Shown here: one piece after another, positions 1 to 64,000 of the stretch | Layout of the letters: each line of letters opens with the position of its first letter | How positions within the stretch are numbered: the first letter of the stretch is position 1 | Assembly: GCA_050247235.1 (NCBI GenBank) | Contig: JBFWUN010000022.1 | Location: 1,016 to 65,015 of the forward strand | Reading direction: 5' to 3' | Source of the DNA: Gammaproteobacteria bacterium | Lineage (GTDB): Bacteria > Pseudomonadota > Gammaproteobacteria > Ga0077536 | DNA: 64,000 nt | Notes under the pieces: model-generated | Database searches by the model: none | Seen by the model: only the letters and a program-made list of their open reading frames with translations | Told to the model about the DNA's origin: nothing | Made by a program: the position numbers and the translations under genes

Positions 1-665
1 ATGTCCCAGATGGGGGGCGTGACGGAATCGTCCACGCAGGCTGCGGTCGACTGGCCGACCTCGCCGAACGTCGCGCCGGTGGACAGCGCGTGGCGCAGCA
101 CGCCGGACTGCGGCAGTCCGTCGTCGACCTTCAAATCGAGTTCGCGCATCACGTTGACCGGGATGCCGCGGCCGAGCACGAGGTTCAGCCGGTCGGTCGG
201 CGTGGCTTCCGTGTCGTAGTAATCGTTGGAGCGGAACAGCACGAGGAACCCGTTGAAGGCGTTGCGCGGTGCGAGATCGGTGTCCGTTGCGGTGGGCGCA
301 GCGTCCCCGCCGACGAACGCGCCCTGGATGAAACCTGCGCGGGACAGCTGTTCCCACAGCGCGAGCGCTTCCGTCCAGTCGGTGGTGTGCCGATCGAGTC
401 GTCCGTTGCCATTGCCGCCCGTCGTGACCCCGGGAATCGCCTGCGCCGCGTTGGCGGCCGGCCAGTCCCCCGGCACCTGCCGGAAGCGATCGACGAAGCC
501 GTAGTACGCGGCCTGCACGCCGGAGTTCTGGTCCGCGATGTTGCGGACCCGCGCGCTCGTGATGAGTTCCTGGCCTTTCAGGATGCCGCCGAGCAGCAGG
601 CCGATGATGACGAGCACAATTGCAATTTCGACCAGGGTGAAACCTTGCTGACGGCGAGTGGACAT
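1..665 (-). CDS. Type IV pilin-like protein with a prepilin N-terminal cleavage/methylation motif; the 3' end runs off the window
   Basis: Absent from the ORF track because no stop codon lies in the window. The reverse complement of 601-665 reads ATG TCC ACT CGC CGT CAG CAA GGT TTC ACC CTG GTC GAA ATT..., giving MSTRRQQG|FTLVEIAIVLVIIGLLLGGILKGQELITSARVRNIADQNSGVQAAYYGFVDRFRQVPGDW. That is a short basic leader, a Gly, then an F-T-L-x-E hydrophobic helix. The frame stays open down to position 2 (more than 221 codons) with G/C-rich third positions. Confidence 0.85.
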   Translation of the reverse strand, partial: MSTRRQQGFTLVEIAIVLVIIGLLLGGILKGQELITSARVRNIADQNSGVQAAYYGFVDRFRQVPGDWPAANAAQAIPGVTTGGNGNGRLDRHTTDWTEALALWEQLSRAGFIQGAFVGGDAAPTATDTDLAPRNAFNGFLVLFRSNDYYDTEATPTDRLNLVLGRGIPVNVMRELDLKVDDGLPQSGVLRHALSTGATFGEVGQSTAACVDDSVTPPIWD

Positions 666-705
666 GCGCGGATCCGGGAATGTGAAAGGAGTCACTGAAG
701 GCGTG

Positions 706-721
706 TGCAGGATCCGCGCCA
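706..721 (-). promoter_or_regulatory. Candidate sigma54 (-24/-12) promoter for the pilin gene
   Basis: The minus strand reads TGGCGCGGATCCTGCA against the consensus TGGCACG-N4-TTGCW. The GG and GC dinucleotides have the correct spacing, and 10 of the 12 specified consensus positions match. It lies 40 nt upstream of the pilin ATG at 665. An 8-nt inverted repeat sits upstream, TTTTCCCG at 749-756 and CGGGAAAA at 796-803, and could be an enhancer site. A sigma54 enhancer-binding protein is encoded in the same locus (16696-18132). Confidence 0.55.
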
Positions 722-817
722 AGGGCCGGCGCGCTGATCCGGCGAGGGTTTTCCCGGCGAGCACGGCTCGGACTGTCGTCGATCGGTCACTCTGTCGGGA
801 AAATGACAACGCCTCGC

Positions 818-1552
818 TCAGCGCGGCGCGCGGGACGCCGCGGCGGCTTCGAGCGCCGCGAGCCGCCCGGTGAGCCACCGCTGTTCGTGCGGGTCGGTGA
901 CCTGGCCGCTCGCGAGCAGGCCGCCCAGCAGCACCTTGGCGGCCTCGATCTCGCCCATGTCCTCCAGCACGAAGATCTCGAGCTGCCGGGCCCAGGAGGG
1001 GATCTCCGGCGCATCCGCCCGTGCGAGCCGCCGCGCGTAGTCCCGCGCCAGCGGCAGGTCGTGGAGCCGGTGCCGCGCCACGAAGACCGCGTGTGCCAGC
1101 CACGGCCAGCGCCGGGCCGGGTCCGCGGCGAACGCGCGGGCGACGAAATCGAGCATCCGGCGGCTGCGCGCCGCCTCGGGCACCTCCGCGTACAGCCGGC
1201 TCGCCGCGAGCAGCGGGTATTGCGCGGCCGGGTCGAGCGCGAGCGACAGCGCAAGCCAGTCTTCCAGCCGCGCGTAATCGAGCGCCGCGAACGGCAGCGA
1301 CACGCCGGCCTGGTCGTCGAACGCCTGCAGCCACAGGCTCACGATCTTCGCGGCGACGGGCAGTTCGCCGAGCGCCGCCACGCGTGCCACGGACGGCGCC
1401 GGCGGGCGCGGCAGCGCGGCGGCGCGGGGGCGCGTCGGCGCGAGCCCCGCACGCCATCCGGCGTGCAGCACCAGCAGCAGCGGCAGCGCGACGCGCAGGC
1501 TCACCGGCACGTCACGCCACGGGCGCTGCGCAACCCGCGCGAACACGTTCAC
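818..1552 (-). CDS. Hypothetical protein with an N-terminal hydrophobic anchor or signal and a helical, TPR-like Leu/Ala/Arg-rich body
   Basis: 244-aa ORF with a GTG start and strong G/C third-position bias. N-terminus reads ...VSLRVALPLLLVLHAGW. Its start overlaps the stop of the upstream permease gene as GTGA at 1549-1552. I recognise no family motif. Confidence 0.6.
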   Translation of the reverse strand: MNVFARVAQRPWRDVPVSLRVALPLLLVLHAGWRAGLAPTRPRAAALPRPPAPSVARVAALGELPVAAKIVSLWLQAFDDQAGVSLPFAALDYARLEDWLALSLALDPAAQYPLLAASRLYAEVPEAARSRRMLDFVARAFAADPARRWPWLAHAVFVARHRLHDLPLARDYARRLARADAPEIPSWARQLEIFVLEDMGEIEAAKVLLGGLLASGQVTDPHEQRWLTGRLAALEAAAASRAPR

Positions 1553-2322
1553 GCGGCGCGTCGCTCGCAGTCGACCATGCCGATCACCACGAGCACCGCC
1601 GCGAAGAGCACGGTCTCAATGGCAACGAACGCGAGCTCCGCGGCGTCCGGCGCGGCGCGCAGCAGCCACGCGCTCGGCGCGAAGCGCGCGAGATCCGGCA
1701 AGAGGACATGGAGCCCGCGCAGCACGCTGCCGGCAGCCTCCGCGAACGGCGAGACCCCCGCGAGCAGCGGATCCTCGGCAAGCCACACCAGCGCCTGCAG
1801 CGAGCGGCACAGCACGTAGAACCCGCCGACCGCGAGGCTCGCGAAGGCGAAATGGCCGAGGCTCACGGCCGCGGTCAGCGCGGCGGCGCCGACCAGCACG
1901 AGCTCCCCCGCGAGTGCACCGGTCCAGGCGGCGGCCGCAGCCGGCGCGCACCACGCGAACAGCGGCAACCCGGCGAGCGCCGCGGCAAGCGTCGTGGCGA
2001 GCGCCCCGCCAGCGAATTTCCCCGCGAGCCAGGTCCGGCGCGCGAGCGGGCGCGACAGCAGGAGGTCGCGCAGGCCGTCATCGATCTCGCGCACCACGTT
2101 CTGCACGACAACGAGCGCGGTCGTCGCGACCAGCCCGAGCCGCACGGCGGCGGCATAGAACGCGATCCGGAACTCCGCGCTCTCGGTGATCGCGAGGCTG
2201 GCGCCGAACGCGGCGAGCCCCCATGCGAGCGCCACCACGCCGAGCACCGCGCGCGCGAAGTGGCTGCGCACGAACTCGCGCACGGTGAGCTGCACCAGGC
2301 TGTTAAACTGTCGAGCGCGCAC
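1549..2322 (-). CDS. ABC-2-type permease-like polytopic membrane protein with no adjacent ATPase
   Basis: This is the C-terminal 257 codons of the 637-aa track ORF, with a GTG start at 2322 (VRARQFNSLVQLTVREF...). It has about six hydrophobic segments and the motif REIDDGLRDLLLSRPLARRTWLAGKF. That resembles the E-x-G-T-x-E-LL-x-P-x-x-R-x-x-x-x-GK motif of NosY/GldF-type ABC-2 permeases; compare FAGERRNGVLPLWYAAPVRLTALVLGKF in the permease at 42724-43473. The part of the ORF upstream of 2322 is antisense to the kinase gene. Confidence 0.6.
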   Translation of the reverse strand: MRARQFNSLVQLTVREFVRSHFARAVLGVVALAWGLAAFGASLAITESAEFRIAFYAAAVRLGLVATTALVVVQNVVREIDDGLRDLLLSRPLARRTWLAGKFAGGALATTLAAALAGLPLFAWCAPAAAAAWTGALAGELVLVGAAALTAAVSLGHFAFASLAVGGFYVLCRSLQALVWLAEDPLLAGVSPFAEAAGSVLRGLHVLLPDLARFAPSAWLLRAAPDAAELAFVAIETVLFAAVLVVIGMVDCERRAA

Positions 2323-2373
2323 GCGCCGATTGTACGGCGCGGCCACGAGCCCCGGCACCCTGTGGCGAACCCC

Positions 2374-4053
2374 ATGTTCGACGTTTCCGTCCTGCTCGAC
2401 CGGCGCCGCGATCACTGGGTGCTCGCGGGCATGCTGTGGCTGCTGCATGCCGCGCTGCAGGCCGCCCCGGAGAGTCCGTTCGCGCGCGCACTGATGACGG
2501 CCCATCTCGGACTCTTCTTCCTGTGGCAGCCGCTGTGGCAGCGCGAACAGCGCCTGGACCGTGGCGCCGTGGTAATCATCCTCGCGTTCGTCGCGACGTT
2601 CGTCGGCACCCTGAACGGCGGCTGGCTGTTCGCGTGGGTCATCCTGCTGATCGGCATCGTCGCCGGGCGTGCGCGCAGCGTGCGGCGCGAACGCCTGGCC
2701 TACATGCTGGGACTCGCCTGCCTGGTGTCCGAGCTGCTGCTCGGCGTGGTGCCGCTGCTGTTCGCCACGGGCGCGGTGGCGCCCGCGGTGGCGGAGGCGT
2801 TCCGCTTCGGGCTTTACGTCGTGCCCGGCGCGATCGCGCTGATCCCGGCGGCGACCGTCGCCCGCCAGACATTTCCGATCGACTTCCTGCGCGGGATCAT
2901 CGTCGCGCTGCTGACCGCGCTGCTCGCGCTCGGCAGCGTGCAGCTCACGCAGACCCGCGCGCTCGACTACGCCACTGCACTGTTCGTGTCGCTGCTTGCG
3001 GTGGCCGCGTTCCTGGTGTTCATCAGCTGGCTCGTGACCCCGACCGCCGGCACCGGGCTTGGCGCGCTGTGGGAGAAATCGGTGCTCAACATCGGCACGC
3101 CGTTCGAGGCCTGGATGGCGAGCCTCGCAGCGCGCGCGGCGGACAGCCCGGGCCCGGACTCGTTCCTGCGCGCCGCGCTCACCGAGCTCGTCGCGACACC
3201 CTGGATCGCGGGTGCCCGGTGGGAGGACGACGAAGGCGCCCATCTCGCAGGGGTCGAGACCCCGCGCGACACGCGCCTCGCGGCGGGCGACCTCGCGGTC
3301 ACCTTGTACCTCAACCATGCCCCCGGACCGACCCTGCTGCTGCACTGCCGGCTGCTGATCGACACGCTCAACCATTTCCACGCCGCGAAGCGACGCGAGC
3401 AGGAGCAGGCGCGCCAGGCGCACCTGCAGGCGATCTACGCGACCGGCGCGCGCCTGACCCACGACATCAAGAATCTCCTGCAGTCACTGAAACTGCTCGC
3501 CACCGCGGCGACCCGCGCGGGGCGTGAAGCGGACTCGCTGGAACTGCTGCAGCGCCAGCTGCCGGTGATCGTCCAGCGCCTGCAGTCGGCGCTCGACAAG
3601 CTCAACCAGCCGACCGCGGAGCCGGGCGCGACGGCGCCCATCGCGGCGTGGTGGGCACAGCTGATCGAGCGCCACGCCGCGCAGGCCGTCGCGCCAACCG
3701 CCCACCTGGACCACCCGGCGCGCGAGGTGCCGACGGATGTGCTGGACAGCATCGTCGAGAACCTGCTCGACAACGTCCGCCAGAAAGCGGCGGGACAACC
3801 GGACGTGACGCTTCACCTCGCGCTCGACGACCGCGCCGGCCGCCTGCGGATCTCGGTCGGTGATACCGGCGCGGCGATTCCCGAGGCGATCGCCCGCCAG
3901 CTGTTCCGGCAGGTGGTCCCGTCACGCGACGGGCTCGGCGTGGGGCTCTACCAGGCCGCGCAGCTCGCGCGCCACGCGGGATTCGAACTGCGTCTCGCGT
4001 CCAACATGCCGGGCGACGTGCGCTTCGAACTCGCGGACATGCGCCCCGCGTGA
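2374..4053 (+). CDS. Multi-TM sensor histidine kinase with PrsK-like/PilS-like architecture
   Basis: This is the last 559 codons of ORF 1021..4053, starting MFDVSVLLDRRRDHW. It has about 7-8 N-terminal hydrophobic segments. Kinase motifs present are the H-box ATGARLTHDIKNLLQSL, the N-box IVENLLDNVRQKA, G1 VGDTGAAIP and G2 GLGVGLYQAAQLA. The first 450 codons of the track ORF are Arg/Ala/Pro-rich shadow sequence antisense to 818-2322. Confidence 0.8.
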   Translation: MFDVSVLLDRRRDHWVLAGMLWLLHAALQAAPESPFARALMTAHLGLFFLWQPLWQREQRLDRGAVVIILAFVATFVGTLNGGWLFAWVILLIGIVAGRARSVRRERLAYMLGLACLVSELLLGVVPLLFATGAVAPAVAEAFRFGLYVVPGAIALIPAATVARQTFPIDFLRGIIVALLTALLALGSVQLTQTRALDYATALFVSLLAVAAFLVFISWLVTPTAGTGLGALWEKSVLNIGTPFEAWMASLAARAADSPGPDSFLRAALTELVATPWIAGARWEDDEGAHLAGVETPRDTRLAAGDLAVTLYLNHAPGPTLLLHCRLLIDTLNHFHAAKRREQEQARQAHLQAIYATGARLTHDIKNLLQSLKLLATAATRAGREADSLELLQRQLPVIVQRLQSALDKLNQPTAEPGATAPIAAWWAQLIERHAAQAVAPTAHLDHPAREVPTDVLDSIVENLLDNVRQKAAGQPDVTLHLALDDRAGRLRISVGDTGAAIPEAIARQLFRQVVPSRDGLGVGLYQAAQLARHAGFELRLASNMPGDVRFELADMRPA

Positions 4054-4060
4054 GTCGGCG

Positions 4061-4858
4061 TCACGGCAGGCGCCCGGCGCTGACCATGCGGCCGTTCAGG
4101 ATGCTCGGCGCGAGCCACGCGACGAGATCGTCGTATTCGCACAGCGGCGTCGCCTCGTTCGCGTCATCGCTGCAGCCGGCGGCCTCGCGCGTGTAACCGC
4201 GCGACATGAACACCGCGTCGCCGTCAGCGTTCGCGCGCTCGTCGTCGCCGCCCGGCGCGGGCAGCAGTACGCCGGTCGCGCTGCGCGCGCCGAAGCCATT
4301 GCGGCCGTGCGAGATCACCACCGCCGGCAGCGCCGTCGCGTAGGTCGCGAGCAGGAACTTGCTCTCGGTACCGGCCGTGGCCGGATTGTCGCCGCGACCC
4401 TGTACGGTCAGGTTGCCGGTGCTGCAGAGATCGAAGTGCCCGGGCGCGCCGTTGCCGTTGCACAGGCCGTCGCTCTCCGGCTGCGTGTACGCCGGGTTCG
4501 CTACCGCGTACGTGAACAGGTTGCCCCAGGCATCGGCCGGCGCGACCCCGAGATCGCTCCACGGCAGCAGGCCCACGGTGACCGTGCACACCGCGGTCGC
4601 GGGATTGCCGGGGTCGAACACCGGATCGGCGCGGCCGTCGCCGTCGGCGTCCGGACAGGGCAGGCGCCGCGCAGTGATCGCGAAGCCGCCGAGTGCCTCG
4701 ACGATGCGGTCGAGCGCCTCCTGGGTCTGCCGGCGATCGCGCGCTTCGAGCTGCGTCTCGAGCGGACCGAACAGCCCCGCGATCAGCAGCCCGAGGATGA
4801 ACAGCACCACCGTGATCTCGAGCAGGGTGAATCCGCGGTCACGCGGTCGGTGCATCAT
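4061..4858 (-). CDS. Minor pilin / pseudopilin-like protein with a prepilin methylation motif
   Basis: MMHRPRDRG|FTLLEITVVLFILGLLIAGLF..., with the start taken at the MM ten codons into the track ORF. About 265 aa. It contains RRLPCPDADGDGRADP and GLLPWSDLGV...DAWGNLFTYAVANPAY. Confidence 0.8.
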   Translation of the reverse strand: MMHRPRDRGFTLLEITVVLFILGLLIAGLFGPLETQLEARDRRQTQEALDRIVEALGGFAITARRLPCPDADGDGRADPVFDPGNPATAVCTVTVGLLPWSDLGVAPADAWGNLFTYAVANPAYTQPESDGLCNGNGAPGHFDLCSTGNLTVQGRGDNPATAGTESKFLLATYATALPAVVISHGRNGFGARSATGVLLPAPGGDDERANADGDAVFMSRGYTREAAGCSDDANEATPLCEYDDLVAWLAPSILNGRMVSAGRLP

Positions 4859-4862
4859 GGGA

Positions 4863-6731
4863 TCACTCCAGGGGATCCAGCGCACGCACCCGGTCGTCGA
4901 ACGCGGCGCCCTGATCGCGCTGCTCGAAGACGTCGTCGTCCACGGCGTTGGCGTCTTCGTAATAGTCAGCGGGCGTAGTGCCCGGGCGCGTCTGCGGCAC
5001 GGCGCCGCCGAGCGCGCGCCCGGCGCCGAGCACCAGTGCGCGGGTTGCCACCGGCTGCGCGGGCGCGGTGCCGCGCGCGGTGTTTACGGTCAGGCAGCCG
5101 AGGGCATGCGTCGCGCAGTCGCCGCCGGTGTCACCGGGGGCGTAAGCCTGCGCATAGGCGACGAACACGCGGTGGTGCCATTCGTTCGCGCGCAGCCAGC
5201 GCGGCAGCTCGCCGGGCGAGCGGCGCGTCGCGGGGAGCGTGTCCGGGGTCGGGTCGACGGCCGGATCCGTCGGGTCACGCACGCCGTCGTCATCCACTTC
5301 GAGATCGAACGGCACCTCGGCGAGTTCGAACGCGTCCACGAGATCGCCGCCGGCGAGCACGAGGCGCGAGCTGCCGAGCGCGAGCAACGTGCCGTCAGGC
5401 TCGATCCGCGTGTCGCTGAGTTCGAGTTCGAGGCGCTCGGCGACCGGCAGGGTCTCGGCATTGCGCGCGAAACGCTGACGGCGCGGCGTGGTCGCGTCCG
5501 GCGCGTCGATCCGGTACGGCCAGCCCGTCAGCACCGCGGTGTAGGTGCGCCGCAGCCGCGGCGAGGTGCCCACTTCGCGCACCGCGTGGCAGCCCATGTG
5601 ACCGCCCGACGTGACCTTGCACAGGCCGGCCGCCCATTCGCCGCCTGGCACGCCGCTCACGTCCCCCGCCAGCGACAGCACGGCCGGCAGCGCGGTGCCC
5701 GACGTGCAGGCGGGATCCGCGCTCGCGCGGACGCAGGCTTCGAGCGGCGGCTGCGCGCCCGTCGTGGTCACGCTCCCGGCCGTGCCCGACGCCCAGCGCA
5801 GCACGAACGGCGCGGCGAACGCGAACGCGCTGCCGGCGATGTCCGCCGGGTCGCCATCCGGCGTCAGCGGATCGCCGTCCGGCCCCGGATCGGATTGCCT
5901 GAGCGGCAGCAGGCCGCGCCGGCGGCCGACTTCGCCGCGGAATGTCGCGGTCGCAGGCGGCGCGAACGGCGCCAGCCAGGGATACGCGCCGTGCGCGGCG
6001 TGGTACCGGCGGAGCGCGTCGGCGACCTCCGCGAGCACCCGCGCTTCGACCGCCCCCATCAGTTCCCGGCGCGTGATCGCGCGTACCGTGTCGTTCGCGG
6101 TCGCGCTGCGCTCGGCGGTGAAGCAACCATCGCCGCGGGTCGCGTTGTCGCCTTCCAGGTAGGCCGCCGGATCGAACACGGCAGGTCCGCGTGCCTGCGT
6201 GCCGAGCCCGGCGCCCGGCGCGATGATCAGCGCGACCACGTCATCGCTGCCCGTGCACGGTGCGACATCGAGCGTGCCCGCGGTGTCCGTGTTCAGCACG
6301 CCTGCCAGGTGCGACCGGTACGGATCCGCCACGGCGTACCATGGCGGGGCGCCGCTCGCGTCCGTCAGCGCCGGCAGGTCGAGCGTGTGCCACGGCAGGC
6401 GGCCGGTCTCGGTGCCGGAAGACAGCGCGCACGGCGAATCGGCGGCGCCGAGCGGTTCCCCGGGATCGACCCGGAGGTCCGGGCACGGCAGGCGGCCGGG
6501 GCCGGTGTCGAGCGGCACCCCGGGGTTGTCGGGATAGCGCACCGCGTAGCCGAGCAGCGCATCGCGCGCGGCCTGGAGCGTGCGGCCGGTGGCGGCCGCG
6601 TCGGGGCCGCGCGCCGCGTTCAGCGCGCGCAGCAGGAAATACGCGCCGACACTCGTCAGCACCAGCAGCACCAGCAGGGTCGCGAGGCCGCGCTGGGGTC
6701 GCGCCGCGGGGATCTCAGTCGCGCGCGCCAT
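4863..6731 (-). CDS. Large pilus-associated protein with a PilX/MshP-like N-terminal hydrophobic segment; possible tip or adhesin component
   Basis: Start taken at Met59 of the track ORF: MARATEIPAARPQRGLATLLVLLVLTSVGAYFLL. About 622 aa. It shares the RLPCPD...GRLPW...WYAVADPY module with the neighbouring minor pilin and has an acidic stretch, DLEVDDDGVRDPTDPAVDPTPD. It overlaps the upstream gene by 17 nt. Confidence 0.6.
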   Translation of the reverse strand: MARATEIPAARPQRGLATLLVLLVLTSVGAYFLLRALNAARGPDAAATGRTLQAARDALLGYAVRYPDNPGVPLDTGPGRLPCPDLRVDPGEPLGAADSPCALSSGTETGRLPWHTLDLPALTDASGAPPWYAVADPYRSHLAGVLNTDTAGTLDVAPCTGSDDVVALIIAPGAGLGTQARGPAVFDPAAYLEGDNATRGDGCFTAERSATANDTVRAITRRELMGAVEARVLAEVADALRRYHAAHGAYPWLAPFAPPATATFRGEVGRRRGLLPLRQSDPGPDGDPLTPDGDPADIAGSAFAFAAPFVLRWASGTAGSVTTTGAQPPLEACVRASADPACTSGTALPAVLSLAGDVSGVPGGEWAAGLCKVTSGGHMGCHAVREVGTSPRLRRTYTAVLTGWPYRIDAPDATTPRRQRFARNAETLPVAERLELELSDTRIEPDGTLLALGSSRLVLAGGDLVDAFELAEVPFDLEVDDDGVRDPTDPAVDPTPDTLPATRRSPGELPRWLRANEWHHRVFVAYAQAYAPGDTGGDCATHALGCLTVNTARGTAPAQPVATRALVLGAGRALGGAVPQTRPGTTPADYYEDANAVDDDVFEQRDQGAAFDDRVRALDPLE

Positions 6732-7188
6732 CGGCGACCGGGGGCGCAGGATCGCGGGTGTCGTGCAAGGTGTCGCTCGCCGGATCGTAGGTCTGTCCCG
6801 CGCGCACCCGTCGCGGCGCGGACCCGTCGCGTGCGATCTCGAGACCGCTTCCGACCACCCGCGCATCCCCGTCCACGAACCCGGGAAGCGCGAGATGCCG
6901 CGCATCCCGGGGTTCGCCGTTGACCCACACGGTGGCCGGACCGTGTGAGCGGGTGACGATGCCGTTCAACGTGACGGGCGGCGGCGGTGCGCTCACCGGC
7001 ACCGGGTCGGTCGTCGCCGGCAACGCTGCCGGTTCGTCATGCCCGGCCGGTACGGGCGCGGTGACGGCGGCCCGCGCGGCGTCGAGCGCCGTGCGGGCTT
7101 CCCGATCGAAGAACAGCCGGCCGAGATCGTCCGCGTGCACCGCGCACGCCCAGGCCGCCAGGATCCCGAGAGCCGCGCCGTGTCGCAT
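6715..7188 (-). CDS. Small secreted protein, PilP/MshK-like
   Basis: Start at the internal Met of the track ORF, giving a signal peptide MRHGAALGILAAWACAVHA|DD. It has a Pro-rich linker, then VTLNGIVTRSHGPATVWVNGEPRD...RVRAGQTYDP. That matches the L-x-G-I...A-x-V-N-G...G pattern of PilP/MshK/GspC-HR-like domains. Its ATG shares one nucleotide with the stop of the upstream gene. Confidence 0.5.
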   Translation of the reverse strand: MRHGAALGILAAWACAVHADDLGRLFFDREARTALDAARAAVTAPVPAGHDEPAALPATTDPVPVSAPPPPVTLNGIVTRSHGPATVWVNGEPRDARHLALPGFVDGDARVVGSGLEIARDGSAPRRVRAGQTYDPASDTLHDTRDPAPPVADGARD

Positions 7189-7817
7189 CAGTCGACTCCC
7201 GTGCCCGCGGGCGGCGCCAGGGTGAACCACCGCAGCACGCACTCGGTCTGCAGCGCGGCGGTCGGGCCACCGGCCGTATCCGCGGGCCGGCTGTCGGCGC
7301 GCCGCAGCTCGCAGCGCTCCACGCTGAACAGGCCTTCGCCGCGCGCCTCGAGGTGCGCGAACAGGCGCGCCAGATCGCCCTCGTGCAGCAGCGCCGCGCT
7401 GATTTGCATCTCGCTGACACGGAGATCGAACGGGGCGCTCGCGAGCGGCACCTCCGGCGTGTAGGCCTGCTGCGCGTCGATCCGGTAGTCGAGCGCCGGG
7501 AGTCCCAGCGACCCGCTCGCCGTACGCACCGCCTCCACCCAGCTGAGCCGCCGCTCCGGGCCGATCACGCCACGTGCGTGCAGTGCGCGGAACGCCGGGT
7601 ACTGCGCTTCGATGATCCGTTCCTCGTCATCGACGGCGAGGTACTGGCGGCTGGCGGCCCGGAACTGCGCGAAGTTCGCGGTGTACTCCGCGTGCATGCC
7701 GCGCCAGAACCAGTCGCTGCTCCACAGGAGCAGGCCCGCGATCACCACGCTGACGGCGAACACGCCGAGCGCACCGCGCAGCACCCCCCACTCAGCCCTG
7801 GCGCGCGGCATGCGCAA
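7188..7817 (-). CDS. Bitopic inner-membrane pilus assembly protein, PilO/MshJ-like
   Basis: 209 aa with a single N-terminal TM segment (GALGVFAVSVVIAGLLLW) and a periplasmic domain of about 170 aa. It sits directly after the PilM-PilN fusion gene and overlaps it by 26 nt. Confidence 0.5.
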   Translation of the reverse strand: MRMPRARAEWGVLRGALGVFAVSVVIAGLLLWSSDWFWRGMHAEYTANFAQFRAASRQYLAVDDEERIIEAQYPAFRALHARGVIGPERRLSWVEAVRTASGSLGLPALDYRIDAQQAYTPEVPLASAPFDLRVSEMQISAALLHEGDLARLFAHLEARGEGLFSVERCELRRADSRPADTAGGPTAALQTECVLRWFTLAPPAGTGVD

Positions 7818-9387
7818 CCCCCAGCACGATGCGCAACGTGAAACCCGCGGCAGGGTCGGCGGCGCCCGCGGAGCCGGTCACGCTGGCGTCCGGATCGAGA
7901 TCGAGCGGATAGCGGGTCACCGTGACGCTCCGCACGTCCTGCTGCTCGCGCAGGCGCGCCGCGAGCGCGTCGATCGTCGCGAGCGCCCCGCGGAAGTCGC
8001 CGTCGAATGCCGCGAGGTGCCCCTCCACGTCGGTAATCGCGTAATACGCGTCATCGGCCGCCGCGGGCGCGGGCGGCTCGGGTGTCCCGGGCGCCGGTTT
8101 CCCGTCCGGGTCCGGCACGAACGAGCGCTGCCACGTGAGGCGATCGAGCACGATCGCGGGCGCGGATTCCAGCGCGGCGCCGAGCAGCCGCCACGCGGGC
8201 AGCGGCGACGCGCGCAGCGACACGAGCGCATCCGCCGTGCGCACCGCGGTATCGATCGCACTGGCGTCCAGCGGCGTCGGCGGCAGGTCCCGTCGCGCCA
8301 GCGCGAGCCGCTCCTGGTAGAACACGGACTTCTGCGCGGCGTCGAGCGCCTGCTGCTTCAGCCCGACACCCTCCACGAAGCGCAGCGCGCTCCACCCCGC
8401 GCTGCCGACGATCAGCAGCACGCTCGCGGCGAGCAGCGCGATCTTCCATTGGTGCAGCAGGTGAAAACGCGTTTCCTGGCGCTGCGCGTAGTGCACGGAG
8501 GGCGGCGCATCGAGCAGCAGCTGCGCGAACAGCGCGTCCGCGTACGGCGACACGGACTCCGCCGGCAGGCCGAGACGCGGCGCGAGATCGGCGGTGTCGA
8601 CCAGGAAGTACTGCTCGCCGTCCGAGCTTCGGCAATGGCGCTCGAGTTCCTGCAGCAGTTCCCCGTGACTGAAGAGGTAGATCGCAAGCGGGCTGTCGCG
8701 CGAGACGAGCGCCAGGCTGTTCAGGTAGCGCCTGAGCTTGGCGAGCTCCGCGAGCACGTGATTCGCGTAAGGCACCGAGCCCAGCCGCGGCATCTGCGCG
8801 AGGCGGCTGATCTTGAGCTGGCCGTCGCGGAAGAACGTCTGTCGCAGACCGCTGACCTGCTGCACGCTGATGAACAGCACGTTGCTGGCAGTCGCCTTCA
8901 CCGCCTTCAGCAGCGCCGCGCTCAGGATCGGCACCGAGTGGATCCCGGCCAGCGGCACGCGGTGCTTCAGGATCTCCGCGATCCATGGCGCCAGGGTCTC
9001 GGGCTTGGTCAGCGCGGTCAGCAGCACGCGATCGTCCCGCCGTCCCTCGCGCTCGCGGCCCTGCGCCAGCGCGAGGCAGTACGGCGTGCCGCGGAACAGT
9101 CGCGCGTACTTGCGGGCCAGCACCGCGCGGCGGTCGCCTCCGCGCACGTGCGGGATCGTGTCCTGGCGGTATTCCTCCTCCACCACGTCCACCAGCACGT
9201 GCAGCGGCGCCGCGCCCGCCTGCTCCAGGTAATGGGAGAAGGCGCTCCAGCCTCCTTCGCCGGCCGCGAACTCGTAAGCATGCGTGAGCCGGCCGCCGTG
9301 ACCGGTGTACAGCAGCGCGCGATCGGCGGCGACCAGCAGCACCCGGGCTTCGCCGCGCAGCACGTTCATCATGCGCGCCTCCCGCAC
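7792..9387 (-). CDS. PilM-PilN fusion-type assembly protein, MshI-like
   Basis: 531 aa. A cytoplasmic region of about 320 aa is followed by one TM segment (WKIALLAASVLLIVGSAGWSAL) and a periplasmic region of about 180 aa. This is the layout expected for MshI-type PilM/PilN fusions. The call rests on architecture and context, not on a motif. Confidence 0.5.
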   Translation of the reverse strand: MREARMMNVLRGEARVLLVAADRALLYTGHGGRLTHAYEFAAGEGGWSAFSHYLEQAGAAPLHVLVDVVEEEYRQDTIPHVRGGDRRAVLARKYARLFRGTPYCLALAQGREREGRRDDRVLLTALTKPETLAPWIAEILKHRVPLAGIHSVPILSAALLKAVKATASNVLFISVQQVSGLRQTFFRDGQLKISRLAQMPRLGSVPYANHVLAELAKLRRYLNSLALVSRDSPLAIYLFSHGELLQELERHCRSSDGEQYFLVDTADLAPRLGLPAESVSPYADALFAQLLLDAPPSVHYAQRQETRFHLLHQWKIALLAASVLLIVGSAGWSALRFVEGVGLKQQALDAAQKSVFYQERLALARRDLPPTPLDASAIDTAVRTADALVSLRASPLPAWRLLGAALESAPAIVLDRLTWQRSFVPDPDGKPAPGTPEPPAPAAADDAYYAITDVEGHLAAFDGDFRGALATIDALAARLREQQDVRSVTVTRYPLDLDPDASVTGSAGAADPAAGFTLRIVLGVAHAARQG

Positions 9388-9393
9388 ACCGGA

Positions 9394-10599
9394 TCAGACC
9401 CGGATCTCGGTGAACAGGTCATAGATGGGCCCCAGGATCGACGACATGATCCACAGCACGATCGCGCCCAGCAGGACCGTCACCGCGGGCAGGATCAGGG
9501 TCTGCAGCCGGGTCACCGAATCGCGCACGTCGCGGGTGAAGAAATACGTGACGTTGCTGAGCGCGTCCTCCAGCGCCCCGGTGTTCTCGCCGACGCGCAG
9601 CATGCGCACGACGAGCGGCGGGAACAGCCCGGTGGCGCCGAAGCTCGCGCTGATGCCGCCGCCGTCGGCGATCATGCGCCCGGCGTCGCGCAGCGCGGTG
9701 CGGATCGCGCGGTTGTCCGCGACGTCCTCGCCCGACCGCAGGCACTCGAGCACCGTGATCCCGGACGTGTACATGATCGAAAACACGCTGCACACGCGCG
9801 TGACCACGATCTTCTTCAGGATCGGGCCCAGCAGCGGAATGCGCAGCTTCCAGGCATCCACCCGCTCGGCGAACCCGGTGTTGGAACGCAGCGCGGCGAC
9901 GAACCCGGCAACGCACAGGGGCGGCACTGCGAGCAGCACGGGCCAGTAGGCAGACATGAACGCGGACGTCGCGATCAGCGCGCGCGTCTGCAGCGGCAGC
10001 GCCTGCCCCATCGTGCCGAGGAACGACACCAGCTGGGGCACCACGTAGACCATCAGGAAGACCAGCACCGCCAGGATCACGACGCTGACGAGCGCCGGGT
10101 ACATCAGCAGCTTCCGTGTGTAGGACGCCTGTTCGTCCTGCCACTTGAGGTTCTCGATGATCTTCTGCAGCACCTCGGGCAGGCGCCCGCTCTGCTCGCC
10201 CGCGCGGATCAGGCTGACGAACACCGTGTCGAACACCGCCGGGAAGTCCGCCATCGCGCCGGACAGCGTCTTGCCGCCCTCGATCGATTCGATCATCGCG
10301 CCGGTGACTTCGCGCAGCCGCTTGTGATCCAGCGTGTCCCGCAGATCGCCCAGCCCTTCGATGATCGGCACGCCCGCGCGCACGAGCTGCTCCAGGTGGA
10401 ACGCGAACGTGATGAGATCGATGGTGCGGATCCCGCTGCCGGTGACCGGGCGGCGGCGCGCGCGCAGCGCCGTGAAATTCACGAGATCGAGACCCATCCG
10501 GCCGAGGCGTACTTCGAGATCGGCCGGGTTGACCGCGTCCACCTTGCCGTGGAGGATGCGCCCGCGCTCGTCCATCGCCTTGTAGCGGTAGGCCTCCAT
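9394..10599 (-). CDS. mshG: GspF/PilC-family platform protein, MshG-like
   Basis: Start at MEAYRYKAMDERGRILHGKVDAVNPADLEVRLGRMGLDLV, which is Met113 of the track ORF. About 401 aa with two GspF-type repeats and three TM segments (...LLMYPALVSVVILAVLVFLMVYVVPQL...). Two nt separate it from the ATPase gene. Confidence 0.85.
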   Translation of the reverse strand: MEAYRYKAMDERGRILHGKVDAVNPADLEVRLGRMGLDLVNFTALRARRRPVTGSGIRTIDLITFAFHLEQLVRAGVPIIEGLGDLRDTLDHKRLREVTGAMIESIEGGKTLSGAMADFPAVFDTVFVSLIRAGEQSGRLPEVLQKIIENLKWQDEQASYTRKLLMYPALVSVVILAVLVFLMVYVVPQLVSFLGTMGQALPLQTRALIATSAFMSAYWPVLLAVPPLCVAGFVAALRSNTGFAERVDAWKLRIPLLGPILKKIVVTRVCSVFSIMYTSGITVLECLRSGEDVADNRAIRTALRDAGRMIADGGGISASFGATGLFPPLVVRMLRVGENTGALEDALSNVTYFFTRDVRDSVTRLQTLILPAVTVLLGAIVLWIMSSILGPIYDLFTEIRV

Positions 10600-10601
10600 G
10601 C

Positions 10602-12308
10602 TCAGTCCAGGCGATCGGTCAGGTCGACGACGCGCGAGATCTCGTCGATCGTGGTGGTGCCGTCCAGCACGCGACGCACCGCGATCTCGGCGAGCGTCAC
10701 GAAGCCCTTGCCGCGCGCGGCCTGGTGCAGCTCGCGCGCGGTCGCGCCGCGCGCCACCAGTTCGTCGAGCCCGTGGTCGAACTTCAGCAGTTCCATGACC
10801 GCCGTCCGTCCCTCGTACCCCTGGTGCTCGGTGTGACGGAATTCCTCGGCCACGCGGTGGAGCGGCGCCGGATCGTGTTCGTCGAGCCCAAGGATCTGGC
10901 GCTCGATGGCCGACGGCGCGTAGGCCTCGCGGCACTCCGGCTTCAGGCGGCGGACCAGCCGCTGCGCGAGGATCCCGATCAGGTTGCCCGCCATGACTTC
11001 CGGCTTGACGCCCATGTCGAGCAGGCGCGGGATCGCGCCGATCGCGGAGTTCGCGTGGAGCGTCGAGAACACCTGGTGGCCGGTCATCGCCGCGCGAAAC
11101 GCCATCGCCGCAGTGTCTTCGTCGCGGATCTCGCCGACCAGGATGATGTCAGGGTCCTGGCGCAGCATCGAACGGATCCCGCTCGCGAAATCGAGCCGCA
11201 CCGCTTCGTTCAGCGACGTCTGCCGGATCATGCCCATCGGGTACTCCACCGGGTCTTCGAGCGTCATGATATTGACCGACTCGGTGTTGAGGTGGTTCAG
11301 CAGGCTGTACAAGGTGGTGGTCTTGCCGCTGCCGGTCGGGCCGGTCACGAGCAGCAGTCCTTCCGGGCGCGCCACCATGAGTTTCAGCAGGTGCAGGATG
11401 TCTTCCTCGAGCCCGAGGTCTTCGATCGGCACGATGCCCTTCTGGCGATCGAGCACGCGCAGCACGATGTTCTCGCCGTGCACCGTCGGGATGGTGGATA
11501 CGCGGAAGTCGATCTGGCGACCGGTCAGCGACAGCGTGATGCGGCCGTCCTGCGGCGCACGCGTTTCCGCGATGTCCATGCCGGACATCACCTTCAGGCG
11601 CACCGCGAGCGCGGACCAGTAGTTCTTGTGCAGGCTGCGCACCTGCCGCAGCACGCCGTCGATGCGGTAGCGGAAGCGCAGGAATCCCTCTTCGGGTTCG
11701 AAATGGATGTCCGAGGCGCCGCGCTTCACGGCATCCGCGAGCAGCGCGTTGACCAGCCGCACCACCGGCTGGCTGTACTCCTGGCTGTCCGCGTCCAGGC
11801 TCTCGTAGTCGATCTCGCCGGTTTCGATCTCCTGCAGGATGCCGTCGACCGACAGCTCGAACCCGTAGAACTGGTCGATGGCCTTCTCGATCTCGGCTTC
11901 GCCGGCCATCAGCGGGACGATCTCGGTGTCGCCGCCGATCAGCGCGGTGATCTGATCGAGCGCGACGACGTTGAACGTGTCCGCCATCGCGAGGGTCAGT
12001 CGCTTGCGGTTGGCCTCGTAGGTCAGCGGGAGGATATGGAAGCGGCGCGCGAGATCCTTCGGGATCATGCGGATCGCTTCCCCGTCGACGACCACCTTGC
12101 TGAGGTCGGCCTTCTGCTGGCCGAGCGCGCCGCCGAGCACGTCCAGGATCACCGCCTCGGTGGCGAAGCCGAGCCGCACGAGGATCTTGCCGAGGTGGTC
12201 GCGGTTGCGCTTCTGCTCGGTCAGCGCGATCCGCACCTGGTCCTGGCTCACGACGCCCTTCTGGACCAGCAGTTCCCCGATGCGGAGATTGCGCTTCAAG
12301 GTGCTCAT
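10602..12308 (-). CDS. mshE: GspE/PilB-family assembly ATPase with an MshE-type N-terminal domain
   Basis: Start at MSTLKRNLRIGELLVQKGVVSQDQVRIALTEQKRNRDHLGKILVRLGFATEAVILDVLGG, which is Met91 of the track ORF. Motifs present are Walker A VTGPTGSGKTTT, TLEDPVEY, Walker B-like DIILVGEIRD and the His box TGHQVFSTLHAN. Confidence 0.9.
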   Translation of the reverse strand: MSTLKRNLRIGELLVQKGVVSQDQVRIALTEQKRNRDHLGKILVRLGFATEAVILDVLGGALGQQKADLSKVVVDGEAIRMIPKDLARRFHILPLTYEANRKRLTLAMADTFNVVALDQITALIGGDTEIVPLMAGEAEIEKAIDQFYGFELSVDGILQEIETGEIDYESLDADSQEYSQPVVRLVNALLADAVKRGASDIHFEPEEGFLRFRYRIDGVLRQVRSLHKNYWSALAVRLKVMSGMDIAETRAPQDGRITLSLTGRQIDFRVSTIPTVHGENIVLRVLDRQKGIVPIEDLGLEEDILHLLKLMVARPEGLLLVTGPTGSGKTTTLYSLLNHLNTESVNIMTLEDPVEYPMGMIRQTSLNEAVRLDFASGIRSMLRQDPDIILVGEIRDEDTAAMAFRAAMTGHQVFSTLHANSAIGAIPRLLDMGVKPEVMAGNLIGILAQRLVRRLKPECREAYAPSAIERQILGLDEHDPAPLHRVAEEFRHTEHQGYEGRTAVMELLKFDHGLDELVARGATARELHQAARGKGFVTLAEIAVRRVLDGTTTIDEISRVVDLTDRLD

Positions 12309-12312
12309 GGGC

Positions 12313-13815
12313 TCACGGGATGGCGAGGGCCGTGATGCGGGCGGCGACCGTCGCGCCATCGAATGCCGTGTTCGGACCGCGCAGCGCCTCGGCCTGCCGG
12401 TAGTAGTCCAGGGCGGCCTTGCGCTGGCCCAGCCGATCGAGACTGACCGCCAGGTTGAACGCGTAGTCCGCGTTGCGCGGGGCGCCACGGAACGCTTCGA
12501 AGTACGCGCGCTGTGCGTCGCCCCAGCGCGCTTCGCGCGCGTACAGGTTGCCGAGGGCGAAGTGCAGGTAAGGCGCATCGAGCCCCCGGTCGAGCAGCAG
12601 TTTCAGGCGGGTTTCCGTGGCGTCAGGGCCGCGGCCGCCCTCGATCAGGAACAGCGCCGCCGTGGCCACCGGGTGGTCCGGGGCGTCGGCCAGCACGGCG
12701 CGGTAATACGAATGCGCCTCGGCGAGCCGGTTCTCGCGCAGCGCGACGGCGCCGAGACCGAGCAGCGCGTCACGCTGCTCGGGATGTCGCTTCAGCACGC
12801 CGACGTACCCGCGTCGCGCGGCCGCCAGGTCCCCGCCGACATAAGCGGCGTAGGCCTGCGTCAGCGCGTCCCGGAGGGGCGTCGCCACGCCCGGGCTGCG
12901 CGCGATGTGGAGATCGCCATTGCGCATCTCGAACGCCTGCGCGGCGGACTCGGCGGACGCCGGCGGGTGCGCGCCCGGCGCCATGGATCCGTCCGCGGGC
13001 GGGGCGGGCGAAGCAAGGACGTCTGCCGTCGCCGCAGGCGGCGAGGCGGTGGCCGATGTCGGCGCCGGCGGTGCCGGTGCGGCGGAGGGGGGCGCGGGCA
13101 CCGCAGGGGATGCGTCGGCCATCACTGCGGCGGGTGCATGCTCGTCTGCCGGCGCGGCAGGCCCCGCCGGGGCCGGCGCATCCGCGGGGATCGCGACCTC
13201 CGGTGCCACCGGGATGACCGGCGCGGCGGCCGCGACGTCCGGCACCTCCGGCGGCACGTCAGGGCGCGGCGGAGTCGGCGCGATGGCGGGACCAGGCGGT
13301 TCGCGCTCCACGCCAAGCGCGACGCGCGGCGACGGGATCGCGGGCGGCCGTGGCAGGGCCGTCAGCGCGCGGTATCCGACGATCCCGGCGCCGGCGATAC
13401 ACAGGACCAGCACCACGCCAATCCCGAGCGCGAGCGGATTCGCGCGCCGGCGCGCGGTCGCCGCGAAGACGGTGCGGGCGGTCACGCGCGCGGGGCGGCC
13501 GAGCGTTCCCGGCTCCGCGAGCGGTGTCGACGAGGTGCCCTCGTGGATGGTCAGCGGCTCCGCGAGCGTGTCGTCGTCGGCGAGCCGGAAGCGCCCGCTC
13601 GCGGACAGGCGCTGCGTGGTGCTGCCGAACGCGCCGTATTCGCCCGAGCGCGCGAGACCTGGCGCCTCGTCGGTCTCGTCGCCGAGCGGCTCCAGCCGGA
13701 GCTCGCCCGGGCTGCGCGCAAACCCGTCCGTGCGCGGGGTCTCGCCGGCCGCGCGCGCGGCCGCCGCCTTCTTGTCGGCTTCGGCCTTGCGCAGGGCGTC
13801 CATCAGGAGGCTCAT
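12313..13815 (-). CDS. TPR-repeat pilus biogenesis protein, MshN-like
   Basis: 500 aa beginning MSLLMDALRKAEADKK. It has one TM segment (LALGIGVVLVLCIAGAGIVGY), a long Pro/Ala-rich linker and C-terminal TPR-like repeats (YVGVLKRHPEQRDALLGLGAVALRENRLAEAHSYYRAVL...). It lies between the secretin and ATPase genes. Confidence 0.6.
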   Translation of the reverse strand: MSLLMDALRKAEADKKAAAARAAGETPRTDGFARSPGELRLEPLGDETDEAPGLARSGEYGAFGSTTQRLSASGRFRLADDDTLAEPLTIHEGTSSTPLAEPGTLGRPARVTARTVFAATARRRANPLALGIGVVLVLCIAGAGIVGYRALTALPRPPAIPSPRVALGVEREPPGPAIAPTPPRPDVPPEVPDVAAAAPVIPVAPEVAIPADAPAPAGPAAPADEHAPAAVMADASPAVPAPPSAAPAPPAPTSATASPPAATADVLASPAPPADGSMAPGAHPPASAESAAQAFEMRNGDLHIARSPGVATPLRDALTQAYAAYVGGDLAAARRGYVGVLKRHPEQRDALLGLGAVALRENRLAEAHSYYRAVLADAPDHPVATAALFLIEGGRGPDATETRLKLLLDRGLDAPYLHFALGNLYAREARWGDAQRAYFEAFRGAPRNADYAFNLAVSLDRLGQRKAALDYYRQAEALRGPNTAFDGATVAARITALAIP

Positions 13816-13851
13816 GCCGTCAACCTCGGATCCGCGCCCGCGGGCGTGCGG

Positions 13852-15537
13852 TCAGCGGGGGCGTGCGGTGGGAGTCGCATCTTCGCTCAGGTAGCGCTCG
13901 TAGTCCTTGAGATCGGTCTCGATATTCGGATCGCCCACGATCACCGGCCGCAGGAAGATCACCAGTTCGGTCTTCTGGTTGCGCACCTCGTCGACGTCGA
14001 AGAACGCGTCGCCGATGATCGGCAGGCGCGCCAGCCCCGGGACCTCCCGGTTGCCGCTGCGCGCCTCGTCCTGCATCAGCCCGCCGAGCACGCCTACCTG
14101 CCCGTTCACGAGCTTCAGCACCGACTCCATCTCGCGGGTGCGGATGATGGGCACGGTGTTCGTGATCTCGGCGTCTCCCACCCCGTTCAGCTGGCTCGCG
14201 AGCCGCGGGCCCGGGTCGATCGCGTCGCCGATCTTCTGCGAGATGGTCGGCCGCACGGTGAGCGTGACTTCCTGGTTGGCGGAGATCTGCGGGGTTACCG
14301 CCATCACCAGTCCCACCGGCACCGAGTGCACTTCGGTTTCGACGAACGAGCGCCCCTGCGCGTTCAGCGTGGAGTCCGTGGTGGTCACGTCCAGTGTGAA
14401 GTACACGAGCTCTTCCACCACCTTGAGCAGCGCGGTCTGGTTGTTGATCACCATGAGCCGCGGGCTCGACAGCACCTTGGCGTCGCCGAACTCGCGCAGC
14501 AGCCGGATCGTCGCCTCCACCAGCTTGCCGCTCGCGTCCGGATCGCGATAGCCGAACGTGAACGCCGACACCGCGTTGTCTATGACCCCGTCGGTGACGG
14601 CGCCGAGCAGGTTCTGGTTGAAGCCGAAACCGGCCCGATCCGCGTCCAGCACGATTCGCCAGTCCACTCCCGACTGGTACTGGTCGTTCAACGAGACCTC
14701 CACGATGGTCGCTTCGATCAGCACCTGGCGGCGCGCGTTCGCGAGCACCTGGTCGATGAACTTCTGGATGAGGGCGTGCTGTGCCGTCGTCGCTTTCACC
14801 GAGATCACGCCCGCCTCGGCGTTCACGAGCAGGTTGGGCGACCCCGGCGCGCCTTCGCCGCCCGGCGCATCCTCGCCGAGAATCGACCGGATGTTCGTCG
14901 TCAGCGTGTCCCAGAAGCGGTTGGTCGAGCGCGAGTTCACCCGCGTCAGTGAGCTGTTCGCGCTGCCCGCGCCCTGCCGGCCGCCGCCGCCGCGGCCTTC
15001 TTCCTGCGCGCCACCCTCGCCGGTGGTCGCCACCTGGGTCGCGATGCTGACCGTGGTATCGGTGTCGCGCGCGAGGTTCACGTAACCCACCTCGTAGTTG
15101 CGGAAGAACGGCGCATCGGGCTCCACGAGGATGGTGCCGCCTTCGATCCGGTAGCGCAGGCCGGCCTGGCGCGCCACGCGATCGAGGATCTGCGGCAGGG
15201 TCTGTTCGATCGCATTCAACGTGACGTTGCCGTCGATCGCGCCCGCGATGTCGACGTTCATCGCCGCGTCGCGCGCGAGCGCGAACAGGAGCTCGCGCAC
15301 CGGCACGTCGTTGACCACCACGGTGTAGCGCTCGGCATCCGGGATCGGCTGCGGCGGCGGCAGGTAGCTCGCCTGCGGCACCACGTCCGGGATCCCGGGG
15401 TCGGCCGCCACGGTGTCCGCGCGCTCGAGGTGGCCGTCGGAATCCGGCAGCGGCGGTGGCGCCAGGCCGGCGCAACCGGTGAGGAGGCCGAGCACGAGTC
15501 CCAGGCGCGTGGTGCGGCGCATGCGGGCGCGCGTCAT
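13852..15537 (-). CDS. mshL: Secretin of the GspD/PilQ family, MshL-like lipoprotein
   Basis: Start at Met102 of the track ORF: MTRARMRRTTRLGLVLGLLTGC|AG, which is a lipobox. The C-terminal secretin signature is ...NNQTALLKVVEELVYFT...GGLMQDEARSGNREVPGLARLPIIGDAFF...TELVIFLRPVIV. An ATGA overlap joins it to the upstream ExeA-like gene. Confidence 0.9.
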   Translation of the reverse strand: MTRARMRRTTRLGLVLGLLTGCAGLAPPPLPDSDGHLERADTVAADPGIPDVVPQASYLPPPQPIPDAERYTVVVNDVPVRELLFALARDAAMNVDIAGAIDGNVTLNAIEQTLPQILDRVARQAGLRYRIEGGTILVEPDAPFFRNYEVGYVNLARDTDTTVSIATQVATTGEGGAQEEGRGGGGRQGAGSANSSLTRVNSRSTNRFWDTLTTNIRSILGEDAPGGEGAPGSPNLLVNAEAGVISVKATTAQHALIQKFIDQVLANARRQVLIEATIVEVSLNDQYQSGVDWRIVLDADRAGFGFNQNLLGAVTDGVIDNAVSAFTFGYRDPDASGKLVEATIRLLREFGDAKVLSSPRLMVINNQTALLKVVEELVYFTLDVTTTDSTLNAQGRSFVETEVHSVPVGLVMAVTPQISANQEVTLTVRPTISQKIGDAIDPGPRLASQLNGVGDAEITNTVPIIRTREMESVLKLVNGQVGVLGGLMQDEARSGNREVPGLARLPIIGDAFFDVDEVRNQKTELVIFLRPVIVGDPNIETDLKDYERYLSEDATPTARPR

Positions 15538-16676
15538 CGGGTCTGCGCGCCGGGCTCGCGCGATGGCGTGCCCGCGGGGGCGCCGATGATGCGATCCAGC
15601 CGATCGATCGCGTGCAGCAGCGACGGCAGGTCGGGCGCCGTCTCGTGCGCCGGCGGGGGCGCCTCGTGCGCTGCCAGCGCCCAGCCCGTCTCGGCGAGAT
15701 CGGCGAGATCGGCGTAGCGCGCGGCTGGCGCCGGGGCATCCGCCGCGAGCGGGGTGCGGGCGAGCGCCTCGCGCGTGATTTCCGGCGCCAGCAGCGCGGC
15801 GACGGCGAGCACGCCGATCACACCGGCGGAGGCCCACCACAATCGCCGCCAGGAGAACGCGCGTGCAGTCGTGAACTCGCTGTCCCGCGCGGCGCGCGCG
15901 ATGTGTCGCGGCGTCACGCGCGGTGCGCCGCTCGAGTACGCCGCGAGCAGCGCCTTGTCGGACAGCACGTTGATCCGCCGGAGCAGACCGCGCGAATGCC
16001 GCGCGAGCGCGCGGATCGCGCCGCGGGTGAACAGTTCCGGACCCCGGTACCCGCTCGCGTGCAGCCGCGTGTTGAGGTAGTCACGGATCTCACCCGCGCC
16101 GAACGGCGGCAGCTGGAAGCGGTACGTGATCCGCTCGTTGAGCTGCCGGATCTCGTGCCGGGCGAGCTTCGCGTCGAGTTCCGGCTGCCCGAACAGCACG
16201 ATCTGCAGCAGCTTGTCATGTGCCGTCTCCAGGTTGCTCAGCAGCCGGATCTCCTCCAACGTCGCGAGCGGCACGCACTGGGCTTCCTCGACGAACATCA
16301 CCACGCGACGGTCGTCGGCGTGCTTCGCGAGCAGGTAGTCGTGGAGCTGGTGCAGCAGCATCGGCTTGGTCGCCCCGTCCGGCACCACGAGCTTCAGCTC
16401 GCCGGCGATCGCCGGCAGGATTTCATCCGGACCGAGGTTCGGGTTGGCGAGGTAGATCACCTCGCAGTTCGCGGGCAGCTCGCGCTCGAGCATCCGGCAC
16501 AGCATGGTCTTGCCGCTGCCCACTTCGCCGACCACCTTGACGATGCCTTCGCCGCGCGACACCGCGTAGAGCAGTGCATCGAGCACGGCGCCGCGATTGC
16601 CGCCGGGGAAGAACAGGTCCGGGTCGGGCGTGATCCGGAACGGGGACTTGGAGAATCCGAAATGATGGCAGTACAT
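15534..16676 (-). CDS. mshM: ExeA/GspA-family AAA ATPase, MshM-like
   Basis: MYCHHFGFSKSPFRITPDPDLFFPGGNRGAVLDALLYAVSRGEGIVKVVGEVGSGKTMLCRML carries the Walker A motif. VVMFVEEAQ is Walker B-like. There is a C-terminal TM segment. The RBS GGGAAGGA lies upstream. Confidence 0.85.
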   Translation of the reverse strand: MYCHHFGFSKSPFRITPDPDLFFPGGNRGAVLDALLYAVSRGEGIVKVVGEVGSGKTMLCRMLERELPANCEVIYLANPNLGPDEILPAIAGELKLVVPDGATKPMLLHQLHDYLLAKHADDRRVVMFVEEAQCVPLATLEEIRLLSNLETAHDKLLQIVLFGQPELDAKLARHEIRQLNERITYRFQLPPFGAGEIRDYLNTRLHASGYRGPELFTRGAIRALARHSRGLLRRINVLSDKALLAAYSSGAPRVTPRHIARAARDSEFTTARAFSWRRLWWASAGVIGVLAVAALLAPEITREALARTPLAADAPAPAARYADLADLAETGWALAAHEAPPPAHETAPDLPSLLHAIDRLDRIIGAPAGTPSREPGAQTR

Positions 16677-16695
16677 CGGGCGATCCTTCCCTCGA

Positions 16696-18115
<1,420 letters not shown>

Positions 18116-18132
<17 letters not shown>

Positions 18133-18991
18133 GGCCGGCGGCGCGGCGCGCGGGCTGGTCGAGGCCGAGCGCGCGGCAGATCGCCCCCGTCGCCTCGTAC
18201 TGGTTCATCGTGTAGAAGTGCAGGCCCGGTGCCCCCCCGGCGCGCAGGCGTTCGCACAGCGCGGTGGTGACCTCGATGCCGAAGCGGCGGATCGCGGCGC
18301 GATCGTCGCCGAAATCGCGCAGCCGCTTCGCGATCCAGCGCGGGATCTCCGCGCCGCACATCTCCGAGAAACGGGCGAGCTGGGTGAAGTTCGTGATCGG
18401 CATGATGCCGGGGACGATCGGGATGCGGATCCCTTGCGCGCGGCAGCTGTCGACGAAGCTGAAGTAGGCATCCGCGTTGTAGAAATACTGCGTGATCGCG
18501 CTGTCCGCGCCGGCCTCCACCTTGCGCCTGAAGTTCTGCAGATCCTCCGTTGCCGAGGCCGCCTGCGGGTGGAACTCGGGATAGGCGGCGACTTCGATGT
18601 GGAAATGCGTGCCGGTTTCGCGCCGCACGAACCCGACGAGTTCGTTGGCGTGGCGGAACTCGCCGAACCCCGTCATGCCGGAGGGCATGTCGCCGCGCAG
18701 GACCACCAGCCGCCGTACGCCGGCCGCGACATAGCGCGCGAGGATCTCCCGCAGTTCCGCGACCGGCGTGCCGATGCACGACAGGTGCGGCGCGGTCTCG
18801 ACGCCGGTGCGCGCCTGCAGGTGCTGCACCGTTTCGAGCGTCAGGTCCCGGGTGCTGCCGCCGGCGCCGAACGTCACCGAGAAGAACTCGGGGGCGAGCC
18901 CGGCGAGCCGCGTGGCCGCATCATCGAGACGCGCGGCGGCTTCCGGGGAACGCGGCGGGAAGAACTCGCAGCTGATTGAGAATGTCGTCAT
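18116..18991 (-). CDS. metF: 5,10-methylenetetrahydrofolate reductase
   Basis: 291 aa: MTTFSISCEFFPPRSPEAAARL...FFSVTFGAGGSTRD...APHLSCIG...LVVLRGD...ITQYFYNADAYFSFVD...IPIVPGIMPITNF. This is the typical MetF sequence pattern. Confidence 0.9.
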
Positions 18992-19129
18992 CGGCCAGCG
19001 TTACCAGCGTTGATATGCGTCCGCCGGCCCACGCGCACGGCGGTTGGGGTCCCGGTGGACCGGCAGCTCGGGGCGGGGCCGTTGGGTGATCGGCCGGGCG
19101 GGCTTGTTGTGATCGCTCCCGATATCAAA

Positions 19130-19157
19130 AATATATCGCACATCTAATAGTTTGCAA
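19130..19157 (-). promoter_or_regulatory. Candidate sigma70 promoter for metF inside an AT-rich island
   Basis: The minus strand reads TTGCAA, a 16-nt spacer, then TATATT. It lies about 140 nt upstream of the metF ATG, in the only AT-rich stretch of the 560-bp intergenic region. This is pattern matching only. Confidence 0.35.
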
Positions 19158-19550
19158 TCATTTTGTCAGTTTGCACTTTAGAAAATCAGGTGCGGGGGCA
19201 GGACCCGGTACCACGGTCGGAGTTTGCGCCCGCCCCGGGGGGCCGCGAAAACCCTCGTCCAGGGTCCACGCACCTGCGGGACGGGTTCCCGCCCGGGCCT
19301 CGGTCTGCGGCGGTCTGACCCATGGTGGGGCAGCGGAGGTTCAGATCCGGCGGCGCGCGGCCGCTACGACCGGGACGAGACCCGACCCGCCGTGACCCGC
19401 CGCCGAACCCGGTGCCGGGCGCGTGCGTGAACAACGAGAACCGATGCCCGAACCGATGGTCAAGTCCGACCTTTCGCCTCTTCCTGCGCCTGGCGCGCCA
19501 GGCGCGACCGTGCGCGTCCCTGCGGGCCGGCCCCGCGGCGGGAGCACCCG

Positions 19551-22500
19551 GTGAACGCCCCGGCGGTGCAGAAGCTCACGATCTCGCGCGGCATCGGCCG
19601 CCTCGGCACGTGGCGCTGGCATGCCCCGGGCGATCGGTTCGAGGAGTTCGGCCTGTGGACCGAACTGCTCGGGTACGGTCCGGACGTGCGGCCGACCACG
19701 AGCCAGGAACTGACCACTTACGTGCATCCGGACGATGTCCCTCGCATGCGTGCGGCGTACCGCGCGTGCGTCAAGGGTGATACCCCGGAGTACGAAGCCG
19801 AGCACCGCCTGCGCGCGGCGGACGGCAGTTATCGCTGGGTGCTGTCCCGCGCAAGGGTGACCCAGCGCGACCTCGCCGGCCGCACCTTGCAGATGGAAGG
19901 GGTCTATCTCGACCTGTCACGTTTCAAGGCCGCCGAGCAGGCGCTGCGTGAATCGCAGCAGTTCCTGCGCCTGGTGCTCGACACCATCCCCGTGTCGGTG
20001 TTCTGGAAAGATGCGGCGAGCCGCTACCTGGGCTGCAACAGCGCGTTCGCGCGCGACGTCGGCCTGCCCGACACCGACGCGGTCCGCGGGCTGACGGATC
20101 TCGACCTGCCGTGGGCGGCCGACGCCGTGACCTACCAGGCGGAAGATCGCAGGGTTATGGCGGCACCGGACGTACCGCCGATGCAGTCGGAAGCGCGGGT
20201 CCGCCACGTGCGCGGGACGGAACGCTGGCACGAGACCACCAAGGCGCCGCTGCGCGACACCCACGGCGCGGTGTTCGGAGTGCTCGGCACGTTCCAGGAC
20301 GTGACCGAGCGCCATCAGCGGCTGCACCAGCTGGAGACACTGGCCACGGCGTTCGCGACCGGCTCCGGCACGCGCCTGCTCACGGCCTTGCTGCGCGCGG
20401 CAACCGACCTGAGCGGCGCGCGTGTCGCCTTCGTTGCCCGGATCGTCGATGCGGGTGCGCGTGCCGCGGTGACGGCGATTCATCCTCCCGAGTTCGCGGT
20501 GCACGCACTGGACTACCCGATTGCGGGAACCCCGTGCGCACTGACCATGACCGACGGAAGCCATCTGGCGGAAGGTGCCGCGCTCGCCGGTCATCCAGGC
20601 GCGGACCGGCTGCGTGCGCTCGGCTTCGAGGCGTACGCTGGCCGCCGGCTGGACGACGAGAACGGGCGGCCCATCGGTCTCCTGGTACTGCTCGGGGAGC
20701 AGCGCTTTCCCGATCCGGCCGCGCTCTCGTCGGTGCTCGAGATCGTCGCGATGAGCGCCGCGTCGGAACTCGCGCGCGAACGGCGCGAGCAGGAGCTGAT
20801 CGAGCAGCGCGAACGGCTCGATCTCGCCAGCGCGAACTCGCAGCTGGGATTCTGGGAATGGCACCTGCGCAGCGGCGAGCTGCGGGCGCTGGTGACCGCG
20901 TCCGGCAACGCGCTCGACGCCTGTGTCCCCGCCTCCGCGCACGCGTTCATGCAGGCATTGGATCCCCCCGCGCGCCGGGCCTTGCGCCGCGCACTGACAG
21001 CGTACCTCCGCGGCCGCGCCGCGCTGTTCGAGGAGGAGATCGCGCTGCGCATGCCGGACGGACAGGTCCGCTGGCTGCTGCTGCGCGGCCGCACGGCGGC
21101 GCGCGACGCGGGCGGCTCCGCGCTGCGCCTCATCGGCACGCACACCGACGTCACGTCGATGAAGACCACCGAGCTCGCACTCGAACAGGCGCGGCGCTTC
21201 CTCGGTACCGTGATCGACACGATTCCCCAGTCGGTCTACTGGAAAGACCGCAACGCGCGCTACCTGGGCTGCAACCGGACATTCGCCACGCTCGCCGGCC
21301 TGCAGGAGCCGGGCGAGATCATCGGCCTGACGGATCTGGACCTCCCGTGGCATGCGCTGGCGCCGCGCCTGCGCATGGAAGACGAAGACATCCTGCGCGG
21401 CCGCACGTCGCACATCCGCACCGAAGACTGCCTGACCGGCCGTCACGGCGAGGACATCTGGCTCGAGAAGAACAAGGTGGCGTTCCGCGACGCCGACGGC
21501 CGGATCATGGGCGTACTTGGCACCACGCACGACATCACCGAGCGCAAGCGCTCGGAAGATGAGATCGAACGCCTCGCGTTCTTCGACCCGCTGACCCTGC
21601 TGCCGAACCGCCGGTACTTCAAGGAGCGGCTGGACGCCGCGGTCGCGCTCGCCCAGCGCCGCGAGTTCGCCGGCGCTCTGCTGTACCTCGATCTCGATCA
21701 CTTCAAGAAGATCAACGACACGCTGGGTCACTCCGCCGGCGATCGGCTGCTCGTCGAGGCGAGCGAACGGATTCGCCAGCAGCTCCGCCAGGAAGACGTG
21801 GTGGCGCGCATCGGCGGCGACGAGTTCGTCGTGATGCTGGGTGACCTGTCGATGGACGCGCAGCACTGTGCCCAGCAGGCGCGCACGGTCGCGAACAAGA
21901 TCCGGGCCGAGCTGTCGCGACCTTTCATGCTGGATGACGACGAGCTGTACGTGACCTCGACCATCGGCATCGCCGTGTTCCCGGAGCACCACGACAGTTC
22001 CGAGGAGCTGCTGAAGATGGCCGACGCGGCGATGTACCGGGGCAAGACCGAAGGCCGCAACACGGTGTTCTTCTTCAACCCGGAGCTGCTCGCCGAGGCA
22101 GGCGAGAAGCTGCGGCTCGAGAACCTGTTGCGCACGGCGGTCGAGCGCGGCGAGTTGTCGCTGCATTACCAGCCGCAGGTGGACGCGCAGGGCCGCGTGA
22201 TCGGCGCCGAGGCGCTGATGCGCTGGCACAGCCCGGTGCTCGGTCCGGTGTCCCCGGCGCGCTTCATCCCGGTGGCCGAGGAATCGGGGCTGATCGACGA
22301 GATCGGCATGTGGGCGATCCATGAAGCGCTTGCCGCGCTGGAGCGGTGGCGGGCAGCGGGCGTGCCGATCGGACACCACCTCGCGGTCAACGTGAGCCAG
22401 CGGCAGTTCTCGTCGCCGCGCTTCGTGCCCGAGGTCGTGGCGGCGCTCACCGCGCACGATGTGCCGCCCGGCATGCTCGCGCTGGAGCTGACCGAAACGG

Positions 22501-22919
22501 CGGCCGCGGAGCGCGTGGAGGAGACCATCACGCGGATGGAGGAACTGAGATCTGCGGGCGTTTCGTTCTCGATCGATGATTTCGGCGTGGGGTACTCGTC
22601 GCTGTCCTACCTCGCGCGGCTGCCGCTGCAGCAGCTGAAGATCGACCGATCATTCATCACGGATGTCGAGCACGATCGGACCAAGGGTGCCATCATCGCG
22701 ACGTTGCTGACCCTCGGTGAGAACCTTGGCCTGACGGTCGTCGCCGAAGGCGTCGAGACCGCCCCCCAGTGGCAGCGCCTGGTGGAGCGCGGCTGCCGCG
22801 TCTTCCAGGGCTACCTGTTCAGTCGGCCGCTGAACGAAGCGGATTTCCTGAAGTTCTGCACGGCGTCGACGCGCCGCCCGGAACTGTTGCCGGCGCTGGG
22901 CCTGAGCCAGATCGCCTGA
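19551..22919 (+). CDS. Multidomain PAS/GAF-GGDEF-EAL protein, a putative bifunctional diguanylate cyclase / c-di-GMP phosphodiesterase
   Basis: 1122 aa with a GTG start preceded by GGGAG. It has several PAS modules, for example [31 protein letters not shown] and [31 protein letters not shown]. The GGDEF site is intact ([13 protein letters not shown]). EAL motifs are present ([34 protein letters not shown]). Confidence 0.9.
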
Positions 22920-22921
22920 GC

Positions 22922-22945
22922 GCCGGCGCACGTGCGTGCGCCGGC
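22922..22945 (+). terminator. Possible stem-loop terminator after the GGDEF-EAL gene
   Basis: GCCGGCGCAC-GTGC-GTGCGCCGGC forms a perfect 10-bp stem starting 3 nt after the stop codon. No U tract follows, so an intrinsic-terminator function is uncertain. Confidence 0.3.
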
Positions 22946-23103
22946 CCGTCGCGTACCGGCCAGCCTGTCGCGGCCGGCCCCGTGGAGGCGCGCACACGCC
23001 GCCCGCGCGGTCGCGCAAACCGGCCCAGTTATTTAGAATGCAGCCCCCGCCGCGCGCCGTGGCGCGCGTCCGTCTCAACCACCGAACACATGGTGAAACC
23101 CAC

Positions 23104-25125
23104 ATGACCGACCCGGCCACGCCCGCTCCTTCCCGCCGCGAACTCGCCAATGCGATCCGGGCGCTCAGCATGGACGCCGTGCAGGCCGCGAATTCCGGTC
23201 ATCCCGGCGCGCCGATGGGCATGGCCGACCTCATGGAGGTGCTGTGGCGTGACGTGCTCCGCCACAACCCGGCCAATCCCGCATGGGTCAATCGCGACCG
23301 CTTCGTGCTGTCCAACGGTCACGCGTCGATGCTGCTCTACTCGCTGCTGCACCTGACCGGCTACGACCTCCCGCGCGCCGAGCTCCAGCGGTTCCGCCAG
23401 CTGCATTCGAAGACGCCGGGCCACCCCGAAGTCGGGCACGCACCTGGCGTGGAGACCACCACCGGTCCGCTCGGCCAGGGACTCGCGAACGCCGTGGGCA
23501 TGGCCCTCGCGGAGCGGGTGCTCGCCGCCCAGTTCAACCGCGACGGTTACCCGGTCGTCGATCACTTCACGTATGTCGCCGTCGGTGACGGCTGCCTGAT
23601 GGAAGGCATCTCGCACGAGGCATGCTCGCTCGCCGGCACGCTCGGGCTCGGCAAGCTCATCGTGCTCTACGATGACAACCACATCTCGATCGACGGCGAT
23701 GTCGCCGGCTGGTTCACGGACGATACCGCCGCCCGTTTCCGCGCGTACGGGTGGCACGTGGTGCCGGGGGTGGACGGTCACGACCCGGCGGCGATCGCCG
23801 CGGCGATTGCCGCGGCGCGCGAGGACACGGCGCGGCCGAGCCTGGTGTGCTGCCGCACGCACATCGGCTACGGCTCGCCGAACAAGCAGGACAAGGCGAG
23901 CTGTCACGGCGCACCGCTCGGCGCGGAGGAAATCGCCGCGACGCGCGCGCGGCTCGGCTGGCCGCACGGGCCGTTCGAGATCCCGGCGCCGCTCGCCGCG
24001 GCGTGGGATGCGCGGGCCGCCGGTGCGGCGGCGGAAGCCGCCTGGCAGGCGCTGTTCGCCCGCTACGCGGCGGCGCACCCGGATCTCGCGGCCGAATTCC
24101 GCCGCCGTACCACGGGTACCCTGCCGGCGCAGTGGAGCACCGCGCGCGACGCGCTGATCGCCGACTTCCAGGCGGAGACCACCGCCCATGCCACGCGCAA
24201 GTCGTCGCAGCTCGCACTCGAACGGCTCGGGCCGCTGCTGCCGGAGTTCATCGGCGGCTCGGCGGATCTCACCGAGTCCAACCTCACGCACTGGAAAGGC
24301 TGCATCACGCAATCGCGCAGCCAGCCGCACGGCAACTACGTGAACTTCGGCGTCCGCGAGTTCGCGATGGCGGCGGTCGCGAACGGGCTCGCGCTGCACG
24401 GCGGGTTCATCCCGTACGTCGGCACGTTCCTGGTGTTCTCGGACTACGCGCGCAATGCCATTCGCATGGCGGCCCTGATGGGGGTGCGCGCCATCCACGT
24501 GCTGACGCACGACTCGATCGGCCTCGGTGAGGACGGCCCGACACACCAGCCCGTCGAACACGCCACCGCGCTGCGCGCAATCCCGAACGTGAGCGTGTGG
24601 CGACCGGCCGATTCGGCCGAGACCGCCGTGGCGTGGACCGCGGCGGTGGAACGCACGGGCGGCCCCACCTGCCTGCTGCTGACCCGGCAGGGGCTGAAAC
24701 CGCAGCCGCGCACGTCCGCGCAGGTGGCGGCGATCGCGCGCGGCGGCTACGTGCTGCTGGACCCCCCGGACGGGCTCCGCGGGATCGTGCTCGCGAGCGG
24801 CTCCGAACTCGAGCCGGCGCTTACCGCGGTGCGCGCGCTGAACTCGCGCGGCGCGGGCCTGCGCGTGGTATCGATGCCGAATCCCGGCCTGTTCCTCGCG
24901 CAGGACGCGGCGTGGCGGGACGCCGTGCTGCCCCCGGAGTGCCGGCGCCGTGCCGCGATCGAGGCCGGCACGCCCGACTACTGGTATCGCTTCGTCGGGC
25001 TCGACGGGCTCGTGATCGGCGTCGAGACGTTCGGCGCGTCGGCGCCGGCGGGCGCGCTGTTCGAGCACTTCGGGCTGACCGCCGCACGGATCGAATCGCG
25101 ACTTGGATCATGGCTCGGCGGCTGA
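23104..25125 (+). CDS. tkt: Transketolase
   Basis: Start at [43 protein letters not shown]. It contains [21 protein letters not shown]. About 673 aa. Confidence 0.95.
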
Positions 25126-25199
25126 ATCGGCCTTAAGTTTCGAACCTGGGACACGACACACGCATTACGCCGCAAGGCAACGCAGAGGAGAGTACTTCC

Positions 25200-26216
25200 A
25201 TGACGATTCGGGTGGGTATCAACGGCTATGGTCGCATCGGTCGCAACGTGCTGCGCGCGCTGTTCGAATCGGGGCGTACGAACGAAATCGAGATCGTCGC
25301 GCTGAACGACCTCGGCGATGCGGCCACCAACGCGCACCTGACCAAGTACGACTCCGCGCACGGACGCTTCCCGGGCACCGTGGCCGTCGATGGTGACGCC
25401 ATGGTGGTCAACGGCCAGCGCATCAGGGTGCTCGCCGAGCGCGACCCGGCCAAGCTGCCCTGGGGCGATCTCAAGGTCGACGTGGTGATGGAATGCACCG
25501 GGTTGTTCACGACGCGCGGGAAGGCGGGGCTGCACCTCAAGGGCGGCGCTAAGAAGGTGATCATCTCGGCGCCGGCGAGCGACGAGGTCGATGCGACGGT
25601 CGTCTACGGCGTGAACCACAAGTCGCTGAAGGCGAGCCACCAGGTCATTTCCAACGCGTCGTGCACCACCAATTGCCTCGCGCCGCTGGTCAAGCCGCTG
25701 CACGAGAAGATCGGGGTGGAGTCGGGCCTGATGACGACGATCCACGCGTACACCAACGACCAGGTGCTGACCGACGTCTACCACAAGGACCTGCGCCGCG
25801 CGCGCTCGGCCACCCAGTCGATGATCCCGACCAAGACCGGCGCCGCGGCCGCGGTCGGGCTGGTGCTACCGGATCTCAACGGCAAGCTCGACGGGCTTGC
25901 CGTGCGGGTGCCGACGATCAACGTGTCGCTGGTGGACCTGACGTTCCGTGCGAAGCGCGCGACGGACAAGCAGGAGATCACCGCCATCATGAAGGAAGCG
26001 GCCGCCGGCGAACTCAAGGGCGTGCTCGCGATCAGCGAACTGCCGCTGGTGTCGATCGACTTCAATCACGATCCGCATTCGTCGATCTTCGAGGTCTCCG
26101 AGACCAAGGTCATCGACGGCAACCTCGTCAAGGTCATGGCGTGGTACGACAACGAGTGGGGCTTCTCGAACCGCATGCTCGACACCACCGTCGCGCTGAT
26201 GAACGCCAAGGGTTGA
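25200..26216 (+). CDS. gapA: Glyceraldehyde-3-phosphate dehydrogenase
   Basis: [20 protein letters not shown], the active site [12 protein letters not shown], and [11 protein letters not shown]. The RBS GAGGAGAG lies upstream. Confidence 0.95.
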
Positions 26217-26220
26217 GCCG

Positions 26221-27393
26221 ATGCTGAGCATGGAAGGCCTGGCACTCGCCGGCAAGCGGGTGCTCATCCGGGAAGACTTCAACGTGCCGTTGAAGAACGG
26301 CGCGATCACGGACGACACCCGACTGCGGGCGGGCCTGCCCACGTTGCAGAAGGCGCTGGCCGCCGGCGCCCGCGTGATCGTGATGTCGCATATCGGACGT
26401 CCCAAGGAAGGCGTGTTCGACCCGGCGAACTCGCTCGCGCCCGTCGCCGCGGCGCTCACGCGCATGCTCGGTCAGCCGGTACGCCTCGTCGCCGACTGGA
26501 TCGACGGCGTCGACTGCGCCCCCGGCGAGTGCGTGCTGGTGGAGAACGTGCGCTTCCTCGTGGGTGAGGAGAAGGACGACGAAGCACTCGCGCGCAGGAT
26601 GGCGGCGCTGTGCGACGTCTACGTCAACGACGCGTTCGCCACCGCGCACCGCGCGCAGGCGTCCACGCACGGGGTGGCCCGCTTTGCGCCGGTGGCCTGT
26701 GCCGGTCCGCTGATGAAGGCCGAGATCGACGCGCTCAAGCAGGCCCTGCACGCGCCGAAGCGGCCGCTCGTCGCGGTGGTCGGCGGATCCAAGGTGTCCA
26801 CCAAGCTCGACGTGCTCGAATCACTGCTCGGCAAGGTGGACCAGCTGATCGTCGGCGGCGGCATTGCGAACACCTTCATGAAGGCCATGGGTCTCCCGAT
26901 CGGCAAGTCGCTGTGCGAGGACGACATGGTGGACACCGCGCGGCGGATCATCGCGCAGGCGAAGGCGCGCGGCGCGGAGGTTCCGATCCCGGGCGACGTG
27001 GTCTGCGGCAAGGAATTCAACGAGACGGCCGTGGCGACCACCAAGGCTGCCGCCGAAGTCGCGGCCGACGATCTCATCATGGACGTCGGTCCGCAGACTG
27101 CCCGGCGCATTGCGGCGATGCTCAAGTCCGCCGGCACCATCGTCTGGAACGGCCCGCTCGGCGTGTTCGAGTTCGACCAGTTCGGCGGCGGCACCCGGAC
27201 GCTCGCGGAGGCCATCGCGGCTTCGCCCGCCTTCTCCATCGCGGGCGGCGGCGACACGCTGGCCGCGATCGCGAAGTACGGCATCGGCGATCACGTTTCC
27301 TACATCTCCACCGCCGGCGGTGCGTTCCTCGAGTACCTCGAGGGCAAGACCCTGCCAGCCGTTGCCATTCTCGAAACCCGCGCCGCGGGCTGA
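26221..27393 (+). CDS. pgk: Phosphoglycerate kinase
   Basis: 390 aa: [49 protein letters not shown]. Confidence 0.95.
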
Positions 27394-27519
27394 GTCTCCC
27401 CTGCGCGCGGGCCGGTCCGGCCGGCTCGTGCGCCACGTCCGGCGGCCCCGCGGCTGCGCTTTACCCCCGGCCCGCCCGATGCTTGAATCCCGGCTCCGCC
27501 CCTGCGCCGAGGAACCGTC

Positions 27520-28554
27520 ATGCTGACCGACCGAGTGGAACCCCAATGGATCGAAGCGTTCGAACGTGTCTTCGCGCTGTGCAAGGTGGCGGCCGATGAC
27601 CCGGTGGTGCTGCTCGCCGAGACCCAGTCGCGCGCACTGAACGTCGAGCTCGCACGGCTCGCGCTCGCGCGCCTGGGGGTGCGGGCCTGCCAGGTGACGG
27701 TGCCGACCCCGCCGCAGAAAGCACCGGTGCCGATCCGCTCGACCGGCGCGAGCCAGGCCCTGCACGGGCAGCATGCCGCGCTCGCCGCGCTGCAGTCCTG
27801 CAAGCTGGTCGTCGACCTGACGCTCGAAGGCCTGCTGCACGCGCCGCAGCTGCCGGAGATCCTGTCGAGCGGTGCGCGCGTGCTGATGGTCTCCAACGAG
27901 CATCCGGATGCACTCGAGCGGCTCGTGCCACGCGCGGAGGACGAGGCCGTGGTCAAGGACGCGATCAGGCTCTGCAAGGCGGCGAGCACCTTGCACGTCA
28001 CGTCGACCGCCGGTACGGATCTCACGGCCGACCTGCGCGAGGCGCGTACCGGCGGGGTGTGGGGCTGGTGCGAGCGGCCCGGCATGGTGGCGCACTGGCC
28101 CGGCGGGATCGTGGTGAACTTCCCGCGACCGCACGCGGTGAACGGCCGGCTGGTGCTCGACATCGGCGACGTCAACCTGACTTTCAAGCGTTACCTGGAA
28201 TCCCCGGTGGTGCTCACGATCGAGGATGACTACGTGACGCACATCGAAGGGCGCGGCACCGATGCCGAGCTGATGCGTCGCTATTTCGCCGCGTGGGGCG
28301 ACCGCCATGCGTACGGCGTGAGCCACGTGGGCTGGGGGCTCAACGACCGCGCGCGCTACGAGGCCCTGACGATGTACGACCAGCGCGACTTCAACGGCAC
28401 CGAGCTGCGCGCATTCGCCGGCAACTTCCTGTACTCGACCGGCGCGAACGAGTTCGCGCAGCGCTTCACCGAGGGCCATTTCGACCTGCCGCTGCGCGGC
28501 TGCACGGTGCGGCTCGACGATCGCGTGGTCGTGGCCGACGGTGTGCTGCAGTGA
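27520..28554 (+). CDS. M29 (aminopeptidase T-fold) family protein, NicX-like putative Fe(II) ring-cleavage dioxygenase
   Basis: 344 aa. The segments LVLDIGDVNLTFKRY, YGVSHVGWGLNDRARY, LRAFAGNFLYSTGAN and GHFDLPLRGCTVRLDDRVVV resemble 2,5-dihydroxypyridine dioxygenase NicX as I remember it, including candidate metal ligands His (SHVGWG), Ser (YSTG) and His-x-Asp (GHFD). The RBS GAGGAA lies upstream. Confidence 0.55.
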   Translation: MLTDRVEPQWIEAFERVFALCKVAADDPVVLLAETQSRALNVELARLALARLGVRACQVTVPTPPQKAPVPIRSTGASQALHGQHAALAALQSCKLVVDLTLEGLLHAPQLPEILSSGARVLMVSNEHPDALERLVPRAEDEAVVKDAIRLCKAASTLHVTSTAGTDLTADLREARTGGVWGWCERPGMVAHWPGGIVVNFPRPHAVNGRLVLDIGDVNLTFKRYLESPVVLTIEDDYVTHIEGRGTDAELMRRYFAAWGDRHAYGVSHVGWGLNDRARYEALTMYDQRDFNGTELRAFAGNFLYSTGANEFAQRFTEGHFDLPLRGCTVRLDDRVVVADGVLQ

Positions 28555-29807
28555 GCGCGGTTGCGGATGCCCCGATCTTCGACCCCGCGTCGTTCCGGCT
28601 GGGCGACGCCGAGGCCGAACTTGCCGCGCGCGCCCGTACGCTCGCGGCGGAGCGCTTCGCGGCGCGCGCCGCGGAGTTCGATCGTGCCGCGCGCTTTCCG
28701 ACCGAGAACTACGCGGACCTGCGCGCCGCCGGCCTGCTCGGCATCTGCGTGCCCGTGGCGTACGGCGGACTCGGCGCCGACTTCCGCGCGTATGCGCTCG
28801 CCGCCGCCGAGATCGGCCGCTACTGCGGCGCGACGGCACTGACGTTCAACATGCACGTGTGTTCCTGCCTGTGGTCCGGCGCGCTCGCCGACACCTTGGA
28901 CATGACGGCCGAGGAACGCGCGGGCCACGAACGCCGGCGCCGGCTGCACTACCAGCGCATCGTCGCGGATGGCCGCGTGTACGCGCAGCCGTTCTCCGAA
29001 GGCGGCGCGATCGCGGCCGCCGCCGGCGCGGTACCGTTCGCGACCACTGCGCGGCGCACCGCCTCCGGCTGGGTGGTCAACGGGAAGAAGATCTTCGCGT
29101 CGCTGGCCGGCCACGCGGACTACTACGGCGTGCTGTGCACCGAGGTCGATGACACCGCGACCTTGAGTCGCCGGCACACCTTGTACCTGGCGGTGGCGGC
29201 GGACGCACCGGGAGTCACTGTCACCGGCGACTGGGATCCGCTCGGCATGCGCGGCACGGTGTCGCGCACCTTGCTGCTGCGGGATGTCGAGGTCGCCGAC
29301 GACGAGGCGCTGATGCCGAGCGGCGTGTACCACCAGGCCGCGAGCCGCTGGCCGCACATGTTCCTGACCCTGTCGCCGAGCTACATGGGCATCGCCCAGG
29401 GGGTCTACGACTTCACGGTGAAATACCTGCGCGGCGAATGGCCCGGAGTGCCGGACCGCCGACGCGGCATGGCCGTGAAGCAGGGCAATGTCGCGCGTAT
29501 GCGCATCATGCTCGAGCAGACCAAGACACTGTGGTTCCAGATGGTCAGCGAGGCGCGCATCGATCCGACACCGGAGCAGTGGCAGCGCGCGCTCGCGGCG
29601 CAGTACACCGTGATGGAGAACGCCAACGAGCTGGCGCAGCTCGCGATCCGCACCTGCGGCGGGCAGTCGATGCTCCGCACCCTGCCGCTCGAACGGCTCT
29701 ACCGCGACAGCCGCTGCGGCTCGCTGATGCTGCCCTGGACGGCAGACAACGTGCTCGAACGGCTCGGACGCGACACGCTGTACCGCCCCGGCGAGCGCGA
29801 TGACTGA
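28551..29807 (+). CDS. Acyl-CoA dehydrogenase-fold flavoprotein (dehydrogenase or ACAD-like oxygenase)
   Basis: GTG start overlapping the upstream stop as GTGA. About 418 aa: ...FPTENYADLRAAGLLGICVPVAYGGLG...GATALTFNMH...GWVVNGKKIFASLAGHADYYGV...DWDPLGMRGTVSRTL...LYRDSRCGSLM. Confidence 0.6.
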   Translation: MSAVADAPIFDPASFRLGDAEAELAARARTLAAERFAARAAEFDRAARFPTENYADLRAAGLLGICVPVAYGGLGADFRAYALAAAEIGRYCGATALTFNMHVCSCLWSGALADTLDMTAEERAGHERRRRLHYQRIVADGRVYAQPFSEGGAIAAAAGAVPFATTARRTASGWVVNGKKIFASLAGHADYYGVLCTEVDDTATLSRRHTLYLAVAADAPGVTVTGDWDPLGMRGTVSRTLLLRDVEVADDEALMPSGVYHQAASRWPHMFLTLSPSYMGIAQGVYDFTVKYLRGEWPGVPDRRRGMAVKQGNVARMRIMLEQTKTLWFQMVSEARIDPTPEQWQRALAAQYTVMENANELAQLAIRTCGGQSMLRTLPLERLYRDSRCGSLMLPWTADNVLERLGRDTLYRPGERDD

Positions 29808-31275
29808 GACCTTGCCCGGCTGGCTCGCGACCCACCTGCGCGAGCGGCCCCACCAGCCGGCGATCTGCTGCGGCGAGCGCTGCGTCACCTACGCGGAGTT
29901 CGCCGCGCTCGCTGCCGGTTTCGCGCGACTGCTCCACGACGAATGCCCGCAGACGTCCGGCGCACGCGTCGCGTACCTCGGGGCAAACAGCATCGAGATG
30001 CTCGCGCTGGTGTTCGCGTGTGCCGCGACGGGCTGCGTGGCGGTGCCGCTCAACTGGCGGCTCGCGCCGGCCGAACTCGACGCGGTGCTTGCGGATGCGA
30101 CCCCCGCGGTGCTGTTCGTCGAAGATTCGTGCGCGACGCTCGCGGCCGCGCTCGACACGTCGCTCCCGCGACGTTCGCTCGCCGTTACCCCGGTGTCCGG
30201 GCGAGACTCCGCGAGTCTCCTGACCGCGCGCATGCCGGACCCGGATCTTCCCGTACTGCTCTGCTACACCTCCGGGACCACCGGCCGCGCGAAGGGCGCC
30301 GTGCTGACCACGCGGACCCTCGTCTGCAACGCGTGGAACGCGGCGCACATGCACGACCTGACGTCGGCCGATCGCGTGCTGACGGTACTGCCGCTGTTCC
30401 ATGTCGGCGGGCTCAACATCCAGACGTTGCCGGCGCTGCGCTGCGGCGCCGAAGTCCTGCTGCTGCCGCGCTTCGATGCGCCGGCAACCCTGCACGCGAT
30501 TGCCCACGCACGGCCTACGCTCACGGTGCAGGTCCCCGCCACGTTGCAGGCGCTCGACTCCCTGCCGGCGTGTGCGGCGACCGATTTCTCGTCGCTGCGC
30601 GCGATCACGACGGGCTCGACGGACGTGCCGCGCGATCTCATCGCACGCTGGCACGCGCGTGGCGTGCCGGTCATCCAGGTCTACGGGGCCACCGAGACCG
30701 GGCCGGTGGCGATCTACCAGCGCATCGAGGACGCGTACGCCACGGCCGGCGCGATCGGTCGCGCCGGCCTGCACACCGCGATCCGGATCGTCCGGCCGGA
30801 CGGCTCAGCCTGCGCGGTGGGCGAGCCGGGCGAAATCCTGGTCCAGGGGGATCACGTGGTGCGCGGCTACTGGCGGGGCGTGCAGGAGGAGGTGTTCGCG
30901 AACGGCTGGTTCCACAGCGGGGATGTCGCGGAAGTCGACGCGCACGGGGTGTACTGGTTCCGGGATCGGCTGAAGAACGTGATCATCTCCGGTGGCGAGA
31001 ACATCTACCCCGCCGAAGTCGAGCGGGTGCTCCGCGATGTGCCGTGCGTGCGCGAAGTCGCGGTGGTCGGCCGCGCCGATCCGCACTGGGGGGCGGTGCC
31101 CGTCGCCGCGATCGTCGCCGACCCGGGATTCGACCCGGCAGCAGTGCCGGCCGCCTGTGCCGACCGGCTCGCGCGTTACAAGTGGCCGAAGGACGTGATC
31201 GTGCTCGCGGGGTTGCCGCGCACGGCGCTCGGCAAGGTTGACCTGGCGGCACTGCGCGAGCGGATCGCCGGATGA
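29800..31275 (+). CDS. AMP-dependent synthetase/ligase, acyl- or aryl-CoA ligase
   Basis: 491 aa. The AMP-binding motif is LCYTSGTTGRAKGAV. Also present are YGATETG, GWFHSGDVAEVDAHGVYWFRDRLKNVIISGGENIYPAEVE and LPRTALGKV. ATGACTGA gives an 8-nt overlap with the upstream gene. Confidence 0.85.
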   Translation: MTETLPGWLATHLRERPHQPAICCGERCVTYAEFAALAAGFARLLHDECPQTSGARVAYLGANSIEMLALVFACAATGCVAVPLNWRLAPAELDAVLADATPAVLFVEDSCATLAAALDTSLPRRSLAVTPVSGRDSASLLTARMPDPDLPVLLCYTSGTTGRAKGAVLTTRTLVCNAWNAAHMHDLTSADRVLTVLPLFHVGGLNIQTLPALRCGAEVLLLPRFDAPATLHAIAHARPTLTVQVPATLQALDSLPACAATDFSSLRAITTGSTDVPRDLIARWHARGVPVIQVYGATETGPVAIYQRIEDAYATAGAIGRAGLHTAIRIVRPDGSACAVGEPGEILVQGDHVVRGYWRGVQEEVFANGWFHSGDVAEVDAHGVYWFRDRLKNVIISGGENIYPAEVERVLRDVPCVREVAVVGRADPHWGAVPVAAIVADPGFDPAAVPAACADRLARYKWPKDVIVLAGLPRTALGKVDLAALRERIAG

Positions 31276-31317
31276 CGACGGGACGCGTGTTCATTGAACG
31301 CCGCGGCGATGGTTTGT

Positions 31318-31430
31318 CGTGCGGGAGACGTTCCGCGCTCTCGAGACACGCGGTGAATCCATCCCTGGAGGCTCGCGCGCCGCATCCCTGCGGCGCGACG
31401 GTCTCGAGAGCGCGGAACGTCTCCCGCACG
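31318..31430. repeat. Copy 1 of a hairpin element of about 113 nt (30-bp perfect stem and a conserved 53-nt core)
   Basis: 31318-31347 (cgtGCGGGAGACGTTCCGCGCTCTCGAGAC) is the exact reverse complement of 31401-30. The core at 31348-31400 is ACGCGGTGAATCCATCCCTGGAGGCTCGCGCGCCGCATCCCTGCGGCGCGACG. It lies between convergent genes. The element also generates the mirrored spurious ORFs MRETFRALET... on both strands. Confidence 0.85.
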
Positions 31431-31461
31431 CCGCCAAGCCCCGGTGCGATCCGACGAGCGC

Positions 31462-34400
31462 TCAGACCATCAGCAATGCATCGGCACGTGTTTCCAGCGC
31501 CTGGGCAAGTGCATCCGCGAGCGTGCCGAGCCGTGAGACCGGCAACGTGAGCACGGCGGCGAACTGCGAGCGATCGAGCTGCGCGAGCAGGTCAACCGGG
31601 CACAGCGCGACGAGTCGTGCGTCCGGATCCGCGGCTCGCCAGCGCGCGAGCCAGCCGGGGCCTTCGCGCTCGATCAGTCCGTAATCGAACAGCAGCACCG
31701 TCGGTTCCAGTCCCGTGAGGGCGGCACCGGCATCCGCTGGTGTCGTGGCGATCCGCACCTTCGCGCCGAGCGTTGCGAGATCTTCGGCAAGCGCCGCGAC
31801 CCGCGGCGGATGCTCGCTCAGCACCACCACCCGGTGGTCGCGGAACGACGCCGGCGGCACCTCGGATGATGCCTGGGCCGGCGCGGGCAGGGTGAACCAG
31901 AACGTCGAACCGATCCCGGGCGTGCTGTCCACGCCGATCTTCCCCCCGAGCGCCTCGACGATCCGCCGCGAGATCGTGAGCCCGAGGCCGGTACCGCCGT
32001 AGTCGCGCGTGATCGACCCGTCGGCCTGGGTGAACGCGTCGAAGATCGCCGTGTGCTTGTCGGCGGCGATGCCGATCCCGGTGTCGCTCACCTCGACGCG
32101 GAGTGCGCCTGCCGGATCGCGCGACGCGTGGACGAGGACCTGGCCTTCGGGCGTGAACTTCAGCGCGTTGCCGACGAGGTTCGACAGCACCTGGCGCACG
32201 CGCAGCGGGTCGGAAGTGATCGTCGCCGGCGCGTCGTGCCGCCAGTGCAGGGTCAGTTCGAGCCGGTGATCGGCCGCGCGCGGGGCCATCAGGTCCACCA
32301 CGTCCGCGCACAGATCGCGCGGCGCGAACGGGATCGCCTCCACGCGCAGCTGGTGGGCCTCGATCCGCGAGAGATCCAGGATGTCGTTCAGCATCCCGAG
32401 CAGGGTCTTGCTGCAGGTCCGGATCATGTCGACGAGGTGGCGCTGGTCTTCGTTCAGCGTCGGTCCGACGAGCAGCTCCGCGCACCCCAGCACGCCGTTC
32501 AGCGGCGTGCGGATCTCGTGGCTCATCGTCGACAGGAACTCGGACTTGGCGCGGTTCGCGCGGTCGGCGGCGTCGCGCGCGGCGATCAGCGCATGCTCAG
32601 TCCGCTTGAAGGCCGTCACATCGAGATAGGTACCTGCCACGCCGATGATCGTGCCGTGCGCGTCGCGCAGCGGCACCTTGGAATGGTCCACCCAGGTCGC
32701 GTCGCGCGGTCCGCCCGCGATCTGCATGACCACGTTGAGCACTTCGGTGCCGAGTTCGAGCGCCCGCCGGTCGCTCTCGAGGGACTGTTCGAGTTCGGCG
32801 GGCTCGTAGCCGAGGTCGTGCAACGTGAGCCCGACGACGCTGTCGAAGCCGTGGTCCGCGGCGAACGCGCGGTTGGAGCCGAGGTAGCGGCCGTGGCGGT
32901 CTTTCCAGTAGACGCGCTGCGGCAGCAGGTCGAGCACCGTGCGCAGCAGGGCTTTCGATTCCTGCAGACGCGCGGTCGCGAGCTTGGTGGCCGTCACGTC
33001 CATGTGCGTGCCCGCGATCAGGCGCGGCAACCCCGCGGTGTCGCGGCTGACCACCTGTCCCCGCACCAGCGCCCACACCCAGTCGTTCTCATCACGGCGG
33101 ATCCGGTATTCCGCTTCGTAGAACGGCACGCCATGCCATAGATGTGCGGTGAACGCGCGCCGGACACGTTCGCGATCGTCCGGGTGGATCCGTTCCCAGA
33201 TGAGCGCTTCGTGCACGGACGCCTCGCCGGACAGTCCGTGGAGTTCACGCCAGCGATCGTTCACCACGAAAGTGCCGTGCATGTAATCCCATTCCCAGGT
33301 GCCGAGATCACCCCCGCGCACCACCAGGTTGAGCCGCGTCTCGCTCTCGCGCAGTGCGAGTTCGGCGAGCTTCGCCTCGTGGATATCGAACAGCACCCCG
33401 TCGACGTGCGTCACGTTATCCTCCAGGCCGGTGATCACCGTGCCCTGGCTCGAGACCCAGCGTTCGCTGCCATCGCGGTGGCGCATACGGTACTCGACCC
33501 GCCACGGACGCTGCTCCGCCAGCGCCGCCTCCACGCGACGCAGGCACTCCGGCAGGTCATCCGGGTGGATGAATCCGAGGATCGACGGCGCGTCCGGCCC
33601 GGTGTGGGCCGCGGCCGGGTAGCCGCTCAGCTTCTCGATGCCATCCGAGACGTGGACAATCGGCCAGCCTGCGCCCGCGACGCACCGGAACGAGACTGCC
33701 CCCGTGTTCTCGACGACGGACGCGATCAGGGCCTGCCGGTTCGCCGCCTCCCGTTCCGCCTCCTTGCGCGCGGTGATATCGACCAGCGTGCCGGTGAAAA
33801 TCCTGTGGCCGGCATCCTCGCGCGGCGTGGACCGGCCCTCGATCCACGTGGGCACGCCGTCGCGCCGCCGCAGCCGGAACTCGTGACGCCAGGGCTCGCC
33901 GTCGCGCACGGCCCGGTCGATCGACGCGCGCATCGCGGCCAGGTCGTCGGGGTGCACCTGCCGCAGCAAGGTCGCGAGCGGCACATCGGACACGCCGTCC
34001 GGCAGGTCGAAGAACGCGTGCAGCAGCGGACTGTGCGATTCGAACCGTTCCTCGCCGGTTGCCGTCCAGGTGTACTCGAACACGATGCCCGCGAAGTTGT
34101 TCACGATGCGCCTGACCTTCGCATCCAGCGCCGCGTTCGCCGCCTCGGCCGCACGGCGTGCAGAGATGTCGGTCAGCGAACCGGCGATGCGCGTGGCGCG
34201 GCCTGCCGTGTTCCAGATCGCCTGGCCGCGCGAGGCCATCCAGCGGTACGTGCCGTCCGCGTGGCGGAGCCTGAACTCGAGCGCATAAGGGGCGCGATCC
34301 CGCACGTGCGCCAATACCGTGTGCCTGAATTTCGGGACGTCATCCTGGTGCAGGCGCGCGCTGAATTCCGCCGCGCTGCGCGGCACGGCGTCTGCCGGGA

Positions 34401-35280
34401 GGCCCAGGAACTCGCCGAGCCGCGGGGAGAAATACGCCCGATCGCTCTCCAGGTCGACGTCCCAGATCACCGCTGCCGCACCATCCACCGCGAGGTTGAA
34501 GCGTTCCAGGTGCAGCCGGAGCGAATCCTCGCTCGCGCGCTGCGCGCGCGCCGCGGTGGCCAGCGCGTCGGCGAGCTGCCCGATCTCGCGGACCCGGGTG
34601 CGGGTGAATCCGCGCAGCACGTCCGCGAAATCGGGCGCGGTGGTCGCGCGCGTCAGTGCCGCAATGGGTGCGACGACGAGCCGCTGCACGAGCAGGAGCA
34701 GCACGGCGAACAGCAGCGCCAGCAACCCTGCCGTCCAGTAGACCTGGCCGTGGACATCCTCGGCGAGCATCGCCGCCTGCCCGGAGTAGTCCAGCACGAG
34801 TCGCACGTACCCGTGACGGCGGGCAGCATCCGCCACCGCCAACGTCACACGCATCGCGCAGGTGACCTGCGCGTGCCGGCGATCGAATTCGCAATGCTCG
34901 GCCGTGTCTCCCCGCAGGCGTTGCAGCGTTGCCCGTTCGTGCACGGGGAGCTCCGCGGCCGGCGTGTCGATCAGCCGCAGCGTGTCGGCAGCGATCACGC
35001 GCTGGCCGGCAACGACGAGAATGCTCGCGATGTCCGGCTCGGCGGCCATCGCGCTGACGATACGTGCGATCTGCGCGTCCTCCGCCAGCACGCCGACCGC
35101 GTTCACCACGCTGTGCGCGGCCAGCCGTCCGCGCGCGATCGAACGTTCCTCGAGCAGGTGCTGCAGCAGGTGCTCGGCACCGAGCAGCGTGGCCGCCAGG
35201 AACAGCGCCGCGACCACGACGAACGGTCCGAACAGGTGCCGCCGCAACGTGACCTGGGACACGGGCTCAGGGCGTCGCAT
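31462..35280 (-). CDS. Hybrid-type sensor histidine kinase with a periplasmic domain, about five PAS domains, HisKA-HATPase and a degenerate C-terminal receiver-like domain
   Basis: Start at Met90 of the track ORF (MRRPEPVSQVTLRRHLFGPFVVVAALFLAATLL). Two TM segments flank a region of about 190 aa. PAS modules include VLDLLPQRVYWKDRHGRYLGSNRAFAADHGF. Kinase motifs are the H-box FLSTMSHEIRTPLNG, the N-box LSNLVGNALKF, and DTGIGI and GGTGLGL. The C-terminal segment HRVVVLSEHPP...VLLFDYGL...LTLPVS lacks the usual DD pair and the conserved Lys. Confidence 0.85.
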   Translation of the reverse strand: MRRPEPVSQVTLRRHLFGPFVVVAALFLAATLLGAEHLLQHLLEERSIARGRLAAHSVVNAVGVLAEDAQIARIVSAMAAEPDIASILVVAGQRVIAADTLRLIDTPAAELPVHERATLQRLRGDTAEHCEFDRRHAQVTCAMRVTLAVADAARRHGYVRLVLDYSGQAAMLAEDVHGQVYWTAGLLALLFAVLLLLVQRLVVAPIAALTRATTAPDFADVLRGFTRTRVREIGQLADALATAARAQRASEDSLRLHLERFNLAVDGAAAVIWDVDLESDRAYFSPRLGEFLGLPADAVPRSAAEFSARLHQDDVPKFRHTVLAHVRDRAPYALEFRLRHADGTYRWMASRGQAIWNTAGRATRIAGSLTDISARRAAEAANAALDAKVRRIVNNFAGIVFEYTWTATGEERFESHSPLLHAFFDLPDGVSDVPLATLLRQVHPDDLAAMRASIDRAVRDGEPWRHEFRLRRRDGVPTWIEGRSTPREDAGHRIFTGTLVDITARKEAEREAANRQALIASVVENTGAVSFRCVAGAGWPIVHVSDGIEKLSGYPAAAHTGPDAPSILGFIHPDDLPECLRRVEAALAEQRPWRVEYRMRHRDGSERWVSSQGTVITGLEDNVTHVDGVLFDIHEAKLAELALRESETRLNLVVRGGDLGTWEWDYMHGTFVVNDRWRELHGLSGEASVHEALIWERIHPDDRERVRRAFTAHLWHGVPFYEAEYRIRRDENDWVWALVRGQVVSRDTAGLPRLIAGTHMDVTATKLATARLQESKALLRTVLDLLPQRVYWKDRHGRYLGSNRAFAADHGFDSVVGLTLHDLGYEPAELEQSLESDRRALELGTEVLNVVMQIAGGPRDATWVDHSKVPLRDAHGTIIGVAGTYLDVTAFKRTEHALIAARDAADRANRAKSEFLSTMSHEIRTPLNGVLGCAELLVGPTLNEDQRHLVDMIRTCSKTLLGMLNDILDLSRIEAHQLRVEAIPFAPRDLCADVVDLMAPRAADHRLELTLHWRHDAPATITSDPLRVRQVLSNLVGNALKFTPEGQVLVHASRDPAGALRVEVSDTGIGIAADKHTAIFDAFTQADGSITRDYGGTGLGLTISRRIVEALGGKIGVDSTPGIGSTFWFTLPAPAQASSEVPPASFRDHRVVVLSEHPPRVAALAEDLATLGAKVRIATTPADAGAALTGLEPTVLLFDYGLIEREGPGWLARWRAADPDARLVALCPVDLLAQLDRSQFAAVLTLPVSRLGTLADALAQALETRADALLMV

Positions 35281-36289
35281 CGGCGAATGCCGGCGGTGCG
35301 CCGACCAGCGCGCGGAGCTCGGCCGGCGTGTATCGCCGGGTGATCTCGCCGATGGCCTGCAACATCGCGGCGCAGCGCGTGAGGATCGGTGGCAGGAAGT
35401 CAGGATCGGACAGCAGCGCCGGCTGGTCCGTCGCCGCGAGGATCCGGATTTCGCCGGCCAGCTGCGCCGCGATTTCACGCGGGGTGACGCCGAGCGCGCC
35501 GGCCATCCGCGCGTGTGCGTCGGCGGGTTCGCGTGCGTGGTAGGCAACGGCCTGCCAGTATGCGCGCGTGAATGCCGCGACGCGCGCCGGCGGGGTGCGC
35601 GGGCTGAACATCAGCAGGTCCGGTACCGCGCGCGGCAGCGCGCGCGTGTCGAATATCGGTGTCAGCGCGAAACGCGCGTCCAGCTGCTGGCGGATCGGTG
35701 AGTAGGTGACCACGGCGTCCACGGCGTCGGTGGCCAGCAGTGCCGCCAGTCCCTGCTGCGGGCCCGGCACGAGCGTGATCTCGTCGAGGCGCACCCCGGC
35801 ACGTGCAAGTGCCACCCCCAGCACGTCGACATTCACCGAATCGGGCTCGAGACCGACACGGCGTCCGCGCAGATCCGACACCTGCGAGATCCCGGGGCGC
35901 GCGAGGATGACGTCTCCGCCGGTTGACGTGTCGACGACCGCGGCGATACGTGGCAGGTGCGGGCTGCGCGCATCCGCGAGCAGCGCCTCGACGGGGGTGC
36001 CGAAGAAGCCGTCCAGCTGGCCGCGCTCGAACGCACGACGCGCGTCCGGCAGCGACGAGAACTCCACCAGCCGGACAGCGAGCCCGGCCTGCGCGAAATA
36101 CCCGAGGTCGCGCGCAAGAAACGCGAACGCGTACCCGGGCCAGGGATTGATGCCGACCCGCAGCGGCGGCTCCGGAGCGCTGCCGCAGCCTGCGCACAGC
36201 AGGAGCACCCAGGCAAGCAGTCCTCGGCCTGCGTGGCGGACACTGCGCCTGTACCACCGCGCTGCGCGCCGCGCGCCGATCGTGTGCAT
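35267..36289 (-). CDS. Periplasmic solute-binding lipoprotein, NMT1/SsuA-like
   Basis: Start at Met131 of the track ORF: MHTIGARRAARWYRR...LLLCAGC|GS, which is a lipobox. It continues LRVGINPWPGYAFAFLARDLGYF...LRGRRVGLEPDSVNVDVLG. It overlaps the kinase start by 14 nt. Confidence 0.65.
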   Translation of the reverse strand: MHTIGARRAARWYRRSVRHAGRGLLAWVLLLCAGCGSAPEPPLRVGINPWPGYAFAFLARDLGYFAQAGLAVRLVEFSSLPDARRAFERGQLDGFFGTPVEALLADARSPHLPRIAAVVDTSTGGDVILARPGISQVSDLRGRRVGLEPDSVNVDVLGVALARAGVRLDEITLVPGPQQGLAALLATDAVDAVVTYSPIRQQLDARFALTPIFDTRALPRAVPDLLMFSPRTPPARVAAFTRAYWQAVAYHAREPADAHARMAGALGVTPREIAAQLAGEIRILAATDQPALLSDPDFLPPILTRCAAMLQAIGEITRRYTPAELRALVGAPPAFADATP

Positions 36290-36425
36290 ACCGGGGAGAC
36301 TCGGGATCGTTGGACCGATTCTCTGTAGCGGACCGTGGTCCCCGGTCTTGAGCTCCGCTGGCCTGCCCGCCCCGCCACGGTCAGAATCGCCGCATGCCGC
36401 CGCTCGACCAGCCCGTGTTCCCGCG

Positions 36426-37685
36426 ATGAGTACGCGCCGCGTCGCGATGGTCCGCCTCGCATGCCTCGTGTTCGCGGGTGAAGCGGTCTTCAGCCTGCCG
36501 TTCCACGTGCCGAGGTTCTTCCGTCCCGCGCTGCTCGAGACCGCGGGACTCACGAACACCACGCTCGGTGACGTGTTCGCGGTGTACGGCGTGACCGCGA
36601 TGCTGGCGTATTTTCCGGGCGGGGCGCTCGCCGATCGTTTCCCGGCACGTGGACTGCTCGCAGGCTCGCTGCTCGCCACCGCGGCGGGCGGGCTCTACCT
36701 CGCGAGCTTTCCCGGTGCCGCCGGCCTTCGCTGGCTGTACGGGTACTGGGGCCTGACGACGATCCTGCTGTTCTGGGCCGCGCTCATCCGCGCCACGCGG
36801 GACTGGGCCGGCCCGCTCGCGCAGGGCCGTGCGTTCGGCATTCTCGACGGGGGCCGCGGGCTCGCCGCCGCGGTACTCGCATCGCTTGCAGTCACGCTGC
36901 TCGCGCGCGCAGGTGCGACCTCGGACGCGCCGCTGCGCCACGTGGTCCTGTTCTACACGGCCACGACCGCAGGCGCGGGACTGCTGTGCTGGTGGGTGCT
37001 GCCCGGCGGGACCGCGCCGGGCGCCGGCGCGTTTCCTGCCGTCGCCCGCCTGCGGGAAATCTGCACCGGGCGCGTGATCTGGCTGCAGGCGGCGATCGTC
37101 GTGACGGCCTACTGCGGGTACAAGGGGCTCGACTACTACGCGCTCTACGTACAGCAGGCGCTCGGCCGGACGGCGACCGAGGCAAGCGCGTGGTTCGCGG
37201 CGACGGCGTACCTGCGGCCGCTTGCGGCGATCGCGGCGGGATTCGCGGCCGATCGGATCGGGGCGGGACGCCTGGTCACGGCCATCTTCCTCGCCGGGGC
37301 GGTGGGGTATGGCGTGCTCGGTGCCGGTGCCGGCCCGGCGGGTGTCGTCACCGCCACCCTGCTGCTGACGATCGCCGCGGTCTACGCGCTGCGCGGGGTG
37401 TATTTCGCCCTGCTGCAGGAAGCGCGCGTGGCGCCCGCGCTGTCGGGCACCGCGGTCGGGCTGATCTCAGTGGTGGGTTACACGCCGGACGTGTTCTTCG
37501 CGCCGATCGCCGGACGGCTGCTCGACGCGACGCCGGGCGCGGCCGGCTTCGCGCATGTCTTCACGCTGCTGGGCGGACTTTTCATGCTCGGCGCCACCGC
37601 CGCATGGGGATTGCGGCGACACGTCGCGCGGGCCCCCGTGCTCACGCCCCCGGATCGGCGAGCGCGCGGACTTCCGCCATGCTGA
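36426..37685 (+). CDS. MFS-type transporter
   Basis: Start at MSTRRVAMVRLACLVFAGEAVFSL. About 419 aa with about 12 hydrophobic segments, including GGALADRFPARG between TM2 and TM3 (an MFS-like loop). The upstream part of the track ORF is shadow sequence. Confidence 0.7.
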   Translation: MSTRRVAMVRLACLVFAGEAVFSLPFHVPRFFRPALLETAGLTNTTLGDVFAVYGVTAMLAYFPGGALADRFPARGLLAGSLLATAAGGLYLASFPGAAGLRWLYGYWGLTTILLFWAALIRATRDWAGPLAQGRAFGILDGGRGLAAAVLASLAVTLLARAGATSDAPLRHVVLFYTATTAGAGLLCWWVLPGGTAPGAGAFPAVARLREICTGRVIWLQAAIVVTAYCGYKGLDYYALYVQQALGRTATEASAWFAATAYLRPLAAIAAGFAADRIGAGRLVTAIFLAGAVGYGVLGAGAGPAGVVTATLLLTIAAVYALRGVYFALLQEARVAPALSGTAVGLISVVGYTPDVFFAPIAGRLLDATPGAAGFAHVFTLLGGLFMLGATAAWGLRRHVARAPVLTPPDRRARGLPPC

Positions 37686-38394
37686 GGTGGCGCCACGCGC
37701 CTTTCGCGAGCTCACCCAGTGCGAGCGAACCGATGGCCACCCGCACCAGTCGCAGCACGGGGTGCCCGACCGCTTCGAGCATGCGGCGCAACTGACGGTT
37801 GCGTCCTTCCGTGAGCGCGATCGCGAGCCACGCATTGCGTTCGCCACTGCGCAGGAGCTGCACGGCATCCGCGCAGAGGATTTCCCCGTCGGCGGACGGA
37901 ATCCCGGAGACCAGGCGTGCCAAGGTGGCTTCCTGCGGCAGTCCTTCGACCTGGACGTGATAAGTGCGCGTGACGTGGCGCGCGGGATCGAGCAGCGCCG
38001 CGGACCACGCCGAGTCGTTGGTGAACAGGAGCAGGCCCTCGCTTGCCTGGTCGAGCCGTCCGACGGGTGCGATCCACGGCAGCCGGCTCGTCGCGAAGCA
38101 CTGGTACACGGTGTCGCGCCCGCGTTCGTCGTGCGCCGTCGTCACGAGGCCGCGCGGCTTGTTCAGCATCACGTAGAGGCGTGTCGCCTGCGCAACTGCT
38201 TCGCCGTCCACCTCGATACGGCTCGTCGGCGTGGTCGGGGCTTCCGGGTCGCGCACGATCTGCCCGTCCAGGCGCACCCGTCCCGCGCTGACGAGCGCAG
38301 CCGCCGCGGCCCGCGAACACAGGCCCTGCTTGGACAGTGCGCGGGCGAGACCGATGCGGCGCTCTTCGCGATGACGGGGGCGTAGCGTGCGCAT
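37642..38394 (-). CDS. Pseudouridine synthase of the RsuA/RluB/RluE family with an S4 domain
   Basis: 250 aa. S4-like segment: IGLARALSKQGLCSRAAAAALVSAGRVRLDG. Catalytic motif: VGRLDQASEGLLLFTND. Also TEGRNRQLRRM. Confidence 0.85.
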   Translation of the reverse strand: MRTLRPRHREERRIGLARALSKQGLCSRAAAAALVSAGRVRLDGQIVRDPEAPTTPTSRIEVDGEAVAQATRLYVMLNKPRGLVTTAHDERGRDTVYQCFATSRLPWIAPVGRLDQASEGLLLFTNDSAWSAALLDPARHVTRTYHVQVEGLPQEATLARLVSGIPSADGEILCADAVQLLRSGERNAWLAIALTEGRNRQLRRMLEAVGHPVLRLVRVAIGSLALGELAKGAWRHLSMAEVRALADPGA

Positions 38395-38466
38395 GCCGCC
38401 AGTGTAGCGGCTTCGCGCTCGCCGGTTGAGACCAGCACGGCATCGCCGAAGATCGCCCGCGCGGCA

Positions 38467-39684
38467 TCAGCCGCCGAACAGCCGCGCGCCGATCCGCCAT
38501 CCCCCGATATAGGTGCCGAGCGACGCACCGAAGCCGCTCAGCAGGAATACCAGCAAAGTGCGCGCGACGCGGTTCCGCCACCAGCCGCGCCAGTGCGCGG
38601 TGTCGCTGCGCAGCCGGGTGAAATCGCCGACCGTCGGGCGCCGCACGAACGCCTCCGACAGCGCCGTGAACATGCCGATGCCGATGGCCGGATGGAGGGT
38701 CGTGAACGGCGCGCCGAGAAACGCGGTCAGGATCGTCAGCGGATGCGCGGCGGCCAGCAGCGCGCCGAACGCCGACAGCCCCCCGGTCAGCAGCACCCAC
38801 TCCGTGACCATCTCCCAGCCGATGGACGGGTTGCGCGCGAAGCCGATCCCGATGCCGCCGACGATGAAGATCGCGAGCAGCCACGGCAGCACCCGCCATA
38901 CGCGCGACGGCGGCGGCATCGCCTGCAGTTCGGCGAGCACGTGGTGCGGGGCTGCCTGCTCGCGCTCCAGCGCGTCGCCAAGCCCCGCCAGGTGCCCCGC
39001 ACCGACCACCGCGAGGATCCGCGCATGTCCGTGGTCGGCGAGCTGGCGCAGCCGCGCCGCCATGTAGCGGTCCCGTTCGCGGATGAGCGGCGTGAACAGC
39101 ACGTCGGCGCGCGCGGCAAACTCCGCGAACGTCGCTTCGAGCAGATCCCGGTCCTTCATGCGCTCGATGTCTTCCTCGGCGAAGGTCTCGTTCGCCAGCG
39201 CGCTCGCCAGCAGCCCGCTGAACAGCACGGTCCGCCGCCACCACGGCACGCTGCGATAGACGCGACGCATGGTCACGCCGATGTCGCGATCGATGACTTC
39301 CAGCGGTAGCGCGCGCGCCTGTGCGCCATCGATCGCGGCGCGCATCTCGGCGCCCGGTTCGATGCCGAACTGCGCGCCGAGCCGCTGCTGGAACGCGCCG
39401 AGCGCGAGCATCGCCGCGATGAGCGTCGCCTTGCCGTCACGGATCACGTGCACGAGATCGAGCCGCGCCAGTGCCTCCGGATCGGTCAGCGCGCGGGCGC
39501 GGTTCTCGCACAATTCCACCGCGATGCAGTCGTAGTCGCCGTGCGCGATCTCGCGGGCGACCGCGTCGCGGCTCGCCCGCGACACGTGCGCGGTCCCAAG
39601 CAGGCGCACGGACGCGTGGCCCACCCGCACTTCGCGCAGCGGCGGGGTGGCGATGCTCGTGGGGAGGTCGTCGGGCGCGGACAT
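38467..39684 (-). CDS. TraB/GumN family protein
   Basis: 405 aa: VRLLGTAHVSRASRDAVAREI...DCIAVELC, later LAVVGAGHLAGL, plus C-terminal TM segments. This is the typical TraB-family layout. Confidence 0.75.
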   Translation of the reverse strand: MSAPDDLPTSIATPPLREVRVGHASVRLLGTAHVSRASRDAVAREIAHGDYDCIAVELCENRARALTDPEALARLDLVHVIRDGKATLIAAMLALGAFQQRLGAQFGIEPGAEMRAAIDGAQARALPLEVIDRDIGVTMRRVYRSVPWWRRTVLFSGLLASALANETFAEEDIERMKDRDLLEATFAEFAARADVLFTPLIRERDRYMAARLRQLADHGHARILAVVGAGHLAGLGDALEREQAAPHHVLAELQAMPPPSRVWRVLPWLLAIFIVGGIGIGFARNPSIGWEMVTEWVLLTGGLSAFGALLAAAHPLTILTAFLGAPFTTLHPAIGIGMFTALSEAFVRRPTVGDFTRLRSDTAHWRGWWRNRVARTLLVFLLSGFGASLGTYIGGWRIGARLFGG

Positions 39685-39876
39685 GAGGGTGCGGAGTTCG
39701 GGTCCTGGCGGCGGCTGCGGGTGCGCGGAACCGGGAACCAGTCACGGATTCGGCGGCGCAGCCCTGCTCGAGATGGAGCGAGTGTAACGCGCCGACGATA
39801 ATTCAGGGCAAGTTAAGCGCGGTCGGGCCACCCTGTGTCACGAAGGGGCGATCCCGGCCCCGACGAGGAGTAGCCC

Positions 39877-40272
39877 ATGTCCCTGCAACGCTTCTCCCTG
39901 CGCAGCGGGTTGCTGCTGCTGTCGATGTGGATGTGCACGGGGGTGTACGCCGACGACGATCGCCGGCTCGGCATGCGCTCCCGCGACGACCATCACGGTG
40001 GCTACTACGTGCCGCGCCCGCGCACGATCACCCCGACGCGTCCGTTCTTCGTGCAGCCGTATCCACGCTACGACGACTCGCGCCGGGCCTACCGGCACGG
40101 CTACCGCGAGGGCTATCGCGATGGCAGCGATCGCCGCGGGCACGGGCGTCGCGGGTATCGTGGTGACGATCGGCACCACGGGCGCGATCGGCACGACGGC
40201 GGTTTCTATCAGCCGCGCGGATTCTCCGGATACGCGCCGCGGCCAGGATTCTCGATCTACTACGATCGCTAA
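39877..40272 (+). CDS. Small secreted low-complexity protein rich in Arg/Gly/Asp/His/Tyr
   Basis: 131 aa with the RBS GAGGAG 7 nt upstream. Signal peptide: MSLQRFSLRSGLLLLSMWMCTGVYA|DDD. The mature part has reiterated GYR/DR/HG units (RHGYREGYRDGSDRRGHGRRGYRGDDRHHGRDRHDGGFYQPRGFSGY). Third positions are G/C-rich, consistent with coding. Confidence 0.6.
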   Translation: MSLQRFSLRSGLLLLSMWMCTGVYADDDRRLGMRSRDDHHGGYYVPRPRTITPTRPFFVQPYPRYDDSRRAYRHGYREGYRDGSDRRGHGRRGYRGDDRHHGRDRHDGGFYQPRGFSGYAPRPGFSIYYDR

Positions 40273-40395
40273 CGCGCGTTCGACGCTTATCGCCGCTCGC
40301 GGGCTTCCTGCCGCAGCCCGCCGGCGACGCCCGTGGATCCGGGTCTCGCGGCCCCGTGCATGATCGACTGTTCCGCCGGCCAGGGGGATGCCCGT

Positions 40396-40510
40396 GGGCG
40401 CGGGAGCGCCAGGTGTCCGGCGAGACACGCCGTGAATCCGTCCGTGGAGGCACGCGCGCCGCGGCCCTGCTTCGCGACGGTCGCGCCGGACACCTGGCGC
40501 TCCCGCGCCC
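40396..40510. repeat. Copy 2 of the same hairpin element
   Basis: The arms 40396-40426 and 40480-40510 are self-complementary with one mismatch, but they differ internally from the copy 1 arms. The core at 40427-40479 is ACGCCGTGAATCCGTCCGTGGAGGCACGCGCGCCGCGGCCCTGCTTCGCGACG and matches the copy 1 core at 45 of 53 positions. It also lies between convergent genes. Confidence 0.85.
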
Positions 40511-40606
40511 GATACACTTGTGGCGTGGCCGGCGGAACAGGCGTTCGGGGATGCGCCCAGGGGGACCATCGCCGCGCGGCGCACCGACCCCCGCGCCGAC
40601 GCACTG

Positions 40607-41425
40607 TCAGCGCTGGCAGCGGGGGCAGAAGTAGCTCATCCGCTGCCCGATGACACGCTGTCGAATCCGGCCCTCACCGCATTGCAGGCATGCTTCACCC
40701 GCGCGGTCGTAGACGCGCAGTTCGTTGCGAAAGTAGCCCGGCGTGCCGTCGTCGTGCGTGAAGTCGCGCAGGGTGGTGCCGCCGAAGCGGATCGCCGCGT
40801 CGAGCACGTCACGGACCGCGACGACGAGATCACCGTAGCGCGCGCGGCTGACCCGCCGCGCCGGCCGCGACGGGTGGATGCGCGCCCGGTGCAGGGATTC
40901 GCTCGCGTAGATGTTGCCGACGCCGACCACCACTTCGCCGTCCATCAGGAAATTCTTCACAGCGCCCGGGCGGGGCGCGGCGAGGTCCGCGAGATAGTCC
41001 GCCGTGAAGCCGGGATCCCACGGCTCGGGGCCCAGGTGCGCGAGCAGCGGATGGGTGCCCGGATCGGCGGTCGTCCACAGCACCAGCCCGAACCGGCGCG
41101 GATCGCGCAGGCGCACGCAGTACCGGCCGTCGAATTCGAGATCGACATGATCGTGCAGCTGGGGCGGTGTGCCGGGGGGCAGCACGCGCAGGCTGCCGGA
41201 CATGCCGAGATGCACGATCAGCGTGCCCGCCGGAAACTCGAACAAGAGGTACTTCGCGCGCCGATGCACTGTGCGCAGGCGGGCGCCGACCAGGCACGCG
41301 GCGAGATCTGCCGGCACCGGCTGCCGCAGCCGCGGATCGCGTACGCGCACCGCGGTAACCCGCCGGCCCTCCACGTGCGGGGCGACGCCCCGGCGGGTGG
41401 TCTCGACTTCCGGCAGCTCAGGCAC
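40607..41425 (-). CDS. mutM: Formamidopyrimidine-DNA glycosylase
   Basis: GTG start giving (M)PELPEVETTRRG. Also HLGMSGSL and the C-terminal zinc finger CLQCGEGRIRQRVIGQRMSYFCPRCQ. About 272 aa. Confidence 0.9.
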   Translation of the reverse strand: MPELPEVETTRRGVAPHVEGRRVTAVRVRDPRLRQPVPADLAACLVGARLRTVHRRAKYLLFEFPAGTLIVHLGMSGSLRVLPPGTPPQLHDHVDLEFDGRYCVRLRDPRRFGLVLWTTADPGTHPLLAHLGPEPWDPGFTADYLADLAAPRPGAVKNFLMDGEVVVGVGNIYASESLHRARIHPSRPARRVSRARYGDLVVAVRDVLDAAIRFGGTTLRDFTHDDGTPGYFRNELRVYDRAGEACLQCGEGRIRQRVIGQRMSYFCPRCQR

Positions 41426-42734
41426 GTCGCCGTCTCCAGCCGAGCCACGCGCCGTTGGCGACGAACGCGAGCGGCAGCACGACCAGGAAGCCGAACCCGA
41501 TGACCGCCTGCTGTCCGCGCGTGAGGTCCAGCCCGACGTCCGGCGCATGCCGCGGGTCGATCGCGAGCAGCGGATCGTTGGTCGACAGCCAGTCGACGAG
41601 ACGCACCCCCAGCGCCTGGTTCTCGCCGTTCCCCAGGTAAGTGTTGGACAGGAAATCGCCGTCGCCGAGCAGCGCGATCCGCTGCTCCCGGCCGGCGTGC
41701 GTGCGCGTGAGCACGATGCCGAGTGCGAGCGGGCCGGCGTGATCGCCCGGGGCATCGAAGCCCACGTTGCCGACCATCGCGCCGGTTTCCCCCCACGCCG
41801 CCGCAGTCGTCTCGAGCACCGTGGTCGCGTTCCAGCCCGTGGGCGGATGCGCCCGCAGCGGCACGGCGTAGGGCAGCAGGGTCAGCCCGCGCAGATCACG
41901 CGTGACCGGGTGATCGGGATAGCGGTTCAGCACGGCGATCGCGGGGTTGTCGACGCCGAGCGCCTGGGTGACCGGGTCGACCACCGTCGCGGGCAGGCGT
42001 TCGACCCCCAGCGCGCGCGCGAGCCCATCCAGTGCCGCCGGCGCGTCCGGCTCCAGCAGCCACAGCAGCGCGCCCCCTCGCGCGACATAGGCGGCCACGC
42101 GCGCCTGCTCTCCGGGCAGGTACGCGAGCTGGGGGCTCGCGAGGACCAGCAGCGCGGTGTTGTCGGGGATCGTGGTGGTGTCGGTCAGCGCGAGCTCCTG
42201 CACCTGGTAGCCGCGCGCGCGCAGCGCGCCCGCCCACTGGCTGACGTCGAAGTTCGCGCGGCGCGCGGGGCTGCGCTCGCCGTGTCCGCTCACGAAAACG
42301 ATGAAACGCGACTCGCGACCGATCAGCCGCAGCAGCGCGCGCGTGAAATCCTGTTCCCGGTAGCGCAGCAGTCTTTCCTGGCGCTCGCCGCTCGCGATCA
42401 GCAGTTCGCCGTCGCGGAGGTTCTCGCGGCGCACGCGGTCGGGCACGTCCGCGGGATCGATGTACTCCAGCGCAAGGGACGGCGCGTGGCGCCGGTAGCG
42501 CGCCACCAGTTCCGCGATGGCCGTGCGGGCCGGGTGATCGGCGCCCGCGAACGCGGTCACCTGCACGCCGTCCGGCAGCGCGTCGAGTGCCTGCCGGCTC
42601 TGCGGGCTGAGCGAGTGGCGGCCGTCCTCGCTGGCGTCGAAACTTGCGCGATGATGCGCGGCGAGAATCCCGGCCGCGACACAGAGCGCGACGATCGCGC
42701 CCGCGGCGAGCGCACGCACGACCCTACCGCCCAT
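41418..42734 (-). CDS. GldG-like auxiliary component of an ABC-2 transport system
   Basis: Start at Met71 of the track ORF (MGGRVVRALAAGAIVALCVAAGIL). N- and C-terminal TM anchors flank a large periplasmic domain (...FIVFVSGHGERSP...ALLGDGDFLSNTYL...). It lies downstream of the ABC ATPase and ABC-2 permease. Confidence 0.6.
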   Translation of the reverse strand: MGGRVVRALAAGAIVALCVAAGILAAHHRASFDASEDGRHSLSPQSRQALDALPDGVQVTAFAGADHPARTAIAELVARYRRHAPSLALEYIDPADVPDRVRRENLRDGELLIASGERQERLLRYREQDFTRALLRLIGRESRFIVFVSGHGERSPARRANFDVSQWAGALRARGYQVQELALTDTTTIPDNTALLVLASPQLAYLPGEQARVAAYVARGGALLWLLEPDAPAALDGLARALGVERLPATVVDPVTQALGVDNPAIAVLNRYPDHPVTRDLRGLTLLPYAVPLRAHPPTGWNATTVLETTAAAWGETGAMVGNVGFDAPGDHAGPLALGIVLTRTHAGREQRIALLGDGDFLSNTYLGNGENQALGVRLVDWLSTNDPLLAIDPRHAPDVGLDLTRGQQAVIGFGFLVVLPLAFVANGAWLGWRRRRA

Positions 42735-43473
42735 CGCGCTCCCCCGCGAGGGCGCACACTGCGAGTGCCAGCGCCCCCACCGTAACCAGCGCGAAGTACG
42801 CGAGGTCGAACGTATCGACCAGCCCGCGCGAGAGCCGCTGAAAGTGCGCGAGCATCGACAGCTCGGCGAGCAGCCCCGGCGCTTGCGCGGTATGGCTTGC
42901 CCAGTCGAGCAGCCACAGGCCGAGCAGGGTCGCGAACGTCGCAACGGCCGCGATCGGCGGCTGGGAGGCCACCGCGGAGAACCACACGCCGAGCGCGCTG
43001 CCGGCCGCCATCATCAGCGCGAGCGCGGCGAGGCCGGCGGCATAGGTGCCGAGATCGAGCGTGGTGCCCCACAGCAGGGTCAGGGGCATCAGCGCGTTCA
43101 ATATCCAGATGGCCGCGAGGAGGCTCATCACGCCGAGGAACTTGCCGAGCACGAGCGCGGTGAGTCGCACGGGTGCGGCGTACCACAGCGGCAGCACGCC
43201 ATTGCGCCGTTCCCCCGCGAAGGTCTGCATCGTCAGCAACGGGATCAGGAACAGCAGCAGGAAGCTCGTCAGGTTGAACGTGGGAACGATGACGAGCTGC
43301 GTGACCCCTGGCGGCGCGTCGAGCGCGCGGATGCGCGGCAGGTAGCGCATGAACAGGTCGACCTGCGCGAGAAACTGGTAGGCGGTCAGGAACTGCACCG
43401 CGCCGAGCACCCACCACGCGAACGGCGACCGGAACAGCGCGCGCGCCTCGCGTGCCGCGACCACCCCGATCAT
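42724..43473 (-). CDS. ABC-2 family permease, GldF-like
   Basis: 249 aa from MIGVVAAREARALFRSPFAWWVLG. It contains FAGERRNGVLPLWYAAPVRLTALVLGKF and six hydrophobic segments. An ATGA overlap joins it to the ATPase gene. The rest of the 621-aa track ORF is shadow sequence. Confidence 0.7.
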   Translation of the reverse strand: MIGVVAAREARALFRSPFAWWVLGAVQFLTAYQFLAQVDLFMRYLPRIRALDAPPGVTQLVIVPTFNLTSFLLLFLIPLLTMQTFAGERRNGVLPLWYAAPVRLTALVLGKFLGVMSLLAAIWILNALMPLTLLWGTTLDLGTYAAGLAALALMMAAGSALGVWFSAVASQPPIAAVATFATLLGLWLLDWASHTAQAPGLLAELSMLAHFQRLSRGLVDTFDLAYFALVTVGALALAVCALAGERDGR

Positions 43474-44399
43474 GCGGATGCCGCCCGCGGCACGTGATCG
43501 CGCGTGACTTCCAGGAACGTGCGCTCCAGGGTGGAACGCCCGGTTGAGATCTCGCACAGGTTCCAACGTTCGCGCGCGGCCGCGGCGATGAGCCGCGCGA
43601 GCGCGGCGTCCGGATCCGCCGTCACGAGGTCGTAACCGCCATCCGGCAGCCCCTGCACGTGGACATCGCCGAGCGTGGCCTGCAGCGCGGTCAGCGGCGG
43701 CGGCGATTTGAACGCGATGCGGACCGCGCGTGGCGCGGCAGCCGGGTCGGCGTCGTAGACGATACGCCCTTCGTGGAGGATCGCGACCCGCGAGCAGGTA
43801 CTCTCTGCTTCGTTCAGCAGGTGGGTGGACAGCAGGACCGCGTGTTCGTCGCGCAGCGCGCGCACCAGTTCGCGGACCTCGCGGATCTGCGCGGGATCGA
43901 GCCCGACGGTCGGCTCGTCCAGGATCAGCACGGCAGGTTCGTGCACGATCGCCTGCGCGATCCCGACCCGCTGCTGGAAGCCCTTGGAGAGGTTGCGGAT
44001 GACGCGCGTGCCCACGTCCTGCAGGTGGCAGCGTGCCCTGGCACGGGCGACGCTGGCCGCCACGCGCGCCGCCGGGACGGCGTGCAGGCGGGCGCAGAAC
44101 GCGAGGTACTCGTCGACCGTCGCATCCGGGAACAGCGGGGGGATCTCGGGCAGGTAGCCCAGGTGGCGTTTCGCGGCGAGCGGCGCGCGCGCCAGATCGC
44201 AGCCGTGCAGGGTGACCGTGCCCCGGTGTGGCGCAAGCACCCCGGCGAGCATCCGCAAGGTGGTCGATTTGCCGGCACCGTTCAGGCCGAGCAGGCCGAG
44301 GACCTCTCCGCGTTCCAGCCGCAAGGTGACATCCTCCACCGCCACCCGCGCGCCGTACCGCCGGGCGAGGTGTTGCGCGATGAGGAGCGGCTCGGACAT
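43470..44399 (-). CDS. ABC transporter ATP-binding protein, ABC-2/GldA-like
   Basis: 309 aa with Walker A GLNGAGKST, signature LSKGFQQR and Walker B VLILDEPTVGLD. Confidence 0.9.
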   Translation of the reverse strand: MSEPLLIAQHLARRYGARVAVEDVTLRLERGEVLGLLGLNGAGKSTTLRMLAGVLAPHRGTVTLHGCDLARAPLAAKRHLGYLPEIPPLFPDATVDEYLAFCARLHAVPAARVAASVARARARCHLQDVGTRVIRNLSKGFQQRVGIAQAIVHEPAVLILDEPTVGLDPAQIREVRELVRALRDEHAVLLSTHLLNEAESTCSRVAILHEGRIVYDADPAAAPRAVRIAFKSPPPLTALQATLGDVHVQGLPDGGYDLVTADPDAALARLIAAAARERWNLCEISTGRSTLERTFLEVTRDHVPRAASA

Positions 44400-44633
44400 C
44401 GGCGCGCATTATTCGGCGCGGGCGCACGCAAGTCCATCGCACGCGGACTGCGGCAATGCGGCCGTCGGCCGCTAACCCGCGAAACTCCGGACCCGTGCCG
44501 CGCTGCCCCGGGTTTTGCGCGCGGGCCGGCGGCAATTGCGCCTGCCGCTGACGATCGGTGATCATGCCCGGTGGACGAACCGCGCACACGCCGACGTCCT
44601 TGTCTTCAACGCAATCCTGGACACCCTTTGCAG

Positions 44634-45812
44634 ATGTCGATATCCGCTGGACTCTTTCAACTTCCGTGGTGGGGATACGTACTCGTGACGCTCGGGTTCA
44701 CGCACGTGACGATCGCCGCCGTCACGATCTACCTCCACCGCCACTCTGCGCACCGCGCGCTGGACCTGCACCCCGGCGTGGCGCTGTTCTTCCGGACCTG
44801 GCTGTGGCTCACGACCGGCATGACGACGAAGAACTGGACCGCCGTGCACCGGAAACACCACGCGTTCGTCGAAACCGCGCAGGATCCCCACAGTCCGCAG
44901 GTGCACGGGATCCGCAAAGTCCTGTGGGAAGGCGCAGAACTCTATCGCCTCGAGGCGCGGAACCCCGAGACGCGCGCGAAATACGGCCACGGCACGCCAG
45001 ACGACTGGCTCGAGCGCCACGTGTTCTGCCACGACCGCATCGGCGTATCGCTGATGCTGATCGCCAATCTTGCGATGTTCGGTGTGCTCGGCCTGACGAT
45101 CTGGGCAATCCAGATGGCCTGGATCCCGTTCTTCGCCGCGGGTGTGATCAACGGCACGGGGCATTGGCGCGGCTATCGCAACTTCGAAACCGCGGACACC
45201 TCCACGAACATCACACCGTGGGGCATCCTCATCGGCGGCGAGGAACTGCACAACAACCATCATGCGTTCGCAAGCTCGGCCTGCTTCGCGATGAAGCCGT
45301 GGGAATTCGATCTTGGCTGGTGCTACATCCGGGCGCTGTCGGTGCTCGGCCTCGCAAAGGTCAGGAAGCTTGCGCCGATGCTGGGCACCGATCGCAGCGA
45401 ACCGCGGCTCGACATCGAGACGTTGCGCACGATGATCGCGACGCAGTGGCAGGTGATGGCTGACTACGCGCACCGCGTCGTTCACCCGGTGCACCGGGAG
45501 GCGGTGCGGGAGGCGCCGCACGAGGTCCGCGACGTGCTCAAGCCGCTGAAGCGCCTGATCGCGCGATCGCCGCGGTTCATGCCGGCACGCGAACGTGCGC
45601 TGCTGGAGGACGGACTGGCACACAGTCGACCGCTCGCGGTGGTCTACCAGTTCCAGGAGAAGCTCGGGGCACTGTTCACTGAGCGCACGGCGAGCCCGGA
45701 GCGACTGCTCGCGCAGCTGCAGGAATGGTGCCGGGAGGCCGAGGCCTCCGGCGTTGCGGCGCTCGCCGAGTTCGTTCAGCGCATGCACGGGTACGCACTG
45801 CGCAGGACCTGA
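44634..45812 (+). CDS. Membrane fatty-acid (acyl-CoA/acyl-lipid) desaturase
   Basis: Start at MSISAGLFQLPWWGYVLV. The three histidine boxes are HRHSAH, HRKHH and HNNHH. About 392 aa. Confidence 0.85.
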   Translation: MSISAGLFQLPWWGYVLVTLGFTHVTIAAVTIYLHRHSAHRALDLHPGVALFFRTWLWLTTGMTTKNWTAVHRKHHAFVETAQDPHSPQVHGIRKVLWEGAELYRLEARNPETRAKYGHGTPDDWLERHVFCHDRIGVSLMLIANLAMFGVLGLTIWAIQMAWIPFFAAGVINGTGHWRGYRNFETADTSTNITPWGILIGGEELHNNHHAFASSACFAMKPWEFDLGWCYIRALSVLGLAKVRKLAPMLGTDRSEPRLDIETLRTMIATQWQVMADYAHRVVHPVHREAVREAPHEVRDVLKPLKRLIARSPRFMPARERALLEDGLAHSRPLAVVYQFQEKLGALFTERTASPERLLAQLQEWCREAEASGVAALAEFVQRMHGYALRRT

Positions 45813-45835
45813 ATCCTGCGCGCGGGGACATGCCC

Positions 45836-45865
45836 AACAAAAAACCCGCCGATGGCGGGTTTTCT
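45836..45865. terminator. Bidirectional rho-independent terminator
   Basis: AACAAAAAACCCGCC-GATG-GGCGGGTTTTCT. A GC stem of ACCCGCC/GGCGGGT is flanked by an A tract and a T tract. It lies between the convergent desaturase and rpmG genes. Confidence 0.85.
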
Positions 45866-45887
45866 GCTGGAACGGTGCGTCCGGAGG

Positions 45888-46043
45888 TTACTTGATCTTG
45901 CCCTCGGTGTAGGTCACGTGCTTGCGCACCACCGGGTCGAACTTCTTGCGTTCAAGCTTCTCGGGGTTGTTCCGCTTGTTCTTGGTCGTCGTGTAGAAGT
46001 GGCCGGTCCCGGCGCTCGACACGAGCTTGATTTTCTCCTGCAT
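45888..46043 (-). CDS. rpmG: 50S ribosomal protein L33
   Basis: Not in the ORF track because it is below the length cutoff. My translation is [51 protein letters not shown] (51 aa), which is the classic L33 sequence. Confidence 0.95.
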
Positions 46044-46053
46044 GGTGCTGACC

Positions 46054-46290
46054 TCAGACTTTCTCGCCGCGGGCGCGGATGTCTTTGAGAACCTGGTCGA
46101 TCCCGACCTTGTCGATGATGCGCAGGCCGTGCGAGCTGATCCGCAAGCTCACCCAGCGCTGCTCGCTCTCCACCCACAGCCGGCGGTAATGCAGGTTGGG
46201 CAGGTAACGCCGGCGCGTCTTGTTGTTCGCATGCGAAACGTTGTTGCCGCTGACGGGGCGTTTGCCGGTGACTTGGCAGACTCGGGACAT
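46054..46290 (-). CDS. rpmB: 50S ribosomal protein L28
   Basis: Start at Met26 of the track ORF: [65 protein letters not shown] (78 aa). Confidence 0.95.
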
Positions 46291-46376
46291 GGTTCTTCGC
46301 CTGGTTGCATCGTGAGGGCGCGCGATAGTAGCCCGATTCACCGCCCGGCGCCAGCGCCCCGGCATCGCGCCGGACC

Positions 46377-47051
46377 CTACAGCCAGCCACGCTCGGCAAA
46401 CGACACGGTCTCGGAATCGCCGACGACGAGGTGATCCAGCACCCGGATCTCCACCAGGTTCAGTGCGTCCGCGAGACGCCGCGTCAGCAGCCGGTCCGCC
46501 TGGCTGGGTTCCGCCACCCCCGAGGGGTGATTGTGCGCCAGGATCACCGCGCCGGCATTCAGCGCCAGCGCCCGCCGCACCACCTCGCGCGGGTGCACCG
46601 TTGCCGCATCCAGCGTTCCATGAAACAGGATTTCGAACGCGATGACCTGGTGCCGGGTGTCGAGGAACAGGCAGGCGAAGACTTCGCGCTCCCGGGACTT
46701 GAGCTGTGCACGCACGAAGGCGCGCGCGGACGCCGGGTCGGTGAGCGGGCCTGCCCGCTCCAGGATCGCGCCCAGGTAGCGGCGGCTCACCTCGAGCGCG
46801 GCCTGCAGCTGGACGTAACGGGCAGGTCCCATGCCGGGCAGCGCCTCGAACGCCCCGCGCGGCAGTTCAATCAGCGCGCGCAGCCCGCCTGCGCGGGCGA
46901 GGAGTCCGCGCGCGAGCGTCACCGCGTCCGTCCTGGCGGTCCCTGTGCCGATCACCGTGGCGAGGAGTTCGGCATCCGACAGCGCGGCAGGTCCGGCCGC
47001 GAGCAGGCGTTCGCGCGGCCGCTCGGAACGCGGCCAATCCTTAATGCGCAT
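46377..47051 (-). CDS. radC: RadC-family JAB-domain protein (UPF0758)
   Basis: Start at [37 protein letters not shown]. The JAMM-like motif is [14 protein letters not shown]. Confidence 0.9.
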
Positions 47052-47234
47052 ATAAACATCCCTGTCTAAGTGGTTCAAATCCGGTTGCAATGAAGTGTTG
47101 GCGGTGCGCCGCTTGGAGTAGAATCCGGGCACTTTGGCCGCCTGCCACCGAGGTCAGCCGCTGACCCCGGAGACCCGCGGTAGCGGGGCCCGGGCATCGC
47201 CGCGGCGGGCCAGGCGAATCGGAGCACCAGCAAC

Positions 47235-48467
47235 TTGAGCTCGAGCGTGTTAATCCATCAACACGTCTGCGTCATTGTGACAGGCGGCATCGCGGCGTAC
47301 AAAGCGCCCGAACTGGTCCGCCGACTGCGCGACGCCGGCGCCGACGTGCAGGTGGTCATGACCCGCGCCGCCCAGGAGTTCGTGCGGCCGCTGACATTCC
47401 AGGCGGTGTCCGGACAGCCCGTGCACACGGACCTGCTGGATCCGTCCGCCGAGGCGGCGATGGGCCATATCGCGCTGGCGCGCTGGGCGGACCTCGTGAT
47501 CGTCGCGCCGGCAACTGCCGATTTCCTTGCCCGGCTGACGGCCGGCCTGGCCGATGATCTCGCGACGACCCTGTGCCTCGCCACCGCCGCGCCGCTTCTC
47601 ATCGCGCCCGCGATGAACCAGCAGATGTGGGCGCATCCCGCGACCCGCACGAACCTCGCCACCCTGCGCGCGCGCGGCGTGCACTGCATAGGCCCCGCCG
47701 ACGGCGCCCAGGCGTGCGGCGATACCGGCGCGGGGCGGCTGGCGGAAGTCCCGGAGATCGTGGCGGCCGCAGGTGACGTCATTGGTGCGGGCCACGGTGC
47801 GGGCGCGCTCGGGGGACTGCAGGTCCTGGTCACCGCGGGGCCAACCCAGGAACCGATCGACCCGGTGCGCGTCATCACGAACCGCAGTTCCGGCAAGATG
47901 GGCTACGCGGTCGCCCGCGCGGCGGCGGTGGCCGGCGCCGAGGTCACCTTGGTGAGCGGTCCCACCGCCCTCCCAGTCCCCCCGGGCCTGCAGGTGATCC
48001 GGGTGACGACCGCGGCCGACATGCACACCGCGGTGATGGCGCACGTGGCGAGCACCGATATCTTCATCGCGACGGCCGCAGTGGCAGACTACACGCCGGT
48101 CGCCCCTGCCGCGCGCAAGATGAAGAAGGCGGGCGCGGAGCGGACGCTCACCTTGCAACCGACAACGGATATACTGGCCGCGGTTGCGGCGCGGACACCG
48201 CCCCCGTTCACCGTGGGGTTCGCGGCGGAAACGGACAACCTGCTCGAATACGCCCGCGGCAAGCTGACCCGCAAGGCGTTGAACATGGTGGCCGCGAATC
48301 TCGTGGGGCAGGCGGGGACCGGGTTCGACGCCGATGAGAACGAGCTGCACGTCGTGTGGCACGGGGGGGAACAACAGCTTGGTCGCGCTTCCAAGGACGC
48401 CCTCGCGCGTCGCCTCATCGAATTGATCGCGGAACGATACCGTGCCGGCCGCGCTGTCCAAGGTTAA
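47235..48467 (+). CDS. coaBC: Bifunctional phosphopantothenoylcysteine decarboxylase / phosphopantothenate-cysteine ligase
   Basis: VCVIVTGGIAAYKAPELVRRL, PAMNQQMW, ITNRSSGKMG and AAVADY. The track ORF begins at a TTG at 47235; a GTG at 47247 is an alternative start. Confidence 0.9.
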   Translation: MSSSVLIHQHVCVIVTGGIAAYKAPELVRRLRDAGADVQVVMTRAAQEFVRPLTFQAVSGQPVHTDLLDPSAEAAMGHIALARWADLVIVAPATADFLARLTAGLADDLATTLCLATAAPLLIAPAMNQQMWAHPATRTNLATLRARGVHCIGPADGAQACGDTGAGRLAEVPEIVAAAGDVIGAGHGAGALGGLQVLVTAGPTQEPIDPVRVITNRSSGKMGYAVARAAAVAGAEVTLVSGPTALPVPPGLQVIRVTTAADMHTAVMAHVASTDIFIATAAVADYTPVAPAARKMKKAGAERTLTLQPTTDILAAVAARTPPPFTVGFAAETDNLLEYARGKLTRKALNMVAANLVGQAGTGFDADENELHVVWHGGEQQLGRASKDALARRLIELIAERYRAGRAVQG

Positions 48468-48483
48468 GTCCGCGGTTGCCCGG

Positions 48484-50913
48484 ATGCCGGGCGGCGCGCT
48501 GCGCTACGGGGCGCTCGCGGTGGCCGTGGTGGTGCTCCTGGTCATTGGTCAGCGTCTCCACCAGCACTGGCGCGCACGCACGCTCGCCGAGACGGAACGG
48601 GCAGCCGACACCCAGGCCGCGACACTCGCGACGAAGGCCGCCGCGGCGCTCACGCCGTACGCCAAGGGACTGGTCGGGATCGCGCAGGACCCGCGCGTCA
48701 TCGCGGCGCTGTCCAGCCCGAGTCCCGACGCGCGGGACGCCCTGGGCACCGAGCTCCAATCCCGCTTCCCCGGCGCGCTGCGCCTGCGGCTGCTGCCGCG
48801 CGGGACGGCGCAGACCGACCCGAACTCGTCGCCGCCGCTGACCTACGCGTCGCTCGACCTGGTACTGAAGGCAGAGCAGAGCCCGCGTGCACCCGGGGCC
48901 GAACTCCATCTGGCGGGCACGCCGAACGCGCACGTGGCACTCGTCCAGCGCGCACCTCCCCAGGGGGAGGCGCTCGGCGTGCTGCACCTCGCGCTGCCGG
49001 TCGACGCGCTGCGCAATGCACTCGTCGCCGTACTCGCGACGGCACCCGCCGCACAGGCCGAGGTGCGCCAGCAGGTCCCCGGAGCGGCGCCCCTGGTGAT
49101 CGCGCAGACCGGTCCGGCCGTCAACGGCGATGCCGAGGTGCTGACCAAGCCGATCCCCGGCACCGGCTGGGTGCTCGCGCTGCGTACGTCGGTGCCGCGC
49201 ACCGCCGAAGAGGGGATCCCGGGGGGTGCCTGGCTCGGACTCGCCGTCGGGGTGCTGGGCGTCGGCTTCCTGGCCTGGCGAAGGCGCGGGGGCACGGGGG
49301 CCCCCGACGAGGCTTCGACCGTGTTCCAGGGCGCAATCCAGGCGATCCTGTCCGGCGAGCACCCCGGCCTTGCGCATCTCCTGCCCGGCGCGGCCGTGAC
49401 GGCGTCCGCGACACCACCGGCATCACGCGAAACCGTCGCCCCGGTCCCGGCGGCGCCAGTGGACGAAGCCTCGACGACAATCGTCGCGCGTGCGCCGGTG
49501 ACCGCCGCGCCGCCGACGGCGCCAGCCGAAACCGCCCCGATCGCGGCGTCGATCTTTCGCAGCTACGACATCCGCGGCATCGTCGGTGAGACGCTCACAC
49601 CCGAAGCCGTGTATCAGATCGGACGTGCGTTCGGCGCCGAGGCCGCCGACCGCGAGCAGCGCACCGTGGTCGTCGCGCGGGACGGTCGCGCATCGAGCGC
49701 GGCGCTGCGCGATGCGCTCGTGCAGGGCCTGCGTGATGCCGGCCGCGACGTGCTCGACATCGGCCTGACGCCGACGCCGGTCCTGTACTTCGCGACGCAC
49801 TATCTCGACACCCGCACCGGCGTGATGGTCACCGGCAGCCACAACCCGCCCGAGTACAACGGACTCAAGATGGTGCTCAGCGGCGAGACATTGTCCGGCG
49901 ACGCGATCCAGGCCATCCGAGCGCGTATCGAATCGCAGTCTTTCTCGAGCGGCACCGGGTCCCTGCAGGAGATCGAGATCATTCCGGACTACATCCGGCG
50001 CATCAGCGAGGACATCCCGGTGTCGCTGGGCGATGCGCTCAAGGTGGTCGTCGACTGCGGCAACGCCGTGCCCGGCATCGTGGCGCCGCACATCCTGCGG
50101 GCCATCGGACACGACGTGATCGAGCTGCACTGCGAGGTGGACAGCAGCTTCCCCAATCACCACCCGGATCCCAGCCAGCCCGAGAACCTTGCGGACCTGA
50201 TCGCCGTCGTCCGTCACGAGGAGGCCGACCTCGGCCTCGCGTTCGATGGTGACGGTGATCGTCTCGGCGTCGTGGATCGTCACGGCAACATCCTGTGGCC
50301 CGATCGGCAGCTCATGCTCTTCGCGCGCGACGTCCTGGGCCGCAATCCCGGCGCGAAGATCATCTACGACGTGAAGTGCTCGCGCCTGCTCGCGAACGTG
50401 ATCACCGAGGCTGGCGGCGAGCCCGTGCTCAGCAAGTCCGGGCATTCGCTGATCAAGCAGAAAATGCAGGAAACCGGCGCGCTGCTCGCCGGCGAACTCA
50501 GCGGGCACATCTTCTTCAAGGAGCGCTGGTACGGGTTCGACGACGCCCTCTACTCGGCTGCCCGCCTGCTCGAGATCCTGGTCAACGCGAACCGGCCGCC
50601 CGAGGAAGTCTTCGCGTCGCTTCCGCAGGGGGTGTCGACCCCCGAGCTGAGGCTCGACATGCCGGAGACGCGCCACGCTGAGTTCATGGAAGCACTGCGC
50701 GCGGCCATCGATTTCCCGGACGGCGAGATTACCGATCTCGACGGCATCCGGGTCGACTTCGCGCACGGCTGGGGCCTGGTGCGGCCGTCCAACACGACGC
50801 CGTGCCTCGTGCTTCGTTTCGAGGGAGACGACGAGTCTGCCCTGCACGACATCGAGGAGCGGTTCCGCGCGGTTCTGACGCGCGTCGACCCCGACCTGAC
50901 CCTTCCTTTCTGA
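48484..50913 (+). CDS. algC: Phosphomannomutase/phosphoglucomutase fused to an N-terminal extension of about 350 aa with two TM segments
   Basis: The C-terminal part, about 460 aa, has SIFRSYDIRGIVGETLT, the active site VMVTGSHNPPEYNGLK, AFDGDGDRLG and GELSGHIFF. The N-terminal part is in the same frame with no stop. It has TM1 YGALAVAVVVLLVIG, a domain of about 240 aa, TM2 AWLGLAVGVLGVGFLAW and a Pro/Ala linker. ATG 48484 is preferred over the track start GTG 48442. An internal GTG at 49498 could give a stand-alone enzyme. Confidence 0.85.
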   Translation: MPGGALRYGALAVAVVVLLVIGQRLHQHWRARTLAETERAADTQAATLATKAAAALTPYAKGLVGIAQDPRVIAALSSPSPDARDALGTELQSRFPGALRLRLLPRGTAQTDPNSSPPLTYASLDLVLKAEQSPRAPGAELHLAGTPNAHVALVQRAPPQGEALGVLHLALPVDALRNALVAVLATAPAAQAEVRQQVPGAAPLVIAQTGPAVNGDAEVLTKPIPGTGWVLALRTSVPRTAEEGIPGGAWLGLAVGVLGVGFLAWRRRGGTGAPDEASTVFQGAIQAILSGEHPGLAHLLPGAAVTASATPPASRETVAPVPAAPVDEASTTIVARAPVTAAPPTAPAETAPIAASIFRSYDIRGIVGETLTPEAVYQIGRAFGAEAADREQRTVVVARDGRASSAALRDALVQGLRDAGRDVLDIGLTPTPVLYFATHYLDTRTGVMVTGSHNPPEYNGLKMVLSGETLSGDAIQAIRARIESQSFSSGTGSLQEIEIIPDYIRRISEDIPVSLGDALKVVVDCGNAVPGIVAPHILRAIGHDVIELHCEVDSSFPNHHPDPSQPENLADLIAVVRHEEADLGLAFDGDGDRLGVVDRHGNILWPDRQLMLFARDVLGRNPGAKIIYDVKCSRLLANVITEAGGEPVLSKSGHSLIKQKMQETGALLAGELSGHIFFKERWYGFDDALYSAARLLEILVNANRPPEEVFASLPQGVSTPELRLDMPETRHAEFMEALRAAIDFPDGEITDLDGIRVDFAHGWGLVRPSNTTPCLVLRFEGDDESALHDIEERFRAVLTRVDPDLTLPF

Positions 50914-51819
<906 letters not shown>

Positions 51820-51829
51820 GGCGCGCGCG

Positions 51830-52414
51830 GTGAGACAGGGTCGCCGCCAGCAGATCCTCGAAGTCCTCGCGCACGAACTCGAGACCCGGCCGGGCGCAAA
51901 ACTCACCACCGCGGGGCTCGCCGCCGCCGTGGGCGTGTCCGAATCCGCGCTCTATCGGCACTTCCCGAGCAAGGCGAAGATGTTCGATGCGCTGATCGAG
52001 TTCGCCGAGGAATCCGTGTTCGGACTCGTGACGCGCATCCTGCAGGACGAGCAGGACGCCGCCGAACGCTGTGCGCGGATCGGGGCCGTGGTGCTCGGCT
52101 TCGCGGAGAAGAACCCGGGCATCGCGCGGATCCTCATCGGTGACATCCTGCTTGGCGAGCACGAGCGCCTGCGTGCCCGCGTGCTGCAGTTCTTCGAACG
52201 GCTCGAGATGCAGGTTCGCCAGGTGCTGCGCGACGCGACGCTCACTCCCGGGCCGCAACCCGACCGGGCGCGGATCACGGAGGCCGCGAACCTGCTGTGC
52301 GCGGTGCTGATCGGGCGTATCGCCCAGTTCGTCCGTGGCGGGTTCCGCCAGCCGCCGACCGCGTTCTGGAACGATCAGTGGCCGATGCTGGCGCGCGCCG
52401 TGTTCGCCGCCTGA
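51830..52414 (+). CDS. slmA: TetR-family nucleoid occlusion factor SlmA
   Basis: 194 aa with a GTG start: RRQQILEVLAHELETRPGAKLTTAGLAAAVGVSESALYRHFPSKAKMFDALIEFAEESVF. It sits between the coaBC/argB block and pyrE, the same relative position as E. coli slmA next to pyrE. Confidence 0.75.
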   Translation: MRQGRRQQILEVLAHELETRPGAKLTTAGLAAAVGVSESALYRHFPSKAKMFDALIEFAEESVFGLVTRILQDEQDAAERCARIGAVVLGFAEKNPGIARILIGDILLGEHERLRARVLQFFERLEMQVRQVLRDATLTPGPQPDRARITEAANLLCAVLIGRIAQFVRGGFRQPPTAFWNDQWPMLARAVFAA

Positions 52415-52422
52415 CGCACGCC

Positions 52423-53073
52423 TCAGCGCTGCGCGCTGCGCAGCTCGCGAAACCGCTCGATGTCCGTGTCGAACTTGGACTTGATCGCCGTCTGTTCCTG
52501 CTGCTTGGTGGTGATGAACTCGCGGTTCTCCGCGATCTGCTGGCGCACGCTGTCGATGTTCTTCGTGAGGTCCGCCGGGACTTCCTTGCCGCGGCGCTCG
52601 AAATCCGCGGCGCGGGAGATCATGTCATCCAGCGATTTCTGCAGCTTGGAGATGTGGCCCTCGGTCAGCCTGATCTGCGAATCGAGGTTCGCGATCTGAC
52701 CGTCGCGCGCGAGCACCATGTCCTCCTCGGTCGAAAAGGTGTCCAGCAGAACCTTGTCGGCCGCCGCCTGGCGCTTGGCGAGCGCGTCCGCCTCGGCCTG
52801 CCGGCGCGCCGCGATCTTGCGTTCGGCCCGTTCCCGGGCCACTTCCTCGCGGGTTTTCGCGCGGCCCTGCTTGCCGATGGTCAGGCCGGACTCGCTCTTG
52901 ACCTCGTGGCCCTGCTGCGCGTACTCGGGGGGGACGGCGTTGCCGCACTCGCGCACTCCGTCGCGATTGGTCCAGCACTTGATCCCGCCCTGCACGGGCA
53001 GCGCCAGTGCCGTCATCAGCATCAGGACCACCCGTCGACCGTTCACTGACTCCCGCCGTTCTCTCGCGCCCAT
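52423..53073 (-). CDS. DUF4124-like secreted coiled-coil protein
   Basis: Start at Met22 of the track ORF. Signal-like segment RRVVLMLMTALALPVQG, then IKCWTNRDGVRECGNAVPPEYAQQG (DUF4124-like), then a long charged helical region. Confidence 0.6.
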   Translation of the reverse strand: MGARERRESVNGRRVVLMLMTALALPVQGGIKCWTNRDGVRECGNAVPPEYAQQGHEVKSESGLTIGKQGRAKTREEVARERAERKIAARRQAEADALAKRQAAADKVLLDTFSTEEDMVLARDGQIANLDSQIRLTEGHISKLQKSLDDMISRAADFERRGKEVPADLTKNIDSVRQQIAENREFITTKQQEQTAIKSKFDTDIERFRELRSAQR

Positions 53074-53164
53074 GTTCCCGAACCCGTCTGTAGTGGTCTC
53101 CAAGCGATGCCGGGGAATGCCCGACAGTATAGCCATCGACTTGCCCCCCGGCCCGAAGTTCGCC

Positions 53165-53815
53165 TCAGGGACCGGGACTGGCGCCGAAGCGTGATCGGTA
53201 ATCGTTTATTTCGGTGATTTCTTGAGTCCGATCCTGCAACCGGAGGTATTCGACGATGTCGTCCAGGCACACGATGCTGACGACCGGGATGCCATGGCGC
53301 GCCTGGACTTCCTGGGCCGCGGACAGCGCACCCTGCCCGCGCTCCTGCCGATCCAGCGAGATGACGACCCCGCACGGGGTAGCCCCGGCGGCGGTGATGA
53401 TCGCGACCGACTCGTTGACCGAGGTGCCGGCCGAGATCACGTCGTCCACGATCACCACGCGGCCGCGCAGCGCGGCCCCCAGGGTCAGCCCACCTTCCCC
53501 GTGGTCCTTGGCCTCTTTGCGGTTGAAGCAGAACGGGACGTCGCGATCGTGGTGCTCGGCGAGCGCGATGGACACCGCGGCGCCGAGCGGAATGCCCTTG
53601 TACGCCGGCCCGTAGACCATGTCGAACGCCGGCGCTTTCTCGACCAGTGCCGCTGCGTAGTATTCGCCCAGCCGGGCGAGCGCGCGCCCGCTGTCGAACA
53701 CGCCGGTATTGAAGAAATACGGGCTCTGGCGCCCCGACTTCAGCGTGAAGCTGCCGAATCTGAGCGCGTTCTGGCGCAGCGCGAACTCGATGAAGGCATG
53801 CTGGTAGGGTTGCAT
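53165..53815 (-). CDS. pyrE: Orotate phosphoribosyltransferase
   Basis: Start at [36 protein letters not shown]. The PRPP-binding motif is [13 protein letters not shown]. Confidence 0.95.
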
Positions 53816-53985
53816 CAGGATCTCCAGGCCGGCATCACGGCGTCGCACGGCGCGCCGATTCTACGCCGGCCGGCACCCCGAGCGCTGCCGCTGCGGCCAT
53901 CGTGTCGCGCAGCCGCGCGCATGGATTGTGAATTTCTGTGAGACGACGCGCCGGGGGCCGGCGCGGGCGAGTCGGCACGCGCCAT

Positions 53986-54585
53986 TCAGCGCCGTCGGCA
54001 CCGGTACAGCGCGACCTCGCCCAGCAGGTTCGGAAGCCAGCGCATGCCGAGCGTCGCGCGGTGACGCGTGTCGAGGGTGCGACGATCGAGCACTGCGATG
54101 CCCTCGCTGATGCACAGCGACTCGAAATCCCGGATCGTGCACATGTGGATGTTCGGCGTGTTGTACCAGGTGTGCGGCAGGTGCTCGGTGACCGGCATGC
54201 GGCCGAGCGCGATCTGCAGCCGGCAGCGCCAGTGACCGAAGTTCGGGATCGTCACGACGCCCTCGCGGCCCACGCGGAGCATCTCGCGGAGCACGCGGTG
54301 CGGATAACGCATTGCCTGCAGCGTTTCGGTCATGATCACATGATCGAACGAAGCGTCCCCGAAATCGGAGAGCCCGCCGTCGAGATCGGACTGGATGACG
54401 TTCACGCCGGCATCCAGGCACCGGATGATGTTGTCGGGATCGATCTCGATGCCGTATCCGGTCACTCCGCGCTCACGCTGCAGATGCGACAGCAGCGCGC
54501 CGTCACCGCAGCCGAGATCGAGCACGCGACTGCCAGGGCGAATCCACTCGGCGATCGCGAGCTGATCGTCGCGCAGGCCGTTCAC
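53986..54585 (-). CDS. metW: Methionine biosynthesis protein MetW
   Basis: 199 aa. It has the SAM-methyltransferase-like motif [12 protein letters not shown], plus [13 protein letters not shown] and [12 protein letters not shown]. It overlaps metX by 4 nt. Confidence 0.85.
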
Positions 54586-55730
54586 GCCGCGTGCTCCGTC
54601 ACGATCCGTCGGAAGTAGCTGCGCAGCGCGGCGTGGTACTGCGGGATGTCCAGCAGGAACGAATCGTGGCCCAGTTCCGATTCGATCTCGACGTAGCTGA
54701 CGTCGTGGTTCGCCTCGAGCAGCGCGCGCACGATCTCGCGCGAACGCGCCGGCGAGAAGCGCCAGTCGCTCGAGAACGACGCCACGAAGAACTCCGCGCT
54801 GGTGCGGGCGAGCGCGGTTTTCAGGCTGTCGTCGAAACGCGCCGCCGGGTCGAAGTAATCGAGCGACTTCGTCATCAGCAGGTAGGTGTTCGCGTCGAAC
54901 CGCTTGACGAAGGACTCACCCTGGTAGCGCAGGTAGCTCTCGATCTGGAACTCGATGTCGAAGCCGTAGTTGAGCTTGCCGTCGCGCAGTTCACGGCCGA
55001 ACTTCGCCATCAGCACGTCGTCGGAAAGGTACGTGATGTGGCCCAGCATGCGCGCCAGCATCAGTCCGCGCGCGGGCACCACGCCGTGGTCGTAGTAGCG
55101 GCCGGCGTGGAAGTCCGCGTCCGAGCGGATCGCGTGCCGGGCCACCTCGTTGAACGCGATGTTCTGGGTCGACAGCCGGGCCGCCGCCGCGATCACCACG
55201 GCATGGCGCAGCCGCGTCGGGTAGTCCACGGCCCACTGCAGCGCCTGCATGCCACCGAGGCTCCCGCCCATCACCGCCGCCCACGCCTGGATCCCGAGGT
55301 GATCCGCGAGCCGCGCCTGGCTCTCCACCCAGTCGCGCACCGTCACCAGCGGAAAGTCCGGTCCGAACGGCTCCGCGGTGACCGGGTTGATGCTGAGCGG
55401 ACCGGTGGATCCGGCGCAGCCGCCGAGGTTGTTCACGCACACCACGAAGAACCGGCGGGTGTCCACCGGCTTGCCGGGCCCGATGCAATTGTCCCACCAG
55501 CCGGGCTTGCGCGACTCGCCCGCGTGGTAGCCTGCCGCGTGATGGTCGCCCGACAGTGCGTGGCAGATCAGCACCGCGTTGTCGCGCGCGGCGTTGAGTT
55601 CACCATAGGTCTCGAAGACGAGCTCGTAGTCGTCGAGCACGGCACCGGAATCCAGCCTGAGCGGCGTCGTGAAGCGCGCGCGCTGGGGCGTGACCAGTCC
55701 GACGGAATCGATCGGGTACGACACGGACAT
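54582..55730 (-). CDS. metX: Homoserine O-acyltransferase (MetX)
   Basis: 382 aa: [26 protein letters not shown] (nucleophile elbow) and the C-terminal ...GHDSFLL. Confidence 0.9.
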
Positions 55731-55742
55731 GCGCTCAGGCCT

Positions 55743-56318
55743 TCAGAACGGGCGCGCGAGTCCGCCGAGCGGCGCCACCACGAGCATCAGCACCAGCTGC
55801 AGCAGCACGATGGCCACCAGGGGCGAGAGATCCAGCCCGCCGAGGTTCGGCAGTATCCGCCGGATGGGCCGCAGCAGCGGTTCGGTCACTGATCCGATCA
55901 GGCCGAGCACCGGGTTGTAGCTGCCCGGCGCCACCCAGCTCGCGACCGCCTGGATGATGATCGCGAACATGTACAGGTAGACGAACTTGGACAGCAGTTC
56001 GCCGACCGTGGCGACCAGCAACGCGGGCAATCCGAGCCGCAGGCCAAGCATCGCGCCGACAATCCAGACGTTCACGATCTGCAGCACGACCATCAGCAGA
56101 ACGCTCGCGCTGTCGATCTTGCCGACAGCAGGAATGTAACGACGCAGCGGACGCAGGACCGGGTTGGTCAGCCGGACGATCGCCTGGCTGAGCGGGTTGT
56201 AGAAGTCCGCCCGGGTCAGCTGCAGCAGCAGGCGCAGCATCACGGCCCCGATGTACAGCCCGAACAGCGTGTTGACGAGGAACACCCCGGCATTCGACAC
56301 GTATCCTCCGCCCATCAT
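55743..56318 (-). CDS. yggT: YggT-family membrane protein
   Basis: 191 aa from MMGGGYVSNAGVFLVNTLFGLYIGAVMLRLLLQ. The two YggT repeats read NPLSQAIVRLTNPVLRPLRR and NPVLGLIGSVTEPLLRPIRR. An ATGA overlap joins it to proC. Confidence 0.85.
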   Translation of the reverse strand: MMGGGYVSNAGVFLVNTLFGLYIGAVMLRLLLQLTRADFYNPLSQAIVRLTNPVLRPLRRYIPAVGKIDSASVLLMVVLQIVNVWIVGAMLGLRLGLPALLVATVGELLSKFVYLYMFAIIIQAVASWVAPGSYNPVLGLIGSVTEPLLRPIRRILPNLGGLDLSPLVAIVLLQLVLMLVVAPLGGLARPF

Positions 56319-57139
56319 GCGCCCCCGAATTCCGCGCTGAGTTCCGCCGCCCGCGTCGCCGCGGCCGCGAGTGCCGCGTGAACCAGGGGCTCGAACCCGC
56401 CCGCCGCGAAGACCGCGAGCGCGCGCTCGGTCGTACCCCCGGGGGACGTGACCTGCGCGCGCAACATGCCGGGGTCCGCCGGGGAGGTCCGGGCGAGTTC
56501 GGCGGCGCCCGCCGCGGTCTCGATCGCCAGACGTCGCGCCACGTCGGCCGGCAGGCCGAGCGCAACCCCGGCGCGTTCGAGGGATTCCAGGAACAGGAAG
56601 AAATAGGCCGGTCCGCTGCCCGACAGGGCCGTCACCGCATCGAGGAGCGCCTCCTCGGCCACCCACTCGACGCACCCGACCGCCGCGAGCAGCCGCTCCG
56701 CCAGCGCCCGCATCCCGTCCGGTGTCTCTGGTGTCGCGAACAGGCCCGTCGCGCCGCGGCCGACCAGCGCGGGCGTGTTCGGCATCGCGCGGACCAGCGG
56801 CAGCGGGGCGCCGATCCAGCGCGCGAGCGACGCCGTGGTGATGCCCGCCGCGATGGACACGACGAGTGGCCTTCGGCGGGCGAACGGCTCCGCCAGTGCG
56901 CGCACCACGTCTTTCATCTGCTGCGGCTTGACCGCGAGCAGGACGACGTCGGCGCCGTCCACCGCGGCATCATTCCGCGCCGTGACTTCCACGCCGAAAT
57001 CGGCGGCGAGCGCCGCGCGCGCGGCGGCGAGCGGCTCGGCGACGACGATCGCCGCCGGGGCATGACCGCGCCGGCACAGTCCGCCGAGGATCGCGCGGCC
57101 CATGTTGCCGCCCCCGATGCAGGCGATCCGTTCGTTCAT
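56315..57139 (-). CDS. proC: Pyrroline-5-carboxylate reductase
   Basis: 274 aa: IACIGGGNMGRAI, MPNTPALVG, VTSPGGTTERAL. Confidence 0.95.
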   Translation of the reverse strand: MNERIACIGGGNMGRAILGGLCRRGHAPAAIVVAEPLAAARAALAADFGVEVTARNDAAVDGADVVLLAVKPQQMKDVVRALAEPFARRRPLVVSIAAGITTASLARWIGAPLPLVRAMPNTPALVGRGATGLFATPETPDGMRALAERLLAAVGCVEWVAEEALLDAVTALSGSGPAYFFLFLESLERAGVALGLPADVARRLAIETAAGAAELARTSPADPGMLRAQVTSPGGTTERALAVFAAGGFEPLVHAALAAAATRAAELSAEFGGA

Positions 57140-57169
57140 ACCGTCGTCCCCCCTTGAAGGTCGGCGAGT

Positions 57170-57862
57170 TTACACCAGCGCGTCGCGCGGCAGGCGCGGC
57201 CCGAAAACCGCGGTGCCGATGCGGACGATCGTCGCCCCCTCGGCGATCGCGACCTCGAAATCCGCCGACGTGCCCATCGACAACGTGTCGAGTCCGGTGC
57301 CGCAGGCCGCGAGGAGTTCCCGCAGGTGCCGGAACGCTGCGCGGTGTCGTGCCGGGTCCGCGTGCGGGGCAGGCATGCCCATCAGTCCGCGCAGCCGCAG
57401 GCGGGGCAGGTCCGCGAGTGCAGTGACGAGCTGCGGCACCTCGCCCGGGGCGACTCCGCCCTTGGTGGGTTCCGCGTCCAGGTTGACCTCGATGCAGCAC
57501 TGCAGGGGCGGCAGGTGCGCGGGCCGCTGGTCGTTCAGGCGTTCGGCGATTGCCAGCCGGTCGAGTCCGTGGCACCAGTCGAAGCGGGCGGCGACGTCAC
57601 GGGTCTTGTTGCGCTGGAGCCTGCCGATGAAATGCCAGCTCAAGTCGAGCCCCTCGAGTGCCGCAATTTTCGGCAGAGCTTCCTGGACATAGTTCTCGCC
57701 GAAGGCCCGCTGACCCTGCGCGGCGAGCGTGCGGATGGCGTCGAGCGACTGCCCCTTGCTGACCGCGAGCAACGCGACCCCGGCGGGATCGCGCCCGGCG
57801 GCCTGCGCCGCGGCAGCGATGCGGTGGCGGATCTCCACCCACGGTGAGGTGCTGGTCGGCAT
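57170..57862 (-). CDS. yggS: PLP-binding homeostasis protein of the YggS family
   Basis: 230 aa: LLAVSKGQSLDAIR, FGENYVQE, WHFIGRLQRNK, LSMGTSADFEVAIAEGATIVRIGTAVFG. Confidence 0.9.
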   Translation of the reverse strand: MPTSTSPWVEIRHRIAAAAQAAGRDPAGVALLAVSKGQSLDAIRTLAAQGQRAFGENYVQEALPKIAALEGLDLSWHFIGRLQRNKTRDVAARFDWCHGLDRLAIAERLNDQRPAHLPPLQCCIEVNLDAEPTKGGVAPGEVPQLVTALADLPRLRLRGLMGMPAPHADPARHRAAFRHLRELLAACGTGLDTLSMGTSADFEVAIAEGATIVRIGTAVFGPRLPRDALV

Positions 57863-58104
57863 GCGGTCGTCTCCAGGCTGGACGCGGTCCGGCCGGGCGC
57901 TGCGTCGCGGTGTCCGGTACGCCGCGTGATGCGGCCAGGCATGGGACGGGAAGCGCGCGGGCGCCGGTGCGGCGGTGTGCCATCAGTGGCAAATTTCCGC
58001 CCAGCTAATTAGAGTCATCGAAAAGGAATCAAGTAGGAACTGCAACGCCCTGCATTCTAAAGAATCGCGGCAGGGCTGGCGAAGGTTCCGGAAAGGGTGG
58101 CGAG

Positions 58105-59139
58105 ATGGATATTGGCGAGTTGTTGGCGTTCAGCGTGAAGAACGGGGCCTCGGACCTGCACTTGTCGGCCGGGCTCCCTCCCATGATCCGCGTCGACGGT
58201 GACGTGCGGCGCATCAACGTGCCGGCGATGCAGCACAAGGACGTTCACGATCTCGTCTACGACATCATGAACGACAAGCAGCGCAAGGACTACGAAGAGT
58301 TCCTGGAGTGCGACTTCTCGTTCGAAATCCCGGGACTCGCGCGCTTCCGCGTCAACGCGTTCAACCAGAACCGCGGATCCGGTGCGGTGTTCCGCACGAT
58401 TCCGTCGACGATCCTGAGCCTGGAGGACCTGAAGGCACCGAACATCTTCAAGGACATCTCCGATTATCCCCGCGGCGTCGTGCTGGTCACCGGGCCGACC
58501 GGCTCCGGCAAGTCGACCACGCTCGCGGCGATGATCAACCACAAGAACGAAAACGAGTACGGCCATATCCTGACGATCGAGGACCCGATCGAGTTCGTCC
58601 ACCAGAGCAAGAAGTGCCTGATCAACCAGCGCGAGGTGCATCGCGACACGCTCGGCTTCAACGAAGCGCTGCGCTCGGCACTGCGCGAGGATCCGGATAC
58701 CATCCTGGTAGGCGAAATGCGCGACCTGGAGACGATCCGGCTCGCGCTGACCGCCGCCGAAACCGGTCACCTGGTGTTCGGCACCTTGCACACGAGCTCG
58801 GCGGCGAAGACGATCGACCGCGTGGTCGACGTGTTCCCGGCGGAGGAGAAGGACATGGTGCGCGCGATGCTGTCCGAATCCCTGCGCGCGGTCATTTCCC
58901 AGACGCTGCTGAAGAAGAACGGCGGCGGTCGCGTCGCCGCGCACGAGATCATGATCGGCACCCCGGCGATCCGCAACCTCATCCGCGAGAACAAGATTGC
59001 CCAGATGTACTCCGCCATCCAGACCGGCCAGCAGTTCGGCATGCAGACGCTCGACCAGTGCCTGCAGCAGCTCGTGCAGAAAGGCATGGTGTCCAAGGTG
59101 GAGGCCCGCCTGAAAGCCCAGAACAAGGACCTGTTCTGA
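58105..59139 (+). CDS. pilT: Type IV pilus retraction ATPase PilT
   Basis: 344 aa: Walker A GPTGSGKST, ILVGEMRD, TGHLVFGTLHTSSA, and the PilT-specific GTPAIRNLIRENKIAQM. Confidence 0.95.
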   Translation: MDIGELLAFSVKNGASDLHLSAGLPPMIRVDGDVRRINVPAMQHKDVHDLVYDIMNDKQRKDYEEFLECDFSFEIPGLARFRVNAFNQNRGSGAVFRTIPSTILSLEDLKAPNIFKDISDYPRGVVLVTGPTGSGKSTTLAAMINHKNENEYGHILTIEDPIEFVHQSKKCLINQREVHRDTLGFNEALRSALREDPDTILVGEMRDLETIRLALTAAETGHLVFGTLHTSSAAKTIDRVVDVFPAEEKDMVRAMLSESLRAVISQTLLKKNGGGRVAAHEIMIGTPAIRNLIRENKIAQMYSAIQTGQQFGMQTLDQCLQQLVQKGMVSKVEARLKAQNKDLF

Positions 59140-59235
59140 GCACGTCCCCGGATTCGAGGGAGTTGGCCGCGGCGCGGGTTCACGCCGCGGGAATCGACAG
59201 CCGCGGCGTCACCGCCAACAGCGAGGAGAATCGAA

Positions 59236-60402
59236 ATGGAACGTGAACAAGCCATCAAGTACATGCGCGACCTGCTCAAGCTCATGGTCGACAAGAAGGG
59301 CTCGGACCTGTTCATCACCGTCGAGTTTCCGCCGGCCATCAAGATCGACGGCAAGGTCACCCCGGTCTCCAAGACCAAGCTGACCGCCGAGAACACCAAG
59401 GCGCTGACCTACGCGATCATGAACGACCGCCAGCTGAAGGAGTACGAGGCGACGAAGGAATGCAATTTCGCGATCGCACCCGCAGGCATCGGGCGATTCC
59501 GTGTCAACTCGTTCATCCAGCAGGGGCACACCGGCATGGTGCTGCGCACGATCGAGACCAAGGTTCCCACCCTGGACGGGCTCGGCCTGCCGGAGGTCAT
59601 GAAGGAGATCTCGATGACCAAGCGCGGTCTCGTGATCATGGTGGGCGGCACCGGTTCGGGCAAATCCACGTCGCTCGCGGCGATGATCAACCACCGCAAC
59701 GAGAACAGCTACGGCCACATCATCACGATCGAGGATCCGATCGAATACGTCCACCCGCACAAGAACTGCATCGTCATGCAGCGCGAGGTGGGGGTGGACA
59801 CGGATGACTGGGAAATCGCGCTGAAGAACACGCTGCGCCAGGCGCCGGATGTGATCCTGCTCGGCGAAATCCGCGACCGGCACACGATGGAATTCGGACT
59901 CGCGTTCGCGGAGACCGGTCACCTGGCGATGGCGACCCTGCACGCGAACAGCGCGAACCAGGCGCTCGATCGCATCATCAACTTCTTCCCGCAGGAACGA
60001 CACCAGCAGCTGTTCATGGACATGTCGCTCAACATGAAGGCGATCATCTCCCAGCGGCTGCTCAAGAAGTCGGACGGCAAGGGGCGGGTCGCCGCCATCG
60101 AGGTGATGCTGAACTCGCCGCTGATCTCGGACCTCATCCTCAAGGGCGAGATCCACATGATCAAGGAGATCATGGCCAAGTCGAACGAACTCGGCATGAA
60201 AACGTTCGACCAGGCGCTGTTCGATCTCTACGAGGCGGACCTCATCGCCTACGAGGACGCGCTGCGCAACGCGGACTCGATGAACGAACTGCGCCTGCGC
60301 ATCAAGCTGCAGGGCAAGGCGGCGAAGGTCAGCGACAAGCTGAGCGGGCTCGACCACCTGGCGCTGGAGGAATCCGCCGAAGAGAGCGGCATGCTGCGTT
60401 GA
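59236..60402 (+). CDS. pilU: PilT-family ATPase PilU
   Basis: 388 aa: GGTGSGKST, ILLGEIRD, TGHLAMATLHANSA. NSPLISDLILKGEIHMIKE replaces the AIRNLIRE motif. Confidence 0.85.
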   Translation: MEREQAIKYMRDLLKLMVDKKGSDLFITVEFPPAIKIDGKVTPVSKTKLTAENTKALTYAIMNDRQLKEYEATKECNFAIAPAGIGRFRVNSFIQQGHTGMVLRTIETKVPTLDGLGLPEVMKEISMTKRGLVIMVGGTGSGKSTSLAAMINHRNENSYGHIITIEDPIEYVHPHKNCIVMQREVGVDTDDWEIALKNTLRQAPDVILLGEIRDRHTMEFGLAFAETGHLAMATLHANSANQALDRIINFFPQERHQQLFMDMSLNMKAIISQRLLKKSDGKGRVAAIEVMLNSPLISDLILKGEIHMIKEIMAKSNELGMKTFDQALFDLYEADLIAYEDALRNADSMNELRLRIKLQGKAAKVSDKLSGLDHLALEESAEESGMLR

Positions 60403-60424
60403 GCGGCCGGAGGGAGGGCCCGCC

Positions 60425-61483
60425 ATGGACATCACACCGTACCTGAAGCTCCTGCGTGACAAGAACGGGTCGGACCTGTTCTTCAGCGTCGGTGCGCCGG
60501 TCAAGATCAAGATCGAGGGCCAGGTCAGTTCGGTCGGCAAGACCGTGCTGTCAGGAGAGCTCACGCGCGCCGCGGCATACGGGGTGATGACCGCGGCGCA
60601 GATCGATCGGTTCGAACAGACGATGGAATGCGATTTCGCGATTTCGCTCGACGACAAGTCGGCGCGCTATCGCGTCAACGTGTTCCGCCAGCGCGGTGAA
60701 GTCGGCATGGTGCTGCGCCGGATCCCGTCGAACATCCCGACGATCGACGAACTCGGGCTGCCCGAGATCCTCAAATCGCTGGTCATGCACAAGCGCGGCC
60801 TCATCCTGATGGTGGGCGCCACCGGTTCCGGCAAATCCACGACGCTCGCGGCGATGGTGAACGAACGCAACCAGAAGATGTCAGGACATATCCTGACCAT
60901 CGAAGATCCGATCGAGTTCTCGCATCCCAACCTGAAGTCAATCGTGAACCAGCGCGAAGTGGGGGTGGACACCCTGACCTACCGCGCCGCGCTGCGGGCG
61001 TCCCTGCGCGAGGCCCCCGACGTGATCCTGATCGGCGAGATCCGGGATCGCGAAACAATGGAGGCGGCGCTGGAACTGTGCAACACCGGGCACCTGTGCA
61101 TGTCCACCCTGCACGCGAACAATGCCAACCAGGCGATGGAACGGGTCATCAACCTGTTCCCGCAGGAACTGCACAAGCAGCTGTTCCTCGACCTGTCGCT
61201 GAACGTGCGCTCGGTCATCTCGCAGCGTCTCGTGCAGGGCATCGACGGGTTCCGCGTGGCCGCGATCGAGATCATGATCAACACGCCGCACATCGCCGAC
61301 CTCATCCTCAAGGGACATATCGGGTCGATCAAGGAGGCGATGGAGGCGAGCGGCGCGAAGGGCATGCAGTCCTTCGACATGGCGCTCTACAACCTCTACA
61401 AGGAGGAGCGCATCGATCTCGAGGAGGCGCTCAACAACGCCGACTCGCGCACCAACCTGGAGGCGCGCATCAACTTCGGCTGA
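60425..61483 (+). CDS. Third PilT/PilU-family ATPase, a PilU-like paralog
   Basis: 352 aa: GATGSGKST, ILIGEIRD, TGHLCMSTLHANNA and NTPHIADLILKGHIGSIKE (PilU-like, not AIRNLIRE). It starts 22 nt after the pilU stop. Confidence 0.85.
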   Translation: MDITPYLKLLRDKNGSDLFFSVGAPVKIKIEGQVSSVGKTVLSGELTRAAAYGVMTAAQIDRFEQTMECDFAISLDDKSARYRVNVFRQRGEVGMVLRRIPSNIPTIDELGLPEILKSLVMHKRGLILMVGATGSGKSTTLAAMVNERNQKMSGHILTIEDPIEFSHPNLKSIVNQREVGVDTLTYRAALRASLREAPDVILIGEIRDRETMEAALELCNTGHLCMSTLHANNANQAMERVINLFPQELHKQLFLDLSLNVRSVISQRLVQGIDGFRVAAIEIMINTPHIADLILKGHIGSIKEAMEASGAKGMQSFDMALYNLYKEERIDLEEALNNADSRTNLEARINFG

Positions 61484-61529
61484 GCGCCCGCGCAAGGAGC
61501 GCCCGCCCGGGCACGACCGGCGCGCGGCG

Positions 61530-62540
61530 TCAGGCGGCGTCCGCCAGCGCCGGCAGGACCTCCTCCTGCAGCGCCGCCACCGTGTCCATCGACTGTCCGA
61601 ACGGCACGTCGCCGAAGGCGATGCGGCAGAGCAGGTAATTGATCCCGGCCGCGGCGATCTGCTCCGCCGCCTGCTCACGGACGGTGGCCGCGGTGCCGAC
61701 GAGGCACAGCCCCGCCTTGCGCGCATCGGCGAAATTCTCCGGGAAGTTCAGCGGGATCTGCATGTTCTTCTGACGCCAGAGGTAGAGCAGGCTCGTGAAC
61801 CAGCGGTGGTAGGCGCTCTCCGCCACCTTGACCGCGGCGCTCTCGGTAGGCGCGATCACGATGTGGCGGCTCATCCCCATCAGCGGCAACGGCGCGCCGG
61901 CAGGCTGCGTGCGGGCCCAGCCTTCGCGGAAGGCATCGGTGATCGCGCGCACCGCCTCGACAAAACCGTTGGACATCAGGTTCATCCGCTGGCCGGCGGC
62001 CCACGAGGCCGTATCCGGCCTCGCCGCGCCGTACCACAGCGGCGGATGCGGTCGCTGGAACGGCGGCAATTCGACCGGGACATCGGTGAAGGCGTAATGC
62101 TTGCCGGCGAAATTCAGCCGGCCCTGGGTCATGCCCTGCATCACCACCTCCAGGACCTCCTGGTAGCGCTCCTGAAGATCGCCACTCATCCCGTAGAAGC
62201 CCATCTCGATCGGCGAAATGCCGCGCCCGATTCCGAGTTCGAGCCGTCCCTCGCTCATCTGGTCGAGCATGCAGATCTCTTCGAGCAGTCTGAGTGGGTG
62301 GTAGATGCTCATCGTATAGACCATCGGCCCGAAGCGCAGGCGTGACGTGCGCTGCGCGACCGCCGCGAGATACACGCTCGGCGCGGCGGCGATCCCGAGG
62401 GGTGTGCCGTGATGCTCCGCGAGGTGATAGGCGTGGAATCCCGCGCGATCGTACGCAGCGACCAGCTCCAGCCGTTCGCGATACTGCTGATGCGGCGGCT
62501 GCGGCCCGCGATCCATGTGGTCGAACACACCAAACTTCAT
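61530..62540 (-). CDS. LLM-class (luciferase-like) flavin-dependent oxidoreductase
   Basis: Start at MKFGVFDHMDRGP...YHLAEHHGTPLGIAAAPSVYLAAVAQRTSRLRFGPMVY...GRLELGIGRGISPIEM. About 336 aa. Confidence 0.75.
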   Translation of the reverse strand: MKFGVFDHMDRGPQPPHQQYRERLELVAAYDRAGFHAYHLAEHHGTPLGIAAAPSVYLAAVAQRTSRLRFGPMVYTMSIYHPLRLLEEICMLDQMSEGRLELGIGRGISPIEMGFYGMSGDLQERYQEVLEVVMQGMTQGRLNFAGKHYAFTDVPVELPPFQRPHPPLWYGAARPDTASWAAGQRMNLMSNGFVEAVRAITDAFREGWARTQPAGAPLPLMGMSRHIVIAPTESAAVKVAESAYHRWFTSLLYLWRQKNMQIPLNFPENFADARKAGLCLVGTAATVREQAAEQIAAAGINYLLCRIAFGDVPFGQSMDTVAALQEEVLPALADAA

Positions 62541-62669
62541 GTGGCACCCCGCGAGGCCGTGATCCTGTGCGCCGGAGAATAGCAGAGCGCAGTCGCGCGC
62601 GGTCGGTTGTTGCACGCCCGACAGGTTGCATAAGATGCGACGTCCGCCACGTTCACCCGGGGAACCCGC

Positions 62670-63746
62670 ATGTCAGCGCCCATCGAAGTCCTGCCGCCGG
62701 AAGCCGTCACGCCCGCCTGGATCACGGCGGCCCTGGCCCGCCACGGTATCGATGCACGGGTGAGCGGATTCGACATGGAAACGGTCGGCACCGGCCAGCT
62801 CGGCGAGACGCGTCGCTTCCGGCTGCGGTATGCCGGCACGCCGCCCGCGGGCGCGCCCGCGAGCGTTGTCGGAAAATTCTCATCGGCCAATCCCGTCGCC
62901 CGTGACTCGGGTCGCACGATGGGCTGGTACCGCGCGGAAGTGATGTTCTACCAGAAGCTCGCCGCGCGGGCGCGCATCCGGACGCCGTTTCCGTACGTGG
63001 CGGAACTGGACGCGGCGGGGGACTTCGTACTCCTGTTCGAGGATCTCGCGCCGGCCTGGCAGGGCGACCAGATGCGCGGCTGCACGCTCGACGAAGCGCA
63101 GCGCGCGCTTGCCGAGGCCGCGATGCTGCACGCGACGTTCTGGAACGACGCCGCGCTGATGCAGGAGCCGTGGCTGTACATTCCGGAGGGGTCGCAAGGG
63201 TTCTACTCGACCGAGCTCATCGAACGTTCCTGGGACAACGTGCGCAACAACTACCAGGAGTACCTGACCCCCGAAGTCGTGCAATGCTGCGATCGGTACG
63301 TGCGCAATCACGCGTACTGGAACCGTCCGCGCGCGCTGCCCAAGACCTACACGCATTGCGACTTCCGCCCCGACAACATGCTGTTCGGCGGCGCCGACGG
63401 CCGGGTCGCGCTGGTCGACTGGCAGACCGGCGGATTCGTCGGCACCGGGATGGACGTCGCGTACTTCCTGAGCGGCTGCTTCGATCGCGAGACACGCCGC
63501 CGCCACGAACGCGCGCTGCTTGCCGGCTACCACGCGGACCTGCTCCGCTACGGGATCACCGATTACACCTTTGAGCACCTGCTGGACGACTACCGGCATT
63601 ACAGCTTCGCGGTGATCGCCGTGGCGCTCACCGCGACGCTCGTCGTCAAGCGCACCGAGCGCGGGGATCGCATGCTGATGCACATGGCGATCGGCGGCGC
63701 CCACCAGGCCATCGACAACCACGCGCTCGATCTGCTGCCACCCTGA
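62670..63746 (+). CDS. Phosphotransferase / kinase-like protein of the APH/ChoK/EcKL family
   Basis: 358 aa with the catalytic loop THCDFRPDNMLF and the metal-binding segment LVDWQTG. Confidence 0.7.
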   Translation: MSAPIEVLPPEAVTPAWITAALARHGIDARVSGFDMETVGTGQLGETRRFRLRYAGTPPAGAPASVVGKFSSANPVARDSGRTMGWYRAEVMFYQKLAARARIRTPFPYVAELDAAGDFVLLFEDLAPAWQGDQMRGCTLDEAQRALAEAAMLHATFWNDAALMQEPWLYIPEGSQGFYSTELIERSWDNVRNNYQEYLTPEVVQCCDRYVRNHAYWNRPRALPKTYTHCDFRPDNMLFGGADGRVALVDWQTGGFVGTGMDVAYFLSGCFDRETRRRHERALLAGYHADLLRYGITDYTFEHLLDDYRHYSFAVIAVALTATLVVKRTERGDRMLMHMAIGGAHQAIDNHALDLLPP

Positions 63747-63765
63747 CCCCGGTCCGGAGCACCCC

Positions 63766-64000
63766 ATGCGACTCGCCAAGCCCCATCTCGACCTCGGCCT
63801 GTTCACGCCGGATATCGCCCCCCACACCGCGTTCTGGGGGGACACCGTCGGCCTGCGGCTCGACCACCTGCTGCCGTTCGACGACCTGTGGGTACAGCAT
63901 CGCTACGATGCGCACGACTCCGTGATCAAGGTGAACCACTACCGCCATCCGCTGCCCGCGCATCCGCCGTCCGGTTACGTGGGGCTGACGATCGCGCGCG
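63766..64000 (+). CDS. Partial ORF, possibly a VOC/glyoxalase-like protein; the 3' end runs off the window
   Basis: My translation is MRLAKPHLDLGLFTPDIAPHTAFWGDTVGLRLDHLLPFDDLWVQHRYDAHDSVIKVNHY.... The frame is open to the window end with G/C-rich third positions. The family assignment is weak. Confidence 0.4.
   Translation, partial: MRLAKPHLDLGLFTPDIAPHTAFWGDTVGLRLDHLLPFDDLWVQHRYDAHDSVIKVNHYRHPLPAHPPSGYVGLTIAR

Follow-up and report, generated by a model that had tools for sequence, protein, structure and literature searches.

The window, the whole stretch of 64,000 nucleotides that was analysed, is a contig piece (C22:1016-65015; 67% GC) of the 4.66-Mb metagenome-assembled genome of an uncultured bacterium. 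A prepilin gene encoding 235 aa lies at its very start on the minus strand (1-665). The ATG of this gene occupies positions 665-663, and its last 14 codons together with the stop codon lie past the start of the window, still in the contig. The N-terminus of the product, MSTRRQQ followed by GFTLVEIAIVLVIIG, constitutes a prokaryotic N-methylation motif (N_methyl). The AlphaFold model of the pilin consists of a long N-terminal helix and a small head (pLDDT 82.8). A fold search of this model against the PDB returned no significant solved-structure match, only non-significant ones to TcpA/CofA. Orthologues of the pilin, 59-89% identical, are present in 30 related genomes from the same genus, family, and class.

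Upstream of the pilin gene, and on the same strand, lies a gene for a 244-aa protein. The entire gap between the pilin start and the TGA of this gene (820-818) is a 152-bp spacer at 666-817. A weak Shine-Dalgarno-like GGA can be read 7 nt before the ATG (673-675, minus strand), and the pilin orthologues carry AGGA or GAGG at the equivalent position. The idea that the spacer contains a leader RNA element or a terminator was rejected, because the spacer matched no Rfam family, its RNA fold was not unusual (z-score -1.09), and only a single weak 5-bp terminator-like hairpin (824-809) was found between the 244-aa gene and the pilin gene. The spacer also carries a perfect 10-nt inverted repeat (GCGCGGATCC / GGATCCGCGC, at 666-675 and 710-719) that links the spacer of the sigma-54 core described below with the ribosome-binding and start-codon region. 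The left arm of this repeat lies upstream of the predicted transcription start, so that a hairpin is possible only in read-through transcripts from the upstream genes, in which it could mask the start codon region. The repeat is peculiar to this genome, other orthologues having 3-8 nt at most, and for this reason it was kept out of the proposed mechanism.

The genes around the pilin form a type IV filament locus. The order starts with metF, the gene of a sigma-54 activator, an MshM-like ATPase, a 639-aa protein, a TPR protein, and an MshE-type ATPase. These are followed by a GspF-type platform protein, a 531-aa protein, the minor pilins, and a divergently oriented kinase gene, and then by an ABC-2-like membrane protein, the 244-aa protein, and the pilin. 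About 17 loci share this order from metF to the pilin. Pfam revealed no secretin domain in the locus proteins (4061-15739), and the 639-, 531-, 680-, 209-, and 175-aa locus proteins gave no Pfam match even at E = 1. In other words, Pfam offers no candidate for the outer-membrane part of the filament system. The locus resembles the MSHA locus of Vibrio cholerae in having an MshE-type ATPase with an MshEN domain, a GspF-type platform protein, genes for MshM-like and TPR (MshN-like) proteins, and a run of minor pilins. It differs in gene order, in the lack of a detected Pfam secretin domain, in a 235-aa pilin without a significant solved-structure match, and in its apparent built-in sigma-54 two-component switch. 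A search of the literature turned up no description of sigma-54 control over MSHA-type pilins.

The two candidate regulatory genes lie at opposite ends of the locus. The activator gene (16696-18132, minus strand) encodes a sigma-54 enhancer-binding response regulator with REC, Sigma54_activat (AAA+), AAA_lid, and HTH_8 domains (Pfam), a Walker A motif GESGVGKE, and a Walker B motif DEVGE; it is the proposed activator of the pilin gene. Its sigma-54 contact loop (residues ~225-230) reads GAYTGA instead of GAFTGA, and the same reading is found in the orthologue of genome G008. The proposed partner (2374-4053, plus strand) is a polytopic sensor histidine kinase with ~7-8 hydrophobic or transmembrane segments within its first 225 aa, an H-box THDIKN at residue 363, and a HATPase_c domain behind the polytopic N-terminus. 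The domain content agrees with the first-pass annotation, which had placed an NtrC-family regulator and a kinase at these positions. The two genes are 12.6 kb apart with no adjacent kinase-regulator pair, and this arrangement is conserved in relatives.

The sigma-54 core promoter

The minus strand of the spacer reads CCCTTGGCGCGGATCCTGCACACGCC, with TGGCGC at 721-716 and CTGCA at 710-706. The first-pass annotation had interpreted TGGCGC-N5-CTGCA as a sigma-54 motif with canonical spacing between the GG and the GC, and both the motif and its spacing were confirmed. The -24/-12 core TGGCGCGGATCCTGCA (706-721, minus strand) has its GG at 720-719 and its GC at 708-707, spaced by 10 nt, and A706 lies 41 nt before the ATG. 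Against the consensus TGGCAC-N5-TTGCW, 14 of the 16 specified-plus-spacer positions are compatible and two core positions mismatch. A sigma-54 factor is available in the genome, as rpoN is present (Sigma54_DBD match of 231 bits at C2:69918-70391). Transcription is predicted to depend on sigma-54 and, judging by the position of the -12 GC, to start near 695 on the minus strand (within 2 nt), giving a leader of ~30 nt.

How much weight can such a match carry? The bare pattern TGGCNC-N6-TGCW occurs twice in the window against 1.63 occurrences expected from shuffles, which is the chance level. For this reason the pattern count was not used as support, and the case for the promoter is built on comparison with relatives. 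The 260 nt upstream of the start codon of each of the 30 orthologous pilin genes were extracted. The pattern TGG-N9-TG(C/T/A) was present 37-48 nt before the ATG in 27 of them, and one further orthologue had it at 87 nt. The spacers have otherwise diverged to the point where they cannot be aligned. Elsewhere in the same upstream regions the pattern was met as a stray match only four times, so that a match within a 12-nt window is expected in less than 1% of sequences. The conserved promoter feature is thus far above chance. The first-pass annotation had made its sigma-54 reading depend on conservation of the motif upstream of orthologous pilins; the fixed position of the core in 27 of 30 orthologues bears that reading out.

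Further evidence comes from a position weight matrix constructed from the orthologues with the window's own site left out. The window site scored 20.8 and ranked fifth in the whole genome on both strands. The genes behind other top-ranked sites are ntrB (followed by ntrC), cheW-like and flgJ-like genes, and PEP-CTERM genes. These are expected sigma-54 clients and therefore serve as a positive control for the matrix.

The possibility that the -24/-12 match is fortuitous or vestigial was weighed against these results. Under this explanation transcription of the pilin gene would either read through from the permease/244-aa gene pair or begin at an unrecognised sigma-70 promoter. The chance frequency of the bare pattern fits it, as does the position of the pilin gene 152 bp behind the 244-aa gene on the same strand with just the weak hairpin at 824-809 in between, and two genomes described below (G021 and G031) show that the pilin can exist without a sigma-54 promoter. 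However, a fortuitous match does not account for a core, a distance to the ATG, and paired palindromes that are conserved in family- and class-level relatives, nor for the fifth rank in the leave-one-out matrix, and a search over 560-960 found no sigma-70-like promoter. RNA data point the same way, though weakly. Two RNA runs were compared with the region, in which contigs show presence and not absence of transcripts. An own-strain contig of run X6 (99.7% identical) covers 836-2009, that is, the ABC-2-like permease and 244-aa genes, which are thus expressed in the X6 sample. This contig ends at 836, before the pilin gene and 18 nt short of the stop of the 244-aa gene. The pilin region was represented in the two runs only by conserved N-terminal pilin segments from other organisms, with no own-strain contig. 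The absence of a read-through contig fits, as a weak indication, an independent and tightly shut promoter. Taken with the comparative evidence, a fortuitous match appears highly improbable, and the sigma-54 promoter before the pilin gene is very probably real.

The 5-nt core spacer (711-715) is itself conserved among the family loci (L001-L030) with the consensus GGATC, each position being shared by 16-20 of 27. The base preceding the -12 TGC is mostly C in the family, as compared with T in the general consensus.

The arrangement of promoter and palindromes is found beyond the orthologues, before distant pilin homologues (33-50% identity) in metagenome-assembled genomes labelled Sulfurisoma, Burkholderiales, and Gammaproteobacteria. 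It is absent before the homologues of Thauera, Zoogloea, Methyloversatilis, and Massilia. In several genera (L039, L042-L046, and L051), the pilin promoter is separated from the 244-aa gene by an additional ~1.4-2.2 kb of DNA. In another locus (L050, G050:C16:1800-21790), two tandem pilin paralogues are present, 59% and 56% identical to the query, and the upstream copy is preceded by a sigma-54 core and one palindrome.

Enhancer palindromes and an IHF-like site

Sigma-54 promoters are expected to have an upstream activating sequence (UAS) at a distance of ~80-150 bp and a cognate enhancer-binding protein, and the first-pass annotation had proposed an 8-nt inverted repeat as the UAS. The repeat exists and is perfect (TTTTCCCG at 749-756 and CGGGAAAA at 796-803, with arms 39 nt apart). 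As a binding site it did not hold. Seven inverted pairs, this one included, are present in 221 GC-rich bases, which is not above chance, and no relative has anything corresponding to its right arm (756-749), so the repeat was rejected as the enhancer. Its left arm (803-796) falls within one of the palindromes described next. Since the right arm is not conserved and the left arm lies inside another element, the 8-nt repeat is read as coincidental, the right arm being probably a product of chance.

The palindromes emerged when the orthologue spacers were aligned on the -24 element. The distal palindrome, UAS1 (TGTCATTTTCCCGACA, 793-808, minus strand), is an exact TGTC-N8-GACA with its centre at ~-105 from the predicted start. 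The proximal palindrome, UAS2 (TGACCGATCGACGACA, 774-789, minus strand), is centred at ~-86; it has one mismatch in its left half (TGAC) and is recognised from the clustered sites in orthologues. Each is 16 bp long, and the two centres are 19 bp apart. The family consensus is TGTCGAAATTTCGACA, in which the inner, unconstrained positions are conserved too. Of 27 non-redundant loci, 25 have such palindromes upstream of the promoter, amounting to 40 sites with at most one mismatch from TGTC-N8-GACA, as compared with 0.98 such sites (maximum 4) in shuffled spacers. At least two palindromes are present in 13 of the 27 loci. Across the orthologues the palindrome centres cluster at -62 (the position of UAS2) and -82 (that of UAS1) from the -24 GG, and further groups lie about one or two helical turns off these main clusters. 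Genome-wide there are 23 exact TGTC-N8-GACA sites, UAS1 among them, and the pilin promoter is the sole place in the genome where a sigma-54 match is combined with two upstream palindromes; no further unit of this kind was found in the locus or in the genome.

It appears, therefore, that the two 16-bp palindromes are likely the enhancer of the pilin promoter, and their predicted ligand is the locus activator. Could they be operators of a different protein, such as a repressor or a non-sigma-54 activator, with the enhancer-binding protein acting elsewhere or from solution? Palindromes of this type can suit many helix-turn-helix proteins, and binding by the locus activator is a prediction. Yet the sites come in pairs with a spacing of 19-23 bp, they keep fixed distances of -62 and -82 from the -24 element, which is the classic position of an enhancer, and they are not met apart from the promoter and the locus regulator. 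An operator for another protein is on these grounds a poor candidate, hardly better than the fortuitous promoter considered above. The spacer is very probably a sigma-54 promoter with its own conserved activator-binding sites, as judged from their conservation among relatives.

Between the palindromes and the core, some relatives carry an additional element. A full IHF-like site, WWTCAR-N4-TTR, is present in 10 of 27 orthologues and starts 18-20 nt upstream of the TGG. The window has at this place (727-740, minus strand) a degenerate remnant, GGATCAGCGCGCCG, which retains only ATCAG of the site, so that the assignment is weak for this genome and is suggested by the intact site in relatives.

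Co-occurrence of kinase, activator, and promoter

The first-pass annotation had drawn a circuit from kinase to regulator to sigma-54 to pilin, and the pattern of gene presence across genomes supports it. Of 61 genomes, 26 encode both the full-length activator and the kinase. A sigma-54 core is lacking in front of two pilin orthologues (L014 in G021 and L028 in G031), which belong to genomes that are 95-97% complete and have neither the kinase nor an orthologue of the activator, the best matches being at most 42% identical. Both genomes still encode paralogous sigma-54 activators. In one of them, G031, the pilin gene lies directly behind the last minor pilin gene.

A second pattern comes from one clade within the genus (loci G008:C193, L132; G004:C2, L133; and G007:C82, L032), in which the promoter and palindromes are kept and the kinase is absent. 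In G004 and G008, the activator begins at residue ~149, right after metF, and its receiver domain is absent; an orthologous activator was not found in G007. If the receiver domain is the route by which the kinase controls the activator, such a joint loss of kinase and receiver would be expected. Loss of the promoter with the activator and loss of the receiver with the kinase are natural genetic controls, like those built at the bench. Kinase, regulator, sigma-54 promoter, and pilin thus vary together across genomes, and the circuit is supported in the form of correlations, which are specific and agree in direction; the pairing of kinase and activator is proposed from their correlated presence and loss.

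A different enhancer-binding protein could in principle activate the promoter, for example PrsR, a PilR-like paralogue, or NtrC, and the locus regulator would then have another target. The genome encodes 12 full sigma-54 activators (11 besides the locus activator), including PrsR, NtrC, and NtrX, and the true PrsR is a separate gene (493 bits on a partial sequence). Moreover, the PEP-CTERM promoters of this genome carry dyads of related shape, namely TGTCAACGGATTTGACA and TGTAA...TTACA boxes. Set against this, the absence of the pilin promoter coincides exactly with that of the locus regulator (G021 and G031) even though paralogous activators are still there, and the PEP-CTERM box differs in its spacing and in its TTTACA end (PMC1569441). 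In addition, each 20-kb syntenic locus has just one strong sigma-54 site accompanied by palindromes, the one at the pilin promoter; with no second unit of this type, the locus activator has no other visible target nearby. Activation by another protein in place of the locus regulator is accordingly an unlikely explanation, less far-fetched than the two considered above. Cross-activation of the pilin promoter by other sigma-54 activators, such as the true PrsR, may take place.

The complete circuit, running from the kinase through the locus activator and sigma-54 to the pilin by way of the two palindromes, is thus the probable arrangement. In the proposed mechanism, 666-817 would function as a dedicated sigma-54 unit consisting of UAS1, UAS2, the decayed IHF-like element, the -24/-12 core, a start at ~695, and the ATG at 665. 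The kinase (2374-4053) would phosphorylate the receiver domain of the activator (16696-18132), a phosphotransfer suggested by their shared presence and loss. The activator would then oligomerise on the two palindromes. Where relatives have kept the IHF site intact, IHF probably assists by bending the DNA. The activator would remodel the sigma-54 closed complex at 721-706 and open it, and transcription would begin near 695 and give a ~30-nt leader with the weak GGA ribosome-binding site before the ATG. The pilin would be the only gene of the locus to be switched in this way, the machinery genes being without such a promoter. The signal perceived by the kinase can only be guessed at; by analogy with PilS, it might be unassembled pilin in the membrane.

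Relation to known pilin switches

The circuit resembles several sigma-54 systems. PilS/PilR together with RpoN controls pilA in Pseudomonas aeruginosa, Geobacter, and Myxococcus, and in Xanthomonas the regulator is PilRX (PMC7170775, PMC6058289). The first-pass annotation had suggested a parallel with this system. The parallel is sound as a functional analogy. As in PilS/PilR, a polytopic histidine kinase is combined with an NtrC-type REC-AAA+-HTH activator and a -24/-12 promoter directly before the major pilin gene, and the pilin would be the main or only target. However, the genes of the kinase and the regulator are found 12.6 kb from each other, at either end of the locus, whereas pilSR is an adjacent operon, and the filament is MSH-like (MshEN ATPase, MshM-like AAA_22, and TPR proteins) instead of a type IVa pilus. 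The putative enhancer also differs, being a pair of 16-bp palindromes where PilR sites are tandem TGTC-containing repeats.

The kinase is nearest to PrsK among NCBIfam models, with 52.6 bits against a cut-off of 300 (TIGR02916). The activator is nearest to NtrC (324.5 bits, cut-off 558.6) and to PrsR (307.9 bits, cut-off 502.6, TIGR02915), and neither a PilS nor a PilR model was among the NCBIfam matches of the two proteins. In full-length comparisons with its paralogues in the genome, the activator does not exceed 38% identity, and its receiver domain is most similar to the one in the genome's PrsR. By these comparisons, the kinase and activator appear to be distant relatives of PrsK and PrsR and not members of those families, and the PilS/PilR parallel would be a functional analogy only.

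The layout also matches that in commensal Neisseria, where Nps/Npa, RpoN, and IHF control pilE, and the pilin alone among the pilus genes is under the two-component system (PMC6528607). Both promoters show a UAS, then an IHF site, and then a -24/-12 core, and in both cases the pilin would be the sole pilus gene controlled in this manner. The pilus class differs, the likeness is one of layout, and the IHF-like site is intact in only about one third of the relatives and decayed in this genome.

PrsK/PrsR/PrsT form a third system, in which a sigma-54 promoter is associated with a 'PEP-CTERM box', a 17-nt motif ending in TTTACA (Haft et al. 2006, PMC1569441). The likenesses are several: the DHp/catalytic part of the kinase best matches PrsK, the regulator matches PrsR almost as well as NtrC, the locus has an ExeA/EpsA-like ATPase and a TPR protein, and both systems use single-gene sigma-54 units with an upstream dyad. 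However, the scores of both proteins (52.6 vs 300 and 307.9 vs 502.6 bits) are far below the curated cut-offs, the target here is a prepilin and not a PEP-CTERM protein, and the box is TGTC-N8-GACA. The identity of the palindromes with the PEP-CTERM box was rejected, because both the published motif (PMC1569441) and the genome's own PEP-CTERM promoters differ from them, and no TTTACA is present in the spacer at 666-817.

Those promoters deserve a separate description. Strong sigma-54 cores lie before genes with PEP-CTERM-like C-termini at C27:32400, C9:80096, and C3:78696. Two of the three have upstream TTTACA boxes, the classic PEP-CTERM box, and one has the 17-nt palindrome quoted above, which is like the pilin enhancer plus one base. 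PrsR targets in this genome have TGT...ACA-type dyads.

It is conceivable, as a speculative reading that is more doubtful than not, that a pair of the PrsK/PrsR lineage, and not PilS/PilR, was independently recruited as a one-promoter pilin switch of an undescribed MSH-like filament, its 7-8-TM kinase sensing unassembled pilin. If so, it would represent a convergent evolution of PilS-like pilin autoregulation, and the clade without kinase and receiver would be a natural constitutive-on variant.

The switch itself is of an ordinary PilS/PilR-style kind, of which PilS/PilR and Nps/Npa are examples, and the finding leaves the understanding of sigma-54 or pilin regulation unchanged. The pilus locus is an undescribed one from uncultured bacteria. 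Its value lies in a testable regulatory map (core, enhancer consensus, probable IHF site, activator, and kinase) for a pilus family known only from metagenome-assembled genomes from landfill, sludge, and freshwater. In related genomes, the core combined with the palindromes can serve to locate the major pilin gene and its regulator. The case also adds to the idea of a tendency of major pilin genes, alone among pilus genes, toward sigma-54 two-component control.

Two genomes have the locus in a reduced form. In G004, a deletion has taken out the entire assembly machinery and left the pilin with its promoter; what remains of the activator (residues 150-341) is fused to the 680-aa protein at residue 238 of the latter. 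In G010 (C15:602-1876), where there is no pilin and no kinase, only the activator orthologue is left, and it contains an in-frame TGA, so that the region looks like a decaying locus.

Follow-up and report, generated by a model that had tools for sequence, protein, structure and literature searches.

The present study deals with a stretch of 64,000 nucleotides (the window; contig positions C22:1016-65015), the start of which falls inside a pilin gene. Near this edge two genes lie one behind the other on the minus strand. One of them (2322..1549) encodes a permease of 257 aa with a predicted ABC-2 (type V) fold, about six TM helices and an N-terminal amphipathic helix, and the other (1552..818) encodes an accessory protein of 244 aa, which is called X244 here. 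Both genes begin with GTG and they are coupled, as the TGA of the permease overlaps the GTG of X244 at 1552 in the form of GTGA. On the plus strand a polytopic histidine kinase of 559 aa (2374..4053) diverges from the permease, and its ATG at 2374 leaves a gap of 51 bp (2323-2373) between the two genes. Downstream of X244, again on the minus strand, lies the gene of the major pilin (235 aa), which starts with the ATG at 665 and runs past the window start (window -42..665; C22:973-1680). A sigma-54-type -24/-12 element, TGGCGC-N5-CTGCA, can be read from the sequence upstream of this gene at 721..706 (minus strand), and the locus also codes for a sigma-54 response regulator (16696-18132). The first-pass annotation had described the coupled pair, the divergent kinase at a distance of 51 bp and the sigma54-driven pilin just downstream of the pair, and the measured positions bear out this layout.

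As the DNA is rich in GC, it was considered whether the open reading frames of the permease and X244 could be artefacts. This was rejected on the basis of codon-position GC and conservation at the protein level. The GC content at the third codon position is 0.91–0.93 as compared to 0.53–0.54 at the second, which is a coding-type composition. Both proteins have large families of homologs, and the N-termini of the homologs line up with the permease GTG at 2322. The two genes are thus real at the positions given above, as had been assumed earlier.

The permease had been regarded as an orphan, on the ground that no ATPase gene is adjacent to it and that the nearest ABC ATPase is about 41 kb away. 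The latter statement holds inside the window, where the sole ABC ATPase is found at about 43755-44390, but it does not hold on the contig. There, a gene for an ABC ATPase of 250 aa directly follows the pilin gene and shares its strand with the permease and X244 (C22:214-966, that is window -801..-49, minus strand), with a GTG start 6 nt after the pilin stop codon. It sits 49 to 801 bases before the first base of the window. The window begins inside the pilin gene and the ATPase gene lies outside it, so the orphan permease is an artefact of the window edge. It should be noted here that an orphan call close to such an edge needs to be checked against the whole contig. The protein matches PF00005 with an E value of 2.4e-21 (77 bits, where the cut-off is 25) and carries GLNGAGKST (Walker A), YSKGMAQK (signature), LLVLDEPMSGLD (Walker B with the catalytic Glu, LDEP) and SSHAL (H-loop). 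Among 56 orthologs the Walker A, the SKG..QK signature, the Walker B and the H-loop are at least 90% conserved. In NCBIfam it is matched best by DrrA, GldA and NodI, all of which work with ABC-2 permeases.

The position of the ATPase gene differs between relatives. It was found downstream of the pilin in 42 of 66 loci. A whole-genome search was done for 14 genomes, mostly those in which the ATPase does not follow the pilin, and 13 of them have one clear ortholog on the same contig (E 1e-49 to 1e-60, the next best match being at about 1e-33). In 11 of the 14 this ortholog lies 12–20 kb upstream. Four such clusters were inspected; each of them opens with the ATPase ortholog, which stands directly before the sigma-54 regulator in three. 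In a Burkholderiales gene order the ATPase is at the opposite end of the same pilus cluster.

The ABC-2 hallmark had been recognised in residues 78–103 of the permease, REIDDGLRDLLLSRPLARRTWLAGKF, and at the level of profile and fold this assignment is upheld by PmtD and NosY. It is not upheld by Pfam, where the scores remain below the gathering threshold for ABC2_membrane_2 (18 bits, E 0.002, against 27.2), ABC2_membrane_3 (17.2 against 31.6) and ABC2_membrane_6 (13.1 against 22). NCBIfam gave no match to the permease. A family profile built from 40 permease sequences was compared with the sequences in the PDB, and it matched PmtD with an E value of 5e-5 (positions 4–167) and NosY with 0.04. 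The AlphaFold2 model of the permease (pLDDT 94.4, pTM 0.91) shows the features by which the type V fold is recognised, namely six TM helices, an N-terminal amphipathic helix and predicted re-entrant helices between TM5 and TM6. A Foldseek search with this model returned NosY first (E 6e-5, TM 0.60–0.73), followed by ABCG5/8, ABCA4, PmtD and CcmB. The loop that joins TM5 to TM6 is conserved (LLPDLxRF..WL). The permease is thus predicted to be of NosY/PmtD type with a type V ABC-2 fold.

The partner of the permease belongs to a family that has no Pfam, NCBIfam or solved relative; X244 itself gave no match to Pfam or NCBIfam at E <= 1. At least 2709 homologs exist, every named one being called 'hypothetical', and the family comprises 733 clusters at 50% identity. 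The protein consists of an N-terminal TM helix, a Pro-rich linker and a TPR-like alpha-solenoid. The description of X244 as helical and TPR-like agrees with its AlphaFold2 model (pLDDT 92.9), in which a single TM helix (residues 17–35) is followed by an all-alpha solenoid. A sequence profile of X244 matched only designed CTPR in the PDB (E 0.018), and the best Foldseek matches were generic TPR proteins (E 0.075, TM 0.36–0.43). As modelled, X244 is TPR-like in shape and not a demonstrable member of the TPR family. The residues flanking the TM helix show a weak positive-inside bias (K+R 2.35 against 1.5), and judged from the sequence the conserved TPR-like domain is probably periplasmic.

The major pilin is recognised by its N_methyl motif (E 5e-8). 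It is 70–88% identical in most of the relatives and is the best-conserved protein of the locus. A strict sigma-54 pattern was found upstream of the pilin in 24 of 88 related loci, in most of those 24 at 52–68 nt before the pilin start, and the background is 3.5% of random 200-nt windows. As the strict pattern occurs in 24 of the 88 upstream regions, this type of promoter is supported for a part of the family only. A scan of positions 1–2600 revealed no sigma-70 site, and a weak terminator-like hairpin at 824..809 was within chance expectation for the same scan. At this locus X244 and the pilin are separated by a gap of 152 bp, and in about 15 loci a cyclase gene on the opposite strand lies between them. 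Because of this gap and this insertion, the permease–X244 pair and the pilin–ATPase pair are probably separate transcripts. Same-strand open reading frames in the inserts of 1.5–2 kb between X244 and the pilin were discarded as antisense artefacts of the cyclase gene.

Comparison of related loci revealed that the pair is closely tied to the pilus genes. In a survey of 100 loci the permease lies directly before X244 in 93 of 95 and the pilin gene lies downstream in 71 of 74. The junction between permease and X244 is conserved as a tight one, with gaps mostly of -4 to +12 nt in 96 loci. In nearly all of the 100 loci the pair has the major pilin gene on one side and a minor-pilin gene on the other, and permease–X244 without pilus genes was not seen in any of them. 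The order permease, X244, pilin, ATPase beside pilus assembly genes was present in 20 of 20 loci of relatives, and again in most of 80 named genome loci. Among 41 relatives, 21 have both X244 and the pilus assembly gene orf7792, 16 have neither, and each gene occurs alone in 2 (Fisher p = 3.6e-7). The permease is a single-copy gene in 24 of the 41, in the same genomes as X244, and the genes of X244 and the ATPase are single-copy too. On a wider scale, a relative of X244 is encoded on at least 561 genome stretches in a collection with one genome per species, and when the class was sampled evenly, such a relative was present in 39 of 301 genomes and in 32 of 270 genera. The co-occurrence of the pair with MSH-type loci, which had been proposed as a check, is therefore well supported in these relatives, and so is the view that the pair, standing between the minor-pilin and the major pilin genes, is a conserved and non-standard accessory of the pilus locus.

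Among the products of the pilus cluster itself are an ATPase of the MshE type that carries an MshEN domain, a platform protein of the GspF type, a TPR protein and prepilin-type pilins. Taking gene order, co-occurrence and the fold of the permease together, we consider it probable that the permease, X244 and the ATPase make up one three-part ABC-2 (type V) system which is a dedicated accessory of the MSH-class type IV pilus locus. Gene context and analogy with known transporters favour a part for it in the processing or export of the pilin. The motor would be a dimer of the permease with a dimer of the ATPase, and X244, anchored by one helix, could take the place that NosD has with NosFY, that of an adaptor or coupling partner. 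Pilin and ATPase would be co-transcribed from the sigma-54 promoter, in which case the activity of the transporter would rise with the supply of pilin. The target could be the pilin embedded in the membrane, or the assembly of the pilus at the inner membrane, and the hydrophobic helix of the pilin might be extracted, delivered or cleared if PilGHI and PmtCD are taken as a guide. The substrate need not be the pilin, since NosY-type and ABC-2 transporters handle many substrates. More specifically, the pilus may have a second ATP-driven motor in the ABC system, which acts on the inner-membrane pool of pilin with X244 as the pilin-binding adaptor and extracts, hands over or clears the hydrophobic helix. 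This is a tentative reading and we hold it to be rather doubtful. If it is true, ABC-assisted handling of pilin would be a widespread and overlooked step in the biogenesis of type IV filaments, and the role of PilGHI would finally be explained. It could also be possible, as a remoter variant, that the unusually conserved 235-aa 'pilin' forms a pseudopilus and that some small cargo is passed by the ABC transporter to an export route with two steps, similar to a T2SS.

The proximity of the kinase raises another explanation, in which the ABC module is the sensory partner of the kinase. By flux sensing of the Bce type it would report the load of pilin in the membrane, and the kinase would in turn set the sigma-54-dependent transcription of the pilin. 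In 65 of 82 loci the kinase gene lies upstream in divergent orientation, as it does here over 51 bp, and the locus offers a sigma-54-type promoter before the pilin together with a sigma-54 regulator. The kinase (HATPase_c, E 7e-10) has a C-terminal half that resembles PrsK with an E value of 2.8e-14, far under the cut-off of that family, and a large membrane domain in which neither Pfam nor NCBIfam recognised a sensor domain. However, four genomes of the same genus (G004, G007, G008 and G012) keep the permease, X244, the pilin and the ATPase, and a genome-wide search at E <= 1e-30 found no ortholog of the kinase in any of them. The module is therefore not an obligate sensor of the kinase, and the earlier suggestion that the pair is a signal-input module for it is weakened. 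In several Burkholderiales and Undibacterium loci X244 instead has a kinase-like gene on its far side, and this gene matches the present kinase only in part. Moreover, a Bce-type module combines a 10-TM permease of the FtsX/BceB kind with an obligate kinase, whereas the permease modelled here is NosY-like with six TM helices and the kinase is absent from four genomes that keep the module. We therefore regard a sensory role as unlikely.

An indirect link to the pilus is conceivable as well, as the ABC system could export or flip a molecule other than the pilin which the pilus needs, such as a small peptide, or a glycan or lipid with which the pilin is modified. Typical substrates of ABC-2/type V transporters are glycans, lipids, drugs and peptides, and the nearest relatives of the ATPase (DrrA, GldA and NodI) and of the permease (NosY, PmtD and ABCG) would fit such a function. 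On the other hand, ten proteins encoded at 4061-18132, other than that of the open reading frame at 15534-16676, were compared with Pfam, which revealed no glycosyltransferase, oligosaccharyltransferase or peptide-precursor domain, five of the ten proteins having no Pfam match of any kind, and the conserved partner of the permease is TPR-like, a fold usually tied to the binding of proteins or peptides. An improbable explanation in our view, it would nevertheless leave the connection with the pilus a real one. That the ABC genes belong to an unrelated transporter which merely happens to lie beside the pilus genes is very improbable. Other genes do separate the ATPase from the permease, and ABC ATPases are common in this genome, with about 30 tblastn hits. 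Against this, the permease, X244 and the ATPase are linked to the pilus cluster, inside it or at its edge, in two gene orders and in about 30 families of the class, and their presence or absence follows that of the pilus genes. The preferred reading remains that of a dedicated pilus accessory concerned with the pilin or with the biogenesis of the pilus.

In Myxococcus, the dependence of type IV pili on an ABC transporter was recognised as early as 1998, and it has been treated as a myxobacterial peculiarity. The proteins PilG, PilH and PilI of M. xanthus (UniProt O30384-6) were reportedly described by Wu and colleagues in that year, and we know of no explanation for the mechanism of this transporter. 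The canonical MSHA locus of V. cholerae (mshH-Q) lacks, to our knowledge, an ABC transporter as well as X244 and a sigma-54 kinase/regulator pair. The MshE-type ATPase with its MshEN domain, the GspF-type platform protein, the TPR protein and the prepilin-type pilins are what the present cluster has in common with that locus. Denise et al., who surveyed type IV filament systems, reported no further proteins with a systematic association (bioRxiv 10.1101/576694).

Two transporters with solved structures come close to single parts of the module. NosDFY(L) of Pseudomonas stutzeri (PDB 7o0y, 7znq, 7qba) shares the fold of the permease over its full length (TM 0.60–0.73, about 20% identity, profile E 0.04) and likewise has a dimer of small type V permeases that works together with a periplasmic protein of its own, encoded alongside. 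However, NosD is a beta-helix protein and X244 a TM-anchored TPR-like one, and NosDFY(L) functions in the maturation of nitrous oxide reductase and has no tie to a pilus. PmtCD of Staphylococcus aureus (PDB 6xjh, 9q1y) gave the best sequence-profile match of the permease (E 5e-5) and is also among the fold matches. It has been proposed to export amphipathic or hydrophobic helical peptides from the membrane (PMC9974410), and it is a useful mechanistic model for the handling of the N-terminal helix of a pilin. It differs in being a Gram-positive, two-part system without a TPR accessory, and its substrates are peptides of 20–45 aa as compared to a pilin of 235 aa.

By architecture and published descriptions, PilGHI of Myxococcus appears to be the closest known system. 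Piliation and PilA export in M. xanthus both depend on PilG, PilH and PilI (PMC3724824; PMC3924187, TC 3.A.1.144.5), which have also been described elsewhere (PMC5544727). PilG is an extracytoplasmic accessory, PilH the ATPase and PilI a permease with a length of at least 250 aa. In both cases, comparing architecture and not sequence, a three-part ABC system of accessory, ATPase and permease of about 250 aa is encoded next to the gene of the major pilin within a type IV pilus cluster. The order of the genes is different, being pilA-pilG-pilH-pilI in a T4aP cluster as against permease-X244 / pilin-ATPase here, or with the ATPase at the opposite end of the MSH-class cluster, and the host of PilGHI is from another phylum. 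Cultured carriers exist, among them Undibacterium (U. danionis CCM 8677 and Undibacterium sp. Di24W) and Sulfuricella sp. T08, which makes the module accessible to tests at the bench. On this comparison, the locus would represent a three-part ABC module analogous to PilGHI inside an MSH-class pilus cluster.

The permease and the 244-aa accessory protein, X244, are both encoded on the minus strand of the window. The permease ORF runs from a GTG at 2322 to the TGA at 1549-1551 (257 aa) and the X244 ORF from a GTG at 1552 to 818, and at their junction (...GCG TGA / GTG AAC...) stop and start overlap as GTGA. A polytopic histidine kinase (ATG 2374, to 4053, plus strand) is divergent from the permease across a gap of 51 bp. 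The positions, the overlap and the gap in the first-pass annotation are all confirmed by the sequence. Both ORFs show the usual coding composition for a high-GC genome (GC3 0.91-0.93, GC2 0.53-0.54), and the GTG at 2322 is matched by the N-termini of homologs in the alignment; on these grounds they look like real genes. The other frames also contain long ORFs that overlap with them (for instance 1021..4053 on the plus strand), which are ordinary high-GC artefacts.

The assignment of the 257-aa protein to the ABC-2 permeases gains no help from the Pfam ABC-2 models, which match it below threshold only. It is upheld by a 40-sequence family profile, which among PDB sequences found PmtD (E 5e-5) and NosY (E 0.04), and by an AlphaFold2 model (pLDDT 94.4) whose best fold match is NosY (TM 0.60-0.73), followed by ABCG5/8, ABCA, PmtD and CcmB. 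On the profile matches and the model fold the permease is assigned to type V (ABC-2 fold). The stretch earlier taken as the hallmark, REIDDGLRDLLLSRPLARRTWLAGKF, is present at residues 78-103 and would lie between TM2 and TM3 of the model, and type V permeases carry an ATPase-contacting helix between these two segments. The extracytoplasmic loop between TM5 and TM6 (LLPDLxRF..WL) is strongly conserved. X244 belongs to no family in Pfam or NCBIfam. It has at least 2709 homologs in 733 clusters at 50% identity, mostly of ~240 aa among the matches listed, and those with a name are all 'hypothetical'. In its model (pLDDT 92.9) a single TM helix (residues 17-35) is joined through a Pro-rich linker to a TPR-like solenoid that is all alpha, in keeping with the first description of a helical, TPR-like protein. 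In the PDB it finds only generic TPRs at fold E ~0.1 and a designed TPR at sequence-profile E 0.018. The soluble domain is much better conserved than the anchor, and a weak positive-inside bias tentatively suggests that it is periplasmic.

It is true that the only ABC ATPase inside the window lies ~41 kb from the permease, and on this the permease had been called an orphan. That conclusion was an artefact of the point at which the window starts. The source assembly consists of 152 contigs, and when contig JBFWUN010000022.1 (C22) was read past window base 1, an ABC ATPase gene of 250 aa was found at C22:214-966 (window -801..-49), on the same strand as the pilin, starting with GTG 6 nt past the pilin gene, which ends at C22:973-975. 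This ORF matches PF00005 with E 2.4e-21, and in NCBIfam it comes closest to DrrA, GldA and NodI, all partners of ABC-2 permeases. It has intact Walker A, signature, Walker B and H-loop motifs, which are conserved among 56 orthologs. Directly downstream of the ATPase, ~0.9 kb before the window start, a further gene start, MFDLHPGFARALLETLPGGVAFIDRHGRVQW... (C22:1-140, minus strand), runs off the contig end and looks like the beginning of a PAS-type sensor protein.

Of 41 relatives, 23 have a single X244 gene. In all 20 loci examined from these 23 the order was permease, X244, pilin, with the ATPase next wherever the contig reaches far enough, and the block is neighboured by the divergent kinase, a minor pilin, a ~680-aa protein and assembly genes. 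A scan with one genome per species gave at least 561 stretches with a gene for an X244 relative, with carriers including Burkholderiales, Gallionellaceae, Chromatiales, Thiogranum and Thiohalobacter, and the cultured Sulfuricella sp. T08, Undibacterium sp. Di24W and U. danionis CCM 8677. Over 100 loci, among them a few contigs that were counted twice, the permease was directly upstream of X244 in 93/95 (gap mostly -4 to +12 nt), the pilin within 3.5 kb downstream in 71/74, a minor pilin upstream in 69/82, the divergent kinase upstream in 65/82 and the ATPase within 5.5 kb downstream in 42/66. In the kinase-less genomes G004, G007, G008 and G012 (loci L026, L031, L032) permease, X244, pilin and ATPase come directly after the minor pilin gene. 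Whole-genome searches of 14 genomes, most of them without an ATPase seen after the pilin, gave one outstanding ortholog in 13 (E 1e-49 to 1e-60, 41-48% identity; next-best ABC ATPase ~1e-33). It lies past the pilin in two Undibacterium genomes; in the other 11 it shares the contig and lies 12-20 kb upstream. In all four upstream-type regions examined it opens the same cluster. The sigma-54 response regulator gene comes immediately after it in three; in Sulfuricella (L122) it precedes an orf15534 homolog and a regulator-like gene lies past X244. In either gene order, then, the trio is part of the cluster. In the Burkholderiales order a second, divergent ABC ATPase gene, 27-30% identical, adjoins the leading one (L119:17059-18593, L120:17559-19037, L121:740-2284, L122:516-2389).

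Co-conservation with the pilus genes, which the first-pass annotation had named as a test, was borne out. Among the 41 relatives, X244 and orf7792, a pilus assembly gene at 7792-9387, occur together in 21, are both missing in 16 and occur alone in 2 each (Fisher p = 3.6e-7), and no permease-X244 pair turned up apart from pili. The permease, too, is single-copy and present in the same genomes as X244. Contig truncation seems to lie behind G001, one of the four discordant genomes, and is assumed for others among them. Genome G004 (L026; 97% complete) has X244, permease, pilin and ATPase; it gave no match to orf7792 at E <= 1e-10, its 680-aa protein aligns from residue 238 only, and partial degradation or rearrangement of its cluster is possible. 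When the class was sampled evenly, one copy of X244 was present in each of 39/301 genomes (32/270 genera).

Besides the trio, the cluster encodes prepilin-type pilins, a TPR protein, a GspF-type platform protein and an ATPase of the MshE type that bears an MshEN domain; a sigma-54 response regulator is encoded there too. The major pilin (235 aa, window 1-665, minus strand, ATG 665) is preceded by a sigma-54 element, TGGCGC-N5-CTGCA, at 721..706 on the minus strand; the strict pattern was found in only 24 of 88 related upstream regions. No protein of the locus is as well conserved as this pilin, with 70-88% identity in most relatives (L013-L032), as against 30-65% for permease, X244, ATPase and kinase. 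Major pilins usually evolve fast, and in its conservation this one would resemble the pseudopilins of T2SS. In ~15 of 100 related loci a gene for a ~435-aa membrane-bound class III adenylate/guanylate cyclase stands between X244 and pilin on the opposite strand (L016:7806-9116, L018:5358-6662, L019:5577-6893, L021:7732-9018, L028:9349-10698 and others) and so points away from the pilin promoter region. The cyclase gene is absent from the window; it hints that some members of the family let cyclic nucleotides act on pilin expression.

Judged from its genes, the locus encodes a complete and probably active three-part ABC system, which is genetically dedicated to this pilus cluster. That it serves as a dedicated pilus accessory is very likely. 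A permease dimer and an ATPase dimer would form the motor, and X244 could act in the periplasm as the adaptor, in the role that NosD has for NosFY. Pilin and ATPase may be co-transcribed from the sigma-54 promoter, by which transporter activity would be tied to pilin supply. The target would be membrane-embedded pilin, or assembly at the inner membrane. As a whole, a pilus-dedicated ABC system acting on the pilin or on pilus assembly is the explanation we favour on balance; that the pilin itself is the substrate is a possibility to which we give somewhat less than even chances.

The proposal that the module is a signal input for the divergent kinase fits the adjacency of the two, but four genomes of the same genus (G004, G007, G008, G012; 74-97% complete) keep the module while a kinase ortholog is absent genome-wide, several Burkholderiales and Undibacterium loci have a kinase-like gene, a partial match only, on the other side of X244, and the permease is of another type than BceB. 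The idea is thereby weakened and we consider it unlikely. Export of a glycan, lipid or peptide is equally improbable in our estimate; a Pfam scan of ten cluster proteins, of which five had no match at all and one further ORF stood outside the scan, revealed no glycosyltransferase or precursor-peptide domain. A chance juxtaposition of ABC and pilus genes is the least credible reading by far, ruled out by the arrangement conserved across 100 loci and the linkage in both gene orders.

We know of no ABC genes in the canonical Vibrio MSHA locus, in contrast to the ABC trio of the present MSH-class cluster. The precedent, at the level of architecture, is PilGHI of Myxococcus, a three-part system of accessory, ATPase and permease of at least 250 aa encoded beside pilA (PMC5544727, PMC3924187) and reported to be needed for pilus assembly and PilA export (PMC3724824, PMC5544727, PMC3924187). 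In the literature on pilus-linked ABC systems only this work was found, and in the type IV filament survey of Denise et al. guilt-by-association gave no further systematically associated proteins (bioRxiv 10.1101/576694). PmtCD, a proposed exporter of hydrophobic helical peptides from the membrane (PMC9974410), offers a mechanistic parallel. New relative to these systems are the association of an ABC system with a pilus cluster of the MSH class, the splitting of its genes and an accessory family that lacks annotation.
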